Part shown: piece by piece, positions 1-64,000 of the stretch
Layout: each line of letters opens with the position of its first letter
Numbering within the stretch: the first letter of the stretch is position 1
Origin: an uncultured virus (IMG/VR IMGVR_UViG_3300013382_000005)
Taxonomy: Duplodnaviria; Heunggongvirae; Uroviricota; Caudoviricetes
Direction: 5' to 3' (one strand)
Length of the DNA: 64,000 nucleotides
IMG/VR virus record: IMGVR_UViG_3300013382_000005
Notes under the pieces: model-generated
Database searches by the model: none
What the model was told of the DNA's origin: nothing
Seen by the model: only the letters and a program-made list of their open reading frames with translations
Program-made: the position numbers and the translations under genes

Positions 1-433
1 GATAGCAGGTCAGGAGCAATTAATAGCAGATTATAATAAAAAACATAAAACGCACATTGATACTCCTATATTAAATAATCATAAAATGAATTCGTTATTA
101 GCTGACCTTGCTGATACGAATATAAAAACTATAAAGAATGATATTCTGGAAAGTCTCAATAGTATAGATATAACAGAATCAGATAATATAGAATCTATAT
201 TTAATAAAAATAAGAATCGTATTTTTTATGCCATGTCTTATTTAGGAGACAAAGCATATTGGAATGGATATGTAGATTCAGCTAATGAATTTAATATCAA
301 AAATATCAATGTCAAGTTTAACAAAGACAGCGCAGACGCTAAATCTCACCCAAATAAAATAAATCCATCTGATTATAACTTAAATGACATTCCATCATAT
401 CATGCTTTTTGCAAATGCAAGTTATCAATATAA
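1..433 (+). CDS. 5'-truncated head morphogenesis protein (SPP1 gp7/Mu F-like C-terminus; possibly the end of a portal fusion)
   Basis: Frame is open from position 2, upstream of the ATG at 86. It ends in IPSYHAFCKC, resembling the PPxHPNCRC motif, and lies directly before the protease. Confidence 0.5.
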   Translation, partial: IAGQEQLIADYNKKHKTHIDTPILNNHKMNSLLADLADTNIKTIKNDILESLNSIDITESDNIESIFNKNKNRIFYAMSYLGDKAYWNGYVDSANEFNIKNINVKFNKDSADAKSHPNKINPSDYNLNDIPSYHAFCKCKLSI

Positions 434-453
434 TTAAAAGGTCAATATAAAAC

Positions 454-1857
454 ATGTCTATCGAATTAATTGAACAAATAGATTTGACAGAAAAGAAAGC
501 GAATAAAGCAATCATAAAAGTTGATCCAAAATCAATTATGGTAGATATCGAGGGCGCACACTCAAATGTGTTAACTGGTAATTATACTCAGTATACACCA
601 GAAGGTTTAATTGCAAGTATACCGTCATGGACAGATCCATATGAGAAACCATGTATCATGTATCATAATGAAGAAGATGGTAAAATTATTGGACGTATTA
701 AGGCGGTTACTTGTAAGCAAACCGATACGCGCTCAGATACTCCTGCTTTACTATTCACGGTAAATGTTCCAGATGAAGAAGCAAAGCAACAGATTGAAGA
801 TGGCAGACTATCCACAGTTTCTATTGGCATAAACGCAACTGATGTAAGGTGTTCTATATGCGGACAAAATATAGCAGAAGGAAAATGTGGACATAAACGT
901 GGACAACGTTATGACGATAAATTATGTTATTGGGTCGTAAATGAGTTTACAGGTAAGGAATTATCTTACGTAATAACTCCATCAGACCCATATGCCCATA
1001 ATGTCAAAATATATTCGCCTGATGATAATGTCGAGTTAAAGGAAACACAAGAACAAATGCTTATGAATGAAAATTTAGATACTACTATATCTGATAATTC
1101 TGAAAATGTGTTAAATAATGAAACTGCCATAAGTAATAATGACAGTGACAATAACAGTATTGTTAACACTCAAATTACAGAATCAGAAAATAATTCTACT
1201 GAGCAATCTACTGTAGAAGCAGATAATACTGATACAAAAGATTCTACTGTTCAGATTGCAGAATCAACAGACTCTACAACGACTTCAGAGACTACAGCTG
1301 AGAATCAAACAAATACAACATCTGAAAACATAACAGAAGAAAATCAGCAAGATAATTCTCAATCTAAATCAGACATTCTTATAAATGAAATATTTGCAAG
1401 ATATGCGAGACTTCTTGAAGATTACACCAGATTACAAAGCAATTATGATTATCTTAGAAGCGATTATGAGAGCACGCGAGCAGAAATGTTAGCGTATAGA
1501 AATAAATACAATCTTTTAATCTCTAACGAAATCAATAATTATAGAGTTCGTAATGGACAGCAAATGTTAGAATCTGAAGAACTTTCAAAGAGATCTACTG
1601 AATCACTTGAAAATACATTAAATGATTTAAAGAGCGATAATGTTAAGATTGCAGAATCTGAAAATAAGAATAAAGATTCTGATAAAGAAAAAGAATCTGC
1701 GCAGTCTATTACTGAATCACTACAAGTGGTTGATAGTCCTGTAAATATTGTAAAAGATGATTCTGATGATTGTAATAAGAGTGAATCAAATCAATCTACC
1801 AAGATCGATATCAGAGAGAAATTTGACAATCTTGGAAACATTTTATTTAAATATTAA
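454..1857 (+). CDS. Prohead protease with C-terminal acidic/coiled-coil scaffold region
   Basis: N-terminal MYHN..IIGR, LSTVSIG, CSICG..CGH and ELSYVITPSD motifs typical of phage prohead proteases. Followed by a low-complexity S/T/E/N linker and a coiled coil; upstream of the capsid genes. Confidence 0.8.
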   Translation: MSIELIEQIDLTEKKANKAIIKVDPKSIMVDIEGAHSNVLTGNYTQYTPEGLIASIPSWTDPYEKPCIMYHNEEDGKIIGRIKAVTCKQTDTRSDTPALLFTVNVPDEEAKQQIEDGRLSTVSIGINATDVRCSICGQNIAEGKCGHKRGQRYDDKLCYWVVNEFTGKELSYVITPSDPYAHNVKIYSPDDNVELKETQEQMLMNENLDTTISDNSENVLNNETAISNNDSDNNSIVNTQITESENNSTEQSTVEADNTDTKDSTVQIAESTDSTTTSETTAENQTNTTSENITEENQQDNSQSKSDILINEIFARYARLLEDYTRLQSNYDYLRSDYESTRAEMLAYRNKYNLLISNEINNYRVRNGQQMLESEELSKRSTESLENTLNDLKSDNVKIAESENKNKDSDKEKESAQSITESLQVVDSPVNIVKDDSDDCNKSESNQSTKIDIREKFDNLGNILFKY

Positions 1858-1877
1858 TTAAGGAGTAAATTCTTAAA

Positions 1878-3572
1878 ATGGCAATTTATCCAAAGAACTC
1901 TGGTAGCCAGGAAGTTCTTAGTCCTGGTGCACGCGGCGAAGTTTTTCAGGCAAGTCTCCCTGGATATCGTGACGGCGCGGATAGAATTAATCGCACAAAT
2001 ACTACTTTAAATACGGCAGCTCATGATGTTCCTAACATCAAGTATGAGCTTGACCGTCGTCTTCCAGCACTCTTCAAATACGGATTCGCTTACGGTTTCA
2101 ACCAGATTGTCATTCCTAAGGGAAGAGTAGTTGCTGTTGATCCTTACATGAATACCATCAACACTGAAATGATGGATGGTGTTGTTACTGATGAGAATGG
2201 CGTTGGGCACAGAGTTCCAAAGTCTTATAACTCTCTTACTCTTGCTAACGGTGGCTCTCCTGTCAGACTTCGTGAAGATACTGATACTTATCCTGCTGAT
2301 GCTCAGTATATTGCACCTGATATGCGTGGACAGAAGGTTAATGGCGTAGGCAAGGAATGGATTCCACTCTGTGGTATCGCAGATGCTTATAATGCAGAAA
2401 CTTCTTCGTATAAGCCATTTGGCAATAAGGGGCCGAAGGAACATCTTACAAGCGCTGGCTATACAATCGGCAAGACTTCTGGCAAGGTAGAGCTTGATGG
2501 TGTACCTGTTAATAACGTCCGTCCTGGTAACTTCCCAATTGGCATTATGGCTCGTAATGAATATACCAGAAATGATGATGCATTTAATGGCATGATGCCT
2601 GGTGGTGTTCTTACCGATGCTATGGTTGAACTTCCTTGGTTTGGCTTTAAGGATAGAGCAGAACAGAATCCTTGGGGTTCTGCATATGGTGACCTCTTCC
2701 CTGGTGCACTTGTTAAGTCTGATGAAAATGGTCGTATTACACTTTCTCCTCTTTCTTTTGTTGAAGAGATTGGTGATCAGTTTGGCGGGTTCAATGTCGA
2801 ATCTGATATTGAGAGACAGCAGGTGATTGGTCAGGTTTATTCTGTAAACCGTGATCTGCTTCCTGAGGGTGCAGCTCGCTGGGCTACATGGGCTCTCGAA
2901 GAGAGACGCAACTTCCGTGATTTCAATCCGGATGAGTACAGAGCAAATAATCGTGATGGCGAAGATAATACTGTAAACTCTGCATATCACACCACTGGTC
3001 AGTATCCTGGATATCCTTTCGATAATACGATTACTGAGCATGACCTTCATATGCTTGAGTCTAAGCGTCCATACAACAAGAGAATGGCTGACACTATGCA
3101 GTATGACAATCTTGGTATCCCTGGACTTACCGATGGTAAGAATGTTGTCAAGAGAACGTTTGCATGGCAGGATGGCGCAACTGTGAATGAAGATCCTAAT
3201 GCTGCTACATATAATAAGATCTTTATCCGTGCATCTGAAGTTGATATAGAGAATCTTATGATTAAGATTGATGACGGTGATCCGGTTGCTTGTGCTAAGG
3301 ATGCTGTTATTAATGCAAAGGCTGCTGATGGTACTCAGGGTACATTCGCAGTTGTTGATTATGTTGATCTTAAACAGGGTCTGATTGTTATCGCAGTTAA
3401 GGACACCAATGCTGCAAATGAATATATGGAATCTAAGCTTGCTGCTAATCCTAAGGCATCTGCTGATTTCACTATCAAGATCAAGTTTGACAAGCGCGGC
3501 ATCTCTGGTGTTCCTACTATGATGGACTGGGATGGATGCATGGGCTCTGTCAAGATTCTTCTTACAAAGTAA
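1878..3572 (+). CDS. Abundant head structural protein (capsid decoration/cement-like)
   Basis: AAGGAG RBS; lies between protease and MCP; same AAG/GAG/GGT codon bias as the MCP. Confidence 0.6.
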   Translation: MAIYPKNSGSQEVLSPGARGEVFQASLPGYRDGADRINRTNTTLNTAAHDVPNIKYELDRRLPALFKYGFAYGFNQIVIPKGRVVAVDPYMNTINTEMMDGVVTDENGVGHRVPKSYNSLTLANGGSPVRLREDTDTYPADAQYIAPDMRGQKVNGVGKEWIPLCGIADAYNAETSSYKPFGNKGPKEHLTSAGYTIGKTSGKVELDGVPVNNVRPGNFPIGIMARNEYTRNDDAFNGMMPGGVLTDAMVELPWFGFKDRAEQNPWGSAYGDLFPGALVKSDENGRITLSPLSFVEEIGDQFGGFNVESDIERQQVIGQVYSVNRDLLPEGAARWATWALEERRNFRDFNPDEYRANNRDGEDNTVNSAYHTTGQYPGYPFDNTITEHDLHMLESKRPYNKRMADTMQYDNLGIPGLTDGKNVVKRTFAWQDGATVNEDPNAATYNKIFIRASEVDIENLMIKIDDGDPVACAKDAVINAKAADGTQGTFAVVDYVDLKQGLIVIAVKDTNAANEYMESKLAANPKASADFTIKIKFDKRGISGVPTMMDWDGCMGSVKILLTK

Positions 3573-3597
3573 TTCAGAGAGGATATAAAATATATAA

Positions 3598-4818
3598 ATG
3601 AATATCAATGGTTTTTTAAATGACATTAATACCATCAGAGAGAGTATTAATGTTGCTGAACAAAAGGGCGAGACTCCAGAGGTATCTCGCAAGTCTGTTG
3701 ACCTCATGGAAAAAACCGTTCGCAATATGAACGGAGATTATTCTACTGGTAGAGTTTCTATTCAGGAGGCAATTACAACTACTGACACTGTTAGACTCAT
3801 CCCTAAGATTATTGAAGGTCAGATGAGAGAAGCTGCTGAGCCTGAGTATCTTGGTACGAACTTCATGCAGCATGTCACTGTTGATACTGGAAATTCTGTT
3901 ACATATGTTATCCCTGTTGCTGGTGAGATTCACGCTCACGAGGTCGGCGAAGGTACTAGATATAATGAGGACAATGTTGAGTTCAACACTGTTGAGAACG
4001 GCCAGCTCGAAGTCCGTGTCAAGAAGGTTGGATGCAGAGTCTCCATTACTGAAGAGGCAATTTCCGATTCTTCTTGGGATATCTTAGGCATTAACACGAG
4101 AAAGATGGGTCGTGCAATGGCTCGTTATAAGGAAGAAATGATCTTCCAGAACTTCTCGACTCATGGACATGTTGTCTTTGATAATAACCTCAGATCTCAG
4201 AATGAGGCATTTGGTACGACTGGTAGAGGTATCGATGGTGCATTCAATGATACCATGTCTGTTGAGGACTTCCTCGATCTTGTTCTCGTTCTTATGTCCA
4301 ATGGTTTCAATCCTACTGATGTTATCATGCATCCGCTGACTTGGGTTGTCTTTGCTCGTAACACTATGCTTGGCAACGGTCTGACTTATGGTGCATTCAA
4401 TGGTCAGTATGTCCATCCGAACAACATGGTTCAGGGCACTCCTGCTGCATTTGGTCTTGCAAACAATGGCGCTGCACAGCCTCTTATTGTTAAGCCTGAG
4501 CAGGTTCAGAATCGTCTTCCTATGCCCCTTGCAATCAATCTTACTCCTTATGTTCACTTTGATAAGATCGCTAAGAGATTTGATATGTATTGCATCGATA
4601 GAGCAGAGGTTGGTGTCCTTGTTGAGAAGGAAGGACTCACGACTGAGAACTGGACAAATCCTGAGCTTGATATCCGTAACCTGAAGGCTAAGGAGCGTTA
4701 TGGTGTTGGTATTCTTAATAACGGTAAGGCTATTACTGTTTGCCAGAACCTCGCTGTTGCTGCTACATATCCTACTCCTCCGGTTGTTAAGATTCAGAAT
4801 GAGCCTATTGGCGGTTAA
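3598..4818 (+). CDS. Major capsid protein (HK97-like fold)
   Basis: 406 aa; EVGEG, VKKVGCRVSITEEAISDS, DVIMHP and KERYGVGI segments typical of MCPs; strong codon bias; followed by a terminator. Confidence 0.88.
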   Translation: MNINGFLNDINTIRESINVAEQKGETPEVSRKSVDLMEKTVRNMNGDYSTGRVSIQEAITTTDTVRLIPKIIEGQMREAAEPEYLGTNFMQHVTVDTGNSVTYVIPVAGEIHAHEVGEGTRYNEDNVEFNTVENGQLEVRVKKVGCRVSITEEAISDSSWDILGINTRKMGRAMARYKEEMIFQNFSTHGHVVFDNNLRSQNEAFGTTGRGIDGAFNDTMSVEDFLDLVLVLMSNGFNPTDVIMHPLTWVVFARNTMLGNGLTYGAFNGQYVHPNNMVQGTPAAFGLANNGAAQPLIVKPEQVQNRLPMPLAINLTPYVHFDKIAKRFDMYCIDRAEVGVLVEKEGLTTENWTNPELDIRNLKAKERYGVGILNNGKAITVCQNLAVAATYPTPPVVKIQNEPIGG

Positions 4819-4865
4819 AATAAATAATAGCCATCTTAAAGAGTCACGCTAATATAGATTAAAAA

Positions 4866-4915
4866 AATGACCATAGACCTATTATTATAATATGGTCTAT
4901 GGTCATTATATTTTT
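4866..4915 (+). terminator. Intrinsic terminator after MCP
   Basis: AATGACCATAGACC / GGTCTATGGTCATT inverted repeat followed by a T-rich tract. Confidence 0.7.
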
Positions 4916-4951
4916 ATTCAAACAATTTTATTTGAGAGGAATTTAATTTAA

Positions 4952-5503
4952 ATGAAAGAAATTGCAACAGTGAAGCTTGCTCCAGGCAATGTAGCCTTTT
5001 ATGATGAGCTTACTAAGATTCATCTGACGCTTAGTAACCCTTATGCTAAGATCTATGAAGGTATGAATCTCAAACGCATTAAGGCATCTGTAAAATATGG
5101 CACCCTTCGTGTCGTTGTCGGTTCTCTTGTTACTGATACGGTTACCGAAGTTCCGGTTAAAACTATCCATGATCCTATAGAGCCAAAACAGACAACTGTG
5201 CCTGAAGTTAAGATTCAGAATATAGAGACCAAGCCTGCTGTAGAAGAGACAGAGTCTAAAGAAGATATCATCGCTCCAGTTATTGAAGACCCAAAGGCTG
5301 ACGATGCTACAGTAGAAGACATCGTTGCAGAAACTGTTCCAGCTGTTGAAACTCCAAAAAGCGAAGCTGAATCAGAAACTGAATCCGAATCAGATATTAA
5401 CCAAGAACAACCTGAAAAAGAAGCACCGAAGCCTAAGCGTGGGCGCAAAAAAGCAGCTGCTACTACAGAAACTGTTGAATCTACTGATAATACAGAGGCA
5501 TAA
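4952..5503 (+). CDS. Hypothetical virion-associated protein with acidic disordered tail ending in a basic KPKRGRKK patch
   Basis: GAGAGGA RBS; 183-aa ORF. Confidence 0.65.
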   Translation: MKEIATVKLAPGNVAFYDELTKIHLTLSNPYAKIYEGMNLKRIKASVKYGTLRVVVGSLVTDTVTEVPVKTIHDPIEPKQTTVPEVKIQNIETKPAVEETESKEDIIAPVIEDPKADDATVEDIVAETVPAVETPKSEAESETESESDINQEQPEKEAPKPKRGRKKAAATTETVESTDNTEA

Positions 5504-5506
5504 TAC

Positions 5507-5578
5507 ATGGCTTGTAAAACAAAAACCAAAACCAAAACTACTAAACCAAAGAGTAGTGGTAAAGGTAAGTGTAAGTAA
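5507..5578 (+). CDS. 23-aa lysine-rich micropeptide MACKTKTKTKTTKPKSSGKGKCK
   Basis: GAGG RBS just upstream; ATG 5507 and TAA 5576-5578; fills the intergenic gap. Confidence 0.5.
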   Translation: MACKTKTKTKTTKPKSSGKGKCK

Positions 5579-5604
5579 TTATTTTTAGAAAGGTATAACA
5601 ACTG

Positions 5605-6384
5605 ATGTATAGAGAATTTAATTTTACATCAATAGATACTGATGCAAAAAATAAAAACATAACAGTTGTTATGACGGCTGCAATTGATGAATCTACTGTT
5701 CATGGAGACAACATCCAATTGCTTGATTGTACAACCAATCATTTTGTTTTAATAAATTACGAAGTTGATATAGAGAAGCTAATTATAACTCTTCCTGATT
5801 ATCCATTGCCTAACAGTAGATATTCACTGGTTATAAAAGGAATCAAAGACATAACTGGTAATGCACTTTTAAGAGGTATCAATTATATTGTTGAATTTAC
5901 AAGCGCAATTAAAACAGAAGCCAAATTTATTAAACCAGCTTTTTCAGAAGAAGTAACAGATGATCTTGTATTTAGTTTACAAGAGTATGTCCCCGAGAAA
6001 GATGTTCCACATAAAGATGATATAAAATTCTACAATTCATTTTTAATTGAAGTATCTCTTGATAACCTATTTAATAATATTATCTTTCGTACAGAATTAA
6101 TTGATCGCAATAGTATGACTGTAATGGATCTTCAGAACGGTCAATATTATGCAAGAGCAAGGGTACAAAATAATAATGAGTATGGTATCTGGGGTCCAAT
6201 AATCACTTTTGTACTAAATAAGCAAGAAAAAGAAGAACCAGATGAGCCCATCTTCTATAAACCATTAACAATTGTCTCTGTACCTAAAGACGGTGATGAT
6301 GCATCTTCTTTCTATATTGAGATGAGTGAAGAAGCTGATGAAGATACTCTTGATTCTATCAAGGTATATAGGAGGATGCTATAA
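5605..6384 (+). CDS. Ig-like/FN3-like domain virion protein
   Basis: N-terminal pattern (IDESTV...YSLVIKGIKDITGNAL) resembles Big_5 Ig-like domains; GQYYARARV..YGIWG resembles FN3. Confidence 0.55.
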   Translation: MYREFNFTSIDTDAKNKNITVVMTAAIDESTVHGDNIQLLDCTTNHFVLINYEVDIEKLIITLPDYPLPNSRYSLVIKGIKDITGNALLRGINYIVEFTSAIKTEAKFIKPAFSEEVTDDLVFSLQEYVPEKDVPHKDDIKFYNSFLIEVSLDNLFNNIIFRTELIDRNSMTVMDLQNGQYYARARVQNNNEYGIWGPIITFVLNKQEKEEPDEPIFYKPLTIVSVPKDGDDASSFYIEMSEEADEDTLDSIKVYRRML

Positions 6385-7013
6385 TGCTTGAACCAGTTGA
6401 ATGTACTATACGAACAATTGATAATTATATAGAGATTACTCCTACTGATGGTATTAAAGATAATAATATCTATGAGATAAAAATAGGTCATTTAAAAGCG
6501 GCTCATGGCCAATCAGAACTAAGCAATCAGAAGATTCTTGTTTATACTAAAATAACCCCATCGTATGGCACAATAGAAGGAGTCAGAGCACTACTTCATA
6601 ATTGTGACCTACCTGATTCTGTTATTTTATATAATATACGAGATGCATCAAGGTTCGTTGAATATGTAACCAAGAAGAAATATAGTGAGAACGATGTGCC
6701 ATTTAATGTATTTCAATTCGTTAAATATAAGGCAGCATATGATTCTCTGATAAGTTTCTGTGTTAATGGAATCACATCAGGTACAGATAAAGGTACTATG
6801 GGTGATGTTTCTTACGAGAATTCTTTTTCTGTAGGCGACCTGACTGATCTTCTTAAATTTCTTAAGGCAGAAGCAGATAAATGGTATGATGCATTATTCG
6901 ATGCAATGTATACTGGTCCTGCTCATCCGAAGATAACTGTGAAAGCTAGTTATATTCTTCATACAGACATACGAAATGATAATCCACCTCGTAGATCTTA
7001 TATGTTTACCTGA
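6384..7013 (+). CDS. Head-tail adaptor/neck protein
   Basis: Synteny; helical C-terminal part with GDVSYE-type motif; translationally coupled to the upstream gene (TAATG overlap). Confidence 0.5.
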   Translation: MLEPVECTIRTIDNYIEITPTDGIKDNNIYEIKIGHLKAAHGQSELSNQKILVYTKITPSYGTIEGVRALLHNCDLPDSVILYNIRDASRFVEYVTKKKYSENDVPFNVFQFVKYKAAYDSLISFCVNGITSGTDKGTMGDVSYENSFSVGDLTDLLKFLKAEADKWYDALFDAMYTGPAHPKITVKASYILHTDIRNDNPPRRSYMFT

Positions 7014-7025
7014 GGTGATTAAAGC

Positions 7026-7466
7026 ATGACATACCATGATTCATTTCAACATGTTATAAAAAGATATTCCAGAAAACTTATGCTAATTAAGTTAGATAAG
7101 AATGTAAGGTGTAAATGCCATTTGCCTGGGTCTAATGATCCAGATCCTGCTTGTCCAAAATGTTTAGGCACAGGATATAGGATTAAAATCTATGAAATAA
7201 ATGGCGCACCACAAACTTCTACTAACCCAACAACATTCAGACAAACAAATCAGATTGCTATTATAACATATTTCTATTTATTAGATGATGTTGTAATAGA
7301 CAGAGACGATTTGATAGTGTATGATAATCAGGCATTTATAGTTGAAAACACTGCTCGTAATGTTGGTTTCAACGCAAGATTCTGTTATACTAAGGCTGCC
7401 GGTATTCCTAAACGATTAGATAATAATATATTCTGGATTAATTACCATAATATTATAGGATCATAA
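7026..7466 (+). CDS. Head closure/neck protein with Cys cluster
   Basis: CKC...CPKCLGTG motif plus IDRDDLIV; synteny in the neck region. Confidence 0.5.
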   Translation: MTYHDSFQHVIKRYSRKLMLIKLDKNVRCKCHLPGSNDPDPACPKCLGTGYRIKIYEINGAPQTSTNPTTFRQTNQIAIITYFYLLDDVVIDRDDLIVYDNQAFIVENTARNVGFNARFCYTKAAGIPKRLDNNIFWINYHNIIGS

Positions 7467-7472
7467 TAATAT

Positions 7473-8471
7473 ATGTTAGAGTATAAAGATGAGTCTATAC
7501 TTGTAATTGGCGAAGGAACAACCAATTATAAAGTAAATGTTATCAATGAGATAAAGACTTTAAAAGAAATCGAAAAATACGGTCTTGATTCTCAATTATA
7601 TGAAGCATATGATTGTGCATCCGTATTTAAAGCAACTACTCACTTTTATGTATTAAATATGAGATATGATACTGATTATCCAGAAATCATAGAATCATTA
7701 ATACAAAGTGATTTCACATATATAGTTCCAATTAATATAAGACTGTCAGACAAGATTTACGTTGAATCTGAAAATAGAAAGATTCCATATGCTGAATACT
7801 TGTTAAATAATATAAAAGATTCAAACTTATCTACAATCATTATGACTGACAACCATGCTTCCCTATATAATGATATAGACCAATATATAAATGATATGGA
7901 GGCGAAGATTAATCTATTCAAAGATTTATCTATTGGTATAAATACATATGGGCGTAACCTTATTTTTATTGCCAATAACTTAGCCGACTATAGCTTTGGT
8001 AATGTAGTTGCAGCCTGCATGCTAAAATCCTCTCCATATAAAGATTATCCGTTACAGAGTTGTGGTGAAGCAGTATTTGATATAGATAAACACGATGTAA
8101 GATCCAAAGAATTTGCATTCTTTAAATATAATATCAAAAGATCTGCCACAATAGAAAATTTCAATAATTTCAGTATATCAAATGATCAGGATAAATATGT
8201 ACCAATCAACAGAGTTATAAAATATATTCAAAGATATCTTGATTTATCAGAATTCTGCGGCAAGATATATAATGAATATCTGAAAGTTTTAATTATAGAT
8301 AAACTCGATGTATTATTATCGACACTTGTGAATTATGCAATAACTGATTATAATATTCTGTCTTGTGAATTTGTGAATGACACTCAATCAAAAACCATAA
8401 TAGTATTGAATGAAATCAGCATCACGCCAATAAATTCAATAGAAAAATATAAATTATATATTGAGGCATAA
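7473..8471 (+). CDS. Short tail-sheath-like protein
   Basis: C-terminus (INRVIKYI...FCGK...AITDYNI...ISITPINSIEKY) parallels the C-terminus of the 9239 sheath protein. Confidence 0.55.
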   Translation: MLEYKDESILVIGEGTTNYKVNVINEIKTLKEIEKYGLDSQLYEAYDCASVFKATTHFYVLNMRYDTDYPEIIESLIQSDFTYIVPINIRLSDKIYVESENRKIPYAEYLLNNIKDSNLSTIIMTDNHASLYNDIDQYINDMEAKINLFKDLSIGINTYGRNLIFIANNLADYSFGNVVAACMLKSSPYKDYPLQSCGEAVFDIDKHDVRSKEFAFFKYNIKRSATIENFNNFSISNDQDKYVPINRVIKYIQRYLDLSEFCGKIYNEYLKVLIIDKLDVLLSTLVNYAITDYNILSCEFVNDTQSKTIIVLNEISITPINSIEKYKLYIEA

Positions 8472-8474
8472 AAT

Positions 8475-9203
8475 ATGTTAAATGATAAAATCAATGACAT
8501 TAATGATGTCGATGAATTTGAAATTCTGTTGAACAATAAGCGTGAACATGAAAGACATTATATAGAATCAAAAGATAAAGAACAGATTGCCAATAGTACT
8601 CCAATGACTGCTGATGCTAACTGTTCTTGCTTTGATTTTATAAAGATGGTTCAACGTATTGTAAGTCTCGATTTAAAAGATTATAATATAGATTTTTCAA
8701 GCGACAGACTTGCTTATAAAGCAGATGATATTCAGATTAATTTAGACAGACCAATTATAACATATCAAACTATATCACGAGTTCCTATCAGAGAATTAAA
8801 GCCAATGCAAAGATATGATGTCATGGATGACAAAGCAAATCTTATAGGCAATGTATATGCACAACGTTATGAATGCATTATACAGTTTAATATCTTTGCA
8901 AGTGTATATAATTTAGCTGAAGAAGTAATGAGTAGTTTTGAAGATATGATGATTAAATATGCTGGATATTTTAAACGCAATGGCGTAGCAGAACTACTTT
9001 TTAAAGAAGAAATATCAGATTCTGATTATAATTTATATCGTCAGGTTGTATCCGTAAGAAATATAAGATATAAAGTTCACATTGATAAAATGTATAACAA
9101 TCTATCTCCTATTATTAATGATGCAATAATAAATGATGTTACAGATGATGCTACAATCAACCATTACGTAGGCAAGCACATTTCGTCTCAAAAAATAAAT
9201 TAA
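8475..9203 (+). CDS. Tail completion/terminator-like protein
   Basis: PIITYQ...IQFNIFA pattern; lies directly upstream of the sheath gene. Confidence 0.5.
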   Translation: MLNDKINDINDVDEFEILLNNKREHERHYIESKDKEQIANSTPMTADANCSCFDFIKMVQRIVSLDLKDYNIDFSSDRLAYKADDIQINLDRPIITYQTISRVPIRELKPMQRYDVMDDKANLIGNVYAQRYECIIQFNIFASVYNLAEEVMSSFEDMMIKYAGYFKRNGVAELLFKEEISDSDYNLYRQVVSVRNIRYKVHIDKMYNNLSPIINDAIINDVTDDATINHYVGKHISSQKIN

Positions 9204-9238
9204 CGTTAATTTTGGAAAAATTGAGGAGGAGCCAATTA

Positions 9239-12175
9239 ATGGCACAAACAACTTCCATTTTCTTTCAGGATGAATTACTCCCTGGTGTATTAACCGAGAT
9301 CCAGCAGGATTATAATTATGGTTATTATACTACTACTTGGGGCACCACGTCATCAGTACTTGTTTTAGGTACTGCATTTACTGGCCCTCTTAATAAGGTT
9401 GTAAAGATTTATAGTCCTGAACACGCACTCTTTGTTTTTGGTAATACATATGATTCTGCTAATCATAAAGAGGCTTCACTTGTTACTGGTATCCAGGATG
9501 TATATGATAAAGGATGCAGATCCATTTATGCTTGCCGTATAGCCGGTAAGGATATTTATAAGGATTTCGAGCTTGCTCCAAACCTTGGTTACAAGCTCCG
9601 TGTATCTGGTGCATATCCGTCTAATGAGTGCAAGGATATGTATATCAGATTCGTAAATGATGGTATTCACCTTAAACTGATTTATTATAAGCCAGCTGAT
9701 AGATCCACTATCTATGAGAAGATGAATGGTGTCGTCGATTCTGCTGATTCTATGATTGAAACTGTTCTTGATCTTAGTGGCACTTGGGGTTATACTTCTG
9801 AGACTAAGATTTCTGAACTTATCAATCTCTTTAATACATATAGAACCAATAATGTTTTAAGACTCAGTATTGTTAAGGATGGCGTAGATGTTACTTCTAC
9901 TGATCCTGAGGCTCAGAATCTTCCTATCGCTTCTATCTTCAGCGGTATGTACTTTATAGGCAGAGATAAGAATCTGTGCGATGCATTTACCCTCGTAGAT
10001 GATAAGCTTGCAGAAACTGATAATCTTTGGAAGAAGCGCACAAATGTCAATACCTTCAGAGTGCTTAAGATAAATACTGATATCAACGCATCGTATCCTA
10101 TCGCTGGTGAATATGATGCACTCAGAAATATCTTTACTGCTGTTACTACTACTTCAACATTTGACTTTGTTGATAATGTGGCTAATATCGATCTCCTTTA
10201 TGGTAAGGATGATACTGATTATGAGCAGGTAGATATCTCTGGTTTTGATCTCTATAAGGCTCTTGGTTCAGGTTTTGCTACTACGGCTCATATTGAACTT
10301 AAGAATCCTGATATCCAGAATCCTACTGAAAAGGACTATGTAGTTAAGGAAACTGGTGAAGATAATACAAATAGAATTGTAGCTATCTCTGATGGTCTCT
10401 ATTCTATGCTTCAGAATGTTCCTACCGATTATAGAGTTCTTGCACATTCTTCTGCTATTGAAAGTATGGATACAAAGCTTCCGAGTAAAAAGGAATTCCT
10501 TACTAAGGTTGCTGGCGACATTCAGTTTATTAAGACTGATGACGACAAGAAAGCAATTAGAATCACTCCTATAGTTAACGATGATACTGATATCTCTGAT
10601 ACCAATAAGTTTTCGTTTGACCTGTCTATAGTCGCTGATGATACTATTGTTCCTGTAGAGACCAAAGATTGTGCTGCTACTCATACTGCTAAGGCAATTG
10701 CAGTTGTAACTGATAATTCTGCTGATAGCATCAAAGGTATCAAAGATGGCGAAACCTTTGCTATCAAGACTGAAGATTCTTATGATATCTTCCTCATGAG
10801 AAATGGTACTCAAGTTTCAATTGACGGTATGAAGTCTGTCTTTGATGGTGAGTACTTCTTCGATGTAGAAAATGGTAAGATTCTTAAGGTTACCTATTCA
10901 GAAAACCAGACTGCTCCTGCAAAGACATATGCTGTTACTGCTATGGACTATTCTACTTATACTGCTGATTCAATCAGTGATGGCGGCAAAGCAAACTTCC
11001 TTGTTTCTCTTGATAATAATACTTTCGTAGCTAAATATGATGAAACATCTAACAAGGCTGACATTATTGGTTCTATTGATCAGGTTCTTACTTCTGATGC
11101 TTCTGGTATTTATGTAATCCCTGCTCTTCACAATAGTGGCAATACTCATAAGATTATTATCACTGAGGATTATGCAAGCGCTAATACTTATGAGTCGTTT
11201 ATGCACGACTTAGAGTCTGCTCTTGGCAAATCTTTTACATTTGAATATGCAGAGAATTTTGAGTCCTATAAAAATGAATATCTTAATAGCGATGCAGCTA
11301 CATTAAATAATCAGACTACTGTTGCTGGGTTATTTGCAAAGCAAGTATTTGATACTACTAAGTATATTCCTTATAAGACTACTGACAATCTTGCTAGACA
11401 GCTTGCACAGCATTGCACATATACTTCTATCAAGACTGGTTCTACTCATGGTATTATTGGTTATCGTAAGATAAGCGATACTTCTATTACCGGTATTGCT
11501 AAAGTCGTTGATCAGGCATGCAAGACTGACTTTGACTTATATGCTAAGAGACCTAATGGCAAGTATATGCTTGACAAGGATAGTTCTCCATATAATATTG
11601 GCAAGAATATCTCCATGACATTTGGCTGCTACTATGTAACCACTGCTGATGGTTATAAGTATGTTTCTAATGGCGCTGGTGGATATGCTGGTATGATTTC
11701 TGCTCTTTCTATAGATCAGTCTTCTACTAATCAGCCAATCGATATTGACGAGCTTCCATTTGAATTAACTAATTATCAGCTTGAGAATCTTACCAACGCT
11801 GGATTTGTTACATTCAAGAATTCTTATACTAAGGGCACTGTTGTTACTGATGGTATCACGATGGCACCTAATACTTCTGCATTTAAGAGACTTAGCACCA
11901 CAAGGATTACCGGTTTCATTGAGACCTTAATTCGTAGTGCATGTGAGCCATTTATTGGTCGTCAAAATAACCTTGCAAATCGTAATTCTATTAAGACTGC
12001 TGTTAACTCCGCACTCTATAAGATTATGGGTACTCTGATCAAGGATTTTGATTTCACAATCACCTCTGATCTTTCTCAGCAGAAGCTTGGCATAATCGAT
12101 ATCGATTATGTAATCGTTCCTTATTATGAGATTCGTCAGATCCGTAATAGAATCACTATTAAGGATTCTATATAA
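9239..12175 (+). CDS. Tail sheath protein (978 aa)
   Basis: GAGGAGG RBS favours ATG 9239 over TTG 9212. N-terminal LPGVLTE; C-terminal LSTTRI...FIGRQN...VPYYEIRQIRNRI sheath signature. Confidence 0.88.
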   Translation: MAQTTSIFFQDELLPGVLTEIQQDYNYGYYTTTWGTTSSVLVLGTAFTGPLNKVVKIYSPEHALFVFGNTYDSANHKEASLVTGIQDVYDKGCRSIYACRIAGKDIYKDFELAPNLGYKLRVSGAYPSNECKDMYIRFVNDGIHLKLIYYKPADRSTIYEKMNGVVDSADSMIETVLDLSGTWGYTSETKISELINLFNTYRTNNVLRLSIVKDGVDVTSTDPEAQNLPIASIFSGMYFIGRDKNLCDAFTLVDDKLAETDNLWKKRTNVNTFRVLKINTDINASYPIAGEYDALRNIFTAVTTTSTFDFVDNVANIDLLYGKDDTDYEQVDISGFDLYKALGSGFATTAHIELKNPDIQNPTEKDYVVKETGEDNTNRIVAISDGLYSMLQNVPTDYRVLAHSSAIESMDTKLPSKKEFLTKVAGDIQFIKTDDDKKAIRITPIVNDDTDISDTNKFSFDLSIVADDTIVPVETKDCAATHTAKAIAVVTDNSADSIKGIKDGETFAIKTEDSYDIFLMRNGTQVSIDGMKSVFDGEYFFDVENGKILKVTYSENQTAPAKTYAVTAMDYSTYTADSISDGGKANFLVSLDNNTFVAKYDETSNKADIIGSIDQVLTSDASGIYVIPALHNSGNTHKIIITEDYASANTYESFMHDLESALGKSFTFEYAENFESYKNEYLNSDAATLNNQTTVAGLFAKQVFDTTKYIPYKTTDNLARQLAQHCTYTSIKTGSTHGIIGYRKISDTSITGIAKVVDQACKTDFDLYAKRPNGKYMLDKDSSPYNIGKNISMTFGCYYVTTADGYKYVSNGAGGYAGMISALSIDQSSTNQPIDIDELPFELTNYQLENLTNAGFVTFKNSYTKGTVVTDGITMAPNTSAFKRLSTTRITGFIETLIRSACEPFIGRQNNLANRNSIKTAVNSALYKIMGTLIKDFDFTITSDLSQQKLGIIDIDYVIVPYYEIRQIRNRITIKDSI

Positions 12176-12196
12176 TTGATATGAGGTACAATATAA

Positions 12197-12325
12197 ATGA
12201 ACGATAATACTTCAGTTGAAAAATATACAGAAACTTATACTTCTTTTAGCGGCGCTGATATCGTAGCTTCATTCAATGGAGTTGTGATTGGTGAGCTTCA
12301 GGGTATAACGTATTCAGTTTCAAGA
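12197..12325 (+). CDS. Tail tube protein, exon 1 (missing from the ORF track)
   Basis: GAGG RBS and ATG 12197. MNDNTSVEKYTETYTSFSGADIVASFNGVVIGELQGITYSVSR matches the paralogue at 13397 (TQTYTSFSGADMVA...GTLQTISYSLH). The unspliced frame stops at TAA 12335-12337. Confidence 0.88.
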
Positions 12326-12720
12326 GAAACGAAGTAAAAATATTTACTTCACAAACTTCTCCGTGTATACAGTAATGTATGCAGGACACGACCTTAAAAC
12401 CAGTAATCGCTAAAACTTTGTTACTACAATAAGAGATAGAATCAGAAACTCTTATGAATGTGAAGAAATTCGGAAACAACAACAAAGATTGTATATGATG
12501 AGAATCTAAGTACATAAAATGCGTGTTTGGTCTCCAAGTCAGAAATGATATGGTCAAACGACTATGGATTGAAAAATCCGTAAAGCTGCAAGCTATTGGC
12601 AGAAGAAATGGGTCGCCCCTAATAGGTAATGCTAAGGGTGAAGAAATAGTCTACTCACATCTTAATTGGATGTGCAGCCAATATGGCGTAATAAGATTAG
12701 CGATCTTATTAGAATATAAG
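12326..12720 (+). ncRNA. Group I intron-like ribozyme (IA2-like), no homing endonuclease; boundaries uncertain by a few nt
   Basis: P2 with GTAA tetraloop (12364-12383); P3 CGACCT 12389-94 / GGGTCG 12610-15; P4 ACCAG/TTGGT; P7 A-C(bulge)-GACTA 12558-64 / TAGTCT 12647-52; J8/7 GAAGAAA; P7.1 GGATT-GAAA-AATCC; three P9 hairpins; terminal G. Removal restores the reading frame and paralogue alignment. Confidence 0.85.
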
Positions 12721-13281
12721 GAAAAAGCTCCGATCTACACGCTCGGTTCCCCAGAACCTCGTTCCTTCTCTAGAGGAAAAAGAGGCATAGCTGGTACTCT
12801 CGTATTCACTATGTTTAACCGTGATGCTCTTCTCGAAGAGTTCAAGGCTCATAACCAGATGAATAAACTCCAGAAATTCAAAGGCAATGTTTCAAGTACA
12901 GACATTGGCGGCTATACTCCATATACATCTATTGATGAATGGGATAGAGCAATGACCAATGGCACATACAGCAATGATGGTTCTTCTACTGTCCAGACTA
13001 CTGGTGATCTTGTAGATAAGAATGCAGATGCTGCATATGCTGATGAAATTCTGCCGTTCGATATTACAATTACTTTTGCTAATGAGTATGGTCAGAATGC
13101 AGTTGCTACTATCTATGGTGTTGAGCTTCTTAACGAAGGCTCTGGATTCTCCATTGATACAGTTTCTGCTGAAAAGGCTTATACATTCATTGCACGCAGA
13201 ATCAGCTATATGAAGAAGGATGACGGTACTACCGAACTCTCTAACTCTCATAAGCTCTCTGGTGCATCTTACGCAGAGTAA
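12721..13281 (+). CDS. Tail tube protein, exon 2 (joined product about 229 aa)
   Basis: EKAPIYTLGSPEPRSFSRGKRGIAGTLVF...ADEILPFDITITFANEYG aligns with ERNAVRSIG...GPRTIAGSLVF...ADELPPFNVTITFANEYG of the 13397 gene; follows the sheath gene. Confidence 0.88.
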   Translation, partial: EKAPIYTLGSPEPRSFSRGKRGIAGTLVFTMFNRDALLEEFKAHNQMNKLQKFKGNVSSTDIGGYTPYTSIDEWDRAMTNGTYSNDGSSTVQTTGDLVDKNADAAYADEILPFDITITFANEYGQNAVATIYGVELLNEGSGFSIDTVSAEKAYTFIARRISYMKKDDGTTELSNSHKLSGASYAE

Positions 13282-13294
13282 TTTTAAATAGGTT

Positions 13295-13328
13295 AAATGG
13301 GGTCGCAAATGCGACTCCATTTTTGTTT
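13295..13328 (+). terminator. Intrinsic terminator after tail tube gene
   Basis: AAATGGGGTCGCA-AA-TGCGACTCCATTT hairpin followed by T residues. Confidence 0.8.
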
Positions 13329-13346
13329 ATTATAAAGTATGCTATT

Positions 13347-13357
13347 GGTAATAATAT
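13347..13357 (+). promoter_or_regulatory. Putative late-promoter motif GGTAATAATAT
   Basis: One of seven intergenic RGTAATWWTW copies upstream of + strand structural genes. Confidence 0.5.
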
Positions 13358-13396
13358 GATAGCTAAAACAAATCTAAAATAAGAACGGTAAAAATA

Positions 13397-15082
13397 ATGT
13401 CCCAATTAGAAAATATCACACAAACTTATACGTCATTCAGTGGTGCTGACATGGTTGCTGTGTGTAATATCTTAGGTGAAGACGTTGTTTTAGGAACACT
13501 CCAGACAATCAGTTATTCACTTCATATGGAGAGAAATGCTGTAAGGTCTATTGGTAATATCAATGCAAAAGACTATACTCAAGGCCCACGTACAATAGCA
13601 GGCTCTCTTGTTTTTGCTGTTTTTGATAAGCATGTACTTTATCATATGGCAGAAGCATTTAAATACAACAATAAGTATAAAGATAATAAATATACTCAGC
13701 TATATGGTAAGTATAAATCCTTTACTAATAATAGACATGTATTAGCTGATGAATTGCCGCCATTCAATGTCACAATAACATTTGCAAATGAATATGGTAA
13801 TAGATCCAAGCTTGCTATATATGGTATCAGATTATTGAATGAAGGACAGGTTATGTCTGTCAGCGATCTTTATACCGAAAATACTTATCAGTTTGTCGCG
13901 CTTGATATTGACTATCTTTATTCTGGTGATCCACAATTAAATTATGAAGATGATGACGAATCAGAGGAAATAAAAACTCCTCAGATTAATACATCAAAGA
14001 ATTATAAGTCTGATGATAGTATAGTTATTGAGCATATAAATCATGATTATACAAACAGTCTTAGTTTGATCAATATATCAAAAAAGAGCCTAGACGAAAA
14101 CGCAAAATTAAATGGCGGTATATTATATGTAAAGCAGGCGTTGTTAAGCGACGCCCAATGGCACGAATATCCCATACCAAAAAATAATACAAATACGTAT
14201 CGAGAAACCTTACGCCTTGAAAATGGTGTATATAATGCTTATTTCATTGAATCTGAAACAGATTTAAAAAGCAATGAAATAACAATAAACATTCATGATG
14301 AGGTCAGAGCATTCAAACCGATAATCGAAAATACTATATATCGTAATGGAGAATTATACCTAAAATTCAAGCTCTTCAGTGCATTATACTTTGGACATAC
14401 AACACTTAATCTTCGCGATTCATCTAAAACAAGAATTAAGAGTTATGCAATCGATGAAAATTATAATGCATATATTCCATTCTCGGATTTGAAAGATAGC
14501 AATAAATATTATCTAGATACAAGTCGCAAAGATAAAGATTATAGTTCACTCGAAACATATACTGCTTCACATATATTCGAATTAAACTTCTCTGCTGAGA
14601 TATTCGATATAATTCAATTTATTCAAAATCATTGGATACAAGAATATGAAAGTGAATTATTAATGGTGATAAAAGAATTCTATAATAATCAATCTACATT
14701 CTTTTATTCGGCTTGTACCATGATGATTAAATCGCAATCATATGCAGACAATGACAGATTCTATTATACATTTTTAAATCGTATATGTGATCTTGAAAAT
14801 GAATATTTGCAATTAATAAATGGAGAGAATTTCTTACCTCCAGACAAAACAGACGCAAATGAAATTTATTATCTATCATGTCTCGGTACAGCATATGAAA
14901 CTAAGAAAGATATAATTGTATCTAATCTGAATCAGATGGTTGAGTTTGGCGAAGATCCCAAATTCTATAATGTTCCAAGCATTACAAACAATAAACGGTC
15001 ATACGCTTATTATTATTGTATGATTAACAGATCCACAAAAGCACTGTCAACTATATTAGGAGGTATCAGACAATATGAATAA
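13397..15082 (+). CDS. Tail-tube-domain protein with C-terminal extension (tube initiator-like)
   Basis: First ~175 aa are clearly paralogous to the intron-split tube protein. Confidence 0.75.
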   Translation: MSQLENITQTYTSFSGADMVAVCNILGEDVVLGTLQTISYSLHMERNAVRSIGNINAKDYTQGPRTIAGSLVFAVFDKHVLYHMAEAFKYNNKYKDNKYTQLYGKYKSFTNNRHVLADELPPFNVTITFANEYGNRSKLAIYGIRLLNEGQVMSVSDLYTENTYQFVALDIDYLYSGDPQLNYEDDDESEEIKTPQINTSKNYKSDDSIVIEHINHDYTNSLSLINISKKSLDENAKLNGGILYVKQALLSDAQWHEYPIPKNNTNTYRETLRLENGVYNAYFIESETDLKSNEITINIHDEVRAFKPIIENTIYRNGELYLKFKLFSALYFGHTTLNLRDSSKTRIKSYAIDENYNAYIPFSDLKDSNKYYLDTSRKDKDYSSLETYTASHIFELNFSAEIFDIIQFIQNHWIQEYESELLMVIKEFYNNQSTFFYSACTMMIKSQSYADNDRFYYTFLNRICDLENEYLQLINGENFLPPDKTDANEIYYLSCLGTAYETKKDIIVSNLNQMVEFGEDPKFYNVPSITNNKRSYAYYYCMINRSTKALSTILGGIRQYE

Positions 15083-16127
15083 TGTTACAACCTATAAGGT
15101 TCCTAATACAAGACTTGGCAGTAAAGCAATGTATTCTAACATTATTAATCGCAATAATGTTACATTAGGACAAAACAAATATGGTGATCTAAGCAGTTTG
15201 TCAGAAACCAGATACTTCTCTGCTGTTGACGCAGGAATCTATTTTGGTGATGTATATATAGATGAGTGCGTTGACATCTCATTTACAATGCAACAAAGCA
15301 CTCTACCAATTACCGGTTATAATTCATATGTCTTTGATACATGTGCTCAAGGTGCAAGAATTATACAAGGTTCGTTTGCTATCAATTTTACAAAATCTAA
15401 TTATTTATATGAGATACTCAATTCTATAGACACGACCAATACTGGAGCTACATTAAGTAGTATCAGTAAACCGTGTAACCAAATTACAATGGATAAGAAT
15501 ACTAAAGCACCAATGTATAATAAGTGCTTCAATATAGTTATCCCATATGGAGAAGTCAATACTGTAATTAACAAACAATTGCTTAAACTATCTACTATGA
15601 TAGTACTTAAGGGAGTCCATTTAATTTCATGTTCACAATCGTTTGGAACAGCTTCAAACGGTGGTGGCGCAACCATATTTGAACAGTATCAATTCTATGC
15701 AAGAGATATTGCATTTGATAATAATGATACAACAGAAACTGAAGTTAAAAATGATGTTATAGAAAAAGAAGATATTACAGTTAATAGCTTTATCGCCTAT
15801 GAAAAAAGTGGAGCATATGATCTTATTGGTAATATCACAATCAACAACAATAATATCGAAGAGATAACAAATATAAATGCCATATTCAATAATAAATATA
15901 GTATGTCTCTTACATATGATTCTGATTCATATACTTTTTCACATCATATTTCTACGGCTAAAAGTCAATATAAAAATGGTTTTGATCAAGCAATAGCCAC
16001 TTATTTATATAAAGAAGGTATGGAAAATTCTGCGCCAGTAATTGTTCCAATTACATTCAATTATAATTATTATAATGATGATACTGCACATAGTCAAACC
16101 ACTCTAGTTCAAGTGCAATATAAATAA
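15075..16127 (+). CDS. Third tail-tube-domain protein
   Basis: YFSAVD...ISFTMQQSTLPITGY...QGARIIQGSFAINF...EQYQFYARDI parallels the other tube paralogues. Confidence 0.65.
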   Translation: MNNVTTYKVPNTRLGSKAMYSNIINRNNVTLGQNKYGDLSSLSETRYFSAVDAGIYFGDVYIDECVDISFTMQQSTLPITGYNSYVFDTCAQGARIIQGSFAINFTKSNYLYEILNSIDTTNTGATLSSISKPCNQITMDKNTKAPMYNKCFNIVIPYGEVNTVINKQLLKLSTMIVLKGVHLISCSQSFGTASNGGGATIFEQYQFYARDIAFDNNDTTETEVKNDVIEKEDITVNSFIAYEKSGAYDLIGNITINNNNIEEITNINAIFNNKYSMSLTYDSDSYTFSHHISTAKSQYKNGFDQAIATYLYKEGMENSAPVIVPITFNYNYYNDDTAHSQTTLVQVQYK

Positions 16128-16167
16128 CGCATAAATATAATATAATAATCGGAGAGTTATATAATAT

Positions 16168-16647
16168 ATGAAACTTAATAGTATTAAAAATAGCAATCAG
16201 GATAATAATCAAGTAGAAGTAACAGAGGAATCTACTCCTACCCTTAGTACACAGAAAGTAGAACCAGTAAAAGAGGATTTATCTGGACTCACATTAAATG
16301 AGAAGATAGAGTACTGGAAAAATAAATACAAGAAAATCTACAGAACAATTATAGATGATACTACGTTTATCTGGAGAAGGCTCAATAGAAATGAATATGC
16401 TTCTGTTGCATTTGAGACATTCAGCGATAATAAAAAGCTAGACATGTTTGAAAAGCAATTCAGATTCTGTCAGTTCTGTGTATTGTATCCTGACAATGCA
16501 ATAGAGATGATGAATGAAAGTGCAGGTATTGCTCCTGTCCTTGCTGATGAAATAGTATTTAAGAGCGGATTCAGCTCTATGTTTCCTAAGACTGAAGAAG
16601 TTACTTCTGCTGATGATCTTTCTGATGAAGATAGTGATAAGGAGTAA
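16168..16647 (+). CDS. Tail assembly chaperone (putative)
   Basis: Lies between tube genes and tape measure; acidic; FIWRRLNRNEY...CVLYP...AGIAPVL. Confidence 0.6.
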   Translation: MKLNSIKNSNQDNNQVEVTEESTPTLSTQKVEPVKEDLSGLTLNEKIEYWKNKYKKIYRTIIDDTTFIWRRLNRNEYASVAFETFSDNKKLDMFEKQFRFCQFCVLYPDNAIEMMNESAGIAPVLADEIVFKSGFSSMFPKTEEVTSADDLSDEDSDKE

Positions 16648-16653
16648 TAGTCT

Positions 16654-17361
16654 ATGAAAATTAAAAACGCTTCTTCTGAAACTAAAGAGAAACAAGATAG
16701 TGAAGTTAGCTTATCTGAATTCATTGAGTCTATAGAAGAAAAGTATCGTGATTATTTTATAGATAAGGTCGATAATGAAGTATTCATCTATACCCCTATT
16801 GGTCGAAAAGATTGGATAGATATTTGTGAAAGAACAGACTTGAATCAATTTAAAAAAGAAGAATTAATATGTTCTATTTGCACTATATATCCTAAAAATT
16901 ATGATTTCACAGAATGTCTTGCTGGTATACCTACAGAACTATCTAAGCTTATTATAGAACATTCCTATCTTAAAAAAGAAGATATGATTGATATGATCAC
17001 ATTCTATCGGAATGAAATGAATACTATAAACAATAATATAACTTGTCTTATAAACGAAGCATTCCCTAATTATGATATTGAAGAAATAGAAAACTGGGGA
17101 ATGGATCGCACCATTAAGTATTTTACAAGAGCGGAATGGAAGCTTACAAATCTTCGTGGTATGCCTCTGAAAGAGGATATTGTAACATTATTACAGCAAT
17201 CAAATGGAAGTACGGCAAGTGATGATAGCACTAATATGAAAAGCGCTGATACAGCAGAAGTAGTAGATTCTGGTGCTAATCTGACTCCAGAACGACTTGC
17301 TGAACTCAAGGCTAAATTCCCAGATATAGACTGGGGTAATCCAACTACTCATTTAAGATAA
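16654..17361 (+). CDS. Second tail assembly chaperone (paralogue of the upstream gene)
   Basis: FIYTPIGRKDW...CTIYP...AGIPTEL aligns with the upstream gene; has its own AAGGAG RBS. Confidence 0.6.
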   Translation: MKIKNASSETKEKQDSEVSLSEFIESIEEKYRDYFIDKVDNEVFIYTPIGRKDWIDICERTDLNQFKKEELICSICTIYPKNYDFTECLAGIPTELSKLIIEHSYLKKEDMIDMITFYRNEMNTINNNITCLINEAFPNYDIEEIENWGMDRTIKYFTRAEWKLTNLRGMPLKEDIVTLLQQSNGSTASDDSTNMKSADTAEVVDSGANLTPERLAELKAKFPDIDWGNPTTHLR

Positions 17362-17371
17362 AGGTATTTAT

Positions 17372-17417
17372 GCTTGCCAAATAATATTTAAGTATATTAT
17401 TTAGGCAAGCTGTTTTT
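17372..17417 (+). terminator. Hairpin/terminator before the tape-measure-like gene
   Basis: GCTTGCC-AAATAATA...TATTATTT-A-GGCAAGC followed by TGTTTTT. Confidence 0.6.
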
Positions 17418-17425
17418 ATATAAAT

Positions 17426-20400
17426 ATGGCTAGAAGAAAAAAAGATAATAGGCGTGAAAGATCTAAACGTCAGCCTGGATTACTTGATAGAATTCCTACT
17501 ATAGTTGGAGCAGCAGCTGCTGTTGGTATAAGTACTGCTGTATTAAGCAACAGATCTCCATCTATACTATCTGATTCTATAAATAAAATAACTCATGCAT
17601 TAGGAGAAACTGCGACTCAATTACAAAAAACAAATTTCAGAGATTTTAATATCGATACTGCAAAGGCTGCAATTAATAAATTTGCTTCTTCTTATAAAGA
17701 ACATACGTCACAATATAATCCTATAAATAAAAATTCTCTTGGATCTGTTTTTAGTAACCTTGCTAAAGTCAAATCAACGGCTTCAAAGATTATTAAAGAA
17801 GAGTCATTCACTGAGGGTATTAATGAGTTAGCCAGTAAATTTAAGACAGGAGACGAATTGCTAGATAAACGACGATTCTCTGTCTTGAATTCATTTTTAA
17901 GAAAAGATACTAAAAGTTTATATAATCCAAATACAGATGCATTATTCAGATTCAGAAAAAGTGCTACAACAAAATTAGGCGCAAATGGATTATTTAGCGA
18001 TTCTGAAATTGCTGATATAACAAATGAAGCAATAGAAATGTCTTCGCTTCTTTTCAGAAAAACCGGCACAACAGAAGAAGGGTTTGGTAAGGTTACAAAG
18101 TACGGAGGGACATTAAAGTCTCTTAAAAGGTATGAAAAGTCATTAGGAAATGGATCATTCCAAGCTAAACTTGACAAACTGTCTGATCAATTAAGAGAAT
18201 CATTTCTTGATATAGACAGTCTTGAAAAAAGATACGGTTCCGCATCTATTAGCAGTGCAAAGAATACATTTGCCAAAGACATTCTTAATAATGATCCACT
18301 AACGCTAAAACAGTTAGCAGAAAGATATAGAAGTGGCGACAAAAATATCTCTCACAGTTCTTTCATGGATAAGGCAGTACGTGACATAGAAGATCTCTTA
18401 TCTAGCGCTGATGGAGAAAGATATGGAAATCTATATTGGGATAAGAGTCTCAGAATTGACAAAAATGGCAATATACAAAACTATTCTGGCATAAATTCTA
18501 TAGCAAGAAAAGCTAAGAGTTTTTATGATGAGACAATAGTCGCTAAGGTTCTTAAATTAGATGAATTTGTAAATACTGATATCTCTCCACTTATTATATC
18601 TAATGCAGGCTCGTTTAACCCGATACTCGAGAAATTAATCAATAAAGATTCTACATCTACTAGACTCACCAATACATTCTTAAGTATTAATGGTAAATCA
18701 TTTACCTATGCTAATGGAGAATTAAATCGCCTCGAAGATCTTGATGATATTATAAAGAACGTAGGCAAAAACTCCGTCGCTGGAAAAAGCATGGAGAAAA
18801 TGTTTGGCGCAGATTATGATACTGGCAGAACACGTGGTGGAATACTTGACTTTCATGAATCAAATAAAATGAATCCAGTAGAGTCTGCTGTATCATTCTT
18901 CACTAAATTTAATGATCCAAGATATGCAAAAAACGAAGCAAAGAATGTATTTGGCAATATAGATACTGATTCATTAGATTTTGATGAATTAGAAGATTTA
19001 TATGGTAAATACTCAGATATCAATAAGATTCTTCAAAGTAATTATGATTCATTAGATAAAGCTTCTGCTGAAAAATTGTACGACTCTTTAAGCTCTCTTT
19101 CTGGAAATAATCAAGTAGATGAATTGCGCAAATACTTACATATTCTTACTGAAGATGATGATGCTATGACATCATCTCTGACAGCATTAGCTTCCGGCAG
19201 TTTGTCTGAAGATTCTTTAATGTCCAGTAAACTCAGTAAAGAATTATCTATTCTAAGATCAGATCCTGCAAAATATATTGCAAGTAATCATACTAATAAT
19301 AACTTTATACCAGGAATGTCTCGTGAATCAGTATCTGCATATGATATGCTACGCAGAGGCGTTACAGATGAAGCAATGATGCGTCTTAGTACATTTAGCA
19401 GCATTGATGAAGATATGTCTTCATTTATCACACAAGTTCTTGGTGAAGGAACTGACGCTGCTGATAAGACACTCAATGCTTTATATTCTTCTGAATTCAA
19501 TAATGCATTTACTGACTTTGCGAATCAATCAGCAGAATCATTACAAGAATCATATACCAATGCAATAAATCATGTCAATTCTATTTTACAAAATAATCAG
19601 AAAGAAAAAGATAAGTTATTTTCAATTGTAAATGACAATGTATCTTTATTGCAAAGTGGCTTTAATGATAAAGAGTATTTTGAAAATGAATATTCTGATA
19701 ATCTATTTATACAGAAAGGTACTAGCCCACTTGATCTTATACGGAGTCTGAATGATTCTGAAAAATTCAAATCAACAGCTAAACAATTTGGGAAGCAATT
19801 TATAGCTGGAACAGATAATCCTGAAGATATAACATCTTCTACATATGGACCATTCTTTTTCGCAAACAGATTATTATCAGGTTTTGAGCGCTATGGATTA
19901 GGTTTTTCTGCTGATGCATATAAGAATACTGCATCATTAGCTGCTAATATTATGCTTAAGCGAGTCTTACCAGCTGCCGGAGTATTATATGGATTAAGCT
20001 ATTTAAATTTTGAAACAGATAATTTTACTGGATCAAGTCTTGGAGAACAATTTGCGTCAGGTATAGCCAATGTTGATTTAGGAATAAGACGTATAACTGA
20101 TACAGTTGGACTGTCTGATTCATTAAGAGACTTATCTATATCTAACCCTATGTTCAGTTATTGGAGTAATGAGCAAGAATATCAAGGTTATGATGAGCGC
20201 AAGGAATGGTATGAAGATGGATATAGTCCAGTAAGATCTGGACGTTGGTGGTCATTCGGATCATCTTCAGAATTTCGTGGTGGTAAAATATCTTATTTTA
20301 CTCCAAACTATTTAAGACGTGTATCATCTAATTATTATGATGTATCTGTATATGGATCATCAGATGAAAAATGGAAACATTCTTGGATACCAACGCCAAG

Positions 20401-23400
20401 ACATCCATTCTCTACCCTTACTGCATTAATGGATCCATACTGGCTTGAAGAAAAACATTATGAGGACAGACCTTATCCTGTAACTGGCAAGCTATTTGAA
20501 GAAGGAACTCCCTGGGGCGCAGTCTTAAATCCTACTATAGGCAATCTGATTAAACCTCAGAAAAGAATGCATCAAGATGTTCTACAAGGAACAACCATTG
20601 ATGTACGAGCTCTTATTCGCAAATATAATGAGGATGAGAAAAATAAATCTGATGCCAATAGTTATGTACAAATAGGTGGATATAATGGTGTATCCACAGT
20701 TAAAAGACCAGAATCTTCATATGGTGTTCCTGGAGAAGGCTTTGCGCCTGATTATGATGTATATTATGATACATCTAATACTGCATATTATACTCCTGTA
20801 TCTGGAAATGGTTCTGGTGGTGAAGGTGCCTCTATTTATGATAATAGCAGTATGTCTAATATGACTGGCTATTATGGCCAAGTTGCAAGCGACATATCTG
20901 CATATGATAAACTCAGAGCATCCAGTAATCCAATTGCTTTTGCAGCATCAAGAGTTATTCCGCTTGATCAGATATCTATGATAAATAGTGCTACTAAGCA
21001 AAAGAGTAGGAATAAGATATCTGGATATGCTCCATCTGGCTTTATACAAGATAGTGGAGCTTATTATACAGAAGGTGGCCCATCGTTTGATCCTCTGGCA
21101 AAACAGTTTGATAAAAATGATTTTATCGAATCACGATCTGTGGAAGAATGGCTCAGAGATGCTTCATACTCTGCAAAAGAACTTGGTGGTATATATGGTT
21201 TCGCAGTAGACTTAGCATTCCCTGCTCAACATAAATATATAGAAGCAAATGCTGGCGCAATGGCTTCATTCTCTGGTAGATTCTGGGATGAAAATGTCGG
21301 CGGCTATGGTGGAGACATCATGGAAATCGCAAGACGATTCTTCCCTCATGAAGATCATTCTGTTACTAAAATTAATAATATACAGAATACGATGCCCGAA
21401 TGGATCCCCGAGCGTTTTCATTACTCAGACCCGTACACATCACTACCCAAAGGCGACATGAGACTTCCTGGTCCAGGTTATGAAACTCTGAATGAATTAC
21501 ACCCTGATTCCTACGGGATTTACGGCAGTTTTGATAGATTCAAAATCTTAGCAGATATCGCTCCTTGGTCACAAGAATATAAACAATGGCACAGAATAGT
21601 TAAGCAACAGAATTTAAGTCCTGAAATGCAGGATGAAATCAAAGAGATAGAAGATAGAGTTAAGCGCCAAAATTCAAGACACACATTCTATAATAAAAAC
21701 TACGATATAGAAACAGAAGATATAAATGGTACTGTTTCTGAAGTTGGCAAAGATAATACCTTTAAACTATATGGTTCAGATAAGGTATATTCTGTTGCAG
21801 GAGTAGATTTAAGAAGTGGTCAGGAATTAAGTCAATTTTTAACTGCTGGTTCTGATGTTAAACTTACTGTTGATAAAAAAGATTTAAATAATGATGTAAC
21901 AGGTGCTATTGTATATGATTATTCTAATAGTGGAGCTAATGTTACAAGATCAATAATTGAAGCTGATGCTGGAACAATTAATAGAGACACATCAATTGGA
22001 GTACAAGCATATTCTGATGGCTTCTCTGTTTTAAATGCGCTTGGTGAATCTGTCGCGCATGCTCCTATTCCATTCATACATAATAAATTCTTAAGAGTGA
22101 ATACTCCTATGGAAGCCTGGGAAGAAGAAGAACTATATGGAACATCATATTCTACTTGGAATCATCCTGTAGAAGGCTATATAAAACCAGCTATAAGAAA
22201 AACTATGGCAATGACTCCAATGGCTATCGTAGCTAATGTCGCATTGACTGGAATATCTAAGTATATTGATAGTACAGATGCAAGTGATCTTATAAAAGCC
22301 GGTGCTAAATCTGCTGAAGCATTAACTAATCCATTGGCATTCGCAGGTGGTATGGCTTCTTCCCTTCTCACCATGAATACAAAATATACTAAGCTTGGTG
22401 TAGATATAGGAGAAGCGATAGGTCTTGGAGTATTAGCATATAAGAGTGCAGATAATCCTATTTTATCTACAATAACTGGTACTGCTATAGGAGCTACATT
22501 TGGCGCGCAATTCTTTAAAACTACTCATGTTAAAGGAGCTGAAGTAGGAGCTCTTGTTGGACTAGGTATATCAGCTCTCAAAAATGCTTATTTTGACAAA
22601 GATGAGATGTTTGGAGACTATGTGCCTGAGGATGCTCAAAAACGTTGGGATATGCAAGAATACTTTGATAGACTCAAATATATAAAGTATTCAGGATTAT
22701 ATGAAGAAGCTGCTCGTCAAGCAAAAGAAAAAGAAGGAGTAGACATTAAATCTATCCTTAATAGAATGGAATATGCGGAAGAAGAAAATAAAGAGCTCCA
22801 ACAAAAGCTGTTAAAGTATAGAAACAATATTCAAAATAACTCATTCTTATCTTATTCTGAACGTCAAGAAGCATTAAGTAACATAGAAGGTAAATTAGCT
22901 CAAATAAAATATAATAACGATAGTGTAGTCATTGAAGGTGGAGAATACACTAAAGCTGCTATAGCTTATAAAAAGGCTGCTGAATCTACTATTTATGGTC
23001 TTCAAGATGATGCAGGATGGTCAGAGATATTAAAAGCATTGCCCAAAAACCATAGAGACTTCTTTATGGAGTTTGCTAAAGAAACTGATGAAGATAAACG
23101 TAATGAGATACGCTCAAAAGTTTCTGATTACGAAGGTAAGGTTCTCGACCTTGTTTGGAATGAAAAGAAATCCAAAATAGAAGACAATGCAGAATATTTT
23201 ACAGATCATTATCTTCCTAATATGTCCTGGGTTGGTTGGAAACCAGACACAAGCCTTGACAATGTGCAAATGAAGACAATAGAAAATGAAGGTATGCTGC
23301 TTTCTGACTTTGGTTTCTATGATTCAAATCTTGAAGAATATGATGCACAAAATACTCCTGGTATAGATAATTATAGACAAGAAAGTTCTGCTCTTATGAC

Positions 23401-23572
23401 ACGTGCTAATCTTATTACATCAATGAATGGCTTTGGCTTATTTAATGTTGATGTAAGTTTGACACCGACAAGAAAACCAGGATTAAATATCATATACGAA
23501 ATAACAAGAATCAACGCATATAAAGCCAAAGAAAAAATCAATCAAGAATTAGGATTCAGAGCTGTGTATTAA
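17426..23572 (+). CDS. Giant virion protein, tape-measure candidate (2048 aa)
   Basis: Follows the chaperones; largely helical composition; Gly/Ala hydrophobic segments near 22210-22580; degenerate thermonuclease-like stretch near 21730-21810. Confidence 0.6.
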   Translation: MARRKKDNRRERSKRQPGLLDRIPTIVGAAAAVGISTAVLSNRSPSILSDSINKITHALGETATQLQKTNFRDFNIDTAKAAINKFASSYKEHTSQYNPINKNSLGSVFSNLAKVKSTASKIIKEESFTEGINELASKFKTGDELLDKRRFSVLNSFLRKDTKSLYNPNTDALFRFRKSATTKLGANGLFSDSEIADITNEAIEMSSLLFRKTGTTEEGFGKVTKYGGTLKSLKRYEKSLGNGSFQAKLDKLSDQLRESFLDIDSLEKRYGSASISSAKNTFAKDILNNDPLTLKQLAERYRSGDKNISHSSFMDKAVRDIEDLLSSADGERYGNLYWDKSLRIDKNGNIQNYSGINSIARKAKSFYDETIVAKVLKLDEFVNTDISPLIISNAGSFNPILEKLINKDSTSTRLTNTFLSINGKSFTYANGELNRLEDLDDIIKNVGKNSVAGKSMEKMFGADYDTGRTRGGILDFHESNKMNPVESAVSFFTKFNDPRYAKNEAKNVFGNIDTDSLDFDELEDLYGKYSDINKILQSNYDSLDKASAEKLYDSLSSLSGNNQVDELRKYLHILTEDDDAMTSSLTALASGSLSEDSLMSSKLSKELSILRSDPAKYIASNHTNNNFIPGMSRESVSAYDMLRRGVTDEAMMRLSTFSSIDEDMSSFITQVLGEGTDAADKTLNALYSSEFNNAFTDFANQSAESLQESYTNAINHVNSILQNNQKEKDKLFSIVNDNVSLLQSGFNDKEYFENEYSDNLFIQKGTSPLDLIRSLNDSEKFKSTAKQFGKQFIAGTDNPEDITSSTYGPFFFANRLLSGFERYGLGFSADAYKNTASLAANIMLKRVLPAAGVLYGLSYLNFETDNFTGSSLGEQFASGIANVDLGIRRITDTVGLSDSLRDLSISNPMFSYWSNEQEYQGYDERKEWYEDGYSPVRSGRWWSFGSSSEFRGGKISYFTPNYLRRVSSNYYDVSVYGSSDEKWKHSWIPTPRHPFSTLTALMDPYWLEEKHYEDRPYPVTGKLFEEGTPWGAVLNPTIGNLIKPQKRMHQDVLQGTTIDVRALIRKYNEDEKNKSDANSYVQIGGYNGVSTVKRPESSYGVPGEGFAPDYDVYYDTSNTAYYTPVSGNGSGGEGASIYDNSSMSNMTGYYGQVASDISAYDKLRASSNPIAFAASRVIPLDQISMINSATKQKSRNKISGYAPSGFIQDSGAYYTEGGPSFDPLAKQFDKNDFIESRSVEEWLRDASYSAKELGGIYGFAVDLAFPAQHKYIEANAGAMASFSGRFWDENVGGYGGDIMEIARRFFPHEDHSVTKINNIQNTMPEWIPERFHYSDPYTSLPKGDMRLPGPGYETLNELHPDSYGIYGSFDRFKILADIAPWSQEYKQWHRIVKQQNLSPEMQDEIKEIEDRVKRQNSRHTFYNKNYDIETEDINGTVSEVGKDNTFKLYGSDKVYSVAGVDLRSGQELSQFLTAGSDVKLTVDKKDLNNDVTGAIVYDYSNSGANVTRSIIEADAGTINRDTSIGVQAYSDGFSVLNALGESVAHAPIPFIHNKFLRVNTPMEAWEEEELYGTSYSTWNHPVEGYIKPAIRKTMAMTPMAIVANVALTGISKYIDSTDASDLIKAGAKSAEALTNPLAFAGGMASSLLTMNTKYTKLGVDIGEAIGLGVLAYKSADNPILSTITGTAIGATFGAQFFKTTHVKGAEVGALVGLGISALKNAYFDKDEMFGDYVPEDAQKRWDMQEYFDRLKYIKYSGLYEEAARQAKEKEGVDIKSILNRMEYAEEENKELQQKLLKYRNNIQNNSFLSYSERQEALSNIEGKLAQIKYNNDSVVIEGGEYTKAAIAYKKAAESTIYGLQDDAGWSEILKALPKNHRDFFMEFAKETDEDKRNEIRSKVSDYEGKVLDLVWNEKKSKIEDNAEYFTDHYLPNMSWVGWKPDTSLDNVQMKTIENEGMLLSDFGFYDSNLEEYDAQNTPGIDNYRQESSALMTRANLITSMNGFGLFNVDVSLTPTRKPGLNIIYEITRINAYKAKEKINQELGFRAVY

Positions 23573-23578
23573 TAGACA

Positions 23579-23609
23579 TAAGGTAGTGTAAATAGTTACA
23601 CTACCTTTA
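23579..23609 (+). terminator. Intrinsic terminator
   Basis: AAGGTAGTGTAA-ATAG-TTACACTACCTT perfect stem. Confidence 0.8.
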
Positions 23610-23616
23610 TTCTGTC

Positions 23617-23627
23617 GGTAATATATT
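23617..23627 (+). promoter_or_regulatory. Putative late-promoter motif GGTAATATATT
   Basis: Recurring motif immediately after a terminator. Confidence 0.5.
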
Positions 23628-23665
23628 AGTATATTATAAATGTTTCTTTGAGAGGATAATTTTTA

Positions 23666-26600
23666 GTGAAACGATCAAATAAAGTTAGATATAAAAAATA
23701 TTCTTTACAAAATATACAGGAGCAATCTGCTCAGACTCAAAAAAATACATTTGATGTATTTAGCGACATAACAAGAGATATTTACAATGCTCGTATGGAT
23801 CGTTTTATTACAAATGGATCTACAGAGCATTCTCTTATTATACAACAAAGAAGATTTGATGCTGTATCGGTTTCTCCTGCTTCTGATAATTTATTAAAAG
23901 GACTTATAGGTCTTACGTTACCTAAGACAAATACTCCTTCTAATCTTATGCATTCTACAGTAAATAGAGCTGTTAAATACACGTATCAAAAGACTCCATA
24001 TAGAAATAACCTATATGAATTCAATCAGTCTTTGGATGCTCTCAAAAAAGCTGTGAATACTGGCAATGCAACTGCTTATATATTTGACCTTGAAACTGTA
24101 ACTGGTAAGAATGCAAAGAATAAAGAGCATTATACTGCAATAACAGAATTATCTATAAAGAGCGCTACATTAGGTTCTGATGGTAAATTTCTTGAGACTA
24201 CCGGAGATTCTATTGAAGGAATCATTGGATTCAACGCTGAACAAGAAGGCAATGTCAGAAACATGCTCGGAGATTATCTTTCCGGTAAAAGGAAAATTGA
24301 TCCGAAAAGAATGTCTGAAGAGCAAAGAGTTGCTTTTACAGAAATTCTTAACTTTGATTATGCATTTCAGAATGGCGGAGTATCTTCATCTGCTGAAATA
24401 ACTGGTGGAGGTTTTAGACTTTATAAAACCAAATCCAAATTGTCAAGAGAAGAGTTAGATGCAAGAGTTAAATCCATGTCACAGGGCGATCTTATTCAAG
24501 CGCTTGACAGAGGTATCTCTAAGCTTCGTGAAGTACATGACAATTCTGATGCAGATATGGCGTTGCAAGAATATGCAAAAAGACTTCAGTCTGTTGATGG
24601 TAAGAATATATTTGCTGTTGGTGCTAATATACGCCAATATGATATTAATGTATCGAGAGCATTAGGTTTGCTTAATGGCGATCCAACAAGAAATGGTATT
24701 ATAGATATCACTGAGCTTGCACAGCATCACAATGCACTTACTGGAAGTTCTACTCGTGCAGGAGCACAACAGTCTAATGTATTTAAGCAATTAGGATTAT
24801 CATTACCTAATGGCATGGTTCCTCATATTGCATCAACAGATACATATATGTCACTCGGAATCTTAAATAAGACCCTTGATCAAGGTGGATGGATAGATCA
24901 GAATTTAGCAGCTGGTGACAAAAGGCCAAAATCTGAATTTAAAATAGGTGGTATATATCGTGCCGGAGATACTGTTGATGCCCCAATATCTTTTGGTAGA
25001 GGAAAAGATGGCACAATAATATCTTCTACTGGTTATACTTATGATCCATTAAATAAGAATCATCAGTTACGAAGAAATTATGGTTACAGTTTTGGACTTC
25101 AGAAAGATATGTCCTATGAGCTTACCGGACATGAAGTATTAGACATATCTCAATTATCTGAAGAACAAAAAACAAGTTTCAGAGAAATGGCTGGCGATAA
25201 ATATCTTGGCAGTAAAAATCTGCATGTAGTTACTATGGCTCCTATACTTGATGCATCAGACCCAGAATATACTACTGAATCATTTACAAGAACCATTATA
25301 CTTGGTGAGCAGGATTTTCAATCAGCTATAGGTTCATTAGAACATGTAGGTAATACAAAAATTTCTAAAGATGGTAAAAAGGCAAATATATTTTTTGCTG
25401 GCTATAAACCATCTGATATGAAGAATGGATCTACTATAGAAACTCATAACCTTGAAAGTACTGTAAGATCTTTTGAAGACAATCCATTCAAAATGCTTTC
25501 AAGCATGCATTCATATACATCTACTGATGTTGCTCATAAAGAACTAGTAGATCAATTGTCTTCTGCCATCGCCACAGGAGATCAAAAGCAAATAGATTTT
25601 GTAAGGTCAGAACTCGCAAAATCTATGCATGCATTCTATGCTAAGAAGAATAATGGTATAGAGTTAACTGGTAAGATGGCAATGCATGCAGAAAGTTTTG
25701 CTAATATGTCTGAGCTTGTTCCAGTATTTAAGGACTATATGCGAACTGAGCATGGTATATCTGATGTTACTGATTATACTGAAACATTTAATCAAGCCAT
25801 TAAATCCTTTGTAGAAAATCTGACTATTCAGCCTAAAAATAGTGGGTATACCGGTCAAAGACCTATTAATGTAGGACACATGGTTAAATCCAAGCCAGTT
25901 ACCGGTGATGTTCTTACGTTTAATATAAGTGGCATAACCAGAGATACAGCGCAGCATGGTTCTATGACTCTTAATTTTAATGACTATAGAGGAGAAAATA
26001 GATATAAGCTTGCTGAAAGATTATGGAATGCTTCTGGATATAAAGCATCAGACTTTAAAGATACTGATGAATATAAAAAGGTTCAATTACTTAAAAACTT
26101 TACTGAATCTCTAATAGACGAAGATTCATATTCTGGAGTAAAGACTGCTGGATCAGGAATTAAAAAGAATCAAGCTGTATTAGATAAATTAGTCAATGCA
26201 GGTATATTAAGCTTTAATTCTGAATCTTTTGTCTATGGTGTATCAGATATATTTGATGGAGATGTTTCTGCATCGCAACTTATTGATAGAATAAGTGGAT
26301 CAATACCTGATGAAACCATAAAATATCTTAAAGATACGCAAGACAAGAGTTCTGTATTATCTACCATGATATATGACGCTCTTAAAGAGAGCGGAGTCAG
26401 AACAACGAGCGCAGAAACAAGAATGTTACCTGAACTTAGGCCAGAAGAAACGTTTTTGTTTTGGGGACAAAATGCCGCAGTAACAAGAGTTAGATCAATG
26501 GATCAGGCTAAGGATCTATTTAAAAAAACGCTTGAGGCAACCCCAATAATCCGTACAGTTCCTGCGTCTCATGCACTATCAAAAGACCAGAAAAAAACTA

Positions 26601-29600
26601 CTATTAATAGTATGATGTCTGCTCTTGTAGATGAAGAAATCGATCCTATTCATGGTTCTAAATTTGCAAACTTCTTATCTACCAGAGGATTTACTCAAGA
26701 AGAGATATCTAGAAAAGCTATTACAATTGGTGATACTATAAGTGAATATCAAGACTATCTTAGTCATTTAGTATCAGCGTATAGCGAAGCCGGACTTGAC
26801 TTCTCTATCACAGATAATGGAATTTATGCAAGAGATTCTGCATCAAAATACGTAAAGCTTAATCTACCTGAAATCAGAAGATATGATAATGGTACTGTAT
26901 ACATTAAATATGGCGGACAGGATGTAGCCATAGAATCAAGTGCCGTAATACATGATGGTAAAATTAAAATCCGTTCTCCATTCAGTAACAGAACTGGTAA
27001 GGCTATTAATAACTCTAATCGTACTATTGCCGAAAGTGAACGTCTTGGAAATAAAGTGACTATAGAAACTCTCACACATCAAATACAAGAAGACTTCAGA
27101 TATAATCTGGCTCAAGCTGGTGAAGCATTCCATGAAACATCTTCTAATAGGTTTACGTCTGGTGGAACACTTAATGTAGTCGATATTGTTAGCAATATGT
27201 TTGGTGGACAAGGAAGTCTTGAATCAATTGGTGCATTAGGAAACTTTGCCTCAACAAACCCAACTGATTTCAGACGCATGAAAGATCTGTTTACAGAATT
27301 CAGACAAAACAATGCTGATAAACCAATTGATAACATACCAAGTATAGGACAAAAGTTCTATGAGTTATTTACAGCCAATGCTCCTACAATATTTAATTCA
27401 ATAGCTGAATCAGGTGCTGTTGCAGACGATAGTGTTCGAAATATATTTGCAAGTCTCGCTCCATTCGCAACACAAGAAAAAACTATGGCGGGTGGATCTT
27501 ATTTTATAGGAACACCAAGATATTCAACAGCCATGAGCGGTTTCTTCAATCAGAAACGTAATACCGGTTTCCAAAATGCTAAATCACCTATGAGTATGTC
27601 TGCCGAAAAACTTACTTCTATTGATGGTGTCCGTACTGGTAGAACTATTGAAACTGAAGAAATGATTAAGGCATTTTCTGGCAACACTGAGACAGTTGAT
27701 TCTGTAAGAATAAAAATGGCTCATATGAATCAACGTGAAGTATATGACCGAATAGAAAAATATATTGATTCAGGTGCTATAAAAACTATTAAAGATGGTT
27801 ATAGCGAAGATACAACTAAAGCAGCATTAGGTGTTTTATTAGCAAGTAACGTTGAGAATGATGGCGCATTTGTTTCTGGCGAGCTTGCCAGAGCATTACC
27901 TCAAGCTAATGTCAATACAAAATCAATCGATCTTACAAGAGTCAATTTTAATGGTATAAGGTCTAAAAACAAAGAAGATGTTATAAAAGGTAGAGATATG
28001 ATTCCTCAATTCTCTATCGATCCTAATAGTGGTGCTGTAACAATAGAATACTCTAAGAGTTTCTTTGTTAAACAGGGTGAGAATCTTGTTATGCTTGAAA
28101 AAGATAAAACCTTAGCTGCGCAAATGACTACTACATACACTACAGCCCAAAAGGATTACATTGCTTCTATAAGATATTTCAACGAAAATGGAGTAGAATT
28201 GTCCGAGAGACAAATAAATCAAGCACTTGCCGCATTAAAACTGGATCCTGCTCTTTATGGAATGAATAATCAAGAAGTAAATGATGCAGTCAGCAAGATG
28301 CTTAAATCAAAAGGAATCACATCTACACTTAAATTAAATCCTATTGATGTTGCAACCAAAATAGGTTATGGTGAAGAAAAAACATTTGCAACTCCATTAC
28401 TTTTGGCATTTGGTGGAACACAAGTACAGAAGGATATTCTAGCTAAATATTCTGAGAAAGACAAGCGTGGTATTCTTGGTAGCGCTTCTGGTCATATTTT
28501 GAGTCAGGATGCATTTGATGTTATAGCAAACTATGTTGGTATGTCTAATGAAGATGTTAAGATAATGCAGCGTGAAATGCTTGCACCTACTATGTTTTGG
28601 AAAGGTGCATTAAAGGGCACAAGTGCAGCAGATGCATTACTCTTTACTAATATCAACGAAGTTAAACACCAGAGTATATCTGATTCTGTTGCTATTATGA
28701 CTCAGGACATAATAGATACATACAAAGATGACCCAGATAAAATAAATGCTATATTAAAAAAGGTTTATGGAGATAGTGCCATCTATGATCCTAAAAGACA
28801 ATCTGCGCTCATAAGTAGTAATCTTGATTATATTAATATGGATGAACTTACAAAGGCATATAAAACAATTTCTCGTAAATCTGGAGATATAGCAACAAGT
28901 ACTGTATCTATTATTTCTGCTGATGACTGGAAAGCAGGAAAAGTTACTGGTAGTATAGCTAAAGATTTAGCACAAGTCAAACAGGCTTATCTTAACGGTG
29001 ACATATCTTCTGATGAAGCAAGTAGAATGCAAGACCAGATAAGACAAAGATATGCTCAAGATTATCGCATGGAAGGCACTAAGCTTAGTCAACAGGAAAA
29101 GAATATCTTTGGAACATATAAATATAATGATAATACTTTGTCTTCTTTTATCGGCGCAGAATCTGATGATGAATTTATATCCAGCACTCAAAAAGCTCTT
29201 GAACAACGTGGCATATTGTCAAAAACAGATGGATTATATGCATTAACAGACCAGTATAGTAAGAATACTGAACCGATTTATTCTGGTACTTATGCAGCAA
29301 TAGATAAAATAATGAAGAATGGATATGATTATGAAATATCTACCAATCCATTAGGTATCGCTGACAGAAAATATCAGGCTAAGGAAATTATTGATGATTA
29401 TCGACATAATATAGAACCAATAAACAATACTGATAATTTTGTTCTTAAAGAGGATCTAATTAAAAAGAGCGGCATAAATACCGTCTCTGCATCTCAAATG
29501 GCTATACCTACTGGAGATATAGCAACAGAGATGCTAAAAGATCCAAATAATCCATTTACTCATGATACAGTTATTGATCTTGGAGAAAGATTTAGCAATG

Positions 29601-32014
29601 ATAGGTATCTTGCTGTAAAAGGATTAAACCCTAAATTCTATGATGACACATTAATTAAAACTCAATATCAAAAAGAATTTTCTTCGCTTAGAAGAGAATC
29701 AGAAATGTTATCTGCATTAGATGAAGATAAGCTTGATAGAAGAATTATAGATAGTCGTTTTAGTGGGCGTAATCTTACTAAGTCGGAAATGCAACAGGAA
29801 TTACAGCAGAGTATTCTTTCGCATAAGCAAAATATACTTGCACAGCAAGCAAATCTGCTCGGCGGCAAAAACTCAGTTGCAGCCTCTATAATGTCTGAAC
29901 GTGCAGATATGAGTGCGATGCTTGAGTCTCAGACTGCTACTATACCAATTGGTAGTAAGATGGAAAGCCTATATGATAATTTATCTTTTGAAGGTACATC
30001 AATTAAAGAGCATGTAAGCAAAGGTCATTATATAGATTTTGCTGTTGTAAACCCTGATGACATAAAACAAATGGGCATATTAGATAATGCCGATGAATAT
30101 GTTGATTATCTAAAGAAAGACCGATCTGATTTTTATAATACGCTAATGGGACAAGTAGGACAAGATGCATCAAATGAAGATATAATGATGCAGGCTATGA
30201 GAACAGAAGGTATTAATATGTATGCCGGACGTTATCCTACTGTTCATGAGCATAGTGTTATGGGTGTCAGAATGTATGCAAGTGATGATGTCCAAAGAAA
30301 CACCATAAGGCTTCCACAGTGGACTCAGAAGAAAATGAAGAACGATAATGACTCAGACAAAGTCAGTGTCTTTAATATCTCTGAGGACTTTATGCAATCG
30401 CAGCAAGTAGATACTACAAACATTGCTATCCAATCTGCTGAAAATAAGACAATCGGAGATAAAGTAATTCAAGATTATATGGAAGGCAGGAGCAGTGACA
30501 ACTTTGATCCGACTATCGCTGCAAGAGAACGTATGGTATTTGGTCATGCATACAGAAATATTGCAGACTCATCTGAATATAATGATGTTCAGAATCAGAT
30601 TAATCAAAGCCAGTATAGAAATGATTTTATTGATTTGTATTCTAAGGCACAGAGTGCAGCTAATCCTAAAGAAGGATCTTATGCAGATGACATTTTTGCA
30701 GAGTTAGTTCAGCAAAGACAAAGTGACCAAGGATATGATGCGAACTTTGCATATGAAATGAAAAGTCTATACATAGGTAAGCATCGTATGGATGAATCTC
30801 TTGTTGCAGAGATAGCACAGTCTAGTAAGGGTAAGGTCGGTTTTATAAACAATGCAGTAAGTACTTATACTAAAATAGGCGATCAGTTTACAACTGGCAT
30901 GATAGGTCAAGTTGGAGACGATGCTGAACAAAAACTCAGATATGAAGCTGCCAATGAATTGTTTAAAAAACAACGTGGAGACTTGATAGAAAATATTATC
31001 AATGCAAAGAATACTGCTGGTGCTGACCAATTAACCATAGTTTCAGATATGATAAACAATATGGGGATCATAGAAGGAGAATATAATAAAGATAAGGTTG
31101 GTATAGCTAAAGAAAAGCTTGCTGGTATCATAGATACTGCCATTGGTAGTAAGTATGAAGACTATATTGCTAGTTCCGCTGATACCGGTACATCTATAGC
31201 GAAGTATTTAACAAGTCAAGGATTTGACATAAATGATAAGAGTCAAATGCCCGAAATGCGAGCAGCTCTAGCAAATCTAGGTGTCGATGTTATGTCTGAA
31301 ACTTCTCGTAGAGCTAATATTGACTTTATGCATAGGTCAAAAGTTGGAATATCTGCGTCTGGTGGTTATTATATTGATAATATCGATCTTAGAACTACTT
31401 CTGACAATGGACTTACATATAGTATAGATTATGATATGACATTGCGTGATAGAGAGCCTAAGCGTGTTTCGCAGCAGTTTATTGAAAATAATGGCGACGC
31501 TATAATGCATACAGCGAAAATAGATACAGAATCAATTGCTAAAGAAGCATCTGAAAACGTTGCCAAAACAACTTCATCTATGGCATCTGGCAGCACTGCT
31601 AAAGTATTATCTCAAGCTATGAAAAACAATGTAAGTAAAAACATTGCTTTAGGTGCTCTTGGTGTTGCAGCATCTGTTCTTGCAGTTGGAATTATTGGCG
31701 GCAATCCATCTCATGCTCCACAAGATGATGCACAATCTGTTCCCAAAGACGCTTATAGATATGATAACTTTGATTATGGCACTGGTACTGTTATACAGTC
31801 GCCTCCAATGCAAAATCAAGGATATGTTGTTAATATGAGGGCATCTACAAATGGTTCTTATAGTGAAGCTCAAAGAAACATGGTTCAATCTGCTCAACAA
31901 AGTTATAGCGTTCCTGGTGGTAATATGAGTGTGTCTGTAAGACATAACTTCTCTTATTCTGCTAATCAGAATAATGATAAGTATATCGAAGGAATTCTTA
32001 ATAGATTAATGTAA
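23666..32014 (+). CDS. Giant protein (2782 aa): N-terminal DEDDh 3'-5' exonuclease plus putative single-chain two-barrel RNA polymerase
   Basis: GAGAGGA RBS and GTG start. Exonuclease motifs IFDLET, GANIRQYD and HIASTD. Beta-like ENDGAFVS and TKIGYGEEKT. Beta'-like GRYPTVHEHS...IRLP...MKNDNDSDKV. Hydrophobic helix near the C-terminus. Confidence 0.65.
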   Translation: MKRSNKVRYKKYSLQNIQEQSAQTQKNTFDVFSDITRDIYNARMDRFITNGSTEHSLIIQQRRFDAVSVSPASDNLLKGLIGLTLPKTNTPSNLMHSTVNRAVKYTYQKTPYRNNLYEFNQSLDALKKAVNTGNATAYIFDLETVTGKNAKNKEHYTAITELSIKSATLGSDGKFLETTGDSIEGIIGFNAEQEGNVRNMLGDYLSGKRKIDPKRMSEEQRVAFTEILNFDYAFQNGGVSSSAEITGGGFRLYKTKSKLSREELDARVKSMSQGDLIQALDRGISKLREVHDNSDADMALQEYAKRLQSVDGKNIFAVGANIRQYDINVSRALGLLNGDPTRNGIIDITELAQHHNALTGSSTRAGAQQSNVFKQLGLSLPNGMVPHIASTDTYMSLGILNKTLDQGGWIDQNLAAGDKRPKSEFKIGGIYRAGDTVDAPISFGRGKDGTIISSTGYTYDPLNKNHQLRRNYGYSFGLQKDMSYELTGHEVLDISQLSEEQKTSFREMAGDKYLGSKNLHVVTMAPILDASDPEYTTESFTRTIILGEQDFQSAIGSLEHVGNTKISKDGKKANIFFAGYKPSDMKNGSTIETHNLESTVRSFEDNPFKMLSSMHSYTSTDVAHKELVDQLSSAIATGDQKQIDFVRSELAKSMHAFYAKKNNGIELTGKMAMHAESFANMSELVPVFKDYMRTEHGISDVTDYTETFNQAIKSFVENLTIQPKNSGYTGQRPINVGHMVKSKPVTGDVLTFNISGITRDTAQHGSMTLNFNDYRGENRYKLAERLWNASGYKASDFKDTDEYKKVQLLKNFTESLIDEDSYSGVKTAGSGIKKNQAVLDKLVNAGILSFNSESFVYGVSDIFDGDVSASQLIDRISGSIPDETIKYLKDTQDKSSVLSTMIYDALKESGVRTTSAETRMLPELRPEETFLFWGQNAAVTRVRSMDQAKDLFKKTLEATPIIRTVPASHALSKDQKKTTINSMMSALVDEEIDPIHGSKFANFLSTRGFTQEEISRKAITIGDTISEYQDYLSHLVSAYSEAGLDFSITDNGIYARDSASKYVKLNLPEIRRYDNGTVYIKYGGQDVAIESSAVIHDGKIKIRSPFSNRTGKAINNSNRTIAESERLGNKVTIETLTHQIQEDFRYNLAQAGEAFHETSSNRFTSGGTLNVVDIVSNMFGGQGSLESIGALGNFASTNPTDFRRMKDLFTEFRQNNADKPIDNIPSIGQKFYELFTANAPTIFNSIAESGAVADDSVRNIFASLAPFATQEKTMAGGSYFIGTPRYSTAMSGFFNQKRNTGFQNAKSPMSMSAEKLTSIDGVRTGRTIETEEMIKAFSGNTETVDSVRIKMAHMNQREVYDRIEKYIDSGAIKTIKDGYSEDTTKAALGVLLASNVENDGAFVSGELARALPQANVNTKSIDLTRVNFNGIRSKNKEDVIKGRDMIPQFSIDPNSGAVTIEYSKSFFVKQGENLVMLEKDKTLAAQMTTTYTTAQKDYIASIRYFNENGVELSERQINQALAALKLDPALYGMNNQEVNDAVSKMLKSKGITSTLKLNPIDVATKIGYGEEKTFATPLLLAFGGTQVQKDILAKYSEKDKRGILGSASGHILSQDAFDVIANYVGMSNEDVKIMQREMLAPTMFWKGALKGTSAADALLFTNINEVKHQSISDSVAIMTQDIIDTYKDDPDKINAILKKVYGDSAIYDPKRQSALISSNLDYINMDELTKAYKTISRKSGDIATSTVSIISADDWKAGKVTGSIAKDLAQVKQAYLNGDISSDEASRMQDQIRQRYAQDYRMEGTKLSQQEKNIFGTYKYNDNTLSSFIGAESDDEFISSTQKALEQRGILSKTDGLYALTDQYSKNTEPIYSGTYAAIDKIMKNGYDYEISTNPLGIADRKYQAKEIIDDYRHNIEPINNTDNFVLKEDLIKKSGINTVSASQMAIPTGDIATEMLKDPNNPFTHDTVIDLGERFSNDRYLAVKGLNPKFYDDTLIKTQYQKEFSSLRRESEMLSALDEDKLDRRIIDSRFSGRNLTKSEMQQELQQSILSHKQNILAQQANLLGGKNSVAASIMSERADMSAMLESQTATIPIGSKMESLYDNLSFEGTSIKEHVSKGHYIDFAVVNPDDIKQMGILDNADEYVDYLKKDRSDFYNTLMGQVGQDASNEDIMMQAMRTEGINMYAGRYPTVHEHSVMGVRMYASDDVQRNTIRLPQWTQKKMKNDNDSDKVSVFNISEDFMQSQQVDTTNIAIQSAENKTIGDKVIQDYMEGRSSDNFDPTIAARERMVFGHAYRNIADSSEYNDVQNQINQSQYRNDFIDLYSKAQSAANPKEGSYADDIFAELVQQRQSDQGYDANFAYEMKSLYIGKHRMDESLVAEIAQSSKGKVGFINNAVSTYTKIGDQFTTGMIGQVGDDAEQKLRYEAANELFKKQRGDLIENIINAKNTAGADQLTIVSDMINNMGIIEGEYNKDKVGIAKEKLAGIIDTAIGSKYEDYIASSADTGTSIAKYLTSQGFDINDKSQMPEMRAALANLGVDVMSETSRRANIDFMHRSKVGISASGGYYIDNIDLRTTSDNGLTYSIDYDMTLRDREPKRVSQQFIENNGDAIMHTAKIDTESIAKEASENVAKTTSSMASGSTAKVLSQAMKNNVSKNIALGALGVAASVLAVGIIGGNPSHAPQDDAQSVPKDAYRYDNFDYGTGTVIQSPPMQNQGYVVNMRASTNGSYSEAQRNMVQSAQQSYSVPGGNMSVSVRHNFSYSANQNNDKYIEGILNRLM

Positions 32015-32020
32015 TGTAAA

Positions 32021-32054
32021 AAAATGGGTGACTCTGAATTGAGCCGCCCATTTT
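32021..32054 (+). terminator. Intrinsic terminator
   Basis: AAAATGGGTGACTC / GAGCCGCCCATTTT hairpin. Confidence 0.7.
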
Positions 32055-32077
32055 CTGTATAATCGTTATTGTCTGAT

Positions 32078-32088
32078 AGTAATATTAA
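32078..32088 (+). promoter_or_regulatory. Putative late-promoter motif AGTAATATTAA
   Basis: Recurring motif after a terminator, upstream of 32124. Confidence 0.4.
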
Positions 32089-32123
32089 AATATACGATTA
32101 CCTTCAAGCGAAAGGATTTTTGA

Positions 32124-35100
32124 ATGTCCGAAAATAAATCGATTCTTTCATATTTATATAATCATAATTATAATGAAATAGATCCAAGTAATTTCGTGCT
32201 TCCCACTACGAAAGACTTCCATTCTACTGAATTACCATATAAATTAGAACAACAATTAGAAGCTGGCAAAGATAACGACTTTACCAGAATGCTATATTTT
32301 ATAGAGAAGCCGTATTCTGAATGTCCAGGATATTATGATGAAGACAGAGTTATTATAGTCAAAGGTAAACCTAATCTTCGTGGTGAAGATATAGGTAAGT
32401 TCGATGCCGATACTATGTACTTCCCTGTCAGTGATTTGAATGACAATAATGCTAAGATTTCTTATAATGGAAATCTTTTTACTGTCAAAGAGTATCTGCA
32501 ATATTCAAGTGCGAATTTTGGAGATGCATCTGAAATTGGCGTCCGTTTTATTGGTATAAATGCACCTGAGACATTTAAGTATAAAATAGTACTTGCTACA
32601 GATTCTGGCATTCCTCAGAAAATAAAAATTGCTGAAATAGCAAAAGATTCAAAACATCAATATCTCTACGATACAGAGTCTGATGATTATAAAAATGATA
32701 CTATGAAATTCTTCTATAAGAATATAGATGGTATGTATTATTATTGTCAGGCTACTGAATATCCTGATTATTCTGTTCCTCATACAGATACTGACGGCTC
32801 TATATACTATACAACAGAGTTAGCTTATAAATATATTTATAAATCTGCTGATGCTAATGGAAGCAAAATAAGCCATGAGATGGCGCAAAAAATGATTGAG
32901 CTTATAGGAGATAATGAATGTGTCCTTATGCTTGATCATAATATGCTTAATTCTAAATCTGGCAGTTATCCCACTACTTATGATCAATATGATGATTCAT
33001 TGCTTGGTACAATAAAAAGTACTATAGAGTCATTGAGCTCAGTAAACTCTGGCCCTAAATATTCTGGATTTTCTGGATTCGGGCAAGACGGTTATGGACG
33101 TTTTCTTGGATGTCTATATGTTAAAACTCTTATTCCTGGACTACCAGAATCAATACAAAACAGTATCGGAGAACAATGGATTAATGTAACTAAATATCTC
33201 TTATACTTCTATGGGCCTGATGGAACTGTCAATCATGATTTGAGTCTATCTTTTAATGAGTATTCTCCTACTCACGTAGCAAATTATAACTTTGCTTCCA
33301 GTGCCTTTAAGGTATGGACATATGATAATAGTAAGAAGCGTATAGAAGATATGCTTGATAATGCGTCTTTTGATAGTATTACAAGACAAAGAGAAATTCA
33401 GAAGCAGGTTTTAGGATTCGACTTTAATACACAGTTAAAAGACTGGACAGTTATGATTGGCGATTATGTTTTCTTAATCCCTCCCACTTCTATAAGATGC
33501 ATGACTCGTAATAGTTCTGAAGCTGTGCCACTGATCAGATCTCGTGGATCTGCAATTAAAGAGACTCCACAAAGCGAGCGAATGCTTGAAATGACTCTGT
33601 ATTTTAATGATGAGTCGGGTATTAATGGAATTGAGATAGAAGTACCAGCTACAGAAGATGGCGAAGATCGCAGAATGGATGAGAATACTTTAGCTCCTAC
33701 TGATGAGAAGCTTAAGTATTACATGAATGGTCTCAGAGCACTTATATCTATGTTTAAGTTCTGCCCATTCCTTCCTATTACAAATGAATATATTAATAAT
33801 ACTCTCAATATAGAAGCAGTAGCTCTATCCAGTCTTTATATATCTACGGTTCCTAATTTTCCTAAGTGTATAGCTGCTACTATCCAACTTGTTGAATTTA
33901 ATTATCATGCATATATGTCTGAGATTCCTCTTACCGGAGATGAATCTGCTGAGACTATTATGTATAGTAATTTATTTGAAAAATGTATTGATTTTGATGC
34001 TCTGAGATACTATTATCAAAAACCTTTATATCGTGGCGAACTAGCATCCAGATATTCATTTGACTCTCCAGAATACCTTAACCTAACATACGGTGGGCGC
34101 ACCGCATTACAGCCTATGACATTTGATGATTCTTCTATTGAGTTTTATATGCCTGATAGTAATCATCTTAATACCTTACTTCAAGTTAAGATGGAGTCTA
34201 TGAGCAGACCAATTAAATCACAATATAAAGTTACTGATGATGTAAAAGCATGGGCTGCTGAACTTGGCAAATTATATCCAATATTACAAAATGCAAAATC
34301 AACTAAACAATATATTGATTTATATAACTTTATAAATTATGGACCAACAGATAAAAATAAAAATCCAATATTTGACTCAGTTGCTGTAACTCGCGATAAT
34401 GACTTTTTATTTACATTAGAAGATATTAACAAACATGAACCGTCAGTCAAATATGAAGATCTCGCAAAAACGTGGGATCAATTGACTTATAGTTCTTACT
34501 ATTCTGATATCTTTAATGAAGGTCTAAATCCTGATAATCCATATCAATTTTCTATAAATAACTCATATATAAAAAAATATTACATAGATTCTGGATTGAG
34601 ATGGAAAACAGGAGACGGTTCATTATATTTTATCTATATAAATTATATTGACATAATTCGTGATATTTTTGTTATGTATAATAATGATATTATAAATACA
34701 TATACTTATACAGGCGAGTCGATAAATATCACAACAAGACAAGGATTACAAACCAATAAAAACAATATAATTAATTTCTTAAAAAATATTTCTATTGATC
34801 TTGATAAAAATTATTCTAATTACTTCAATGATAATGGAGAATTCAAAATCGATTTATTTACATCAGTAGATTCTGATAATCATTTTGCATTTGATTTTGA
34901 AAATGCAGATTCCTACAAATTAATAGAATATTGTTTTAATTATTATACTATTGGTTCAGAAGATAAAACTCAGTTTGAATTACCTTCAGATGTAATGCAA
35001 ACTACTGTAAATAATATTAAAGAAGATATAGATCTTGACACAGAAAATTCGTTTAAGTTTATAAAATATCCAAATGAATCTATGCTACAAAGTCTTATCG

Positions 35101-38100
35101 TAACTAATATATCTGCTTCATTTAATAATAACCTCACAAGAACATATTTAAAAGCTATGGATGGTTATGCTCCACAGTACTTAGGTGGTCAAGATACTGT
35201 TATAGAATTATCTATGCAGACGCAAGATGATGCCGCTGTTGCTGCCATTAATCTACTTCCTAAATTGTGTTCTGAGTATATGCGCAATTATAGACTTATA
35301 CTTTCATGTTGCCCATTACGAATCAATACAGCATTTACTAAGATGCTTGGTGTTAATGAAGTATTGATTGAAAGTGTAAATGTATCTACTGTAGAGAATC
35401 AACCTGGAGTATATCAGATAGATATGCGCCTTATTGCAATGGATAGAACTGTACGTAATAAAGAGGCGTTAAAGCGCCTTGATATAAATAATGCTGGCGC
35501 TGAAACAATAAACTCTAGGCAAAGTTATACAACCAGAGACTATTTTGGATTAAAAGAAAAAATATCTGCCGCAGAGATATATCCTGATCTTGAATTACCA
35601 ACAATAGCAGAGCTTGATATTTATGGGTTTACATATATAAAATATAAGATATATGATACATATCGTATATATCCTGATCCTGATTTCTATTTTGTTTATG
35701 GCGCAGCCACTACTAATAAAACAATCCGTGACTCTGTATTAGATAGTCTTGAAGAGAATTCAAATAATAGACCTACGACATTTACTATGGCTGATTATCT
35801 TGGTGGAGAATTAAGCGTCGATTTGACACAAGATGGTTCTGCTGAACAATTTAATGTTAATTCACGTAATCAGACTGCTACAGCAGAAGAAAATCTCGTA
35901 TCTGAAAATCAAGATGCAATCAATAATTATAAAAATGAAATTTATAATCTCAAGATTAAAAACGGCTCTGTATTTGAAACTATATATAATGGACAATCAT
36001 TAAATACATTTCTTGACGCAAGTCATGGATTTTCTTCTGTTGATGATGTATATAGCTTTATCAATATAATTAGCAATCTAAAAAATGATAACTATTGGAA
36101 CTTCTCATCAAAACAGAAATGTATTTTCAGAGGTAATCTAAAAACATCTAATTCCGAATATTTAGGCTTCTTTAATTATATATATAAATGCAATGACATT
36201 ATTACATTTTTAACTCAAAACAATCCGGATTATAATTATAACACATCTGACTATTTCTCGAAAATATGTAATAAAACAGATTTCAATTCTATAGATGAAA
36301 CAATTGATAAAATTAATAATGCCAACAAATCCACGCTCTCTGCTACAAACAGCACATGTAGATCAAGAATAGATGGTGTTCTTAGAGAATGTTTTTTGGA
36401 TGGTAATTTCCCAGATAATTCATCTTCTATATCTGAACCAACCATATTCTTTAAACCCAATACTTACAATACATATGGATCAACAAAAAATTATGTTAGC
36501 AATAATAGTGTCGATGATGTTGTTAAATCTATAAAGTCTATAGCAGATGCTTTCACCGGTTTAAATCAGTATGTGGACATTGATGACAAGACTAAACCTG
36601 ATGCTTGGCAATTCAATATGTTTTGTGGATCTGATGACAATAAAAAGCCTATTTATTTATCAAAGAATAATAGCTGCAATACATTAAGCGATATTATAAA
36701 TTCTTCATATTCGTTTGGGCCATTCCATATTAGACAATATCCAGGCAATTATATTAAACAGCATTTTTATCTTGATAATGTAAATAATACAGAATCACAA
36801 TACGCAAGACTTATAATGTCACTACAAGATGATAAGTATTATTTTTTGAATCCAATTATAATGGATGCACAAATTAACTACTATTCAGACCCTTCTAATG
36901 TTGAAGCAAAAAAAATTATAGATGGATATAAACTTGGATTATTATTTGATACAACTACAAATGCAATCGAAATAATTCTCAATCTTGCAATTTATTATCA
37001 ATCATTAATTTATAATAATATACTGATTTCTGAAATTCAGTTGATTTGTGATGAGCTTGCTTCTACTGATCAGGCAGATACAATGAGTAGTATTGTTGAT
37101 GAAAATCTGACTACTATATATGCATCTAAAGATTATTTATCATTTAGTTATGAAAAGACAAACGAATGTACAGAAGAAATTTCTATCAAGAAAGATAATG
37201 TTGAGAAGTTATTCCAATTGCAATCCGAATATGAAGCTGCCATTGTTGGTAAATCAGATGATGAAATAAAGCAAATACAAAAATCTTTAGAAGCAGATGT
37301 TACATCATATTTAGATAGTGCAAAACAGGTTATTACCCAATTTTTAAATACCTTACAAGATATATATTCTCAAATACATGCTGGCAATCTTCTTGCTGTC
37401 GAATCTTTATATATTAACGGTCTCGATAATAACATATATAAATATGTAGAAAATAGAGACTATGATAAGCTTAATGATTTGTTTGTATCTTCTCAAATGC
37501 CTATTGCTTCTTCAGACAATATATTTTTATATAAGTACTTTTTATCATTAGCTGGTAGGGAGGTTATTAAATCAATAGAAGATCTAGGTTCTTCTGATTA
37601 TGCTCCATCTGAAATAGCTAGTGGAATCATAGATGAAGTATTCTATTTAAATCAAGTCAATGATCCATATACCTATACAAGAGATTCTTTCTATGATATG
37701 ATAACAAATGATATGAGAGGTAGAATGGCGCGAGCATTCCCTGCATTCTATATGCTATTTGTTGATGAAGGTCGAGAAATAGGATTGTGGAAGCTCAATG
37801 ACAATTTCTATAATATGTCTTCAATCAGTGAGATCACAATAACTAAGTCAAGAAAAATAGCTGCTGATACTTGCACTATTCAAATGACTAATATGTTTAA
37901 GACATTCACCACTGATGATGAAGACGGCAAGGAAATGGCTTATGACCTTGAAACATTGTCTTCTATAGATAATAGTTTCCAAGACTTATGGGATTCTATA
38001 TGGAGCCCCCGTAAGCTGTTTCTCAGAGAATATCAAGAGCGTATTGAGCAGAATCCGATAGAAAGAGCACAACTTAAGCCTGGTGTCAGAGTTCATGTGC

Positions 38101-41100
38101 GTATGGGTTATGGTGGCGATGCTTATTCCCTTCCTACCGTATTTAATGGAGTTGTTGCTCAAGTATCTACTGGTGAATTAGTTACTATCTTATGTCAAGG
38201 TGATGGTGTTGAACTCTCAAACCCTGTCAATGATGGAATGAAATATTCTGATGATATCGAATCTTATGATGATTTCCCTATTATTGCAAAACAGATAGAT
38301 GAATTCGTCTCAAGCGGTGCAACTCCAAAAACCATACTTACTAAGTTCTTAACAACTAAAGGAACATGGGGACGTAAACTTATAAATACTATATCTTCTG
38401 GTAGATTCTTTAATGATAATCCATTTGGTATAACTCACTTTGGAGATCCTGATTATACAGATATATTTAACCTAAGTGAGTGTGCGCAAAACATTTATGA
38501 AGCATATAAAAGCCCTATGTTCAATAGTGGTGTAGAATCATCTCTCACTCAAATGCAATATATGTACAATACAGACGATATTCCAAAAGTATCTACACAG
38601 ATATCTGGAAAGTCATATTGGGATTTGATGCATGTTATGGCTGGAGTAGCTCCAGATTATATAGCCTCTGTAGCTCCATTTGGAATGAGAAGTACTATAT
38701 TCTATGGATTGCCCCATTATTATTATGCTTATGAATATTATAAGTCGAAAGATAATACTATCAAAGAAAAACGTAAGCCATTTCAACAGTATCATATTTA
38801 TAGTTCATATAGTGATATCATAGAAAACAATATAACTACTTCATCTGAATTCATGAAAACTAATGCTGTTGGTTTATATTCAGTTAGTGGTGCACTTGGT
38901 AATTTAACAGCTAAACGAGTTGGACCTGTATTTGCCGATATTGATATTTATTCTGAATATCAGAAATCAATGACTGTAGATACAACTTATGTCTCGAACT
39001 ACAGTGGTTTGGGTGGTATTATAGGCAGTCTTATTCCATTCGTAAATTCAATAAGAAATGATGCTGGTACTATCACTGGTACAGATAATGAGTCTATTGC
39101 ATGGAGAATAACAGTAGCTGCTCTTAAAGATGCTGTTAAGGAAATGTATCAAGGTGAACTTATTACAATTGGAGATCCTTCTATCAAGCCATATGATGCT
39201 ATATATCTGCATGATGTATATGAGAATATGCAAGGTGGATGCGAAGTTGAAGCCGTAACTCATATACTCAATTCCCAAACCGGTTTCACATCAAGTATCT
39301 ATGTTGATCCTATGGTAGATGTTGATAATAGATATTATCAAACTGCTCATATGCTTTCAAACTTTGTTTGTGGGCAATCAATTGGCGTATGGACTGCCGG
39401 ACTTGTATTATCATTTTGTTTATCTCGCTCTACTCAGCCTGTTACTAAATTAGCTGGTAAATTATTAACTCGTGGCGTTGATGGTATGTCTACACAAGTC
39501 ACTAATATACTTAATCTCCTTGATTTGAGTGATGATACTACAGAGAAAATTGCCAACTTTATCAAAGGAACTAATATCTTAGGTACTTTAAATGCTACTT
39601 ATCAGTATGAGAAAATAATTGATGCAGCAAAGATTCTTAAAGGTATCGATCTTAGTGGTCTTGCAAAGCTTGATAATGCTACAAAACTAACTCAGTATCT
39701 TAAGTGTATAGACCAGCTAAGTCAGCTTAATCTTGATGATCTCTATACAATGGTTAGTAACAAGAAGACTTCTGATATATATTATAAGATTTATCAAGGA
39801 CTTGCAGATGGTCTTAGTAATATGGAATCTACAAAGAACTCTACAATCACCAATGCGATTATTGGATTATCTGAAAAATTCAGGCAGTCTGATGGGCTAA
39901 AAGAGCTCGCAAAAACCGATGCTAATGTAGCCGAATATCTTACACTGCTTGATAATATTGGATCTGCTGATTTTACAAAACCAGGAGTTACTCAAAAATA
40001 TATTTCAGCAATCAACCAGCTTAAGACATTTAAAGAGGCTGATGATATAGGAGACTTTTTTGCCGGTTCTTCCGCTATTACAGATCTTGGTAAGGCATTT
40101 GATTCTATAGGCGACGGAGCTGAAGCTCTTGGTAAAGTTGCAAGCAACAGCGATGATATTACTAAAGCTCTTAATAAGACCTCGTTCCTTGTTACGAAAG
40201 GTAGCGTTGCTGCAACTATTGTTGGTCTTGTAGTTGAATATCTTGTCGAAGCAATCATAACTGGAACTGTTACAAATGCAATTACAAGATATCTTAGGAA
40301 TCTTGAAGTATTAAGAATATATCCACTTATTAAAAATAAGAAAGTATATACTGCCGGACTCAGCGGTTCAAGAGGTTTGGTTGTAGGCTCATCTACATTT
40401 AATAAACAGGGTTGGTTCCAAAACTTTATTTCTGATTTCTTCAATAATAGTATATTCAGAGTTGTATCTTCTTTGATACTTCCAAATACAGATAATTGGT
40501 ATCAGTATATTGATTCATGGAAACGCGACAATAATATGGCTCTATCTGATTCTGATGTCAATTATTCTAAATCTGTTGTTTTGAGCCATCTTAGTAAGGT
40601 TTCTGATGGTATGTCAAACTATGACGGTATACTTGCAAACAGAATTACTCTTGAAAGAATCAAAACATTCAGTAATGACTCTGGAAGTAGATCAGAAATT
40701 GCTGATGCGCTTCAAGCTTTCTCCAATTACTATGTAAGTGACAAAGAATTTGAATACAATGGCAGACTTAATGAAATGAAAACACTTAAGGATCTTGCTT
40801 CATATCTTAAACAATCTAATGTTCCTGATGGAGTATTCTCATACTATCATTCAATACCAGAAAACGATCCAGAAGAAGTATCAGTTCATTATAACGATAG
40901 CATATTAACTTTAGAGTCTTATCATTCGCTGCCAAATTATCCTGACTTAAATGACTATGCAATATTAAGCTGTGACTGTATTTGTATCCTTCATAATCTT
41001 ATTCAATACTATTTGCCTAATCAGTATCCTAATTATATAACTGATGATAATAAACAAATTAATATTTCAGTTGTAAATGCTCTTGTCCCCGGATATAGTA

Positions 41101-41309
41101 ATTCATGGTTATCTACCGGATACCAATTTACTTTCTATACAGAGAATATAGATCATGATACTTTAATAATGTTATTGGATCAAGAAAAGAAAGCATGCAA
41201 CAATATCTTTGAATATGACTATACAGAAATGGCTGATGATAATATATTGTATCGCATTACTGTTTATCCACCAAATACTAATAGTATAACGAATGGAGAT
41301 AATGAGTAA
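32124..41309 (+). CDS. Giant baseplate hub-like protein (3061 aa) with N-terminal thermonuclease (SNase)-like domain
   Basis: DADT, VRFIGINAPET and DGYGRFLG SNase motifs. VHVRMGYG..VFNGVV and GELITIGDPSIKPYDAIYL resemble gp27/gpD-type hub motifs. Confidence 0.65.
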   Translation: MSENKSILSYLYNHNYNEIDPSNFVLPTTKDFHSTELPYKLEQQLEAGKDNDFTRMLYFIEKPYSECPGYYDEDRVIIVKGKPNLRGEDIGKFDADTMYFPVSDLNDNNAKISYNGNLFTVKEYLQYSSANFGDASEIGVRFIGINAPETFKYKIVLATDSGIPQKIKIAEIAKDSKHQYLYDTESDDYKNDTMKFFYKNIDGMYYYCQATEYPDYSVPHTDTDGSIYYTTELAYKYIYKSADANGSKISHEMAQKMIELIGDNECVLMLDHNMLNSKSGSYPTTYDQYDDSLLGTIKSTIESLSSVNSGPKYSGFSGFGQDGYGRFLGCLYVKTLIPGLPESIQNSIGEQWINVTKYLLYFYGPDGTVNHDLSLSFNEYSPTHVANYNFASSAFKVWTYDNSKKRIEDMLDNASFDSITRQREIQKQVLGFDFNTQLKDWTVMIGDYVFLIPPTSIRCMTRNSSEAVPLIRSRGSAIKETPQSERMLEMTLYFNDESGINGIEIEVPATEDGEDRRMDENTLAPTDEKLKYYMNGLRALISMFKFCPFLPITNEYINNTLNIEAVALSSLYISTVPNFPKCIAATIQLVEFNYHAYMSEIPLTGDESAETIMYSNLFEKCIDFDALRYYYQKPLYRGELASRYSFDSPEYLNLTYGGRTALQPMTFDDSSIEFYMPDSNHLNTLLQVKMESMSRPIKSQYKVTDDVKAWAAELGKLYPILQNAKSTKQYIDLYNFINYGPTDKNKNPIFDSVAVTRDNDFLFTLEDINKHEPSVKYEDLAKTWDQLTYSSYYSDIFNEGLNPDNPYQFSINNSYIKKYYIDSGLRWKTGDGSLYFIYINYIDIIRDIFVMYNNDIINTYTYTGESINITTRQGLQTNKNNIINFLKNISIDLDKNYSNYFNDNGEFKIDLFTSVDSDNHFAFDFENADSYKLIEYCFNYYTIGSEDKTQFELPSDVMQTTVNNIKEDIDLDTENSFKFIKYPNESMLQSLIVTNISASFNNNLTRTYLKAMDGYAPQYLGGQDTVIELSMQTQDDAAVAAINLLPKLCSEYMRNYRLILSCCPLRINTAFTKMLGVNEVLIESVNVSTVENQPGVYQIDMRLIAMDRTVRNKEALKRLDINNAGAETINSRQSYTTRDYFGLKEKISAAEIYPDLELPTIAELDIYGFTYIKYKIYDTYRIYPDPDFYFVYGAATTNKTIRDSVLDSLEENSNNRPTTFTMADYLGGELSVDLTQDGSAEQFNVNSRNQTATAEENLVSENQDAINNYKNEIYNLKIKNGSVFETIYNGQSLNTFLDASHGFSSVDDVYSFINIISNLKNDNYWNFSSKQKCIFRGNLKTSNSEYLGFFNYIYKCNDIITFLTQNNPDYNYNTSDYFSKICNKTDFNSIDETIDKINNANKSTLSATNSTCRSRIDGVLRECFLDGNFPDNSSSISEPTIFFKPNTYNTYGSTKNYVSNNSVDDVVKSIKSIADAFTGLNQYVDIDDKTKPDAWQFNMFCGSDDNKKPIYLSKNNSCNTLSDIINSSYSFGPFHIRQYPGNYIKQHFYLDNVNNTESQYARLIMSLQDDKYYFLNPIIMDAQINYYSDPSNVEAKKIIDGYKLGLLFDTTTNAIEIILNLAIYYQSLIYNNILISEIQLICDELASTDQADTMSSIVDENLTTIYASKDYLSFSYEKTNECTEEISIKKDNVEKLFQLQSEYEAAIVGKSDDEIKQIQKSLEADVTSYLDSAKQVITQFLNTLQDIYSQIHAGNLLAVESLYINGLDNNIYKYVENRDYDKLNDLFVSSQMPIASSDNIFLYKYFLSLAGREVIKSIEDLGSSDYAPSEIASGIIDEVFYLNQVNDPYTYTRDSFYDMITNDMRGRMARAFPAFYMLFVDEGREIGLWKLNDNFYNMSSISEITITKSRKIAADTCTIQMTNMFKTFTTDDEDGKEMAYDLETLSSIDNSFQDLWDSIWSPRKLFLREYQERIEQNPIERAQLKPGVRVHVRMGYGGDAYSLPTVFNGVVAQVSTGELVTILCQGDGVELSNPVNDGMKYSDDIESYDDFPIIAKQIDEFVSSGATPKTILTKFLTTKGTWGRKLINTISSGRFFNDNPFGITHFGDPDYTDIFNLSECAQNIYEAYKSPMFNSGVESSLTQMQYMYNTDDIPKVSTQISGKSYWDLMHVMAGVAPDYIASVAPFGMRSTIFYGLPHYYYAYEYYKSKDNTIKEKRKPFQQYHIYSSYSDIIENNITTSSEFMKTNAVGLYSVSGALGNLTAKRVGPVFADIDIYSEYQKSMTVDTTYVSNYSGLGGIIGSLIPFVNSIRNDAGTITGTDNESIAWRITVAALKDAVKEMYQGELITIGDPSIKPYDAIYLHDVYENMQGGCEVEAVTHILNSQTGFTSSIYVDPMVDVDNRYYQTAHMLSNFVCGQSIGVWTAGLVLSFCLSRSTQPVTKLAGKLLTRGVDGMSTQVTNILNLLDLSDDTTEKIANFIKGTNILGTLNATYQYEKIIDAAKILKGIDLSGLAKLDNATKLTQYLKCIDQLSQLNLDDLYTMVSNKKTSDIYYKIYQGLADGLSNMESTKNSTITNAIIGLSEKFRQSDGLKELAKTDANVAEYLTLLDNIGSADFTKPGVTQKYISAINQLKTFKEADDIGDFFAGSSAITDLGKAFDSIGDGAEALGKVASNSDDITKALNKTSFLVTKGSVAATIVGLVVEYLVEAIITGTVTNAITRYLRNLEVLRIYPLIKNKKVYTAGLSGSRGLVVGSSTFNKQGWFQNFISDFFNNSIFRVVSSLILPNTDNWYQYIDSWKRDNNMALSDSDVNYSKSVVLSHLSKVSDGMSNYDGILANRITLERIKTFSNDSGSRSEIADALQAFSNYYVSDKEFEYNGRLNEMKTLKDLASYLKQSNVPDGVFSYYHSIPENDPEEVSVHYNDSILTLESYHSLPNYPDLNDYAILSCDCICILHNLIQYYLPNQYPNYITDDNKQINISVVNALVPGYSNSWLSTGYQFTFYTENIDHDTLIMLLDQEKKACNNIFEYDYTEMADDNILYRITVYPPNTNSITNGDNE

Positions 41310-41683
41310 TGGCAAACAATTTCAGAGATAAGATCAGAGATATATCCAATGACAATACAATAAATGTTGGATACTTTACTTGCACTGCATATGTCAGCGA
41401 TGCTTCTGAAGTCTCTAATACATGTACAATCACATATATTGACTCAAATGGAAATCAGAGAACTCAGAAAAATGTTCCTGTCAAAATCGGTACACCAAAT
41501 GGTCTTATAGAATGGTTTCCCAGTAACGGAGACTATGTAACGATAGAAGTGAAAAATGGCATCAGCCAAATTATTTCTCCTAGTGTAGATCATTATTTCA
41601 AAGAATTAAGACATTCAAGAGATACTGATAATAATATTCTGACAAATTACTTCAACTATACATTAGGCGGAACAATATTCTGA
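41309..41683 (+). CDS. Baseplate spike-associated OB-fold-like protein (putative)
   Basis: Coupled to the hub gene; NVPV...FPSNGDYVTI pattern like gp5/gpV N-terminal OB folds. Confidence 0.5.
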   Translation: MANNFRDKIRDISNDNTINVGYFTCTAYVSDASEVSNTCTITYIDSNGNQRTQKNVPVKIGTPNGLIEWFPSNGDYVTIEVKNGISQIISPSVDHYFKELRHSRDTDNNILTNYFNYTLGGTIF

Positions 41684-41692
41684 TTTAAAATT

Positions 41693-41729
41693 ATAAAGCG
41701 GCTGTTAATAATACAGTCGCTTTATCTTT
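41693..41729 (+). terminator. Intrinsic terminator
   Basis: ATAAAGCGGCTGT / ACAGTCGCTTTAT hairpin followed by T-rich sequence. Confidence 0.7.
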
Positions 41730-41754
41730 GCTTTTAATTAGTATGTCGCATCTT

Positions 41755-41765
41755 GGTAATAATAC
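41755..41765 (+). promoter_or_regulatory. Putative late-promoter motif GGTAATAATAC
   Basis: Recurring motif; TCTTGGTAATAATA is identical to the copy at 57673-57686. Confidence 0.5.
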
Positions 41766-41805
41766 AATAAAAGCCACAAATACAAGTAAAGGAAAATTAC
41801 TATAA

Positions 41806-42354
41806 ATGCCTGATATATCTATAGAAGCATTATCAAAAAACTTCCTTGATCAAGTCAAACGTGAGAGTAAAACTCCTAATAGACAAACCACTTCTGGTAT
41901 TGTTTCAAATAACAATCAGTCCGCTGTAATTGTAGATGACAGTGGTACTCAAAATATAATCAATAAAACTAATCAGTCAAAAACGAATCCAGAATCACAA
42001 ACTCAGACTGATATATGTTATGAAAAAAATATTTGCACAAATAGAATCAATATTCAAACTGATGACATTACTATCAATCAGTGCAAGATAAATCCTCTTC
42101 TATATAATTCAAGCGGATTCGGAGATAATGGTTTATGTGTTCAAGGCGATTTAAATATGTATGGTACCGTCTTAGTTAAATGCTGGGACAGATCTTTACA
42201 AAAAGCAGTATTTATTCGGCGAAGGATACGCACTCCAATCATGTATAATCAAATGACTCAACCTGATATAGATGAGCGACTTGGTATAGACGCTAATATA
42301 CAATCTATTGATTCTATTGATTCTTCAAGTGACAAGGAAACATCTGATACATGA
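41806..42354 (+). CDS. Hypothetical baseplate protein
   Basis: 182-aa ORF with AAGGA RBS in the baseplate cluster. Confidence 0.55.
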   Translation: MPDISIEALSKNFLDQVKRESKTPNRQTTSGIVSNNNQSAVIVDDSGTQNIINKTNQSKTNPESQTQTDICYEKNICTNRINIQTDDITINQCKINPLLYNSSGFGDNGLCVQGDLNMYGTVLVKCWDRSLQKAVFIRRRIRTPIMYNQMTQPDIDERLGIDANIQSIDSIDSSSDKETSDT

Positions 42355-42878
42355 AAAATATAGATTTAGCAACCACAATCTCAGGAGACATATATTTTGA
42401 ATCATCGTCAAAAAATAACTCTATTACATTATCTTATGATTTAAAATTCAGCGATGACTTCAAACCATTATGTCTTTCATTTTATCATGAAAAGAATAAG
42501 ATTCCAGATTTAACTGATTATTCATTAACTCTGAATCTTGACTATTATAATAGTATAGAAAAATACAAAGCAGTTTGTGTCAGTTCTGAAGATGTTACTA
42601 AAAAACGCATAGAATACATAATAAGAACAACACTTACAGATTTAAAAGAGAATATCGATTTTGGATCTGATCTTGAATTATATATCCATAAGAATATAAG
42701 AGACAAGTCAGTTATAGCTGATATAGAAACTATTATATCTAAAGCTGTATCGTCAGTAGTTACTGCGCCGACAGTTAAAATTATCCCTAAAGTTAAGCTT
42801 ATGAGTAATGGATACTTCCAAGGAATTTTAATTCAGGTGTATGATTTCAACGATCTGGTATTTGATTATCAACTTTAA
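42351..42878 (+). CDS. Baseplate wedge / sheath initiator (gp25/GPW-like)
   Basis: C-terminal RIEYIIRT...ENIDFGSDL pattern typical of gp25-like proteins; precedes the J-like gene. Confidence 0.6.
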   Translation: MKNIDLATTISGDIYFESSSKNNSITLSYDLKFSDDFKPLCLSFYHEKNKIPDLTDYSLTLNLDYYNSIEKYKAVCVSSEDVTKKRIEYIIRTTLTDLKENIDFGSDLELYIHKNIRDKSVIADIETIISKAVSSVVTAPTVKIIPKVKLMSNGYFQGILIQVYDFNDLVFDYQL

Positions 42879-42888
42879 ATGGTGACAC

Positions 42889-43674
42889 ATGAAAACTCTA
42901 CAGGAAATACATGATAGTATATTAAATTACTTCAGTGGTCTATCAGACCTGAATATTCAGGATGGAACGGTACTGGATGATTACTCATATGCGATGGCTG
43001 ACGCTTTAGCTCAAGCATATATCGAAATAGAAAACAATAAAAATCCATATCTGTACAGTAAGATATCTGGCAGCAATCTTGATGACCTTGGATACATGGT
43101 CAATTGTCCTCGTGAGGCAGACGAACAAGATGACTCTTATTTGCATAGATTAGTAGAATGGATGATCAGCTGTGAAGCTGCAAACTATGACAGTATAGAG
43201 AATGCATTGATGAATCTTGAGTTCTCTTCATTTGCTTCATATGTTCCGTATATTTATGGTGTTGGCACAGCAGCTGTATATCTTATCCCCGTATCTTATG
43301 ACACAGAAACTATTTACAGAGCTAAGATAGAAGCAAAAAACAGAGTAGACAAAGTTCAGTCTGCTGGTTCTTATATTGAATATATAACCCCTACTCAAAA
43401 GTTTGTCAAGCTTGCAGTTCATTTAGAATATGAAGATGATGCTGATAAACAGTATGTACTCACACAGCTTACGAACAAGATTCAAAACTATATCAACGGT
43501 ATAGCTATTGGTAGCAGTCTTGAAATTGGTGAAATAAATAGAATAGGAATTAATCAAGCTGGGCTCAGCTATTTTGTTGTTGTCCAAATGTATATAGATG
43601 ATGAGCCCGCAAATGAACTCTCTTACTTACAAACCATCACAAATAAATATGTTTTCGACCAGATGACATATTAA
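42889..43674 (+). CDS. Baseplate J-like protein
   Basis: SGSNLDDLG...READEQDDSYLHRL, GVGTAAVY and IQNYINGIAIG motifs. Confidence 0.75.
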   Translation: MKTLQEIHDSILNYFSGLSDLNIQDGTVLDDYSYAMADALAQAYIEIENNKNPYLYSKISGSNLDDLGYMVNCPREADEQDDSYLHRLVEWMISCEAANYDSIENALMNLEFSSFASYVPYIYGVGTAAVYLIPVSYDTETIYRAKIEAKNRVDKVQSAGSYIEYITPTQKFVKLAVHLEYEDDADKQYVLTQLTNKIQNYINGIAIGSSLEIGEINRIGINQAGLSYFVVVQMYIDDEPANELSYLQTITNKYVFDQMTY

Positions 43675-43687
43675 GGAGAAAAACTTA

Positions 43688-46600
43688 ATGCTTGATAATA
43701 ACGCACTACTCTCATTAATGACCAAGCATTTTCCAAGATGGATGGACATTAGAAAGAGAGTTAAAACTTCTAATGGTGGAATGTATTTACAGTCTCTTGC
43801 CTATAATACATCTTTAATACAAGAAGCCATTGAAGACTATAAAAAAGATTTCTTTCTTATAAATTATATAGATAAATATGATGATGTGCCATATTATATT
43901 TATTATATAAACATCGGAAATATTGACACAAAGAATCTTACGATCACATATCCATCAGGATTATCAGAGGTTTCTTCTGTCAAGGACTTTTATAATACTT
44001 CGAACACTTATTATTATGAAGATAATAAGATATTCTTTAAGAAAGAAAACATTGATGAAACATCAGCTCGTGTTAATTATATCTATGATGATAACAATCA
44101 TAATGCAATTATAAGCAAGCTGTATGTATGGAATATATTTGATGAGTTTGCAGCATTCGTAGGACTTGAAAGATTTATAGACGAAGACAATAAATCTCTT
44201 ACGAATAGGATTCTGAATGTTTTTAAATGTATACCTAATAGCTCAGAAGATGGTCTTAAGAATGCTATAATTAACGATACTATTAATTATATAAATGATA
44301 ATTATCCGTCTATGAGCTTCAATGAGATTAGGAATAAAATTATTGTAGAAAGACCTACTGCTGAAAATCTCAAACTCAAATATAATGAATTTACAACCGT
44401 CCTTGATAAACTTGCCGAGATAAATGCCGATGTTTATAGAACAAAGGTATGGGATGAGGATATTTGGCAATTTGCATTATCTGGAATCGATTATATTCCT
44501 CATACATGGGATTATATTTTAGCAGCATATACAAATGGTATTGGTTTTAAAGATGATTTAAAACCTGAATTTATTGAAAAGCCTTCTGATAATAATGCAT
44601 CCGCAAAAGTATCTGTTTATAAGCAGGATACTTCAAAGATTCAGGAGTATCTTTCTGGGCATACTATTGACAAAGCTGTTAAACTAAGATTACTAAAATA
44701 TAATGAGAACCTTCAGGCTACTAATATAAAGTATACTATAACAGCTTCAAGGCCAGTAGATATTACTCAGAGTATGTCTAAAATAAAGCTGAGAGTCAGA
44801 AATAATAGTGCATCCACCCAACCAATAGACATTTCCCTGAGTGAATTAATTCCTATAGATACTGAATATGAGCAGCTGTTTTTAAATAACGTTACACAAT
44901 CATTCATCAAGTATCATAAGGAATTTATTTATGAACCTGATCCTGAGCCAGAGCCCGACCCAGATCCTGATCCGGGTAACCCTGATCCTGATAAACCTAA
45001 TCCAGGAGGAGAAACTGGTGGAGGTTCTGAATCAGGTGGTGGCACGGAATCTGGAGGAAGTGGATCTGAGTCTAGTGAAGACAGTGATTCTGAAACAGAT
45101 CCTACTAATCCTGACCAAGAAGAAACTAGGACTGATACAGATGATTCTGGCACAACTAAAGATTCAGGAACAGAAATATATAGAGATAAAGTTATTAAAG
45201 AGATTATTATAACAACATCTATTGAAAGAATTGATTATGATAATCCATTAATAGCAGCAGCAATTAAAAAACTTAATTCAAGCAATATATACTTCTCTAT
45301 TATATCTGATTCAGATGATTTAGAATCTGTATTTGTTTATAATAGCAATGACACCTTATGTTATGATATCACAAATAATCATCTTAATAAGTTTGAATAT
45401 TGCTATTTAACAAGCAAAGCCGAGACTACATATACATCTTATAATAACTTAAAGACGTATGTTAAAAAAACAGATAATGTTGAAATCATCAACAATTTCT
45501 CTCCGATCATGCAGTTGGATCAGCAGTATATTTATGTAATCAATGATTGTACTAATTGTACTGCTACATTCAATAATGATAAATATGATAAGTATATTCA
45601 TTCATGGAGCTTTGGCAATAGTCTTATAAATATCGTCTCTGATGTCAATTATACAAATGTTGAGTATACAGAATATATTTTTGATGGCGTTGTAAAAACC
45701 AACTCTCCTAACATCTTATTCTCTGACATCTTCACAGAAGATAACATCAAAAAGTATTTGTCATATGAAGACGAACAGATAATCCCATCTGACTTCAGCA
45801 TACAGAATCTTTGCAAGTATGAGATAATCAACAATGATACTACATCCAATTCTTTAACAGTTAATTACTCAAAGAATTTACAGAGTCAAATAGATTTATC
45901 TAATGATCCAAATAATATAAATAAGTATGTAAGATCAGTTAAAGTTACAAATATAACCAGTGATTATATAAAGTTACCGCATGTAAATATTGATACAATC
46001 TTTTATATTGGTTCTAATATGAACTGGAGACTTGGTGAAGATACATCTGGCGACTTTACAGACTATAAGCTTCATAATGATAAGGGACTAATTACATTTA
46101 ATCATGTACCAAATCAAGATCTATATATAGTATATACTGTTAAGGTTCCCGAGTCATTATCTATTGATATAAATGAATTATATCGCTTGATTGAATATAA
46201 CAAACAAGCATATAATAAAATATATGAACATACTATAGCAGGCATTTATGACGGATATATATATGACTTATCTGCTCTAAATATTGAAGGATTCGATGAT
46301 AATTGCAATATTATAGTTTCTGATTATTCCACATATTATATTCCGGCTATTATTAATAATACTGTTTTATTTAATAAAGCTCCTGAAAATGCAATAGCTA
46401 TAAAGTATGGATATTATTATTTTGGAGATCAAGAGTATTATCTGCTCGCCAATAAAAATCCTTCTTCTGAGGAAAATATAACCAGTGTCTCTTTTGATAA
46501 TATAAGAGCTAATGGCTCTGAAATTATTTTAAATAGATATAATGAAAATTATGTTAAGAATTCAAATATGACTCTTAATACAATTAGCAATACGTATACT

Positions 46601-47959
46601 ATCGATTTCAATAAAAATTCTGATGTTGTAATTTCTAATAAACTTGGTGCAATATCTACTTGCGATAACTTTTATAAATGGAAAACATTTGGCGCGTTAT
46701 TATCTTTATATCCGCATAATAATAATATAGGTATTCGTCTTAATCCTTATATTCCTAATGGATATGCATATATAGATATAACCACAGATGTATATAAAGA
46801 CCTGACATTATCTCTTTATATGGTAGGTAACTTAAAAGCTTATGTCATAAGAGAAGCGAAAATTGACAATATGAAATTCAGGCGCTCTCTTTCAACTGAA
46901 TTTATAGCTGATGTGTCTACTATACATGAAAATGACAGGTATTCTTGTACCTATCATCAAGATGAAGGATATAGATATTATCTTGTTATATCGGCTCCAA
47001 TTATAGCAAATAATAATTTGTTTGATGATATTATGCTTGCAGAAAATAATACTCCAGCTTCTTATAATGATAAAAAGAATATAGATATTTTAGGCTTTAA
47101 TATCAAAGAACAAGTTACTGATAATGGTTTTAGTAATAGAATCTATTTCAATAGCAATAAATTTGGCACTAGAAACAATCTTGATATAGATGAAGATGGC
47201 TATATTATAAATGCTTGCAATATCGACTGGGATATTACAAAATTATTTGAATATAGTAATGCTTTAGATTTTGAAAATAAACTACAAATTCGTAGCAAGG
47301 TTAATATAAATGCTTCTGGGAATTATATATATACTTTGAATCAGGCAGGAAGTATCACGACTGAGCCATTTAAATTAGACAATTACAAACTTATCAAGAG
47401 TCTGATTGTCGAAGTTAATGATATTCCATTCGAAACAATGACTGGATTCCAGACTAGAATTCTTGTATCTGAAACTATTGATGGTACTTACGAATATATT
47501 GACAAAACTGGATACACAAATATTGAAAGCTTTGATGGATCTGAATTATTTGGCAATTATATTAAAGTCAATATAATTATGCCTATGAATAAGATTATAG
47601 GCAGCATTGCATTGTATGCAGAATATAAGACTACTGAGTCAGAACAACCTTCTGGCACAATTAAATCTTATGGCACTATAACTTCTTCTATAATGGATAG
47701 CTACTATCTTACGAATTATAAGATAAATAAGATCAATATAGATTATAAGTGCCCCAAAAATATTTTTACTATCAAAATCAGATCGTATAAAAATAATAAT
47801 ATATGGACTGATTGGTATGACATAAACTTTGATGAAGATGGCACTATAACTAATGAACCATACTTTGAAAACAGTAGATATTTCCAAGCTATGTTAGAAG
47901 TCAAAGATATTAATGCGAAGATCAAAATAAACTATATCGATATAAAGAGACAAGGATAA
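43688..47959 (+). CDS. Large baseplate/tail structural protein (1423 aa)
   Basis: Follows the J-like gene; WNIFDEFAAFVGLER..EDNKSL..RIL wedge-like motif; internal Pro/Asp- and Gly/Ser-rich linker. Confidence 0.6.
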   Translation: MLDNNALLSLMTKHFPRWMDIRKRVKTSNGGMYLQSLAYNTSLIQEAIEDYKKDFFLINYIDKYDDVPYYIYYINIGNIDTKNLTITYPSGLSEVSSVKDFYNTSNTYYYEDNKIFFKKENIDETSARVNYIYDDNNHNAIISKLYVWNIFDEFAAFVGLERFIDEDNKSLTNRILNVFKCIPNSSEDGLKNAIINDTINYINDNYPSMSFNEIRNKIIVERPTAENLKLKYNEFTTVLDKLAEINADVYRTKVWDEDIWQFALSGIDYIPHTWDYILAAYTNGIGFKDDLKPEFIEKPSDNNASAKVSVYKQDTSKIQEYLSGHTIDKAVKLRLLKYNENLQATNIKYTITASRPVDITQSMSKIKLRVRNNSASTQPIDISLSELIPIDTEYEQLFLNNVTQSFIKYHKEFIYEPDPEPEPDPDPDPGNPDPDKPNPGGETGGGSESGGGTESGGSGSESSEDSDSETDPTNPDQEETRTDTDDSGTTKDSGTEIYRDKVIKEIIITTSIERIDYDNPLIAAAIKKLNSSNIYFSIISDSDDLESVFVYNSNDTLCYDITNNHLNKFEYCYLTSKAETTYTSYNNLKTYVKKTDNVEIINNFSPIMQLDQQYIYVINDCTNCTATFNNDKYDKYIHSWSFGNSLINIVSDVNYTNVEYTEYIFDGVVKTNSPNILFSDIFTEDNIKKYLSYEDEQIIPSDFSIQNLCKYEIINNDTTSNSLTVNYSKNLQSQIDLSNDPNNINKYVRSVKVTNITSDYIKLPHVNIDTIFYIGSNMNWRLGEDTSGDFTDYKLHNDKGLITFNHVPNQDLYIVYTVKVPESLSIDINELYRLIEYNKQAYNKIYEHTIAGIYDGYIYDLSALNIEGFDDNCNIIVSDYSTYYIPAIINNTVLFNKAPENAIAIKYGYYYFGDQEYYLLANKNPSSEENITSVSFDNIRANGSEIILNRYNENYVKNSNMTLNTISNTYTIDFNKNSDVVISNKLGAISTCDNFYKWKTFGALLSLYPHNNNIGIRLNPYIPNGYAYIDITTDVYKDLTLSLYMVGNLKAYVIREAKIDNMKFRRSLSTEFIADVSTIHENDRYSCTYHQDEGYRYYLVISAPIIANNNLFDDIMLAENNTPASYNDKKNIDILGFNIKEQVTDNGFSNRIYFNSNKFGTRNNLDIDEDGYIINACNIDWDITKLFEYSNALDFENKLQIRSKVNINASGNYIYTLNQAGSITTEPFKLDNYKLIKSLIVEVNDIPFETMTGFQTRILVSETIDGTYEYIDKTGYTNIESFDGSELFGNYIKVNIIMPMNKIIGSIALYAEYKTTESEQPSGTIKSYGTITSSIMDSYYLTNYKINKINIDYKCPKNIFTIKIRSYKNNNIWTDWYDINFDEDGTITNEPYFENSRYFQAMLEVKDINAKIKINYIDIKRQG
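44933..45170 (+). repeat. Low-complexity coding repeats (EPDPEPEPDPDPDP; GGETG/GGSES/GGGTES)
   Basis: Visible directly in the translation and in the short-period DNA repeats. Confidence 0.8.
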
Positions 47960-47966
47960 TTCAAAT

Positions 47967-49811
47967 ATGATTCAAAATAATTGCCGTATAGAATCCTTTA
48001 ATGGCATAAGATTTTTTGATCAAGATATCCTGTTTGACGATTTTATATATAATGATTATGTAGAAGCTGTGTTAGAGATAGATTACTGCACACCAGGGTT
48101 TGGAATAGTCCTTGTTAATAATACAGCTTCTGTATTATCTTCTGAGAGTGAAGCATTTCTATTTCGTATAGGATATAGAGAGGCTTCTGTAGAATATAAA
48201 ACAGGATACATAAACAAAACGTTAGCCAAAATTCCTACTGTTATCTACCCTTCTTCTGAACTTAACCCCAAAATGTATATTAAGTTTAGAAAGTATAGAA
48301 AGACAGTATATCTTGATATTAATGGAGAGTCAATAATTAATCCTAAGGTTTATAAATTGCCTAAGGATATAAATAAGTTCTGTCTCGGGATTTATTCTAA
48401 TGCAGGCAACACAATTCATAACCTAAAAATTAATTCTAAAATTCCTGACTATTGGAGTATTAATATGACCAATACGGCAGGAGGAAGAATCAGATTTTAT
48501 TCTGATGGATTTGAATTATCTGGATGTTCTGAAAAGGCTGAGATAGAACAAATGAAAATCGCACTTCCTGCTGGTACATATTATCTTAAATATAATATAA
48601 GTCAGAATAGCGATATCAAATGTTATGCCTTTGATTATGACAGTACAATAATTCAGGATACTCAAAAGAATATACTTACTGAAGATAATACAATTGTATT
48701 AGACCATGATACTATAGTCAATATAAAATTTGTTGGCACAAAAGGATCTGTTTCTAATATCATATTAAACCAAGATCCTGATACAAATTATGCCCCAACC
48801 AAAGATGCAAATAAAGAGATAGATCCAAGTCTCGTTACTATTTATAAAAATGGTGTAACAAAAGTAACTTGGTCTGCAATGATATCTGCATTAGGTACAC
48901 ATAAAGGCGATCCATATTTATTGTGCGATGGCAGATATCAAATGTCTTATTTTGCTTCAAACTTAGGCAAATTTGAACTTAATAAAATATATGAATACTC
49001 TTATGATCTTGAGAATCAAAGATATTCTATATCTTACAATGGACTTGAATTATGTTCTTATGTTTTATCTGACGACATTATAGACAAAGATACATTCTCT
49101 ATTCTATACAATATGGACGCAACATTATATTATTTAAATATATTCAGAACTGATGGAGAAGTTGTCAATGTCGTTACTGATAATACTAAAAAAATCAGTA
49201 TACCAATTAATAGAAATGAGCCTATCATAATCACAGATGAATATAATGAACCATTAAATATTTCAAGCTCTTATAGAATTTATACTCATTATGATAACAA
49301 CAATCAAATAGATGAGAGCCAGGATGAATACGTATTTACGAATGTTGAGCGTGAGCTATTTGATGTAAACACATATAATGTTTACACTGTATCTTCAGAT
49401 ATCAGTAGCCAAATAAACTCTGTGAGAGTATATGGAATCAGTACATACGATATAAATACAGATAATATATATCGTGTAACTAAGCAAATTAATGATATAG
49501 GTATTTTCTGCAATAATAACTATAAGCAGATATATGATATAACAATATCTGCTCAAACAAACGAGATTATTATAAATGAAGATACTACTATCTATAATTA
49601 TCTTGTTATTGACTATATGAAAGATGATAGCTATTGTATTAATGCAAACTTTGCCAAGGGTACATATGATATAGATATTTCCACGGCTAAAACTACAAAA
49701 TACTATTTTAACAAAGACAGCAATATAGTTCAGAATTATAAGATAATTTCTATCGATGATATATCTGATAAAGACTCGTGTTATCTGTGTATTCGTAACA
49801 GTGAGGATTAA
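47967..49811 (+). CDS. Hypothetical beta-rich baseplate/tail protein
   Basis: 614-aa ORF within the tail operon. Confidence 0.55.
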   Translation: MIQNNCRIESFNGIRFFDQDILFDDFIYNDYVEAVLEIDYCTPGFGIVLVNNTASVLSSESEAFLFRIGYREASVEYKTGYINKTLAKIPTVIYPSSELNPKMYIKFRKYRKTVYLDINGESIINPKVYKLPKDINKFCLGIYSNAGNTIHNLKINSKIPDYWSINMTNTAGGRIRFYSDGFELSGCSEKAEIEQMKIALPAGTYYLKYNISQNSDIKCYAFDYDSTIIQDTQKNILTEDNTIVLDHDTIVNIKFVGTKGSVSNIILNQDPDTNYAPTKDANKEIDPSLVTIYKNGVTKVTWSAMISALGTHKGDPYLLCDGRYQMSYFASNLGKFELNKIYEYSYDLENQRYSISYNGLELCSYVLSDDIIDKDTFSILYNMDATLYYLNIFRTDGEVVNVVTDNTKKISIPINRNEPIIITDEYNEPLNISSSYRIYTHYDNNNQIDESQDEYVFTNVERELFDVNTYNVYTVSSDISSQINSVRVYGISTYDINTDNIYRVTKQINDIGIFCNNNYKQIYDITISAQTNEIIINEDTTIYNYLVIDYMKDDSYCINANFAKGTYDIDISTAKTTKYYFNKDSNIVQNYKIISIDDISDKDSCYLCIRNSED

Positions 49812-49814
49812 CGC

Positions 49815-51579
49815 ATGAAAATATATCCAGGATTAAATGATATTATATCTACGGATAAGATAAATACAAAATCTGATGTCCAGATAGCCTATATTACTAC
49901 TGAGTCATATGAGCCAACTGTGACATTTGAAACTACAAATACTAAAGATTCATTCACCCCACTGATCCCATATGAAACGTTTGATAAGAATGAGATAATT
50001 CTGTTTGATGAGCAGCGCGATGTGATCCCAGATACTTATAATTATCTTATAAGAAATGGTGAAGATAAATATCAGTATGTGCCAAAAAATATTGTCTCAT
50101 ATATCAAACCAGATGAGTTTAATTATAGGATTATTGGCAAGAGAAATGAGTCTTTCAATAGGCTAAAGAATTATTATTTAGATATAAGAGCCTATAATGA
50201 TAAATTCAATAATGATGATACGAATTCATTGTTTAATGGACTTAAAACTATTTTCCTGGATGCAGCCTCAAGAGGACTGTGTCCAGAGAATATTATAACT
50301 AACCAGAATGATCAGTCTAAGTTTATCTTTGACTCTGAAAATGATAAAAGTCTTGACTTTTGTTTTATAAAATCAAATGATGGAATAACAGTAGATGGAG
50401 TAAACATTGCCGAAATTGATGCTTTGAAAAATATGAATCTTTGGATTATTACGAGCGATACAAACACGCCAAATAAAAATAATCCAATGACTTTATATGA
50501 TTATGATGGCAAAGATTATAATTTTTCTATTGAACCAATCATTTATAATACGCTCGATTATTCAGGATTAAAAATCTTTTTGGCAGACAAATATTCCAGT
50601 ACAGTTGATCCAGATATGTTTACATACTCTGATACTATGTATACTCCTGTTTGTCTAAAAAAAGATCCTAAGAATAATAGATATCTTATATATAGTCCAG
50701 CCTCTTTATTCGATAATCTCACAACCGGCAAAATAAATATTATATATGAGTTTATAATCAGAATTTATTTATCTTCTTATGTTTATTCTAAGAATAGTTT
50801 CTCATCATGGATATCTGATGAAATGCCTGANNNNNNNNNNTACAAAACAGCTACAATTCGTCTCTCCTAATCCTTATTATGAAATGATAAATGAAAGTCA
50901 AGACACAGTATCTTACGTTGGTATAGATTTTCTTGACAATAGCAATATCTCTGCTTCTCTTGATGCATCAAACTATATTATTTTCAATAAGATACAGAAA
51001 AGTGATCAAGCTAAAAAACCAGTGGATTGTATATCTATTTATTGCCACAACAAGACTATAATTTATTATAAGGATAACGTCTATTTTCAAACGACGAATC
51101 TTTTAAATAATATTTCATATTCTCTTGATACTACTAAACTTACTGTATCTATATCTCAATATATCGACTCCTATAATAATATAGACTTAACTGAAAACAC
51201 GGCTGATCTGATTATTAGTCCTGACGCAAATAGTAATATATTAGTAGTTGTACAGAACAATAAAATGGAGCTGATACGTGAAGATAAATATACTGCTGAT
51301 GATGGATTTATTATTGGAACAATTATGGTAAGAGTCAACAATAAAAAAGAACAGCAGATATATGACATTCGTTTACGCGGAGGAGGTCTTCCTGATTCCT
51401 TTGACCACGATTTCCAATGTCTCTTTGATATTGGATCTATCAAAGGTATGTCTTATCGTAAGGCAGGTTCAGTTATTATCAGAATCCCATCAGAATTTAA
51501 ACAATTTGATAAACAGATTCGTGCGGCTATAAACAAACATAAATCTGCTGATGAATATGCTATTGTTCTTTATTATTAA
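49815..51579 (+). CDS. Baseplate/tail protein, probably one gene split by an assembly gap
   Basis: Two ORFs (49815-50870 and 50779-51579) switch frame exactly at the N run 50831-50840; C-terminal DIRLRGGGLP motif. Confidence 0.55.
50831..50840. other. Assembly gap (10 N)
   Basis: Literal N run. Confidence 1.
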
Positions 51580-51603
51580 AAACCTCGAAAGGAAACATTT
51601 CGT

Positions 51604-53715
51604 GTGGCATTAAAAATCGTAGACTTCTCAGATGGCATAAGAAGTGACAATATACAATATAATTTTAATGACTTACAAAATCAAATAAATTACGATAGAT
51701 CGTTTATCGTAGGATCTGGTATAGCAAAAGGGCTTAATATAAACATCGATGAAAGAAACTTTAATATCTCAGTAAGCGATGGTTCTATTATCGACCCTAA
51801 TGGTGCCCTTATAGACATAACCGGTAAGTCATTAAATATAGATCTACCATCTACTATTCTTCAAACCATTATAAAAGATTATGTAGTTCAGAATAAAACA
51901 ATAACTTTAGTTGATACACCATACGCAAGCAATGACAGATATATTGCTGCTATTGATCCTGCTTTGAATGATTATCATAATGATATAAATATCACGACTT
52001 TATTAGGATCTGAAATTACAGATTTCAGTGCGACAGATAATAGCAATGTATTTACAGTCAATGTAAATGACAATACAATTGTTACGGTAAGATACTACAT
52101 AGCTTATGATGTAATCTATACTGTATACATTAATACAGATGATGAAGTGCAGTTTTGTCAGGGCGTATCATCTACTTCGCCAAGTGAATATGGATTAAAA
52201 GACTTTAAGTATAAACTTGGCAATGTCTTTATCAAGACTAATGTCAATGGCTATACTACAATCTCTGTTATCCAGGATATGGGTGACAGAGTCAATATAT
52301 ATACCAATGAAAATGGAGAATTATATATTGGTGGCAAGCCGTTCAGTTCATTTACTTATATCTATACAGTTAAGCCCACAAATCCAAAAGAAAATGATAT
52401 GTGGTACAATGGACAGTATGGAAACAATATAATATATGTATATCGTATTATAGATGGAATCGGCCAATGGTGCCCATTAGACAAATACGTATATGCATTA
52501 CATAATAACAGCAAATTATGGAACCCTACTGATACTGTTACATATACAGCTGATTTCATGGATCCTGAGTATTTTATATTCAGTAAGACAGAACAGAATA
52601 TGTTCTTTGAGCCGAAAACAGAGTCGCTTAAAGTAATTGTGGATAACACGATCTTACATAGTGATCAGTTCGAAGAAGTTACAATAGATGACGTAAATCA
52701 TCTTATTTTATCATTGAATACGAGTTCTGCAAGATATAAGTATCTACAGAATATTGGCTATACTCGTGCCTTTATAGATTCGCTATTATACAATATAGAT
52801 GCAGATGGAAATATTATAGGACAAAAAGATCCAGTATGTGTAGGATTTAAATTGCGCGAGCCAACATCTTACTTCTTTACAAAAGAAGGTTATGAACGTG
52901 GTCCTTATGTTGAAGCCATAGTAACGCAGTCTTATATAACTCCTTCTATTCAACGCAAAATAGATAAAATCTCCACTTATGTTACTGAAAGAAACATAAC
53001 TGTTGGAAGTTCTTCTGTAGAATATAATAATACTCTTAAGTCTTATCTTGTAACAACTGATTCTACTTATGATTATAATGAGAATCAGCTTGAAGTTTAT
53101 ATTAATGGAATTAAACAACTTAAGGATATAGACTATAATGAAGTCAGTTTATCTACAACTTCTAAATCGACTCAATTATTTAAGATAAATAAAGAGTTGA
53201 CAGAAGCAGATATTATAACATATAGAATCAATACAAAAGTATATTCATTTGATGAGCTTGTAAATGATAATAGCAAGTTCTGGTTCTTTGATACTGTAAT
53301 CACACGAGCAACTGATGACCTTAATCTGAATCTTCCTGAAGCTTTAGCACTTAATAGTAAATCTTTTGTCTTAGCATTCAGGAAAACTACAAGAACCATA
53401 TTAATACGCAAGACTGATACTATTCAGAATAATGCTGACTATGAAATTGTCTATGATGAAGATACGAATCAGAGTAAACTTCATATACTAAATGAAGATG
53501 CTATCCCTGTTGGAGAATCTATTTATCTCGTAGGGCTAAAGCAAAAATTTGACGGCATTGATTACGACTATAGTTCCAGTTTCTTAAAAATGATAGAGCC
53601 AGGTGCAGTTGAGGGACAGCTGCTCAGAGTTTCTCAAACTTATCAAGGCAATGTTGAAAAACTCAAAGCAGATAACATCGTTTCTTATAATAAGTCTGCA
53701 TTATTTATACAGTGA
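51604..53715 (+). CDS. Proximal tail fibre/baseplate attachment protein (putative)
   Basis: GTG start with AAGGA RBS; GSGIAKGL, PTNPKENDMWY and LEVYINGIKQ..DIDYNE motifs common in fibre proteins. Confidence 0.55.
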   Translation: MALKIVDFSDGIRSDNIQYNFNDLQNQINYDRSFIVGSGIAKGLNINIDERNFNISVSDGSIIDPNGALIDITGKSLNIDLPSTILQTIIKDYVVQNKTITLVDTPYASNDRYIAAIDPALNDYHNDINITTLLGSEITDFSATDNSNVFTVNVNDNTIVTVRYYIAYDVIYTVYINTDDEVQFCQGVSSTSPSEYGLKDFKYKLGNVFIKTNVNGYTTISVIQDMGDRVNIYTNENGELYIGGKPFSSFTYIYTVKPTNPKENDMWYNGQYGNNIIYVYRIIDGIGQWCPLDKYVYALHNNSKLWNPTDTVTYTADFMDPEYFIFSKTEQNMFFEPKTESLKVIVDNTILHSDQFEEVTIDDVNHLILSLNTSSARYKYLQNIGYTRAFIDSLLYNIDADGNIIGQKDPVCVGFKLREPTSYFFTKEGYERGPYVEAIVTQSYITPSIQRKIDKISTYVTERNITVGSSSVEYNNTLKSYLVTTDSTYDYNENQLEVYINGIKQLKDIDYNEVSLSTTSKSTQLFKINKELTEADIITYRINTKVYSFDELVNDNSKFWFFDTVITRATDDLNLNLPEALALNSKSFVLAFRKTTRTILIRKTDTIQNNADYEIVYDEDTNQSKLHILNEDAIPVGESIYLVGLKQKFDGIDYDYSSSFLKMIEPGAVEGQLLRVSQTYQGNVEKLKADNIVSYNKSALFIQ

Positions 53716-53732
53716 GGTGAATCAGATATCTT

Positions 53733-54182
53733 ATGAAAAAAGCTAATATAAGTTGGTTAATCAAAAATGATGAGAACAGCTATGATTTATCTTACGATTA
53801 CTATTTAGGCAACATAAATGGCAATGAAGATACGAGCATAACTATTCAGGTCTGGAATAACTATCAAGGATTTGAAGACGTAGAAACAATCCATGATGCT
53901 AAACTTATTCTGAAAACTACGTCTATTGATGATTCATATATATTTGATTATCTCACTGTAAGAATAAATAAAGCAACAAAGAAGCTTGTGAAGTATAGTG
54001 ATGTTAAATATGGTGTGCAAATCGGAACTTTGTCTGGATTAAAAAACAATGGATCAGAAACTAGCCAGGAAGCACTAGGTAATAAAAATATGTGTACAGT
54101 TGAACTGATCTTTAATGCCATTGACTTCAAGGTTAAAGAGGGGTTAAAGCATTTAGTTCTCGATATAGAATCTAATACTTAA
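53733..54182 (+). CDS. Hypothetical tail protein
   Basis: 149-aa ORF in the operon. Confidence 0.55.
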   Translation: MKKANISWLIKNDENSYDLSYDYYLGNINGNEDTSITIQVWNNYQGFEDVETIHDAKLILKTTSIDDSYIFDYLTVRINKATKKLVKYSDVKYGVQIGTLSGLKNNGSETSQEALGNKNMCTVELIFNAIDFKVKEGLKHLVLDIESNT

Positions 54183-54209
54183 TCATTTTCGAAAAGGAAT
54201 AAGATAGAC

Positions 54210-54776
54210 ATGTCTAGCATTAAAAAATTACCTGATCTTCTTGTTTTCCGAGGAAACAGTGATGAGGTTGCAAAGCAACCGATTATTGATAGGCAGTTAG
54301 TTTTTGATACAGCAAAAAATATATTTTATGTAGACACAAAAGGTCAACGTAAAATATATGGTCAAGATGTATCGAAGATAGAATCTGCAATCAAAGATAT
54401 AGCTCAGAAAATCGAAGATGGCACAATCATCGATCAGGATGACGTCAATAACATGATTGATGAAGCTATCGAAGATAAACAGGATAAAATAACATACATA
54501 ACTGATACTTTATATAAAGATCAGTGGGATAAATATAGTGACCTAGAAACAGACGATCTTCATGAATATTATTATTATAATGAAGATATAAAGTCTGGTG
54601 CAAAAGTACATATGACTCCAATACTTAAAACATCAGAAGATTATGATATTATTTGTCGTGCACAGCTCTTCCCTTCTATTGAGGAATTTACAAAAGATGA
54701 TAAAATCTATTATCTGATCCGCGCTAAGAACATCCCTGCTAAGGATATTCACGTCTACATATCTGTAACTAACTAA
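54210..54776 (+). CDS. Tail fibre-associated adaptor protein (putative)
   Basis: N-terminal RG...QLVFDT motif; C-terminus distantly resembles the shared domain of the 56185 and 57777 proteins. Confidence 0.5.
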   Translation: MSSIKKLPDLLVFRGNSDEVAKQPIIDRQLVFDTAKNIFYVDTKGQRKIYGQDVSKIESAIKDIAQKIEDGTIIDQDDVNNMIDEAIEDKQDKITYITDTLYKDQWDKYSDLETDDLHEYYYYNEDIKSGAKVHMTPILKTSEDYDIICRAQLFPSIEEFTKDDKIYYLIRAKNIPAKDIHVYISVTN

Positions 54777-54793
54777 GGAGGAACATCTCAATA

Positions 54794-55189
54794 ATGGCTA
54801 CTGATAAACAATATCTTAATTCAATTAATGGATATATAATCCAGGATAAAGAGCTTACTGATGTTGTTGATACCTTAAAAACAACTGTTAGTGGAAAAGC
54901 TACAGATACAGACGTTGTGCATAAAACTGGTGATGAATCAGTCGCAGGCAATAAAACCTTTACTGGAACAATCGAAGTCAAAGGTGAAACAACTCTTAGC
55001 AAGTTAGGAATTTCTGATGCCAAGATTGAAGGTAATACAATTACTCTTGGTGAACAGAATATAACTCCTGTTTCCTCTATAAATAATAAGACGGGCGCAG
55101 TAACACTTACTGCTTCTGATCTTGGAATTGATATAGCTACTGATTCTGATGTAGAGACTATGATTACAAATACTATAAATCCTAAATAA
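54794..55189 (+). CDS. Short tail fibre segment
   Basis: VVHKTGDESVAGNKTFT and VSSINNKTGAVTLTASDLG fibre repeats. Confidence 0.65.
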   Translation: MATDKQYLNSINGYIIQDKELTDVVDTLKTTVSGKATDTDVVHKTGDESVAGNKTFTGTIEVKGETTLSKLGISDAKIEGNTITLGEQNITPVSSINNKTGAVTLTASDLGIDIATDSDVETMITNTINPK

Positions 55190-55214
55190 AGATGTACGGG
55201 TAAATAAAATACAT

Positions 55215-55970
55215 ATGGCAACATTAGATACAAGTGTGATCTTAGGTAAACATCTTGAATCAGCCCTAAAAGCTGTTGCAGCTAAATTAGGTACTAAAGC
55301 TAATTCAAGTGATGTAATTACCAAAGGTTCTCAAATATTAACAGATTCAGAAAAAGAGCAGGCAAGGGTTAATATAGGCGCTGGCACTTCTGATTTCTCT
55401 GGCAAATACGCAGATTTACCAGATAAACCAGCAGCAGTATTATATACAGCTCAATCTCTTACTGAAGATCAAAAGGCTCAGGTCAGATCTAATATCGGCG
55501 CAGGAAGTACTTCCTTCTCTGGTAATTATAATGACTTGTCTAATAAGCCTACAAAGCTTAGTGATTTTACTAATGATCAAAGTTTTGCTACTACAACAGA
55601 AGTTAGTACAGCAATAGCAAATTCAAAGCACGCTTCATTCTCTATTGTCTCTACACTTCCTACAGCAGCTAATGCACAAGAGAATATTCTATATCTCTTT
55701 AAGAATACTACAACAGGTTATTATGATATCTATGCTAAGATAAGTGATAAGCTTGAAAGACTTGATGATGTAAGCGTAGATCTCACAGACTATTCTACTA
55801 CTACTCAGATGAATAGCGCAATCTCTACTGCTACAGATAGTATGTTAAAGTATTCTGCGCAAACACTTACTGATGCTAATAAAACTCAAGCTTTAAGTAA
55901 TCTTGGTGTTGCGCTTGCTTCAGACTCTGATGTAACATCTATGCTTACTGAGATTGGATTAAGTGCGTAA
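55215..55970 (+). CDS. Tail fibre segment with internal repeats
   Basis: Three QxLT..K.Q...N(I/L)G units and two FSGxYxDLxxKP units. Confidence 0.65.
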   Translation: MATLDTSVILGKHLESALKAVAAKLGTKANSSDVITKGSQILTDSEKEQARVNIGAGTSDFSGKYADLPDKPAAVLYTAQSLTEDQKAQVRSNIGAGSTSFSGNYNDLSNKPTKLSDFTNDQSFATTTEVSTAIANSKHASFSIVSTLPTAANAQENILYLFKNTTTGYYDIYAKISDKLERLDDVSVDLTDYSTTTQMNSAISTATDSMLKYSAQTLTDANKTQALSNLGVALASDSDVTSMLTEIGLSA

Positions 55971-56013
55971 GAATTCTCTTAAACAATAAACTTCTGATAT
56001 AATAAAAATAAAT

Positions 56014-56048
56014 AGAGGGTCTATAATCGATTTTATAGATCCTTTTTT
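56014..56048 (+). terminator. Intrinsic terminator
   Basis: AGGGTCTATAA / TTATAGATCCT stem followed by a T run. Confidence 0.7.
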
Positions 56049-56074
56049 GCCTTTAACATAATAGTTATATTGTT

Positions 56075-56085
56075 GGTAATTATTC
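56075..56085 (+). promoter_or_regulatory. Putative late-promoter motif GGTAATTATTC
   Basis: Recurring motif after a terminator. Confidence 0.45.
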
Positions 56086-56184
56086 TTACTCAATAATCTC
56101 CTGCATAATCGCGTAATATAGATATAGACTGTTTCGCAAAAACACAATAGTATATCACACATAAAGAAAGTAAGAAAGATATAT

Positions 56185-56571
56185 ATGAACAACAAAGTTT
56201 TAGCTAGCATTGCGTCGATTAAAACAACCTTAGCTTCTTTAAAAACAAAAAACGATAATGCTGGCAATAAGAATTATATTAGTGTTATAAATCTGCCATT
56301 AAGTAATTGGGATTCGAGCGCCCAAACACAAACTGTTACAGTATCAGGTATAAAATCTAATGAATTAGAACAAATAGTAAGAGTATCTCCCTGGTCTACT
56401 AATCCAGATAATGCGAAAGCTTATTATAACTTTGGCATAAGAGCTATTTCGCAGGCAGAAAATTCTCTTACTTTTTATGCCAAGACTATACCTACAAGTG
56501 ATCTTAAAGTAGTTGTATCATATGTTTATGGTAAAATAAATCTACCGAAAAAGGTCACGGAAAATACATAA
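56185..56571 (+). CDS. Fibre adaptor-domain protein
   Basis: LP..WDSS..TQT..VSGI...QAENSLTF..IP domain clearly shared with the C-terminus of the 57777 protein. Confidence 0.6.
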   Translation: MNNKVLASIASIKTTLASLKTKNDNAGNKNYISVINLPLSNWDSSAQTQTVTVSGIKSNELEQIVRVSPWSTNPDNAKAYYNFGIRAISQAENSLTFYAKTIPTSDLKVVVSYVYGKINLPKKVTENT

Positions 56572-56585
56572 GGCAAATAAGCCCC

Positions 56586-57557
56586 TTGCCAACTCCGGGA
56601 AAATATGCTACAATTAGTCAAGTTACTCCTGGTGCATTAGTATATTTTAATACAACTTTATCTGGTTCTGATGCTTCTACTCCCTTTATAGTTTTAGGCT
56701 TATCCAAACAAGGCAACTCTATCCTGCTGCTTCAAAAAATAGTATATGAATCAAAAGTATTCCATACTGGCGATTCACCGTATTATACTTCTAATATAGA
56801 AAAATATTTATCTGCTGACGCTTCTGAAACTGATAGTTATAGGTCTAAATTACCTGAAGCCATTAGAAATGTATTAGTTAATACCGAAATCGAATCGTAT
56901 GTATTTGAGAATAAGACAACTATGATGACTTCAAAAGATATATTCTTGCCGTCTGTTACAGAGTTAGGCGGCACAGACTCTTCTTACCATGTTGAAGGTA
57001 AATCATATCTTGATGTTCTGAAAATTGCATATACTACAGATGATGACAACACTGCTAGAGTTACACAGACTTCAACTGGTGGTCAAAATTTCTACTGGAC
57101 TCGCACTGCTAAAGATAAAAGTAGTACATATATTATTTATACTAATGGCATTATAACATTTGCATCTAATCCATTAGGTGGCTCATACGTACGTCCTATT
57201 TTATCTGCTTCTCCAGACACTCTTGTATCAGAGGATTCAAGCGGTACAATTTCATTACTTCCTACTTCTATAGCACATGAAATTGATATAAGCTTTTATT
57301 GTGGATCAAGTAAATTGTGTCCTACTAAAGCTCGTTTATTATCTAATATATTAAACGCAGATTCTTATACTATATCTATAACTAATAATTATAAAGATTC
57401 TGAACCTGTGTGGACTGTAGCAGATACAGATGGATTTGCAAATCTAAGCAACACTACAAAAACAACAGATAAATATGAATTAGGAGTAAGAGTTCAGGCG
57501 CAATCATATAGCAGTGGAATTACGATTAAGAATCTTTCTCTTGTTTATATAACATGA
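56586..57557 (+). CDS. Putative receptor-binding protein with DUF6273-like (C-type-lectin-like) domain
   Basis: IFLPSVTELG...YWTRT...VRP signature; TTG start is uncertain. Confidence 0.6.
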   Translation: MPTPGKYATISQVTPGALVYFNTTLSGSDASTPFIVLGLSKQGNSILLLQKIVYESKVFHTGDSPYYTSNIEKYLSADASETDSYRSKLPEAIRNVLVNTEIESYVFENKTTMMTSKDIFLPSVTELGGTDSSYHVEGKSYLDVLKIAYTTDDDNTARVTQTSTGGQNFYWTRTAKDKSSTYIIYTNGIITFASNPLGGSYVRPILSASPDTLVSEDSSGTISLLPTSIAHEIDISFYCGSSKLCPTKARLLSNILNADSYTISITNNYKDSEPVWTVADTDGFANLSNTTKTTDKYELGVRVQAQSYSSGITIKNLSLVYIT

Positions 57558-57568
57558 TAAGAATATAT

Positions 57569-57619
57569 AGAAAGTCTATAGCTATACATCTATAATAAGA
57601 TGTACGCATAGACTTTTCT
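57569..57619 (+). terminator. Intrinsic terminator (imperfect long hairpin)
   Basis: AAAGTCTAT..TACATC / GATGTA..ATAGACTTT. Confidence 0.6.
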
Positions 57620-57676
57620 ATTGCTAAATAGTTCCATATCATTATGTTCTGAATAAGCAAATCGATCACTGATCTT

Positions 57677-57687
57677 GGTAATAATAT
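57677..57687 (+). promoter_or_regulatory. Putative late-promoter motif GGTAATAATAT
   Basis: Recurring motif. Confidence 0.5.
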
Positions 57688-57776
57688 TTTAGAAACGGCA
57701 TAGTATTTTCCTATGTCAGAAAAATAACTTTCGAAAATTATTTTAGTTTAAATCAAAAGCTGAAAGGATAAATATA

Positions 57777-58583
57777 ATGGCTAATAAAACCTTATTAGAT
57801 TTATCACAACTTAAAACGGCGCTATCCACTTTCAAAACATGGATAGGCAATAATGTCCTGAAAAAGGATAATACGACCGCATATACTCCCACTGCTAATT
57901 ATCATCCTGTTACTAAAAAGTATGTAGATGATACAGTTAGTAATGCATCAAATGTTTATACAGCTACTACTACAGTATCTGCTGATAATACATCTGTTAT
58001 AACAAATCCGTTATCTGTAGCTATATCTGATTCTGCTCAAGTATATCAGAATGGTCTTTTACTTATTAAAGGTGTTAACTATAATATAAATAGTGACGGA
58101 AATATAGCTTTAATTGGAGCGACGGCAGACAAAGATGATACCTTTACAGTAGTTTCTAAAGTTTCAGGATCTGATGTAACTATAACATCTACTGCTGCGA
58201 ATGTTACGTTGGCTAATACTAATGGATATTTTGATAATGCTACTAGTGTTGAGAGCGCAATAGATAAAATTGGATCAACATTGGTTTGTATTTCTCAGAC
58301 ACAGAAAATTACTTTACCTGCGTCTTCATGGAACAGTTCAACAAAAACTCAAACAATTAGCGTATCTGGTATAGTCGCAGATGAAACTAAACAGGTCATT
58401 CATGTATCTCCATCTACTGCATCAGCTGATAATATGAATCTGTATTATGACTCTGGTATAATGGCAACTGGACAGGCGGAAAACTCTCTTACATTTACAG
58501 CAGATAAAATACCATCTAGTGATATTACTGTAATTGTAAGTTATACAAAATCAATTGTATTAGGTAGTATAGGAGAAGCTTAA
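57777..58583 (+). CDS. Tail fibre/adaptor protein
   Basis: YTPTANYHPVTKKYVDD fibre motif, VYQNGLL domain and C-terminal adaptor domain; paralogous to the 63306 gene. Confidence 0.65.
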   Translation: MANKTLLDLSQLKTALSTFKTWIGNNVLKKDNTTAYTPTANYHPVTKKYVDDTVSNASNVYTATTTVSADNTSVITNPLSVAISDSAQVYQNGLLLIKGVNYNINSDGNIALIGATADKDDTFTVVSKVSGSDVTITSTAANVTLANTNGYFDNATSVESAIDKIGSTLVCISQTQKITLPASSWNSSTKTQTISVSGIVADETKQVIHVSPSTASADNMNLYYDSGIMATGQAENSLTFTADKIPSSDITVIVSYTKSIVLGSIGEA

Positions 58584-58590
58584 TTAATAT

Positions 58591-60402
58591 ATGATAGTTA
58601 ATACAGCATATAATAAAAAATCTAATAATTCTACAAGCCAAGCCATTCAATCTAAAGATGTGAACTTCATAAATTATGATGGTACGTTATTATATTCATA
58701 TACATTAGCAGAAGCAAAAGTATTAACTGAATTGCCCGCATTGCCTTCTCATGATGGATTAATATGTCAAGGTTGGAACTGGAGTCTTGCGGATATCAAA
58801 GCGCTCGGGCGGGCTGTCACGGTCGGGGCGATGTATATTACGGATGACGGGAAGACGAGAATCTATATACACCTCGAAGAGGGGCGCACGTCGCCTATGC
58901 TCGGGTGCTGCCCGAACGGGACGGTTACAGTTGACTGGGGTGATGGAACTGCACCGGATACACTGACTGGGACAAGTACAGGCACAGTCAAATGGACACC
59001 GACGCACAATTACGCCGCGCCTGGGGATTATGTGATAAAACTCACGGTCAACGGGTCGATGGGACTTTATGGGACAAACAGTACCAAACAATATAGCGGT
59101 CTACTCCGACATAGCGCATCGTCGGACGCCAGAAACTATGTTTATCAAAACGCGATACAAAAGGTCGAAATAGGCGACAACGTTACGTCGATTGGGAGCT
59201 ATGCGTTCGGCAGCTGCAACTCCCTATCCAGCATCACTATCCCTGATGGCGTTACATCGATTGGGAGCTATGCGTTCGGCAGCTGCTACTCCCTATCCAG
59301 CATCACTATCCCAGACGGCGTTACGTCGATTGGGAGCTATGCGTTCGGCAGCTGCAACTCCCTATCCAGCATCACTATCCCTGATGGTGTGACATCGATT
59401 GTGAGCTATGCGTTCTACTCTTGCTACTCCCTATCCAGCATCACTATCCCAGACGGCGTTACGTCGATTGGGGACTATGCGTTCTGGAGGTGCTACTCCC
59501 TATCCAGCATCACTATCCCAGACGGCGTTACGTCGATTGGGAGCTATGCGTTCGACGGTTGCAGTGGAGTAAAATTCTATGACTTCACCGCCGCAACCGC
59601 AGTTCCGACCCTGGCAAACGCAAACGCATTCACCGGCATCGCCGACGACTGCGAAATTCGTGTCCCGATAGCGCTTTACGAAGAATGGATGGCTGCGACG
59701 AACTGGTCAACATACGCCGATCATATTGTCTATGTCGGAACGCCGTATTATCTCAATGTAGCAAGCAACGACGGCGGAACGGTAACGCCGACCGGACAAG
59801 TTATTGCACCCCCGGGATGCACAAGGACACTCAAGATCGTCCCGGACGGTACACATGAGCTGTCGGATATCACGCTTGACGGCACGAGCGTCAAGAGCGC
59901 GACAACATATGCGGACGCTTCCTCTAACGCCTGGGCTGTCGAAGCCGTAGACAACGCATCGTACGGCTTTGCGCTTAACGCAAACGGCTACTACGAGTCG
60001 CAGAACAAAGGCAAGAGTAGCTCAGCCGCCGTATGTAAAATCGCAATCACCGTGCTCGCGGAGATAGCGATGTCACTTGACATTATCAACTCTGGCGAAT
60101 CCAACTATGACTACGGTTTACTCGGCGCGGTCGATCAGGTACTGATAACGACGAACTCAGCTGATTCTGGCGTGGTGTGGTCTGGCAAGGGTAAATCATC
60201 AACAGACGTCGTAAATGTCCCTTTCACTATCCCGGCTGGCACGCACTATATCTACGCAAAGTTCATCAAGGACGGTTCAGGTCAAGACGGCAATGACAGC
60301 TTGCAGTTCAAGGTGAATCTACCGACCGAAAGTTTTTGGTCATACAAAATCGAAAACGTACAGTCCGATCATAATATTGTTGTAACGTTTAATACTAAAT
60401 AA
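58591..60402 (+). CDS. BspA-type leucine-rich-repeat protein, putative receptor-binding/adhesin
   Basis: Tandem VTSIGxYAFxxCxSLSSITIPDG repeats (LRR_5 type); VDWGDG motif; GC-rich interior. Confidence 0.8.
   Translation: MIVNTAYNKKSNNSTSQAIQSKDVNFINYDGTLLYSYTLAEAKVLTELPALPSHDGLICQGWNWSLADIKALGRAVTVGAMYITDDGKTRIYIHLEEGRTSPMLGCCPNGTVTVDWGDGTAPDTLTGTSTGTVKWTPTHNYAAPGDYVIKLTVNGSMGLYGTNSTKQYSGLLRHSASSDARNYVYQNAIQKVEIGDNVTSIGSYAFGSCNSLSSITIPDGVTSIGSYAFGSCYSLSSITIPDGVTSIGSYAFGSCNSLSSITIPDGVTSIVSYAFYSCYSLSSITIPDGVTSIGDYAFWRCYSLSSITIPDGVTSIGSYAFDGCSGVKFYDFTAATAVPTLANANAFTGIADDCEIRVPIALYEEWMAATNWSTYADHIVYVGTPYYLNVASNDGGTVTPTGQVIAPPGCTRTLKIVPDGTHELSDITLDGTSVKSATTYADASSNAWAVEAVDNASYGFALNANGYYESQNKGKSSSAAVCKIAITVLAEIAMSLDIINSGESNYDYGLLGAVDQVLITTNSADSGVVWSGKGKSSTDVVNVPFTIPAGTHYIYAKFIKDGSGQDGNDSLQFKVNLPTESFWSYKIENVQSDHNIVVTFNTK
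59182..59553 (+). repeat. 69-bp tandem repeat, 5 full copies plus 1 partial (LRR units)
   Basis: Units start at 59182, 59251, 59320, 59389, 59458 and 59527 and are nearly identical in DNA. Confidence 0.95.
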
Positions 60403-60430
60403 GTCTAATAATATAAAATGGAGCGCAATT

Positions 60431-60640
60431 ATGTCTAAACAAAAAATCTTAGCCAAGCTTGATACTTTCCTACCTAAAGCAGGTGGAACAATGTCTGGCG
60501 CATTAACCCTTAATTCAGATCCTACAAATAATCTTGAAGCAGCTACTAAACAATATGCTGATACACATGGTGTTACTTATGCTGCTAGTGCTGATATTGC
60601 AACGCTTCTAAATAGTGTAGGACTTACTACTGAGTCATAA
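60431..60640 (+). CDS. 69-aa mini fibre segment
   Basis: GGAG RBS; FLPKAGGTMSGAL...AATKQYAD fibre motif. Confidence 0.7.
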   Translation: MSKQKILAKLDTFLPKAGGTMSGALTLNSDPTNNLEAATKQYADTHGVTYAASADIATLLNSVGLTTES

Positions 60641-60650
60641 TAAAAGACAT

Positions 60651-60688
60651 ATAAAGGCACAGGGATCTTATCCTGTGCCTTTATTTTC
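60651..60688. terminator. Bidirectional terminator between convergent genes
   Basis: ATAAAGGCACAGG / CCTGTGCCTTTAT perfect stem. Confidence 0.8.
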
Positions 60689-61280
60689 TATTGATAACCT
60701 TTTTCTCATATTGATTATTATGAAGTCTACTATTCGATTTAATAGTAATATTGCTAATATTTTTATGTTCTTTTATATTAGCAATCTTTTTTAATTCATT
60801 CCATGTCTTGGTTTTGAATAGTCTTATTAGTGTTGTAGACGATGGCGAATCTTTCTTACGTCTTTTATCATAATCATTTCTAGAAGTGGCATTAAGCATA
60901 TCCATTTCTTTCGCAAAAACTGTAAGCAACTCTTCTTTATCTGCTTTTTGATATATTGCATATGGAGAATATCCATCAGGCTGAGAAAAATATTTATTTA
61001 TAAAATCACGCACTGACATTTTAAAATGGCGCTTAATATTATTAGATGCAGGCATTTTTTCATTTTTAAAATCTGTATTGCGCAAATAACTACGACCGTT
61101 ATCCTTACAATACTGATTACAAGCGTCTAAAATTTTCTTTTGATTCCATCCAATGTCTGGTAATGCATCTATACATTCAGTTAATTTTTGTATAGCGTTT
61201 ATTGCTTCTTGATCATTCTTACTGCAATTGTTTTTTATGATTTGTATAGCATATAACATTGCATCTTTTCTCGTCATCAT
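60681..61280 (-). CDS. Putative DNA-binding protein with two homing-endonuclease-associated-repeat-like units
   Basis: WNQKKILDAC..Y...NGR...MPASNNIKRHF and KEELL..F...Y....PSSTTLIRLF..TWNELK; GGGAG RBS; no nuclease motif seen. Confidence 0.5.
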   Translation of the reverse strand: MMTRKDAMLYAIQIIKNNCSKNDQEAINAIQKLTECIDALPDIGWNQKKILDACNQYCKDNGRSYLRNTDFKNEKMPASNNIKRHFKMSVRDFINKYFSQPDGYSPYAIYQKADKEELLTVFAKEMDMLNATSRNDYDKRRKKDSPSSTTLIRLFKTKTWNELKKIANIKEHKNISNITIKSNSRLHNNQYEKKVINRK

Positions 61281-61305
61281 AGCGAAAAATCAATCTCCCA
61301 TTGAC

Positions 61306-61351
61306 TTTTCAACTATGTACGTTCATCCCGATGAACGTACATAGTTGAAAA
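61306..61351. other. Perfect 46-bp palindrome, candidate attP/recombination site
   Basis: TTTTCAACTATGTACGTTCATC-CC-GATGAACGTACATAGTTGAAAA, directly abutting the recombinase stop codon. Confidence 0.6.
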
Positions 61352-62773
61352 TTAAAAGTTGTATTCAATTTTAACAGAATCATCTGTAATCATGATAGCC
61401 TTTATTAGTGCTTTTAATGTAATTCGTCTCTCATCCATAGTCATATTTGGCCACATACTCTCTAGATTCTCAAGTTCGTTTCTTTTACGCATTCTTTCGT
61501 CAGAAAGCAATACTAGAGTTTTCTCATCTTCTATCTGTTTTTGTAAATTGTCTTTTTCTTGTTTTAAGCTTTTAATTTTTGCTAATAGTGTATCATCGTC
61601 ATCACCATTAGATTCTGAAAAAAGGACATATAGACGTTCTAGCTTTTTATTACATTCTGAGAGTCTTGATTCTAATGCTGATGCTGTAGAAGATATTCCA
61701 CTAGCCTGTTCTTCATTATGAATAATATTTGCAGTTATTTTAAAAATGTCATTTATTACAATATCTTCTATTGTCTTTGCCTCAATTGCTTTATTGTCAC
61801 AATTTTTATCCTTGATTAAATAGTCTCTTCCAGTTGAAACACGGGAATAGCAAATTAATTTTATTACATTTCCCCATTTCATATAACGCATTTTTGCTCC
61901 GCATTTGCCACATACTAAAAGCCCAGTTAAAAGATAATTTGATCCTATCTGACTTTTACCAGATCGTTCTTGCATCGCAAGCATAGCCTTATCATAAATT
62001 TCTTTTGAGATTATTGGTTCATGCCTGCCTTGATACTCTTTACCTTTATATATAATAACTCCAGTGTTACTTTTCCGTTTTAGTATCTGTGATACAAGGC
62101 GGTCATATTTTAAGTTAAATATATTAGCTATTCTTTGCATAGAATAGCCCTTCAGATAAAGATTATATATTTGCTCTACTGTCTCGGCATCTTTATTTTT
62201 AACTAATATGCCCTGATTTTGATCATAGTCGTACCCAAATGGTACTATTCCTCCTCCCATCCAGTATCCATCCTCAACTCGTTTTTGCATACCATTACGA
62301 GTTCTTTCATAAATATTCTCACGTTCAAGTTGCGCAAAGACAGAAAGGATCCCTATTACTGCTCTGCCGAAAGGCGTAGCAGTATTAAAACTTTCACTAA
62401 TAGAAATGAAAGCAATTCCATTAGGAATAAAAATATCTTCTATTAAATGAAGTGTGTCTTTCTGCGACCTACTTAATCTATCTAATTTATATACAATCAC
62501 ATGGGTTATATCATGCTTCTCTGCATCAAGAATCATTTTTTGCATTTGTGGACGCTCTAAGGATCCTCCAGAATATCCGTCATCTATATAATATTCTATA
62601 CTTTCTGGAGTTGTCGGCATTGATTTTGCATATGCAGTCAGTTTTTCTTTTTGAAAATCAATGGAATATCCTTCTTCTGCTTGTGCATCTGTAGACACAC
62701 GAGCATATAATGCCAACTTGATATGGTCACCATTGTTTTCCTGGTCGATTTTTATCATTTTGCTTCTTTTCAT
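61352..62773 (-). CDS. Large serine recombinase (integrase family)
   Basis: YARVST catalytic Ser, DDGYSG..RP, KLDRLSR, PFGY, zinc ribbon (CGKCG) and coiled coil; GGAAGGGA RBS favours ATG 62773. Confidence 0.95.
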   Translation of the reverse strand: MKRSKMIKIDQENNGDHIKLALYARVSTDAQAEEGYSIDFQKEKLTAYAKSMPTTPESIEYYIDDGYSGGSLERPQMQKMILDAEKHDITHVIVYKLDRLSRSQKDTLHLIEDIFIPNGIAFISISESFNTATPFGRAVIGILSVFAQLERENIYERTRNGMQKRVEDGYWMGGGIVPFGYDYDQNQGILVKNKDAETVEQIYNLYLKGYSMQRIANIFNLKYDRLVSQILKRKSNTGVIIYKGKEYQGRHEPIISKEIYDKAMLAMQERSGKSQIGSNYLLTGLLVCGKCGAKMRYMKWGNVIKLICYSRVSTGRDYLIKDKNCDNKAIEAKTIEDIVINDIFKITANIIHNEEQASGISSTASALESRLSECNKKLERLYVLFSESNGDDDDTLLAKIKSLKQEKDNLQKQIEDEKTLVLLSDERMRKRNELENLESMWPNMTMDERRITLKALIKAIMITDDSVKIEYNF

Positions 62774-62848
62774 AGATTTCAATCCCTTCCAATGTATATC
62801 AATAAAGTAAAACTATGCCGCAATATAGTCATGAAAATACATGATTAT

Positions 62849-62877
62849 ATTATAGCATAGTTTTTGTGTATAGTCAA
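62849..62877 (-). promoter_or_regulatory. SigA-type promoter for the recombinase, overlapped by an inverted repeat
   Basis: Minus strand reads TTGACT-17 nt-TATAAT; lies partly within an imperfect palindrome at 62809-62864. Confidence 0.75.
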
Positions 62878-62883
62878 TACATA

Positions 62884-63063
62884 TTATGAAACTTTTATAT
62901 TATTTCCATTTCTTCCATACTTTACTCCAAGCATAACATTTTTTAATTGCTCGTTGCTTTGTAAATGAGTGTTTGCATATTCTATTAAATCATTTAGCTC
63001 GACTTGTTTCCCATTTAAAAAACGCGTTATAGTAATATTCGATTTGCTCTCATTATTATTCAT
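62884..63063 (-). CDS. 59-aa hypothetical protein upstream of the recombinase (not in the ORF track)
   Basis: AGAGGA RBS; MNNNESKSNITITRFLNGKQVELNDLIEYANTHLQSNEQLKNVMLGVKYGRNGNNIKVS. Confidence 0.6.
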   Translation of the reverse strand: MNNNESKSNITITRFLNGKQVELNDLIEYANTHLQSNEQLKNVMLGVKYGRNGNNIKVS

Positions 63064-63245
63064 TCTTTTATCCTCTTTTATATTTTAGTTTTATATATCT
63101 ATTATAACCATTACTTTATCAGCTATTCGCTGAATCGATACAACCAAAAACGTTACAAAATATTCATCACCTTCTTAAATGTATATTGTATATTAAATCA
63201 CTCGCTTTTATATTATTCATTAAGTTATCAATCGTTTATAGTTAT

Positions 63246-63256
63246 AGTAATATATT
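63246..63256 (+). promoter_or_regulatory. Putative late-promoter motif AGTAATATATT
   Basis: Recurring motif upstream of 63306. Confidence 0.45.
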
Positions 63257-63305
63257 TCTTAGAAAAATAACTTTCAAACTTTCAATATAGAAAGGATTTT
63301 ATAAA

Positions 63306-64000
63306 ATGGCTGAAAAGAAAACTATAGATCTTGACCAGCTTAAGACTATACTAGAACAAGTAGTATCATATATAGATAGTAAAGCCAGTGACTCTGGTTC
63401 TGTATATAGTGCAAATACTACTGTTGCTGCTGACAATACTTCTACTATAGTATGTCCATTAACAGAACCATTAAATGAATCTAGTCTTATATATCAAAAT
63501 GGTATTTTAATTTCGAGCGGTACACATTATACATTAAGCGCAGATAAGAAATCAATCAGTCTTGTAGGATATACTGCGCAAAAAGATGATATATTTACTT
63601 TTATAACTAAATCTACTGGAGTAGATATAAAACTTAATGCCACTGCCTCTAACGTTACAATTCAAAATAAAAACTCATATTTTGATGGAGCAACAGATGT
63701 AGAGTCTGCATTAAATTCAATAGGCGGTAAATTAAATGGTGGAGTAGTTTCAAGTGTTAAAGTAAATGGAACAGCAGTTACTCCTGATTCAAGCGGCGCA
63801 GTAGATATTCCTTCTCCTACGATTAAACTAAATGGTACCGCTATAACTCCTTCTACAGATGGTACAGTAAATATAAAGAATGTAGTAACTACTGCTGGTA
63901 CTGTTATGACTGGTAATCTTGTAGCTAAACCAGATAGCTCTGGCAACCATGTTAGAAACATAGCTGTATATTCAAGCACAGATGGTCTCCCTACTACTGG
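63306..64000 (+). CDS. 3'-truncated tail fibre/adaptor protein, paralogue of the 57777 gene
   Basis: AAAGGA RBS; MAEKKTIDLDQLKT...VYSANTTVAADNTS...IYQNGILI...YFDGATDVESAL aligns with the 57777 protein; open to the window end. Confidence 0.8.
   Translation, partial: MAEKKTIDLDQLKTILEQVVSYIDSKASDSGSVYSANTTVAADNTSTIVCPLTEPLNESSLIYQNGILISSGTHYTLSADKKSISLVGYTAQKDDIFTFITKSTGVDIKLNATASNVTIQNKNSYFDGATDVESALNSIGGKLNGGVVSSVKVNGTAVTPDSSGAVDIPSPTIKLNGTAITPSTDGTVNIKNVVTTAGTVMTGNLVAKPDSSGNHVRNIAVYSSTDGLPTT

Follow-up and report, generated by a model that had tools for sequence, protein, structure and literature searches.

The tail-tube gene of an uncultured gut phage is most probably interrupted by a group I intron whose upstream exon ends in G and not in U. 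In the reading we prefer, to which we give a probability of roughly 0.78, exon 1 would end at G12326, the intron would occupy 12327-12721 with G12721 as its omega G, and the joined product would read SRE|KAP. The DNA analysed, referred to here as the window, is a stretch of 64,000 nucleotides that is part of a 114-kb IMG/VR virus record with an estimated completeness of 48%.

The gene lies downstream of a tail sheath gene (987 aa; 9212-12175; phrog_16991) and is split into two pieces, the first of which (12197-12337) encodes MNDN...ITYSVSRETK followed by a stop, while the second continues in the frame EKAPIYTLGS... from about 12721 to 13281. Both pieces match phrog_9206, which is labelled 'major head protein' in PHROGs; the place of the gene after the sheath gene and the annotation 'tail tube protein' on a GenBank phage relative of the exons suggest that this label is wrong for 12197-13281. 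A search with exon 2 as query returned 3301 relatives, and 12 of the 15 that were fetched are uninterrupted proteins of 216-228 aa. The residues R-E-K-A-P are invariant in all 18 of the aligned full-length homologues. The two exons are as follows.

12197 to 12326, plus strand: exon 1 of the tail-tube gene (MNDN...ITYSVSR and the first base of a Glu codon), from the ORF, the phrog_9206 match and the 18/18 homologues; its last base is probably G12326.
12722 to 13281, plus strand: exon 2 (bases 2 and 3 of the Glu codon, then KAPIYTLGS... to the stop), from the ORF, the phrog_9206 match and the homologues.

Directly downstream (13397-15082) is a 561-aa gene with an N-terminal tube-like domain (MSQLENITQTYTSFSGAD...; phrog_9206, E 2.6e-40) and a long unmatched C-terminal part, and intron-free relatives (L056) likewise contain a tandem pair of tube-like genes. 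Searches of GenBank phages by blastn returned only exon matches for the gene region and only short core matches for the intron, none of them annotated as an intron. No second copy of the intron was found in the 114-kb record, and no second J8/7 motif beyond chance in the window.

Since REKAP is invariant, the mature RNA must read AGA GAA AAA GCT. The exon 1 frame runs AGA (12323-25), GAA (12326-28), ACG, AAG (12332-34) and TAA (12335-37), and that of exon 2 runs AAG (12718-20), GAA (12721-23), AAA, GCT and CCG; GAAA is therefore present at both borders, which limits the end of exon 1 to A12325, G12326, A12327, A12328 or A12329. There is no U among these permitted ends, and every junction that restores the protein leaves a base other than U at the end of exon 1, just as the first-pass annotation had noticed. 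A terminal intron G is left only if exon 1 ends at A12325 (intron end G12720) or at G12326 (intron end G12721), and with the gene split at 12326/12722 the joined frame reads ...SVSREKAPIY.

Joins that do use a U alter the protein, with U12319/G12720 giving SVEKAP and U12335/G12727 giving SRETKSP. The latter had been proposed as a third option beside non-canonical splicing and ribosomal bypassing, and there is something to be said for it, in that U12335 lies within a hairpin, G12727 is in phase and the frame stays open; but U12335 pairs with A12346 and not with a G, SRETKSP breaks the residues that are invariant in 18/18 homologues, and the in-frame GAAAAAG that is kept in all relatives at the tube site is left unexplained. 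Moreover, two relatives (L210 and L138) have neither such a hairpin nor such a U. We regard this junction as very improbable.

By the conservation and covariation of its core, the insert is a group I ribozyme, and its parts can be assigned as follows.

12327 to 12721, plus strand: putative group I intron of 395 nt without an ORF, from a weak RF00028 match, a covarying fold and identity to an IStron; moving the border by -1 leaves the mRNA unchanged.
12361 to 12385, plus strand: P2 hairpin with loop AGUAAU; 9/9 pairs show compensatory changes, and the same loop is found in Twort orf142 intron 2.
12389 to 12394, plus strand: 5' strand of P3, partner 12610-12615 (alignment helix).
12399 to 12531, plus strand: P4 (12399-12403/12527-12531) around an extended P5 domain (alignment helices 3-9).
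12534 to 12553, plus strand: P6/P6a with a GAAA loop; 4/4 pairs compensatory.
12560 to 12564, plus strand: 5' strand of P7, GACUA, partner UAGUC at 12647-12651, the G-binding helix (alignment helix and Rfam alignment).
12566 to 12602, plus strand: P7.1 (12566-79) and P7.2 (12586-602), read from the sequence and in the same order as in Twort intron 2; we take these to be the peripheral hairpins of subgroup IA.
12610 to 12651, plus strand: 3' strand of P3, P8 (12617-38), J8/7 and the 3' strand of P7 (GGGUGAAGAAAUAGUC), from the Rfam alignment and covariation.
12656 to 12711, plus strand: P9 (12656-61/12669-74), P9.1 (12677-79/12685-87) and P9.2 (12689-97/12703-11), read from the sequence.
12721, plus strand: probable omega G, last base of the intron; relatives at the tube site all end ...AAGG|AAAAAGC.

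The Rfam model RF00028 aligns to P8, J8/7 and P7 with 16.2 bits (E 0.17), below its gathering score of 50; at the gathering threshold Rfam has no match in the window, and an E-value scan of the whole window gave only chance-level matches. The fold was therefore derived from an alignment, running from the guide sequence to P9, of 18 distinct family members (the window and 17 relatives), from which L093 and L090 (long insertions) and L113, L191 and L131 (partial or spurious) were left out. RNAalifold of these 18 sequences recovers P2, P3, P4, the extended P5, P6a and P8. When P7 is added, the resulting 12 helices have 95.2% of 1033 cells paired, compared with 78.4±0.7% in shuffles (0/500 as high) and 29-43% when the partners are slid by 1-3 columns, and 40 of the 58 pairs in the alignment show compensatory changes. 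The core helices P3 to P8 stand in canonical order with the P3/P7 pseudoknot, and P7 (GACUA 12560-64/UAGUC 12647-51) together with AAGAAAUAGUC aligns to the Rfam model, in agreement with the consensus of a G-binding P7 and J8/7. All 18 sequences share P7 and J8/7 unchanged, though the set was chosen in part by its J8/7-P7 motif, and an invariant P7 is compatible with the fold without being informative. L005, a relative at the same site, keeps the P9-region helices through base changes. At least 118 viral loci contain the 16-mer GGGTGAAGAAATAGTC, and 20 contain a P3-P4 motif. The ribozyme is presumably of an IA2-like subgroup.

The placement of the 5' splice site depends on P1, which is formed by these elements.

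12324 to 12328, plus strand: 5' strand of P1, GAG|AA, with the putative splice site between G12326 and A12327 (MFE pairing with 12357-12361; same register in relatives).
12357 to 12361, plus strand: internal guide sequence UUCUC, in which C12359 faces G12326 and U12358 faces A12327 (alignment and MFE).
12331 to 12350, plus strand: L1 hairpin, named a 'take-off hairpin' in the first-pass annotation, a variable P1-loop insert with the in-frame stop TAA at 12335-12337 (sequence and MFE fold).

The MFE fold of 12318-12388 contains the L1 hairpin, the pairing of GAGAA (12324-28) with UUCUC (12357-61) and P2, at -19.6 kcal/mol (z -4.25; 0/200 shuffles as good). The hairpin itself, GAAGTAAA-AATA-TTTACTTC (12331-38/12343-50), has 8 Watson-Crick pairs and no G.U, and the earlier observation of a hairpin at the P1 position without a U.G pair thus holds; the matches of AAG (12332-34 and 12718-20) and of GAA (12326 and 12721) noted at the same time are both real, and the description of the sequence was accurate in every detail. 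Nor is a wobble available elsewhere in P1, as the guide UUCUC contains no G.

Of the 18 aligned rows, 17 have a C in the guide sequence opposite exon position -1, the remaining one (L141) being misaligned, and a C at this place implies that exon 1 ends in G. A complementary NNG is found upstream of the intron in the 14 rows with the exon nearby; in three ORF-bearing rows the exon is farther away. The base facing +1 is G in 9 rows, forming a U.G pair, U in 7 rows including the window (A-U), and A in one (U-A). A U.G pair shifted by one position is accordingly missing too in the window, where A12327 pairs with U12358, as it is in all of the tube-site introns and in L138 and L136, and the P1 helices of all of these are Watson-Crick throughout. 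The window P1 has only 3 exon pairs. From well-studied ribozymes, a P1 with few exon pairs and no wobble would be expected to make the 5' splice site less well recognized. For one member, L158, a reading that puts a U at -1 is available too, so the rule of a G at this position may fail in some of the family.

Introns of the same family in other genes have junctions that the protein fixes independently. For the terminase intron L133, intron-less homologues read KKQAKL (AAKRKKQAKLLI, ASGVKKQAKLII) and the interrupted gene yields AAGTKG|QAKLIV; only the exon ...AAAGGG joined to CAAGC... stays open, and inclusion of the U leads to stops, although a second upstream GGGU would allow canonical borders if the protein lost 3 residues. 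The homologues of the tape-measure intron L196 read ARGLRS, and L196 gives KVARG|LRTIG only without the U, the inclusion of which again leads to stops. The first base of both introns is a U that pairs with a guide G, and the last base is G. Similarly, the halves of the Dit gene that flank the IStron L229 join only as G|U...CGG|U. Another placement, with the 5' cut moved to follow the +1 base and the 3' cut moved one base beyond the G, was tried and rejected: it creates a stop in L133, changes a conserved Leu to Phe in L196 and would make the terminal base variable. An origin of the GAAA repeat as a transposon target-site duplication was ruled out, L133 and L196 being without such a repeat.

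The same way of reading returns canonical junctions where these are expected. The Twort record is without intron annotation, and its junctions were re-derived from the sequence, giving AU|...UG| for all three orf142 introns and exons of 345+41+23+20 nt, or 142 codons plus the stop. L210's second intron, a member of another family, reads CCGGU|...AAAUUG| with a canonical U.G and omega G and gives the expected PVYTMG.

Within the junction window set by the protein, G12326|...G12721| and A12325|...G12720| yield the same mRNA, and the choice between them therefore rests on homology of the P1 register. With the intron shifted by one base (12326-12720), exon 1 would end at A12325, paired to U12360, and G12720 would be the omega G; the intron still ends in G, and the mRNA is identical. 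In L133 and L196, however, where the junction is fixed by the protein, the exon base at -1 is a G that faces the first C of the guide triplet and aligns to G12326, and the relatives at the tube site all end AAGG|. We thus consider the shifted form unlikely, and place the exact cut at G12326 by inference from the register.

At least four other phage contigs (L005, L208/L219, L210 and L220) carry an insertion at the tube site (xRE|KAP). In L005, whose tube protein is 73% identical, the same intron stands at the same place with a 321-aa LAGLIDADG ORF (PF14528, 28.4 bits) where the window has its hairpin, and P0002 is an intron-less allele that is 98% identical to L005 exon 2. L208/L219 contain a related intron with an ORF. 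The L1 of L210 is without a hairpin (AAGAG AAAUAUAA UUCUCC), L220 has a different hairpin in L1, and in the tape-measure intron L138 P1 is the same and the loop is 6 nt long, with no hairpin.

Several of these genes contain further introns. In L210 (rc 1240-1700) and L220 (rc 1236-1821) the first intron is followed by a micro-exon of ~15 nt (GAAAAAGCNCCGGU) and then by a second intron, which is of another family; the second intron of L220 has a LAGLIDADG-like ORF inside, and L210 has a third intron after ...SRGK. The tape-measure genes of L138 (1-400) and L158 (1-390) have two tandem introns, the upstream one with an ORF ending ...YDG(V/I)QH(F/Y)E...KLIRI(P/S)YW(D/E)FD, which looks like a Vsr/DUF559-type endonuclease.

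Comparison among the tube-site relatives bears directly on the suggestion that ribosomes bypass the insert. In T4 gene 60 a gap of 50 nt is flanked by matched codons, with a stop in a stem-loop after the first codon. By analogy, ribosomes in the window would take off from AAG12332 (or GAA12326) and land on AAG12718 (or GAA12721), with the ribozyme fold as a scaffold, and both the matched codons and the stop within the hairpin are there, L005 also keeping the AAG plus stop. However, the gap is 385-395 nt in the window, at least eight times that of T4 gene 60 and made up of a conserved ribozyme, and about 1.37 kb in L005, where it holds a whole endonuclease ORF. L210 and L138 lack the proposed take-off hairpin, L220 has another one, and L005 has the 321-aa ORF in its stead. 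L210 has AUA before its stop and L220 has CUA, whereas the terminal codon is AAG throughout, such that the co-variation of pre-stop and terminal codons that was to be looked for is absent. The AAG route would in addition produce SRETKEKAP, two residues longer than every homologue, and the pattern of covariation is that of a catalytic core, P7 and J8/7 included. Thus neither conserved matched codons, nor a conserved stop-bearing stem-loop, nor a short non-coding gap is found, the signals are not kept in relatives, and no nascent-peptide signal is evident. Bypassing is exceedingly improbable, and non-canonical splicing is the one option of the three that gains support, with a precedent shown by experiment in a ribozyme lineage close to this one (PMC4227781).

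Whether the gene is functional at all must also be weighed, for the insertion could be a non-splicing one, with the gene dead and the paralogue at 13397-15082 supplying its function. The wobble-free P1, the missing RNA evidence and the adjoining tube-like gene would accord with this; but several diverged phages keep the same insertion between exons that are both intact, a relative of ~94% DNA identity in other samples keeps the intron with both exons open, and compensatory changes preserve the helices of the ribozyme. Both genes are present in intron-free relatives (L056) as well. A dead copy is thus improbable, if less so than a junction at U12335, and the copy in the window presumably splices.

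Sequencing runs found for the locus had only small shares of the words (0.10-0.17). Of the four compared with it (X1, X5, X7 and the RNA run X16), DNA contigs contain the ~94% relative with its intron. The RNA run gave only an unspliced contig covering 12194-12454 and an exon 2 contig covering 12756-13168, with no joint spanning the intron. A joint between 12431 and 12626 in the run contigs was rejected, as it derives from another intron of the family. Many other contigs in all four runs match only the P3'-P8-J8/7-P7 stretch at 12611-12654 and have unlike flanks, and the intron family in those samples is abundant and diverse. Runs X5 and X7 are labelled pig gut metagenome. One X5 contig matches the window over 12244-12318 and then departs from it, running on as ...CAGCCGTGAAAAGGCTCCAATT; this tube allele has no intron, its codons around the insertion site differ (AGC CGT GAA AAG), and an intron-bearing relative is present in the same run.

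Over 276 nt the window ribozyme shares 74.5% identity (E 3e-34) with an element that carries TnpB and is present on three Clostridium plasmids. The copy in L229, which has a TnpB gene and splits a distal-tail-protein gene, has the target ...AAGG (after ...GAAGAAGG) and the end ...AACGG. The distal tail protein in L229 (669-5746) is annotated as two CDS (669-2903 and 5120-5746), which join in frame once the ~2-kb ribozyme and TnpB element is removed. In group B IStrons the 5' exon ends in G and the U-G pair is shifted by one bp, with targets after AGGG, TGGG or GAGG and in one case after AG, and BcISt1 of Bacillus cereus splices after G, as RT-PCR and sequencing of the ligated exons without the U show (Tourasse, Stabell and Kolsto 2014, NAR 42:12333; PMC4227781). 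The kinship of the ribozymes thus places the window intron in a lineage in which the cut after G has been demonstrated by experiment, and like the group B elements (BcISt1; Clostridium CbISt) it has an IA2-type ribozyme, an exon G paired to C, a predicted cut one base before the usual U position and a terminal G at its 3' end (PMC4227781). By its P1 register the window reads AAGAG|A, agreeing with the GG or AG target and G-ended exon of that group. It differs from group B IStrons in being without the IS607/TnpB part and without an ORF of its own within 12327-12721, a relative instead having a LAGLIDADG homing endonuclease; its first base is an A paired to U and not part of a shifted U-G, its 3' end is AGG and not CGG, and its insertion point is a conserved site of homing type within a structural gene of a phage.

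Group I introns in phage tail genes have other relatives. Landthaler and Shub (1999) reportedly described introns I1-I3 in orf142 of the Staphylococcus phage Twort. The window intron shares with Twort intron 2 the P2 loop AGUAAU, the order P7-P7.1-P7.2-P3'-P8 and the J8/7/P7 motif, and with all three its kind of host gene, orf142 being a tail-tube gene (PMC11878797). The Twort introns are nevertheless canonical (AU|...UG| with U.G), and their Rfam scores are 64-101 bits, that of the window intron being 16. The P7.2 region of the window has a match of 29 nt in another Staphylococcus phage, Romulus (L225; 27798-27941), between the genes for 'tail lysin' and 'tail tip protein' and beneath a small 'hypothetical protein' and predicted promoters; this is possibly an unannotated intron. 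Tourasse and Kolsto (2008) describe group I introns from prophages of the Bacillus cereus group, in the same kinds of host genes (tape-measure, terminase and tail-tube), which like that of the window are inserted in frame with a stop within the first intron bases (PMC2504315). By the description in that paper virtually all introns follow a U, unlike that of the window (PMC2504315).

Taken as a self-splicing intron related to those of Twort and the IStrons, and as we presume IA2-like, the element at 12327-12721 would operate within an essential tail-tube gene as follows. Exon bases G-A-G (12324-26) would pair with guide bases C-U-C (12359-61), and before the first step A12327 and A12328 would lie on U12358 and U12357; the cut would then fall after G12326, paired to C12359, and not after the U of a U.G wobble. 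With omega G12721 ending the intron, A12722 and A12723 would replace A12327 and A12328 on U12358 and U12357 as P10, and the ligated mRNA ...TCA AGA G|AA AAA GCT... would encode SREKAP. The matched GAA would then arise because either the G at -1 or the omega G precedes two A's that pair with the same two U's, and the AAG match would come from the intron's conserved ...AAGG end together with an AAG that stands in L1 by chance. The hairpin at 12331-50 would be a variable P1-loop element, at the site where a relative has its LAGLIDADG gene, and its in-frame stop would halt ribosomes ahead of the ribozyme core.

The U.G wobble at the 5' splice site is held to be nearly universal in group I introns. 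The window intron appears by its sequence to be a phage-borne, transposase-free member of the 'splice after G' lineage that has no U.G in P1. The cut after G is itself already known by experiment from IStrons, and what goes beyond that precedent is that the shifted U.G is gone too (PMC4227781).

There is a whole phage-borne branch in which exon 1 would end in G, and in which the window has also lost the neighbouring U.G. The reading removes the spectacular-looking claim of a 385-nt ribosomal bypass, and it bears on annotation, in that the tube gene was called as two fragments, Rfam misses the intron at its gathering threshold, and such introns are hard to annotate. A further step, which is possible but which we would put at somewhat below even odds, is that the phage branch of the IStron-type lineage selects its 5' splice site without any U.G wobble in P1; the sole invariant would then be the G(-1)-C pair, the next position being U.G, A-U, U-A, C-G or an A/G mismatch. 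If so, a natural group I ribozyme would locate the bond it cuts without relying on the wobble pair, perhaps by measuring a fixed distance from P2 or by recognizing the G at -1 directly. This would answer a question left by the 2014 IStron work, of whether the one-base shift needs a U-G pair (PMC4227781), and the family would offer a natural test case of how a ribozyme finds its cut site.

Follow-up and report, generated by a model that had tools for sequence, protein, structure and literature searches.

Does a single protein of 2782 residues, encoded in the tail module of an uncultured phage, combine an RNA polymerase (RNAP) with an exonuclease, and does the phage carry it into the host inside its own particle? 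The question is raised by P0001, an open reading frame (ORF) in a DNA stretch of 64,000 nucleotides, the whole of which we call the window (Table 1). The original prediction, made from motifs, took it for an exonuclease-RNAP fusion and a candidate virion RNAP. We consider it likely that P0001 is a multi-enzyme giant virion protein with an RNAP and an exonuclease, in a contractile-tailed jumbo phage of the 0305phi8-36 lineage, which probably brings in a transcription enzyme of its own along with its DNA.

The translation bears out the gene itself. The ORF is intact and all quoted strings were found where they had been placed, namely GRYPTVHEHS from residue 2188 (nt 30227), NDNDSD at residues 2226-2231 (nt 30341-30358), ENDGAFVS from residue 1397 (nt 27854) and TKIGYGEEKT from residue 1564 (nt 28355). 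Homologues share the start site (N-terminal consensus MK.KRSNKV), exonuclease motifs lie near the N-terminus (FDLET 140-144, N321..D326 and H387..D392), and the C-terminal hydrophobic helix is present as one strong segment, the top Kyte-Doolittle window.

Table 1. Features of the P0001 gene and its neighbours in the window (residue numbers refer to P0001).
Feature	Coordinates	Strand	Evidence or remark
Two small ORFs, slot of split tail chaperonin genes gp143/gp144 of 0305phi8-36	16168..17361	+	position alone
2048-aa giant upstream of P0001, homologous to 0305phi8-36 gp145 (annotated as virion structural protein)	17426..23572	+	BLASTP
Shine-Dalgarno-like GAGAGGA	23650..23656	+	9 nt 5' of P0001 GTG start
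Whole gene P0001, 2782 aa	23666..32014	+	intact ORF, GTG start
Predicted DEDDh (DnaQ-like) 3'-5' exonuclease domain, residues ~134-420	24065..24925	+	AF2 pLDDT ~85-95 (115-420)
Residues 421-1339, no fold assigned	24926..27682	+	AF2 pLDDT mostly 50-80 over modelled 421-1200
Two-barrel RNA polymerase-like core, residues 1340-2480	27683..31105	+	AF2 pLDDT 83.7, pTM 0.78, RNAP structure matches
Beta-like (DPBB-B) region, residues ~1344-1580	27695..28405	+	single-chain RNAP alignments
Invariant E1571-K1572 pair	28376-28381	+	50/50 each
Predicted DPBB-A, beta'-like catalytic double-psi beta-barrel, residues ~2082-2238	29909..30379	+	structure matches
R2189-x-P2191-x5-S2197, R.P.LH..S-like strand	30230..30256	+	R 53/55 (2 K), P 55/55, S 51/55
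Predicted metal-binding triad D2227-N-D2229-S-D2231	30344..30358	+	each Asp 55/55
Candidate bridge helix, 57 residues, 2359-2415, including near-invariant G2392	30740..30910	+	model helix 1020-1076
Conserved C-terminal module, hydrophobic glycine-rich helix and GYVVNMRA-type domain	31553..32011	+	HMM 49/50 full-length members
Hydrophobic helix, residues 2660-2678	31643-31699	+	within C-terminal module
3061-aa giant downstream of P0001, a baseplate hub / cell-wall-degrading protein	32124..41309	+	PHROG 20474, 2e-178
gpJ-like baseplate wedge protein, end of conserved block	42889..43674	+	PHROG 6 'baseplate wedge subunit' 5e-9; gp151 position

General searches returned little for this protein. 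P0001 had 0 Pfam matches at E<=1 (RNase_T included), nothing meaningful in PHROGs and no match to PDB sequences by phmmer, and tblastn with P0001, P0007 and P0048 against 50,697 GenBank phage records gave 0 matches at 1e-3. Pfam found nothing on 17 family members, no RNAP family match came out of Pfam, PHROGs or NCBI-type searches, and PF05183 (RdRP / YonO-like) in particular had no match in P0001 (E<=1), in the 17 members or in genomes G000-G002, G000 being the present genome and G001 and G002 related ones. When 1.84 billion representatives were searched with a profile, 52 matched at E<=1e-3, nearly all of 2.5-3.4 kaa, and the family consists of about 55 giant unannotated proteins (2.4-3.4 kaa) from phage contigs of ~180-250 kb. 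The architecture is shared by most of the 50 members of at least 2400 aa, with the beta' motif in all 50, the beta-like region and the C-terminal module in 49 each and the exonuclease in 47.

Cultured carriers of full members were reached through the hub gene and the family HMMs, not through tblastn, and they are three Bacillus jumbo phages, WH1, Edson and KLEB27-3. For instance, gp095 of vB_BceM_WH1 ('virion structural protein') matches the HMMs of the exonuclease (7e-11), core (3e-14), motif (2.5e-13) and C-terminus (1.5e-7). Edson 0920 and gp034 of vB_BauM_KLEB27-3 ('structural protein') are also full members by the family HMMs, with C-terminal matches of 1.4e-7 and 1.9e-5, while 0305phi8-36 gp146 matches the C-terminal HMM weakly. 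For WH1 and KLEB27-3, we found no publication behind the label 'structural protein'. Family proteins carry the labels 'hypothetical', 'structural' or 'tape measure', since there is no Pfam or PHROG model for them.

For the fold of the core, we modelled residues 1340-2480 (1141 residues) with AlphaFold2 without templates. Foldseek gave 233 PDB matches at E<=1e-3 (best 5.6e-6, prob 1.00), and the best 50 of the 233 are all chains of multisubunit RNAP entries. In an unfiltered VIA comparison with 48,161 PDB chains just 7 reached Z>=8, all of them RNAPs, namely QDE-1 (10.5), Thermus-phage P74 gp62 (8.8) and beta'/Rpb1-type chains. P23-45 gp96 scored 7.0 (model 4..1128). A second VIA comparison gave Z 11.0 with QDE-1 7y7r_B (rmsd 4.1, 295 aligned, model 5..1131), 8.9 with both P32 gp64 and P74 gp62 and 8.5-9.3 with beta' chains, where Z 8-11 on a 1141-residue model is a moderate score, the typical best Z for unmatched models being 7-8. 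Across the VIA runs, beta'/Rpb1 chains scored Z 7.2-9.3. In BFVD the core matched viral RNAP subunits, a 'minor tail protein' (2.3e-9) and an uncharacterised protein of ME3 (6.8e-8). By AF2, Foldseek and VIA, residues 1340-2480 are thus predicted to fold as a two-barrel RNAP, which supports the reading of the P0001 core as a single-chain two-barrel RNAP.

In the beta'-like part of this model, the designed double-psi beta-barrel (DPBB) 7dww_A was placed on the triad-bearing barrel with 82 of its 86 residues (rmsd 1.9, Z 6.1, model 743..899), CDC48-N barrels superpose at model 745..914 and beta' chains over model ~582-1130 (VIA), and the loop that holds the triad joins helix 879-885 to strand 893-898. 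The model thus gives P0001 a predicted beta'-type DPBB with a DxDxD triad. The original prediction had hung on a DPBB fold and on conservation of this triad, and in the HMM alignment of the family D2227, D2229 and D2231 are each present in all 55 members, as are G2182 and P2191. Together with the RNAP-like fold of the core, this upholds the candidate RNAP reading. GRYPTVHEHS likewise proved to be conserved as an R.P.LH..S-like strand at R2189, P2191 and S2197, and the family profile aligns the R.P..S...DxDxD stretch with phiKZ nvRNAP gp55 (E 0.019), where the strand itself falls on 'RNPTLQRGS'. The G-to-S change at residue 2230, which had been called unusual, is real but is a lineage variant and not an oddity (S 31, G 22, A 1, E 1; n=55). 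Judged from the alignments, conservation of DxDxD and the other motifs across the family is more than chance. Downstream, model helix 1020-1076 is followed by further helices, beta' alignments extend to model ~1100-1140, and at least 90% of the family retain G2392, which is G1053 in sub-range numbering; this helix may correspond to the bridge helix.

Upstream, the beta-like region of the model is beta-rich. The two motifs proposed there fared differently. Near TKIGYGEEKT, the invariant E1571-K1572 pair is joined by a second Lys 5-7 residues upstream in 49 of 50 members (within 2 alignment columns). K1572 and this Lys are candidates for the two basic residues with which a beta-type barrel faces the triad. 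At ENDGAFVS, the proposed beta ED motif holds in part. Of 50 members, 47 have a Glu in either of two neighbouring columns, and just 9 have D1399. The alignments of QDE-1, P74 gp62, P32 gp64 and P23-45 gp96 begin at model residue 4-6 and reach ~1130, whereas beta' chains alone begin at model ~555-740, and it is from these whole-chain alignments alone that a second (beta-type) DPBB is predicted upstream in the same chain. The connector between the barrels is long (~500 residues) and clamp-like.

The exonuclease half of the proposal is borne out as well. The predicted catalytic residues D141, E143, D326, H387 and D392 are each present in all 47 aligned members, and the model has a DnaQ/RNase T fold, matching ExoI 1fxx_A at Z 14.0 (rmsd 3.3, 186 aligned) and Pol III epsilon 1j53_A at Z 12.4 (165 of 174 residues) in VIA. 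The best 50 VIA rows are all DnaQ-fold (exonuclease-type) domains, Foldseek matches the region to RNase T/TREX with prob 1.00, and the family profile finds ExoI/TREX-like exonucleases in PDB at the N-terminus (E 0.006-0.1). Residues ~134-420 therefore look, in the model, like an active DEDDh 3'-5' exonuclease. Neither Foldseek nor VIA gave a structure match outside the exonuclease in the model of residues 1-1200.

To place P0001 in the particle, we compared its gene slot with that of 0305phi8-36. The order of chaperonins, giant 1, giant 2, hub, gpV and gpJ is the same. By BLASTP the upstream giant matches gp145 (1e-57), WH1 gp096 (2e-50) and MTATph1 CDS26 (2.5e-53), and the downstream giant matches gp147 'baseplate hub' and its relatives (tblastn/BLASTP; 1e-64 against the 0305phi8-36 counterpart). 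Searches of the flanking giants against PDB by phmmer were uninformative, and neither giant shows similarity to the P0001 C-terminus. The original prediction had put P0001 between tape measure and hub, which has to be corrected, as the upstream ORF is the gp145 homologue and P0001 itself fills the slot of gp146, the hypothetical tape measure. The 0305phi8-36 genome paper (PMC2147016) bases the 'tape measure' label of gp146 mainly on length, and no ruler-like region was identified in P0001. In the 0305phi8-36 record, gp145 and gp146 are annotated 'identified as virion protein by mass spectrometry'. Both gp146 and its counterpart in Moorella MTATph1 have weak exonuclease and C-terminal similarity to P0001 without the RNAP core or DxDxD. 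This means that the structural role of the slot needs no polymerase, and that the mass spectrometry (MS) detection of gp146 carries over to P0001 only through position and the C-terminal module.

P0001 might instead be an active RNAP that is expressed late, shares an operon with the tail genes and stays out of the virion. Host-type promoters would suit such an enzyme, since genome G000 contains 9 perfect TTGACA-17-TATAAT promoters (8 with extended -10 TG) at 15.9-29.2 kb, which serve other genes and indicate that some of the genome, perhaps its early genes, is transcribed by host RNAP. We regard this alternative as unlikely, because the slot lies between virion protein genes on both sides and is kept across distant phages, the conserved C-terminal hydrophobic module is common to P0001 and the MS-detected gp146, carriers annotate P0001 homologues as structural protein, and a late product can serve early transcription only if it is packaged. 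Another protein of the genome, P0074, is a lead for a second, smaller RNAP. It has no Pfam match, no PDB match by sequence or profile and no tblastn match in phages; against 0305phi8-36 orf99 by BLASTP the GAD.DGDK motif alone aligns (E 0.19), and against the P0001 core by hhalign again the motif alone (probability 0.75%, E 0.075).

A different enzyme activity is also conceivable. Archaeal PolD is a two-barrel DNA polymerase, and P0001 could be a two-barrel DNA polymerase or a primase-like enzyme, delivered or made to start replication, with the DEDDh domain as proofreader. DEDDh domains are classical proofreading partners of DNA polymerases, many structural neighbours of the exonuclease are polymerase editing domains, searches of G000, G001 and G002 turned up no DNA polymerase of family A or B, and the selectivity for NTP or dNTP is not readable from sequence. 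Nevertheless we hold this to be quite improbable. The best 13 rows of the unfiltered VIA comparison of the core are all RNAPs, beta'/Rpb1-type chains among them, PolD is absent among the best 50 rows, G001 and G002 each encode a Pol III alpha (E 6e-31 and 3e-80, respectively), and the P0001 gene lies in the tail module, away from replication genes. Absence among the best 50 core-model matches listed, which applies to crAss gp66 as well as PolD, is no evidence of a different fold.

The core-less relatives in the same slot, 0305phi8-36 gp146 and MTATph1, and the tape measure annotation of the positional homologue gp146 would also suit a purely structural tape-measure or ejection protein in which the enzyme folds are inactive relics. 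This is very improbable, for the triad is kept in 55 of 55 and the DEDDh residues in 47 of 47 although the members are just 14-20% identical, and invariant catalytic residues in otherwise divergent members are the signature of selection on catalysis; besides, the models of P0001 are largely globular, not an extended ruler. Chance DxDxD strings do turn up in further long ORFs of these phages, hub proteins among them, but there is next to no prospect that the motif resemblance is mere chance in a long protein, which is refuted by the core fold matches and the 55/55 triad, since all members have the motif, the fold was matched independently of it, and it is aligned with phiKZ gp55 by the profile.

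For the multi-enzyme virion protein that we favour, we infer packaging and ejection from synteny and annotation, along with its template, the synthesis of RNA and not DNA, and the role of the exonuclease. P0001 would be incorporated in the tail or baseplate-proximal part of the virion via its C-terminal module, sheath contraction would expel it, and the hydrophobic helix would keep it at the membrane channel. Its core would then make RNA on the first DNA that enters, giving host-independent pre-early transcription and possibly aiding DNA pull-in, while the exonuclease would process 3' ends of nucleic acids. More speculatively, exonuclease and polymerase might form one injected machine that couples DNA entry, end processing and first transcription, an extension we offer only tentatively. 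At the entering end of the linear genome, the DEDDh domain of such a machine might resect the 3'-ended strand, or it might be a dedicated proofreader that trims RNA 3' ends, though we would not count on it. Its QDE-1-like core might transcribe exposed single-stranded DNA without a host-type promoter while membrane-anchored at the tail channel, which we think rather doubtful too.

If the favoured reading is true, the principle of the virion two-barrel RNAP reaches contractile-tailed jumbo phages of the 0305phi8-36 lineage, P0001 is a second, unrelated RNAP in the tape-measure slot, and the strictly conserved exonuclease partner is an addition to the theme. As full members are found in culturable Bacillus phages, the idea is directly testable, and a slot protein with and without the polymerase core in one lineage is a natural experiment on the recruitment of enzymes as tail cargo.

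To our knowledge, virion-delivered two-barrel RNAPs are proven in few phage groups, the phiKZ-like, crAss-like and Thermus P23-45-like phages. P23-45 gp96 is described as a tape-measure-fused virion RNAP by Chaban et al. (2024, PMC10770324). Like P0001, it has a single-chain two-barrel RNAP core in a giant tape-measure-slot protein with a membrane segment, and both genomes may contain a second, smaller RNAP elsewhere; its structure 8h2n_A aligns with the P0001 core over 263 residues. However, the two have no detectable sequence similarity, and P23-45 is a siphovirus while the P0001 phage is a contractile-tailed jumbo myovirus. The RNAP lies at the N-terminus of gp96 and in the C-terminal half of P0001, gp96 is clampless in contrast to the long connector of P0001, and P0001 has an N-terminal DEDDh exonuclease with no metallopeptidase found. 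According to the preprint (bioRxiv 10.1101/2020.03.07.982082), gp66 of crAss-like phi14:2 is a virion-packaged two-barrel RNAP which, as in P0001, is part of a very large protein whose gene adjoins those of further giant virion proteins, but the lineage is podovirus-like and no exonuclease is described there. BFVD matches of the P0001 core to crAss-like proteins are weak (E 8e-3).

Within the own lineage, 0305phi8-36 gp146 resembles P0001 in its slot between the gp145 and gp147 homologues, the C-terminal module and the weak exonuclease similarity, but it lacks the RNAP core and DxDxD and its exonuclease-like segment is in mid-protein. QDE-1 of Neurospora crassa, the RNA/DNA-dependent RNAP of RNAi (PDB 2J7N/7Y7x), ranks first among the structural neighbours (Z 10.5-11.0, 289-307 aligned, both barrels), and together with the nvRNAPs gp62/gp64 it fits the core better than P23-45 gp96 does. 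It is one chain with a beta-like and then a beta'-like barrel and a DxDGD-type triad, but it is a eukaryotic cellular enzyme without exonuclease or membrane module and has ~12% identity, and PF05183 (RdRP) does not match P0001. SPbeta YonO is a phage single-polypeptide DPBB RNAP and in this resembles P0001, but it is of ~100 kDa, has no exonuclease and is not known to be virion-associated, and no sequence similarity to P0001 was found. The known YonO-like RNAP of the lineage is 0305phi8-36 orf99, assigned to the RdRP family (PMC2147016; PMC7824862); unlike P0001, it is a separate non-structural protein of 1246 aa and matches PF05183 at 1e-20. The sole lead from P0001 to PF05183-type enzymes is Atlas (0.84). 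By its model, P0001 may work like the PF05183 RdRP / YonO-like enzymes, while membership of that family is not supported by sequence.

No description of an exonuclease-RNAP fusion of this type was found in the literature, and WH1, ME3 and 0305phi8-36 are all absent from Supplementary Data 4 of Chaban et al. (PMC10770324). Going by the predicted structures, the P0001 family appears to be a new variant of the virion two-barrel RNAP theme of P23-45 gp96 and crAss gp66, and it may be one of the 23 RNAP families aligned by Chaban et al.

The second of three giant ORFs standing in succession on one strand encodes the focal protein, in which an N-terminal exonuclease is predicted to be joined to an RNA polymerase-like core; its homologues share the same start point. 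The window covers 49462-113461 of a 114-kb IMG/VR virus record (CheckV completeness 48%), and related contigs are 180-253 kb long. PHROGs identified the sheath, the baseplate wedge and other structural genes, so the phage is contractile-tailed. Two ORFs directly after the sheath gene are positional equivalents of the tail tube paralogues gp141/gp142 of Bacillus phage 0305phi8-36, their PHROG label probably being misleading. A large serine integrase closes the structural block and an IS66-family transposase is encoded upstream of the window; the phage may be temperate or a carrier of mobile elements.

Coordinates of features in the window and in the whole 114-kb record (G000:C1)
Feature	Sequence	Coordinates	Strand	Remarks
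Major head protein	window	3598-4818		PHROGs
Tail sheath	window	9212-12175		PHROGs
ORF after sheath	window	12523-13281	+	PHROG 9206 'major head protein', 1e-37
ORF after sheath	window	13397-15082	+	PHROG 9206 'major head protein', 3e-40
First giant ORF	window	17426-23572	+	2048 aa
Second giant ORF (focal)	window	23666-32014	+	2782 aa; GTG start; GAGAGGA 9 nt upstream
ENDGAFVS	window	from 27854		within focal ORF
TKIGYGEEKT	window	from 28355		within focal ORF
GRYPTVHEHS	window	from 30227		within focal ORF
NDNDSD	window	30341-30358		within focal ORF
Third giant ORF	window	32124-41309	+	3061 aa
gpJ-like baseplate wedge protein	window	42889-43674		PHROGs
Large serine integrase	window	61352-62782	-	PHROG 95, 1e-116
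RNase H	record	6411-6938	-	Pfam 2.7e-44
RNase H	record	7768-8250	-	Pfam 4.5e-19
~33-nt motif	record	9392, 12305, 16167, 18547	+	four copies
IS66-family transposase	record	10497-12128	+	
TTGACA-17-TATAAT promoters	record	15939-29218	eight on +	nine copies
P0074	record	18889-22089	-	1066 aa; L006:892-4089 (-)

To model the core, residues 1340-2480 were submitted to AlphaFold2 with a 31-sequence alignment and no templates (mean pLDDT 83.7, pTM 0.78; model residues 1 to 1141 count from residue 1340). In PDB, Foldseek found 233 matches with E<=1e-3 (best 5.6e-6, probability 1.00), and the best 50 of these are all chains of multisubunit RNA polymerase entries. After re-scoring with VIA-align, single-chain enzymes ranked highest: QDE-1 reached Z 11.0 (rmsd 4.1 over 295 residues, model 5..1131 on chain 680..1142) and the Thermus-phage non-virion RNAPs P32 gp64 and P74 gp62 Z 8.9 (model 5..1131), while beta'/Rpb1 chains had Z 8.5-9.3 with alignments starting only at about model residue 555-740. 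We also aligned the model, independently of Foldseek, to all 48,161 representative chains. It turned out that the seven chains with Z of at least 8 were all RNA polymerases (QDE-1 10.5, P74 gp62 8.8, M. tuberculosis beta' 8.4, vaccinia 8.3, Pol II 8.2, Pol I 8.2 and archaeal A' 8.1), as were the 13 best rows throughout; P23-45 gp96 aligned over model 4..1128 at Z 7.0. Unmatched models commonly reach Z 7-8; the top score of the predicted core exceeds this, its neighbours belong to a single enzyme class, and the Foldseek result agrees. A designed minimal double-psi beta-barrel fits model 743..899 (82 of 86 residues, rmsd 1.9), and in this barrel the loop that joins helix 879-885 to strand 893-898 carries the Asp triad. 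A second, beta-like barrel is proposed from one observation, the point in the model at which alignment of the single-chain enzymes begins. BFVD added viral RNAP subunits, a metagenomic 'minor tail protein' (2.3e-9) and, from Acinetobacter phage ME3, an uncharacterised protein (6.8e-8). The family profile aligned its R.P..S...DxDxD stretch with phiKZ nvRNAP gp55 at E 0.019, which is marginal alone and falls exactly on the catalytic motif.

For the N-terminus, a model covering residues 1-1200 has mediocre confidence as a whole (pLDDT 68.6), but residues 115-420 reach about 85-95. Foldseek returned RNase T/TREX with probability 1.00, and in an unfiltered scan ExoI matched at Z 14.0 (rmsd 3.3, 186 residues) and Pol III epsilon at Z 12.4 (165/174 residues), with the DnaQ-like exonuclease fold in all of the 50 best rows listed. 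No fold was assigned to residues 421-1339. All 47 aligned members keep the DEDDh residues D141, E143, D326, H387 and D392, which bears out the exonuclease half of the fusion that had been claimed.

The focal protein itself had no match in Pfam, PHROGs, PDB sequences or GenBank phages, nor did 17 diverse family members in Pfam. A word-based search found five close homologues (28-88% identity), and IMG/VR holds two further loci with the same three-giant layout. The profile of the core, run against 1.84 billion representatives, retrieved 52 proteins at E<=1e-3, nearly all of 2.5-3.4 kaa and none a named polymerase; where the source names family members, they are 'hypothetical protein'. Conservation was counted across all the members retrieved, aligned by HMM. 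The strings quoted in the original prediction were found by translation at the sites claimed for them, and its catalytic motif is borne out as well: G2182, P2191, D2227, D2229 and D2231 are kept in 55 of 55 members, R2189 in 53 and S2197 in 51. The G-to-S change that it called unusual is real, with Ser before the last Asp in 31 of 55, but Gly occupies the position in 22, so at this position the canonical DxDGD varies between lineages. Further upstream, E1571-K1572 is kept in 50 of 50 and a second Lys lies 5-7 residues before it in 49 (within two alignment columns); of the proposed beta-like ENDG match, 47 of 50 members have the Glu, in either of two neighbouring columns, but just 9 have the Asp. 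Among the 50 members of at least 2400 aa, the beta' motif occurs in 50, the beta-like region and the C-terminal module in 49 each, and the exonuclease in 47, its HMM missing P0026, P0035 and P0051. Since distant members share only 14-20% identity overall, these invariant residues indicate, at the level of sequence, selection on catalysis in polymerase and exonuclease alike.

In 0305phi8-36, the synteny reference, a tail tube paralogue is followed by two split tail chaperonins, gp145, gp146, the hub gp147, and gpV-like and gpJ-like proteins; its record lists gp145 as a virion protein by MS and gp146 as 'hypothetical tape measure protein', also a virion protein by MS. The 2048-aa ORF is a clear homologue of gp145 (1e-57) and the 3061-aa ORF of gp147 (1e-64), so the focal ORF takes the position of gp146. 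The baseplate hub proteins matched by a fragment of the 3061-aa ORF are those of 0305phi8-36, three other Bacillus jumbo phages, Moorella phage MTATph1 and ME3. Prediction and comparison together establish the folds, as modelled, the catalytic residues and this gene slot.

We searched the slot proteins from six cultured phages with the family HMMs, the E-values coming from very small target sets, and found full members in three: WH1 gp095 (2515 aa, 'virion structural protein'; exonuclease 7e-11, core 3e-14, motif 2.5e-13, C-terminus 1.5e-7; ADHDGD), Edson 0920 with similar values, and KLEB27-3 gp034 (2434 aa, 'structural protein'; exonuclease 4e-14, core 6e-15; ADYDGD). In the same slot, ME3 gp36 (ME3_36; L015 9933-14744; 1603 aa, 'hypothetical protein'), the ME3 protein found in BFVD, matches the motif HMM weakly (E 0.002-0.006; REP...S...GGDHDQD) and lacks an exonuclease by the family HMM; this vB_AbaM_ME3 protein looks like a shorter, exonuclease-less form of the polymerase giant. 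Gp146 and the MTATph1 gene show weak exonuclease and C-terminal similarity, and no polymerase core by the family HMMs. The MTATph1 middle giant (L010, 8277-15633) appears split by a transposase insertion, with an exonuclease-like part in CDS0027 and the C-terminal module in CDS0031, downstream of the transposase. These HMM results make the slot protein modular: judged by sequence comparison, it has a shared C-terminal anchor, to which most forms add an exonuclease and one large branch a polymerase core as well.

Upstream of the window, nine perfect TTGACA-17-TATAAT promoters cluster within 13 kb, eight with an extended -10 TG, and none occurs elsewhere in the 114-kb record, structural region included. 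They look host sigma-A dependent and are probably early, and host RNAP clearly transcribes some phage genes; a virion RNAP would therefore serve a pre-early subset only, or have another role. Also encoded in this region is P0074, an ORF with KFPSPSERG...GADCDGDK, which lies near 'RdRP domain' clusters in the protein Atlas (0.95; 18 of 30 matches belong to a set in which 30% of the members carry PF05183), is 72% conserved in the related genome G001 and has 45-88% homologues on contigs of about 180-217 kb. Pfam, PDB profiles, BLASTP to 0305phi8-36 orf99 and hhalign gave no confirmation of it as an RNAP, and it is a candidate second, non-virion YonO-like enzyme. That the focal giant is instead a replicative polymerase is weakened by the Pol III alpha encoded in G001 and in G002, another related genome.

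Other elements were also seen there. An intergenic motif of ~33 nt with the core TGTGAGGATCCTAAT (palindromic AGGATCCT) occurs between minus-strand genes and could be a phage-specific promoter or operator; close to two of its four copies is another repeat, TCCAAAAAATCCCT..GTTT, that resembles a minus-strand terminator. Two separate RNase H genes stand close together, near an SF1 helicase (33628-36873), an AAA ATPase and a HipA_C-like kinase-domain ORF.

We infer that the giant is packaged in the virion from its slot, from the C-terminal module that it has in common with its relatives and from the annotations of the records. It would be ejected from the particle and anchored in the membrane by its single hydrophobic helix (residues 2660-2678), where the polymerase core would make RNA on the entering DNA, and the exonuclease would act on 3' ends of nucleic acid. 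Full-text literature searches returned no description of the family or of any exonuclease-RNAP fusion. For 0305phi8-36 and phage c-st, the relevant passage of Iyer et al. (PMC7824862) names YonO-like enzymes only, and WH1, ME3 and 0305phi8-36 are absent from the table of viruses with two RNAPs in Chaban et al., a comparison that excludes the family alignments of that paper. The published precedent is P23-45 gp96, a tape-measure-fused vRNAP proposed to stand at the membrane pore and transcribe pre-early genes during DNA entry (PMC10770324). The giant would follow the known principle of gp96 and of crAss gp66, but it belongs to another family and phage lineage and has another domain partner, the exonuclease, and these three are what is probably new here.
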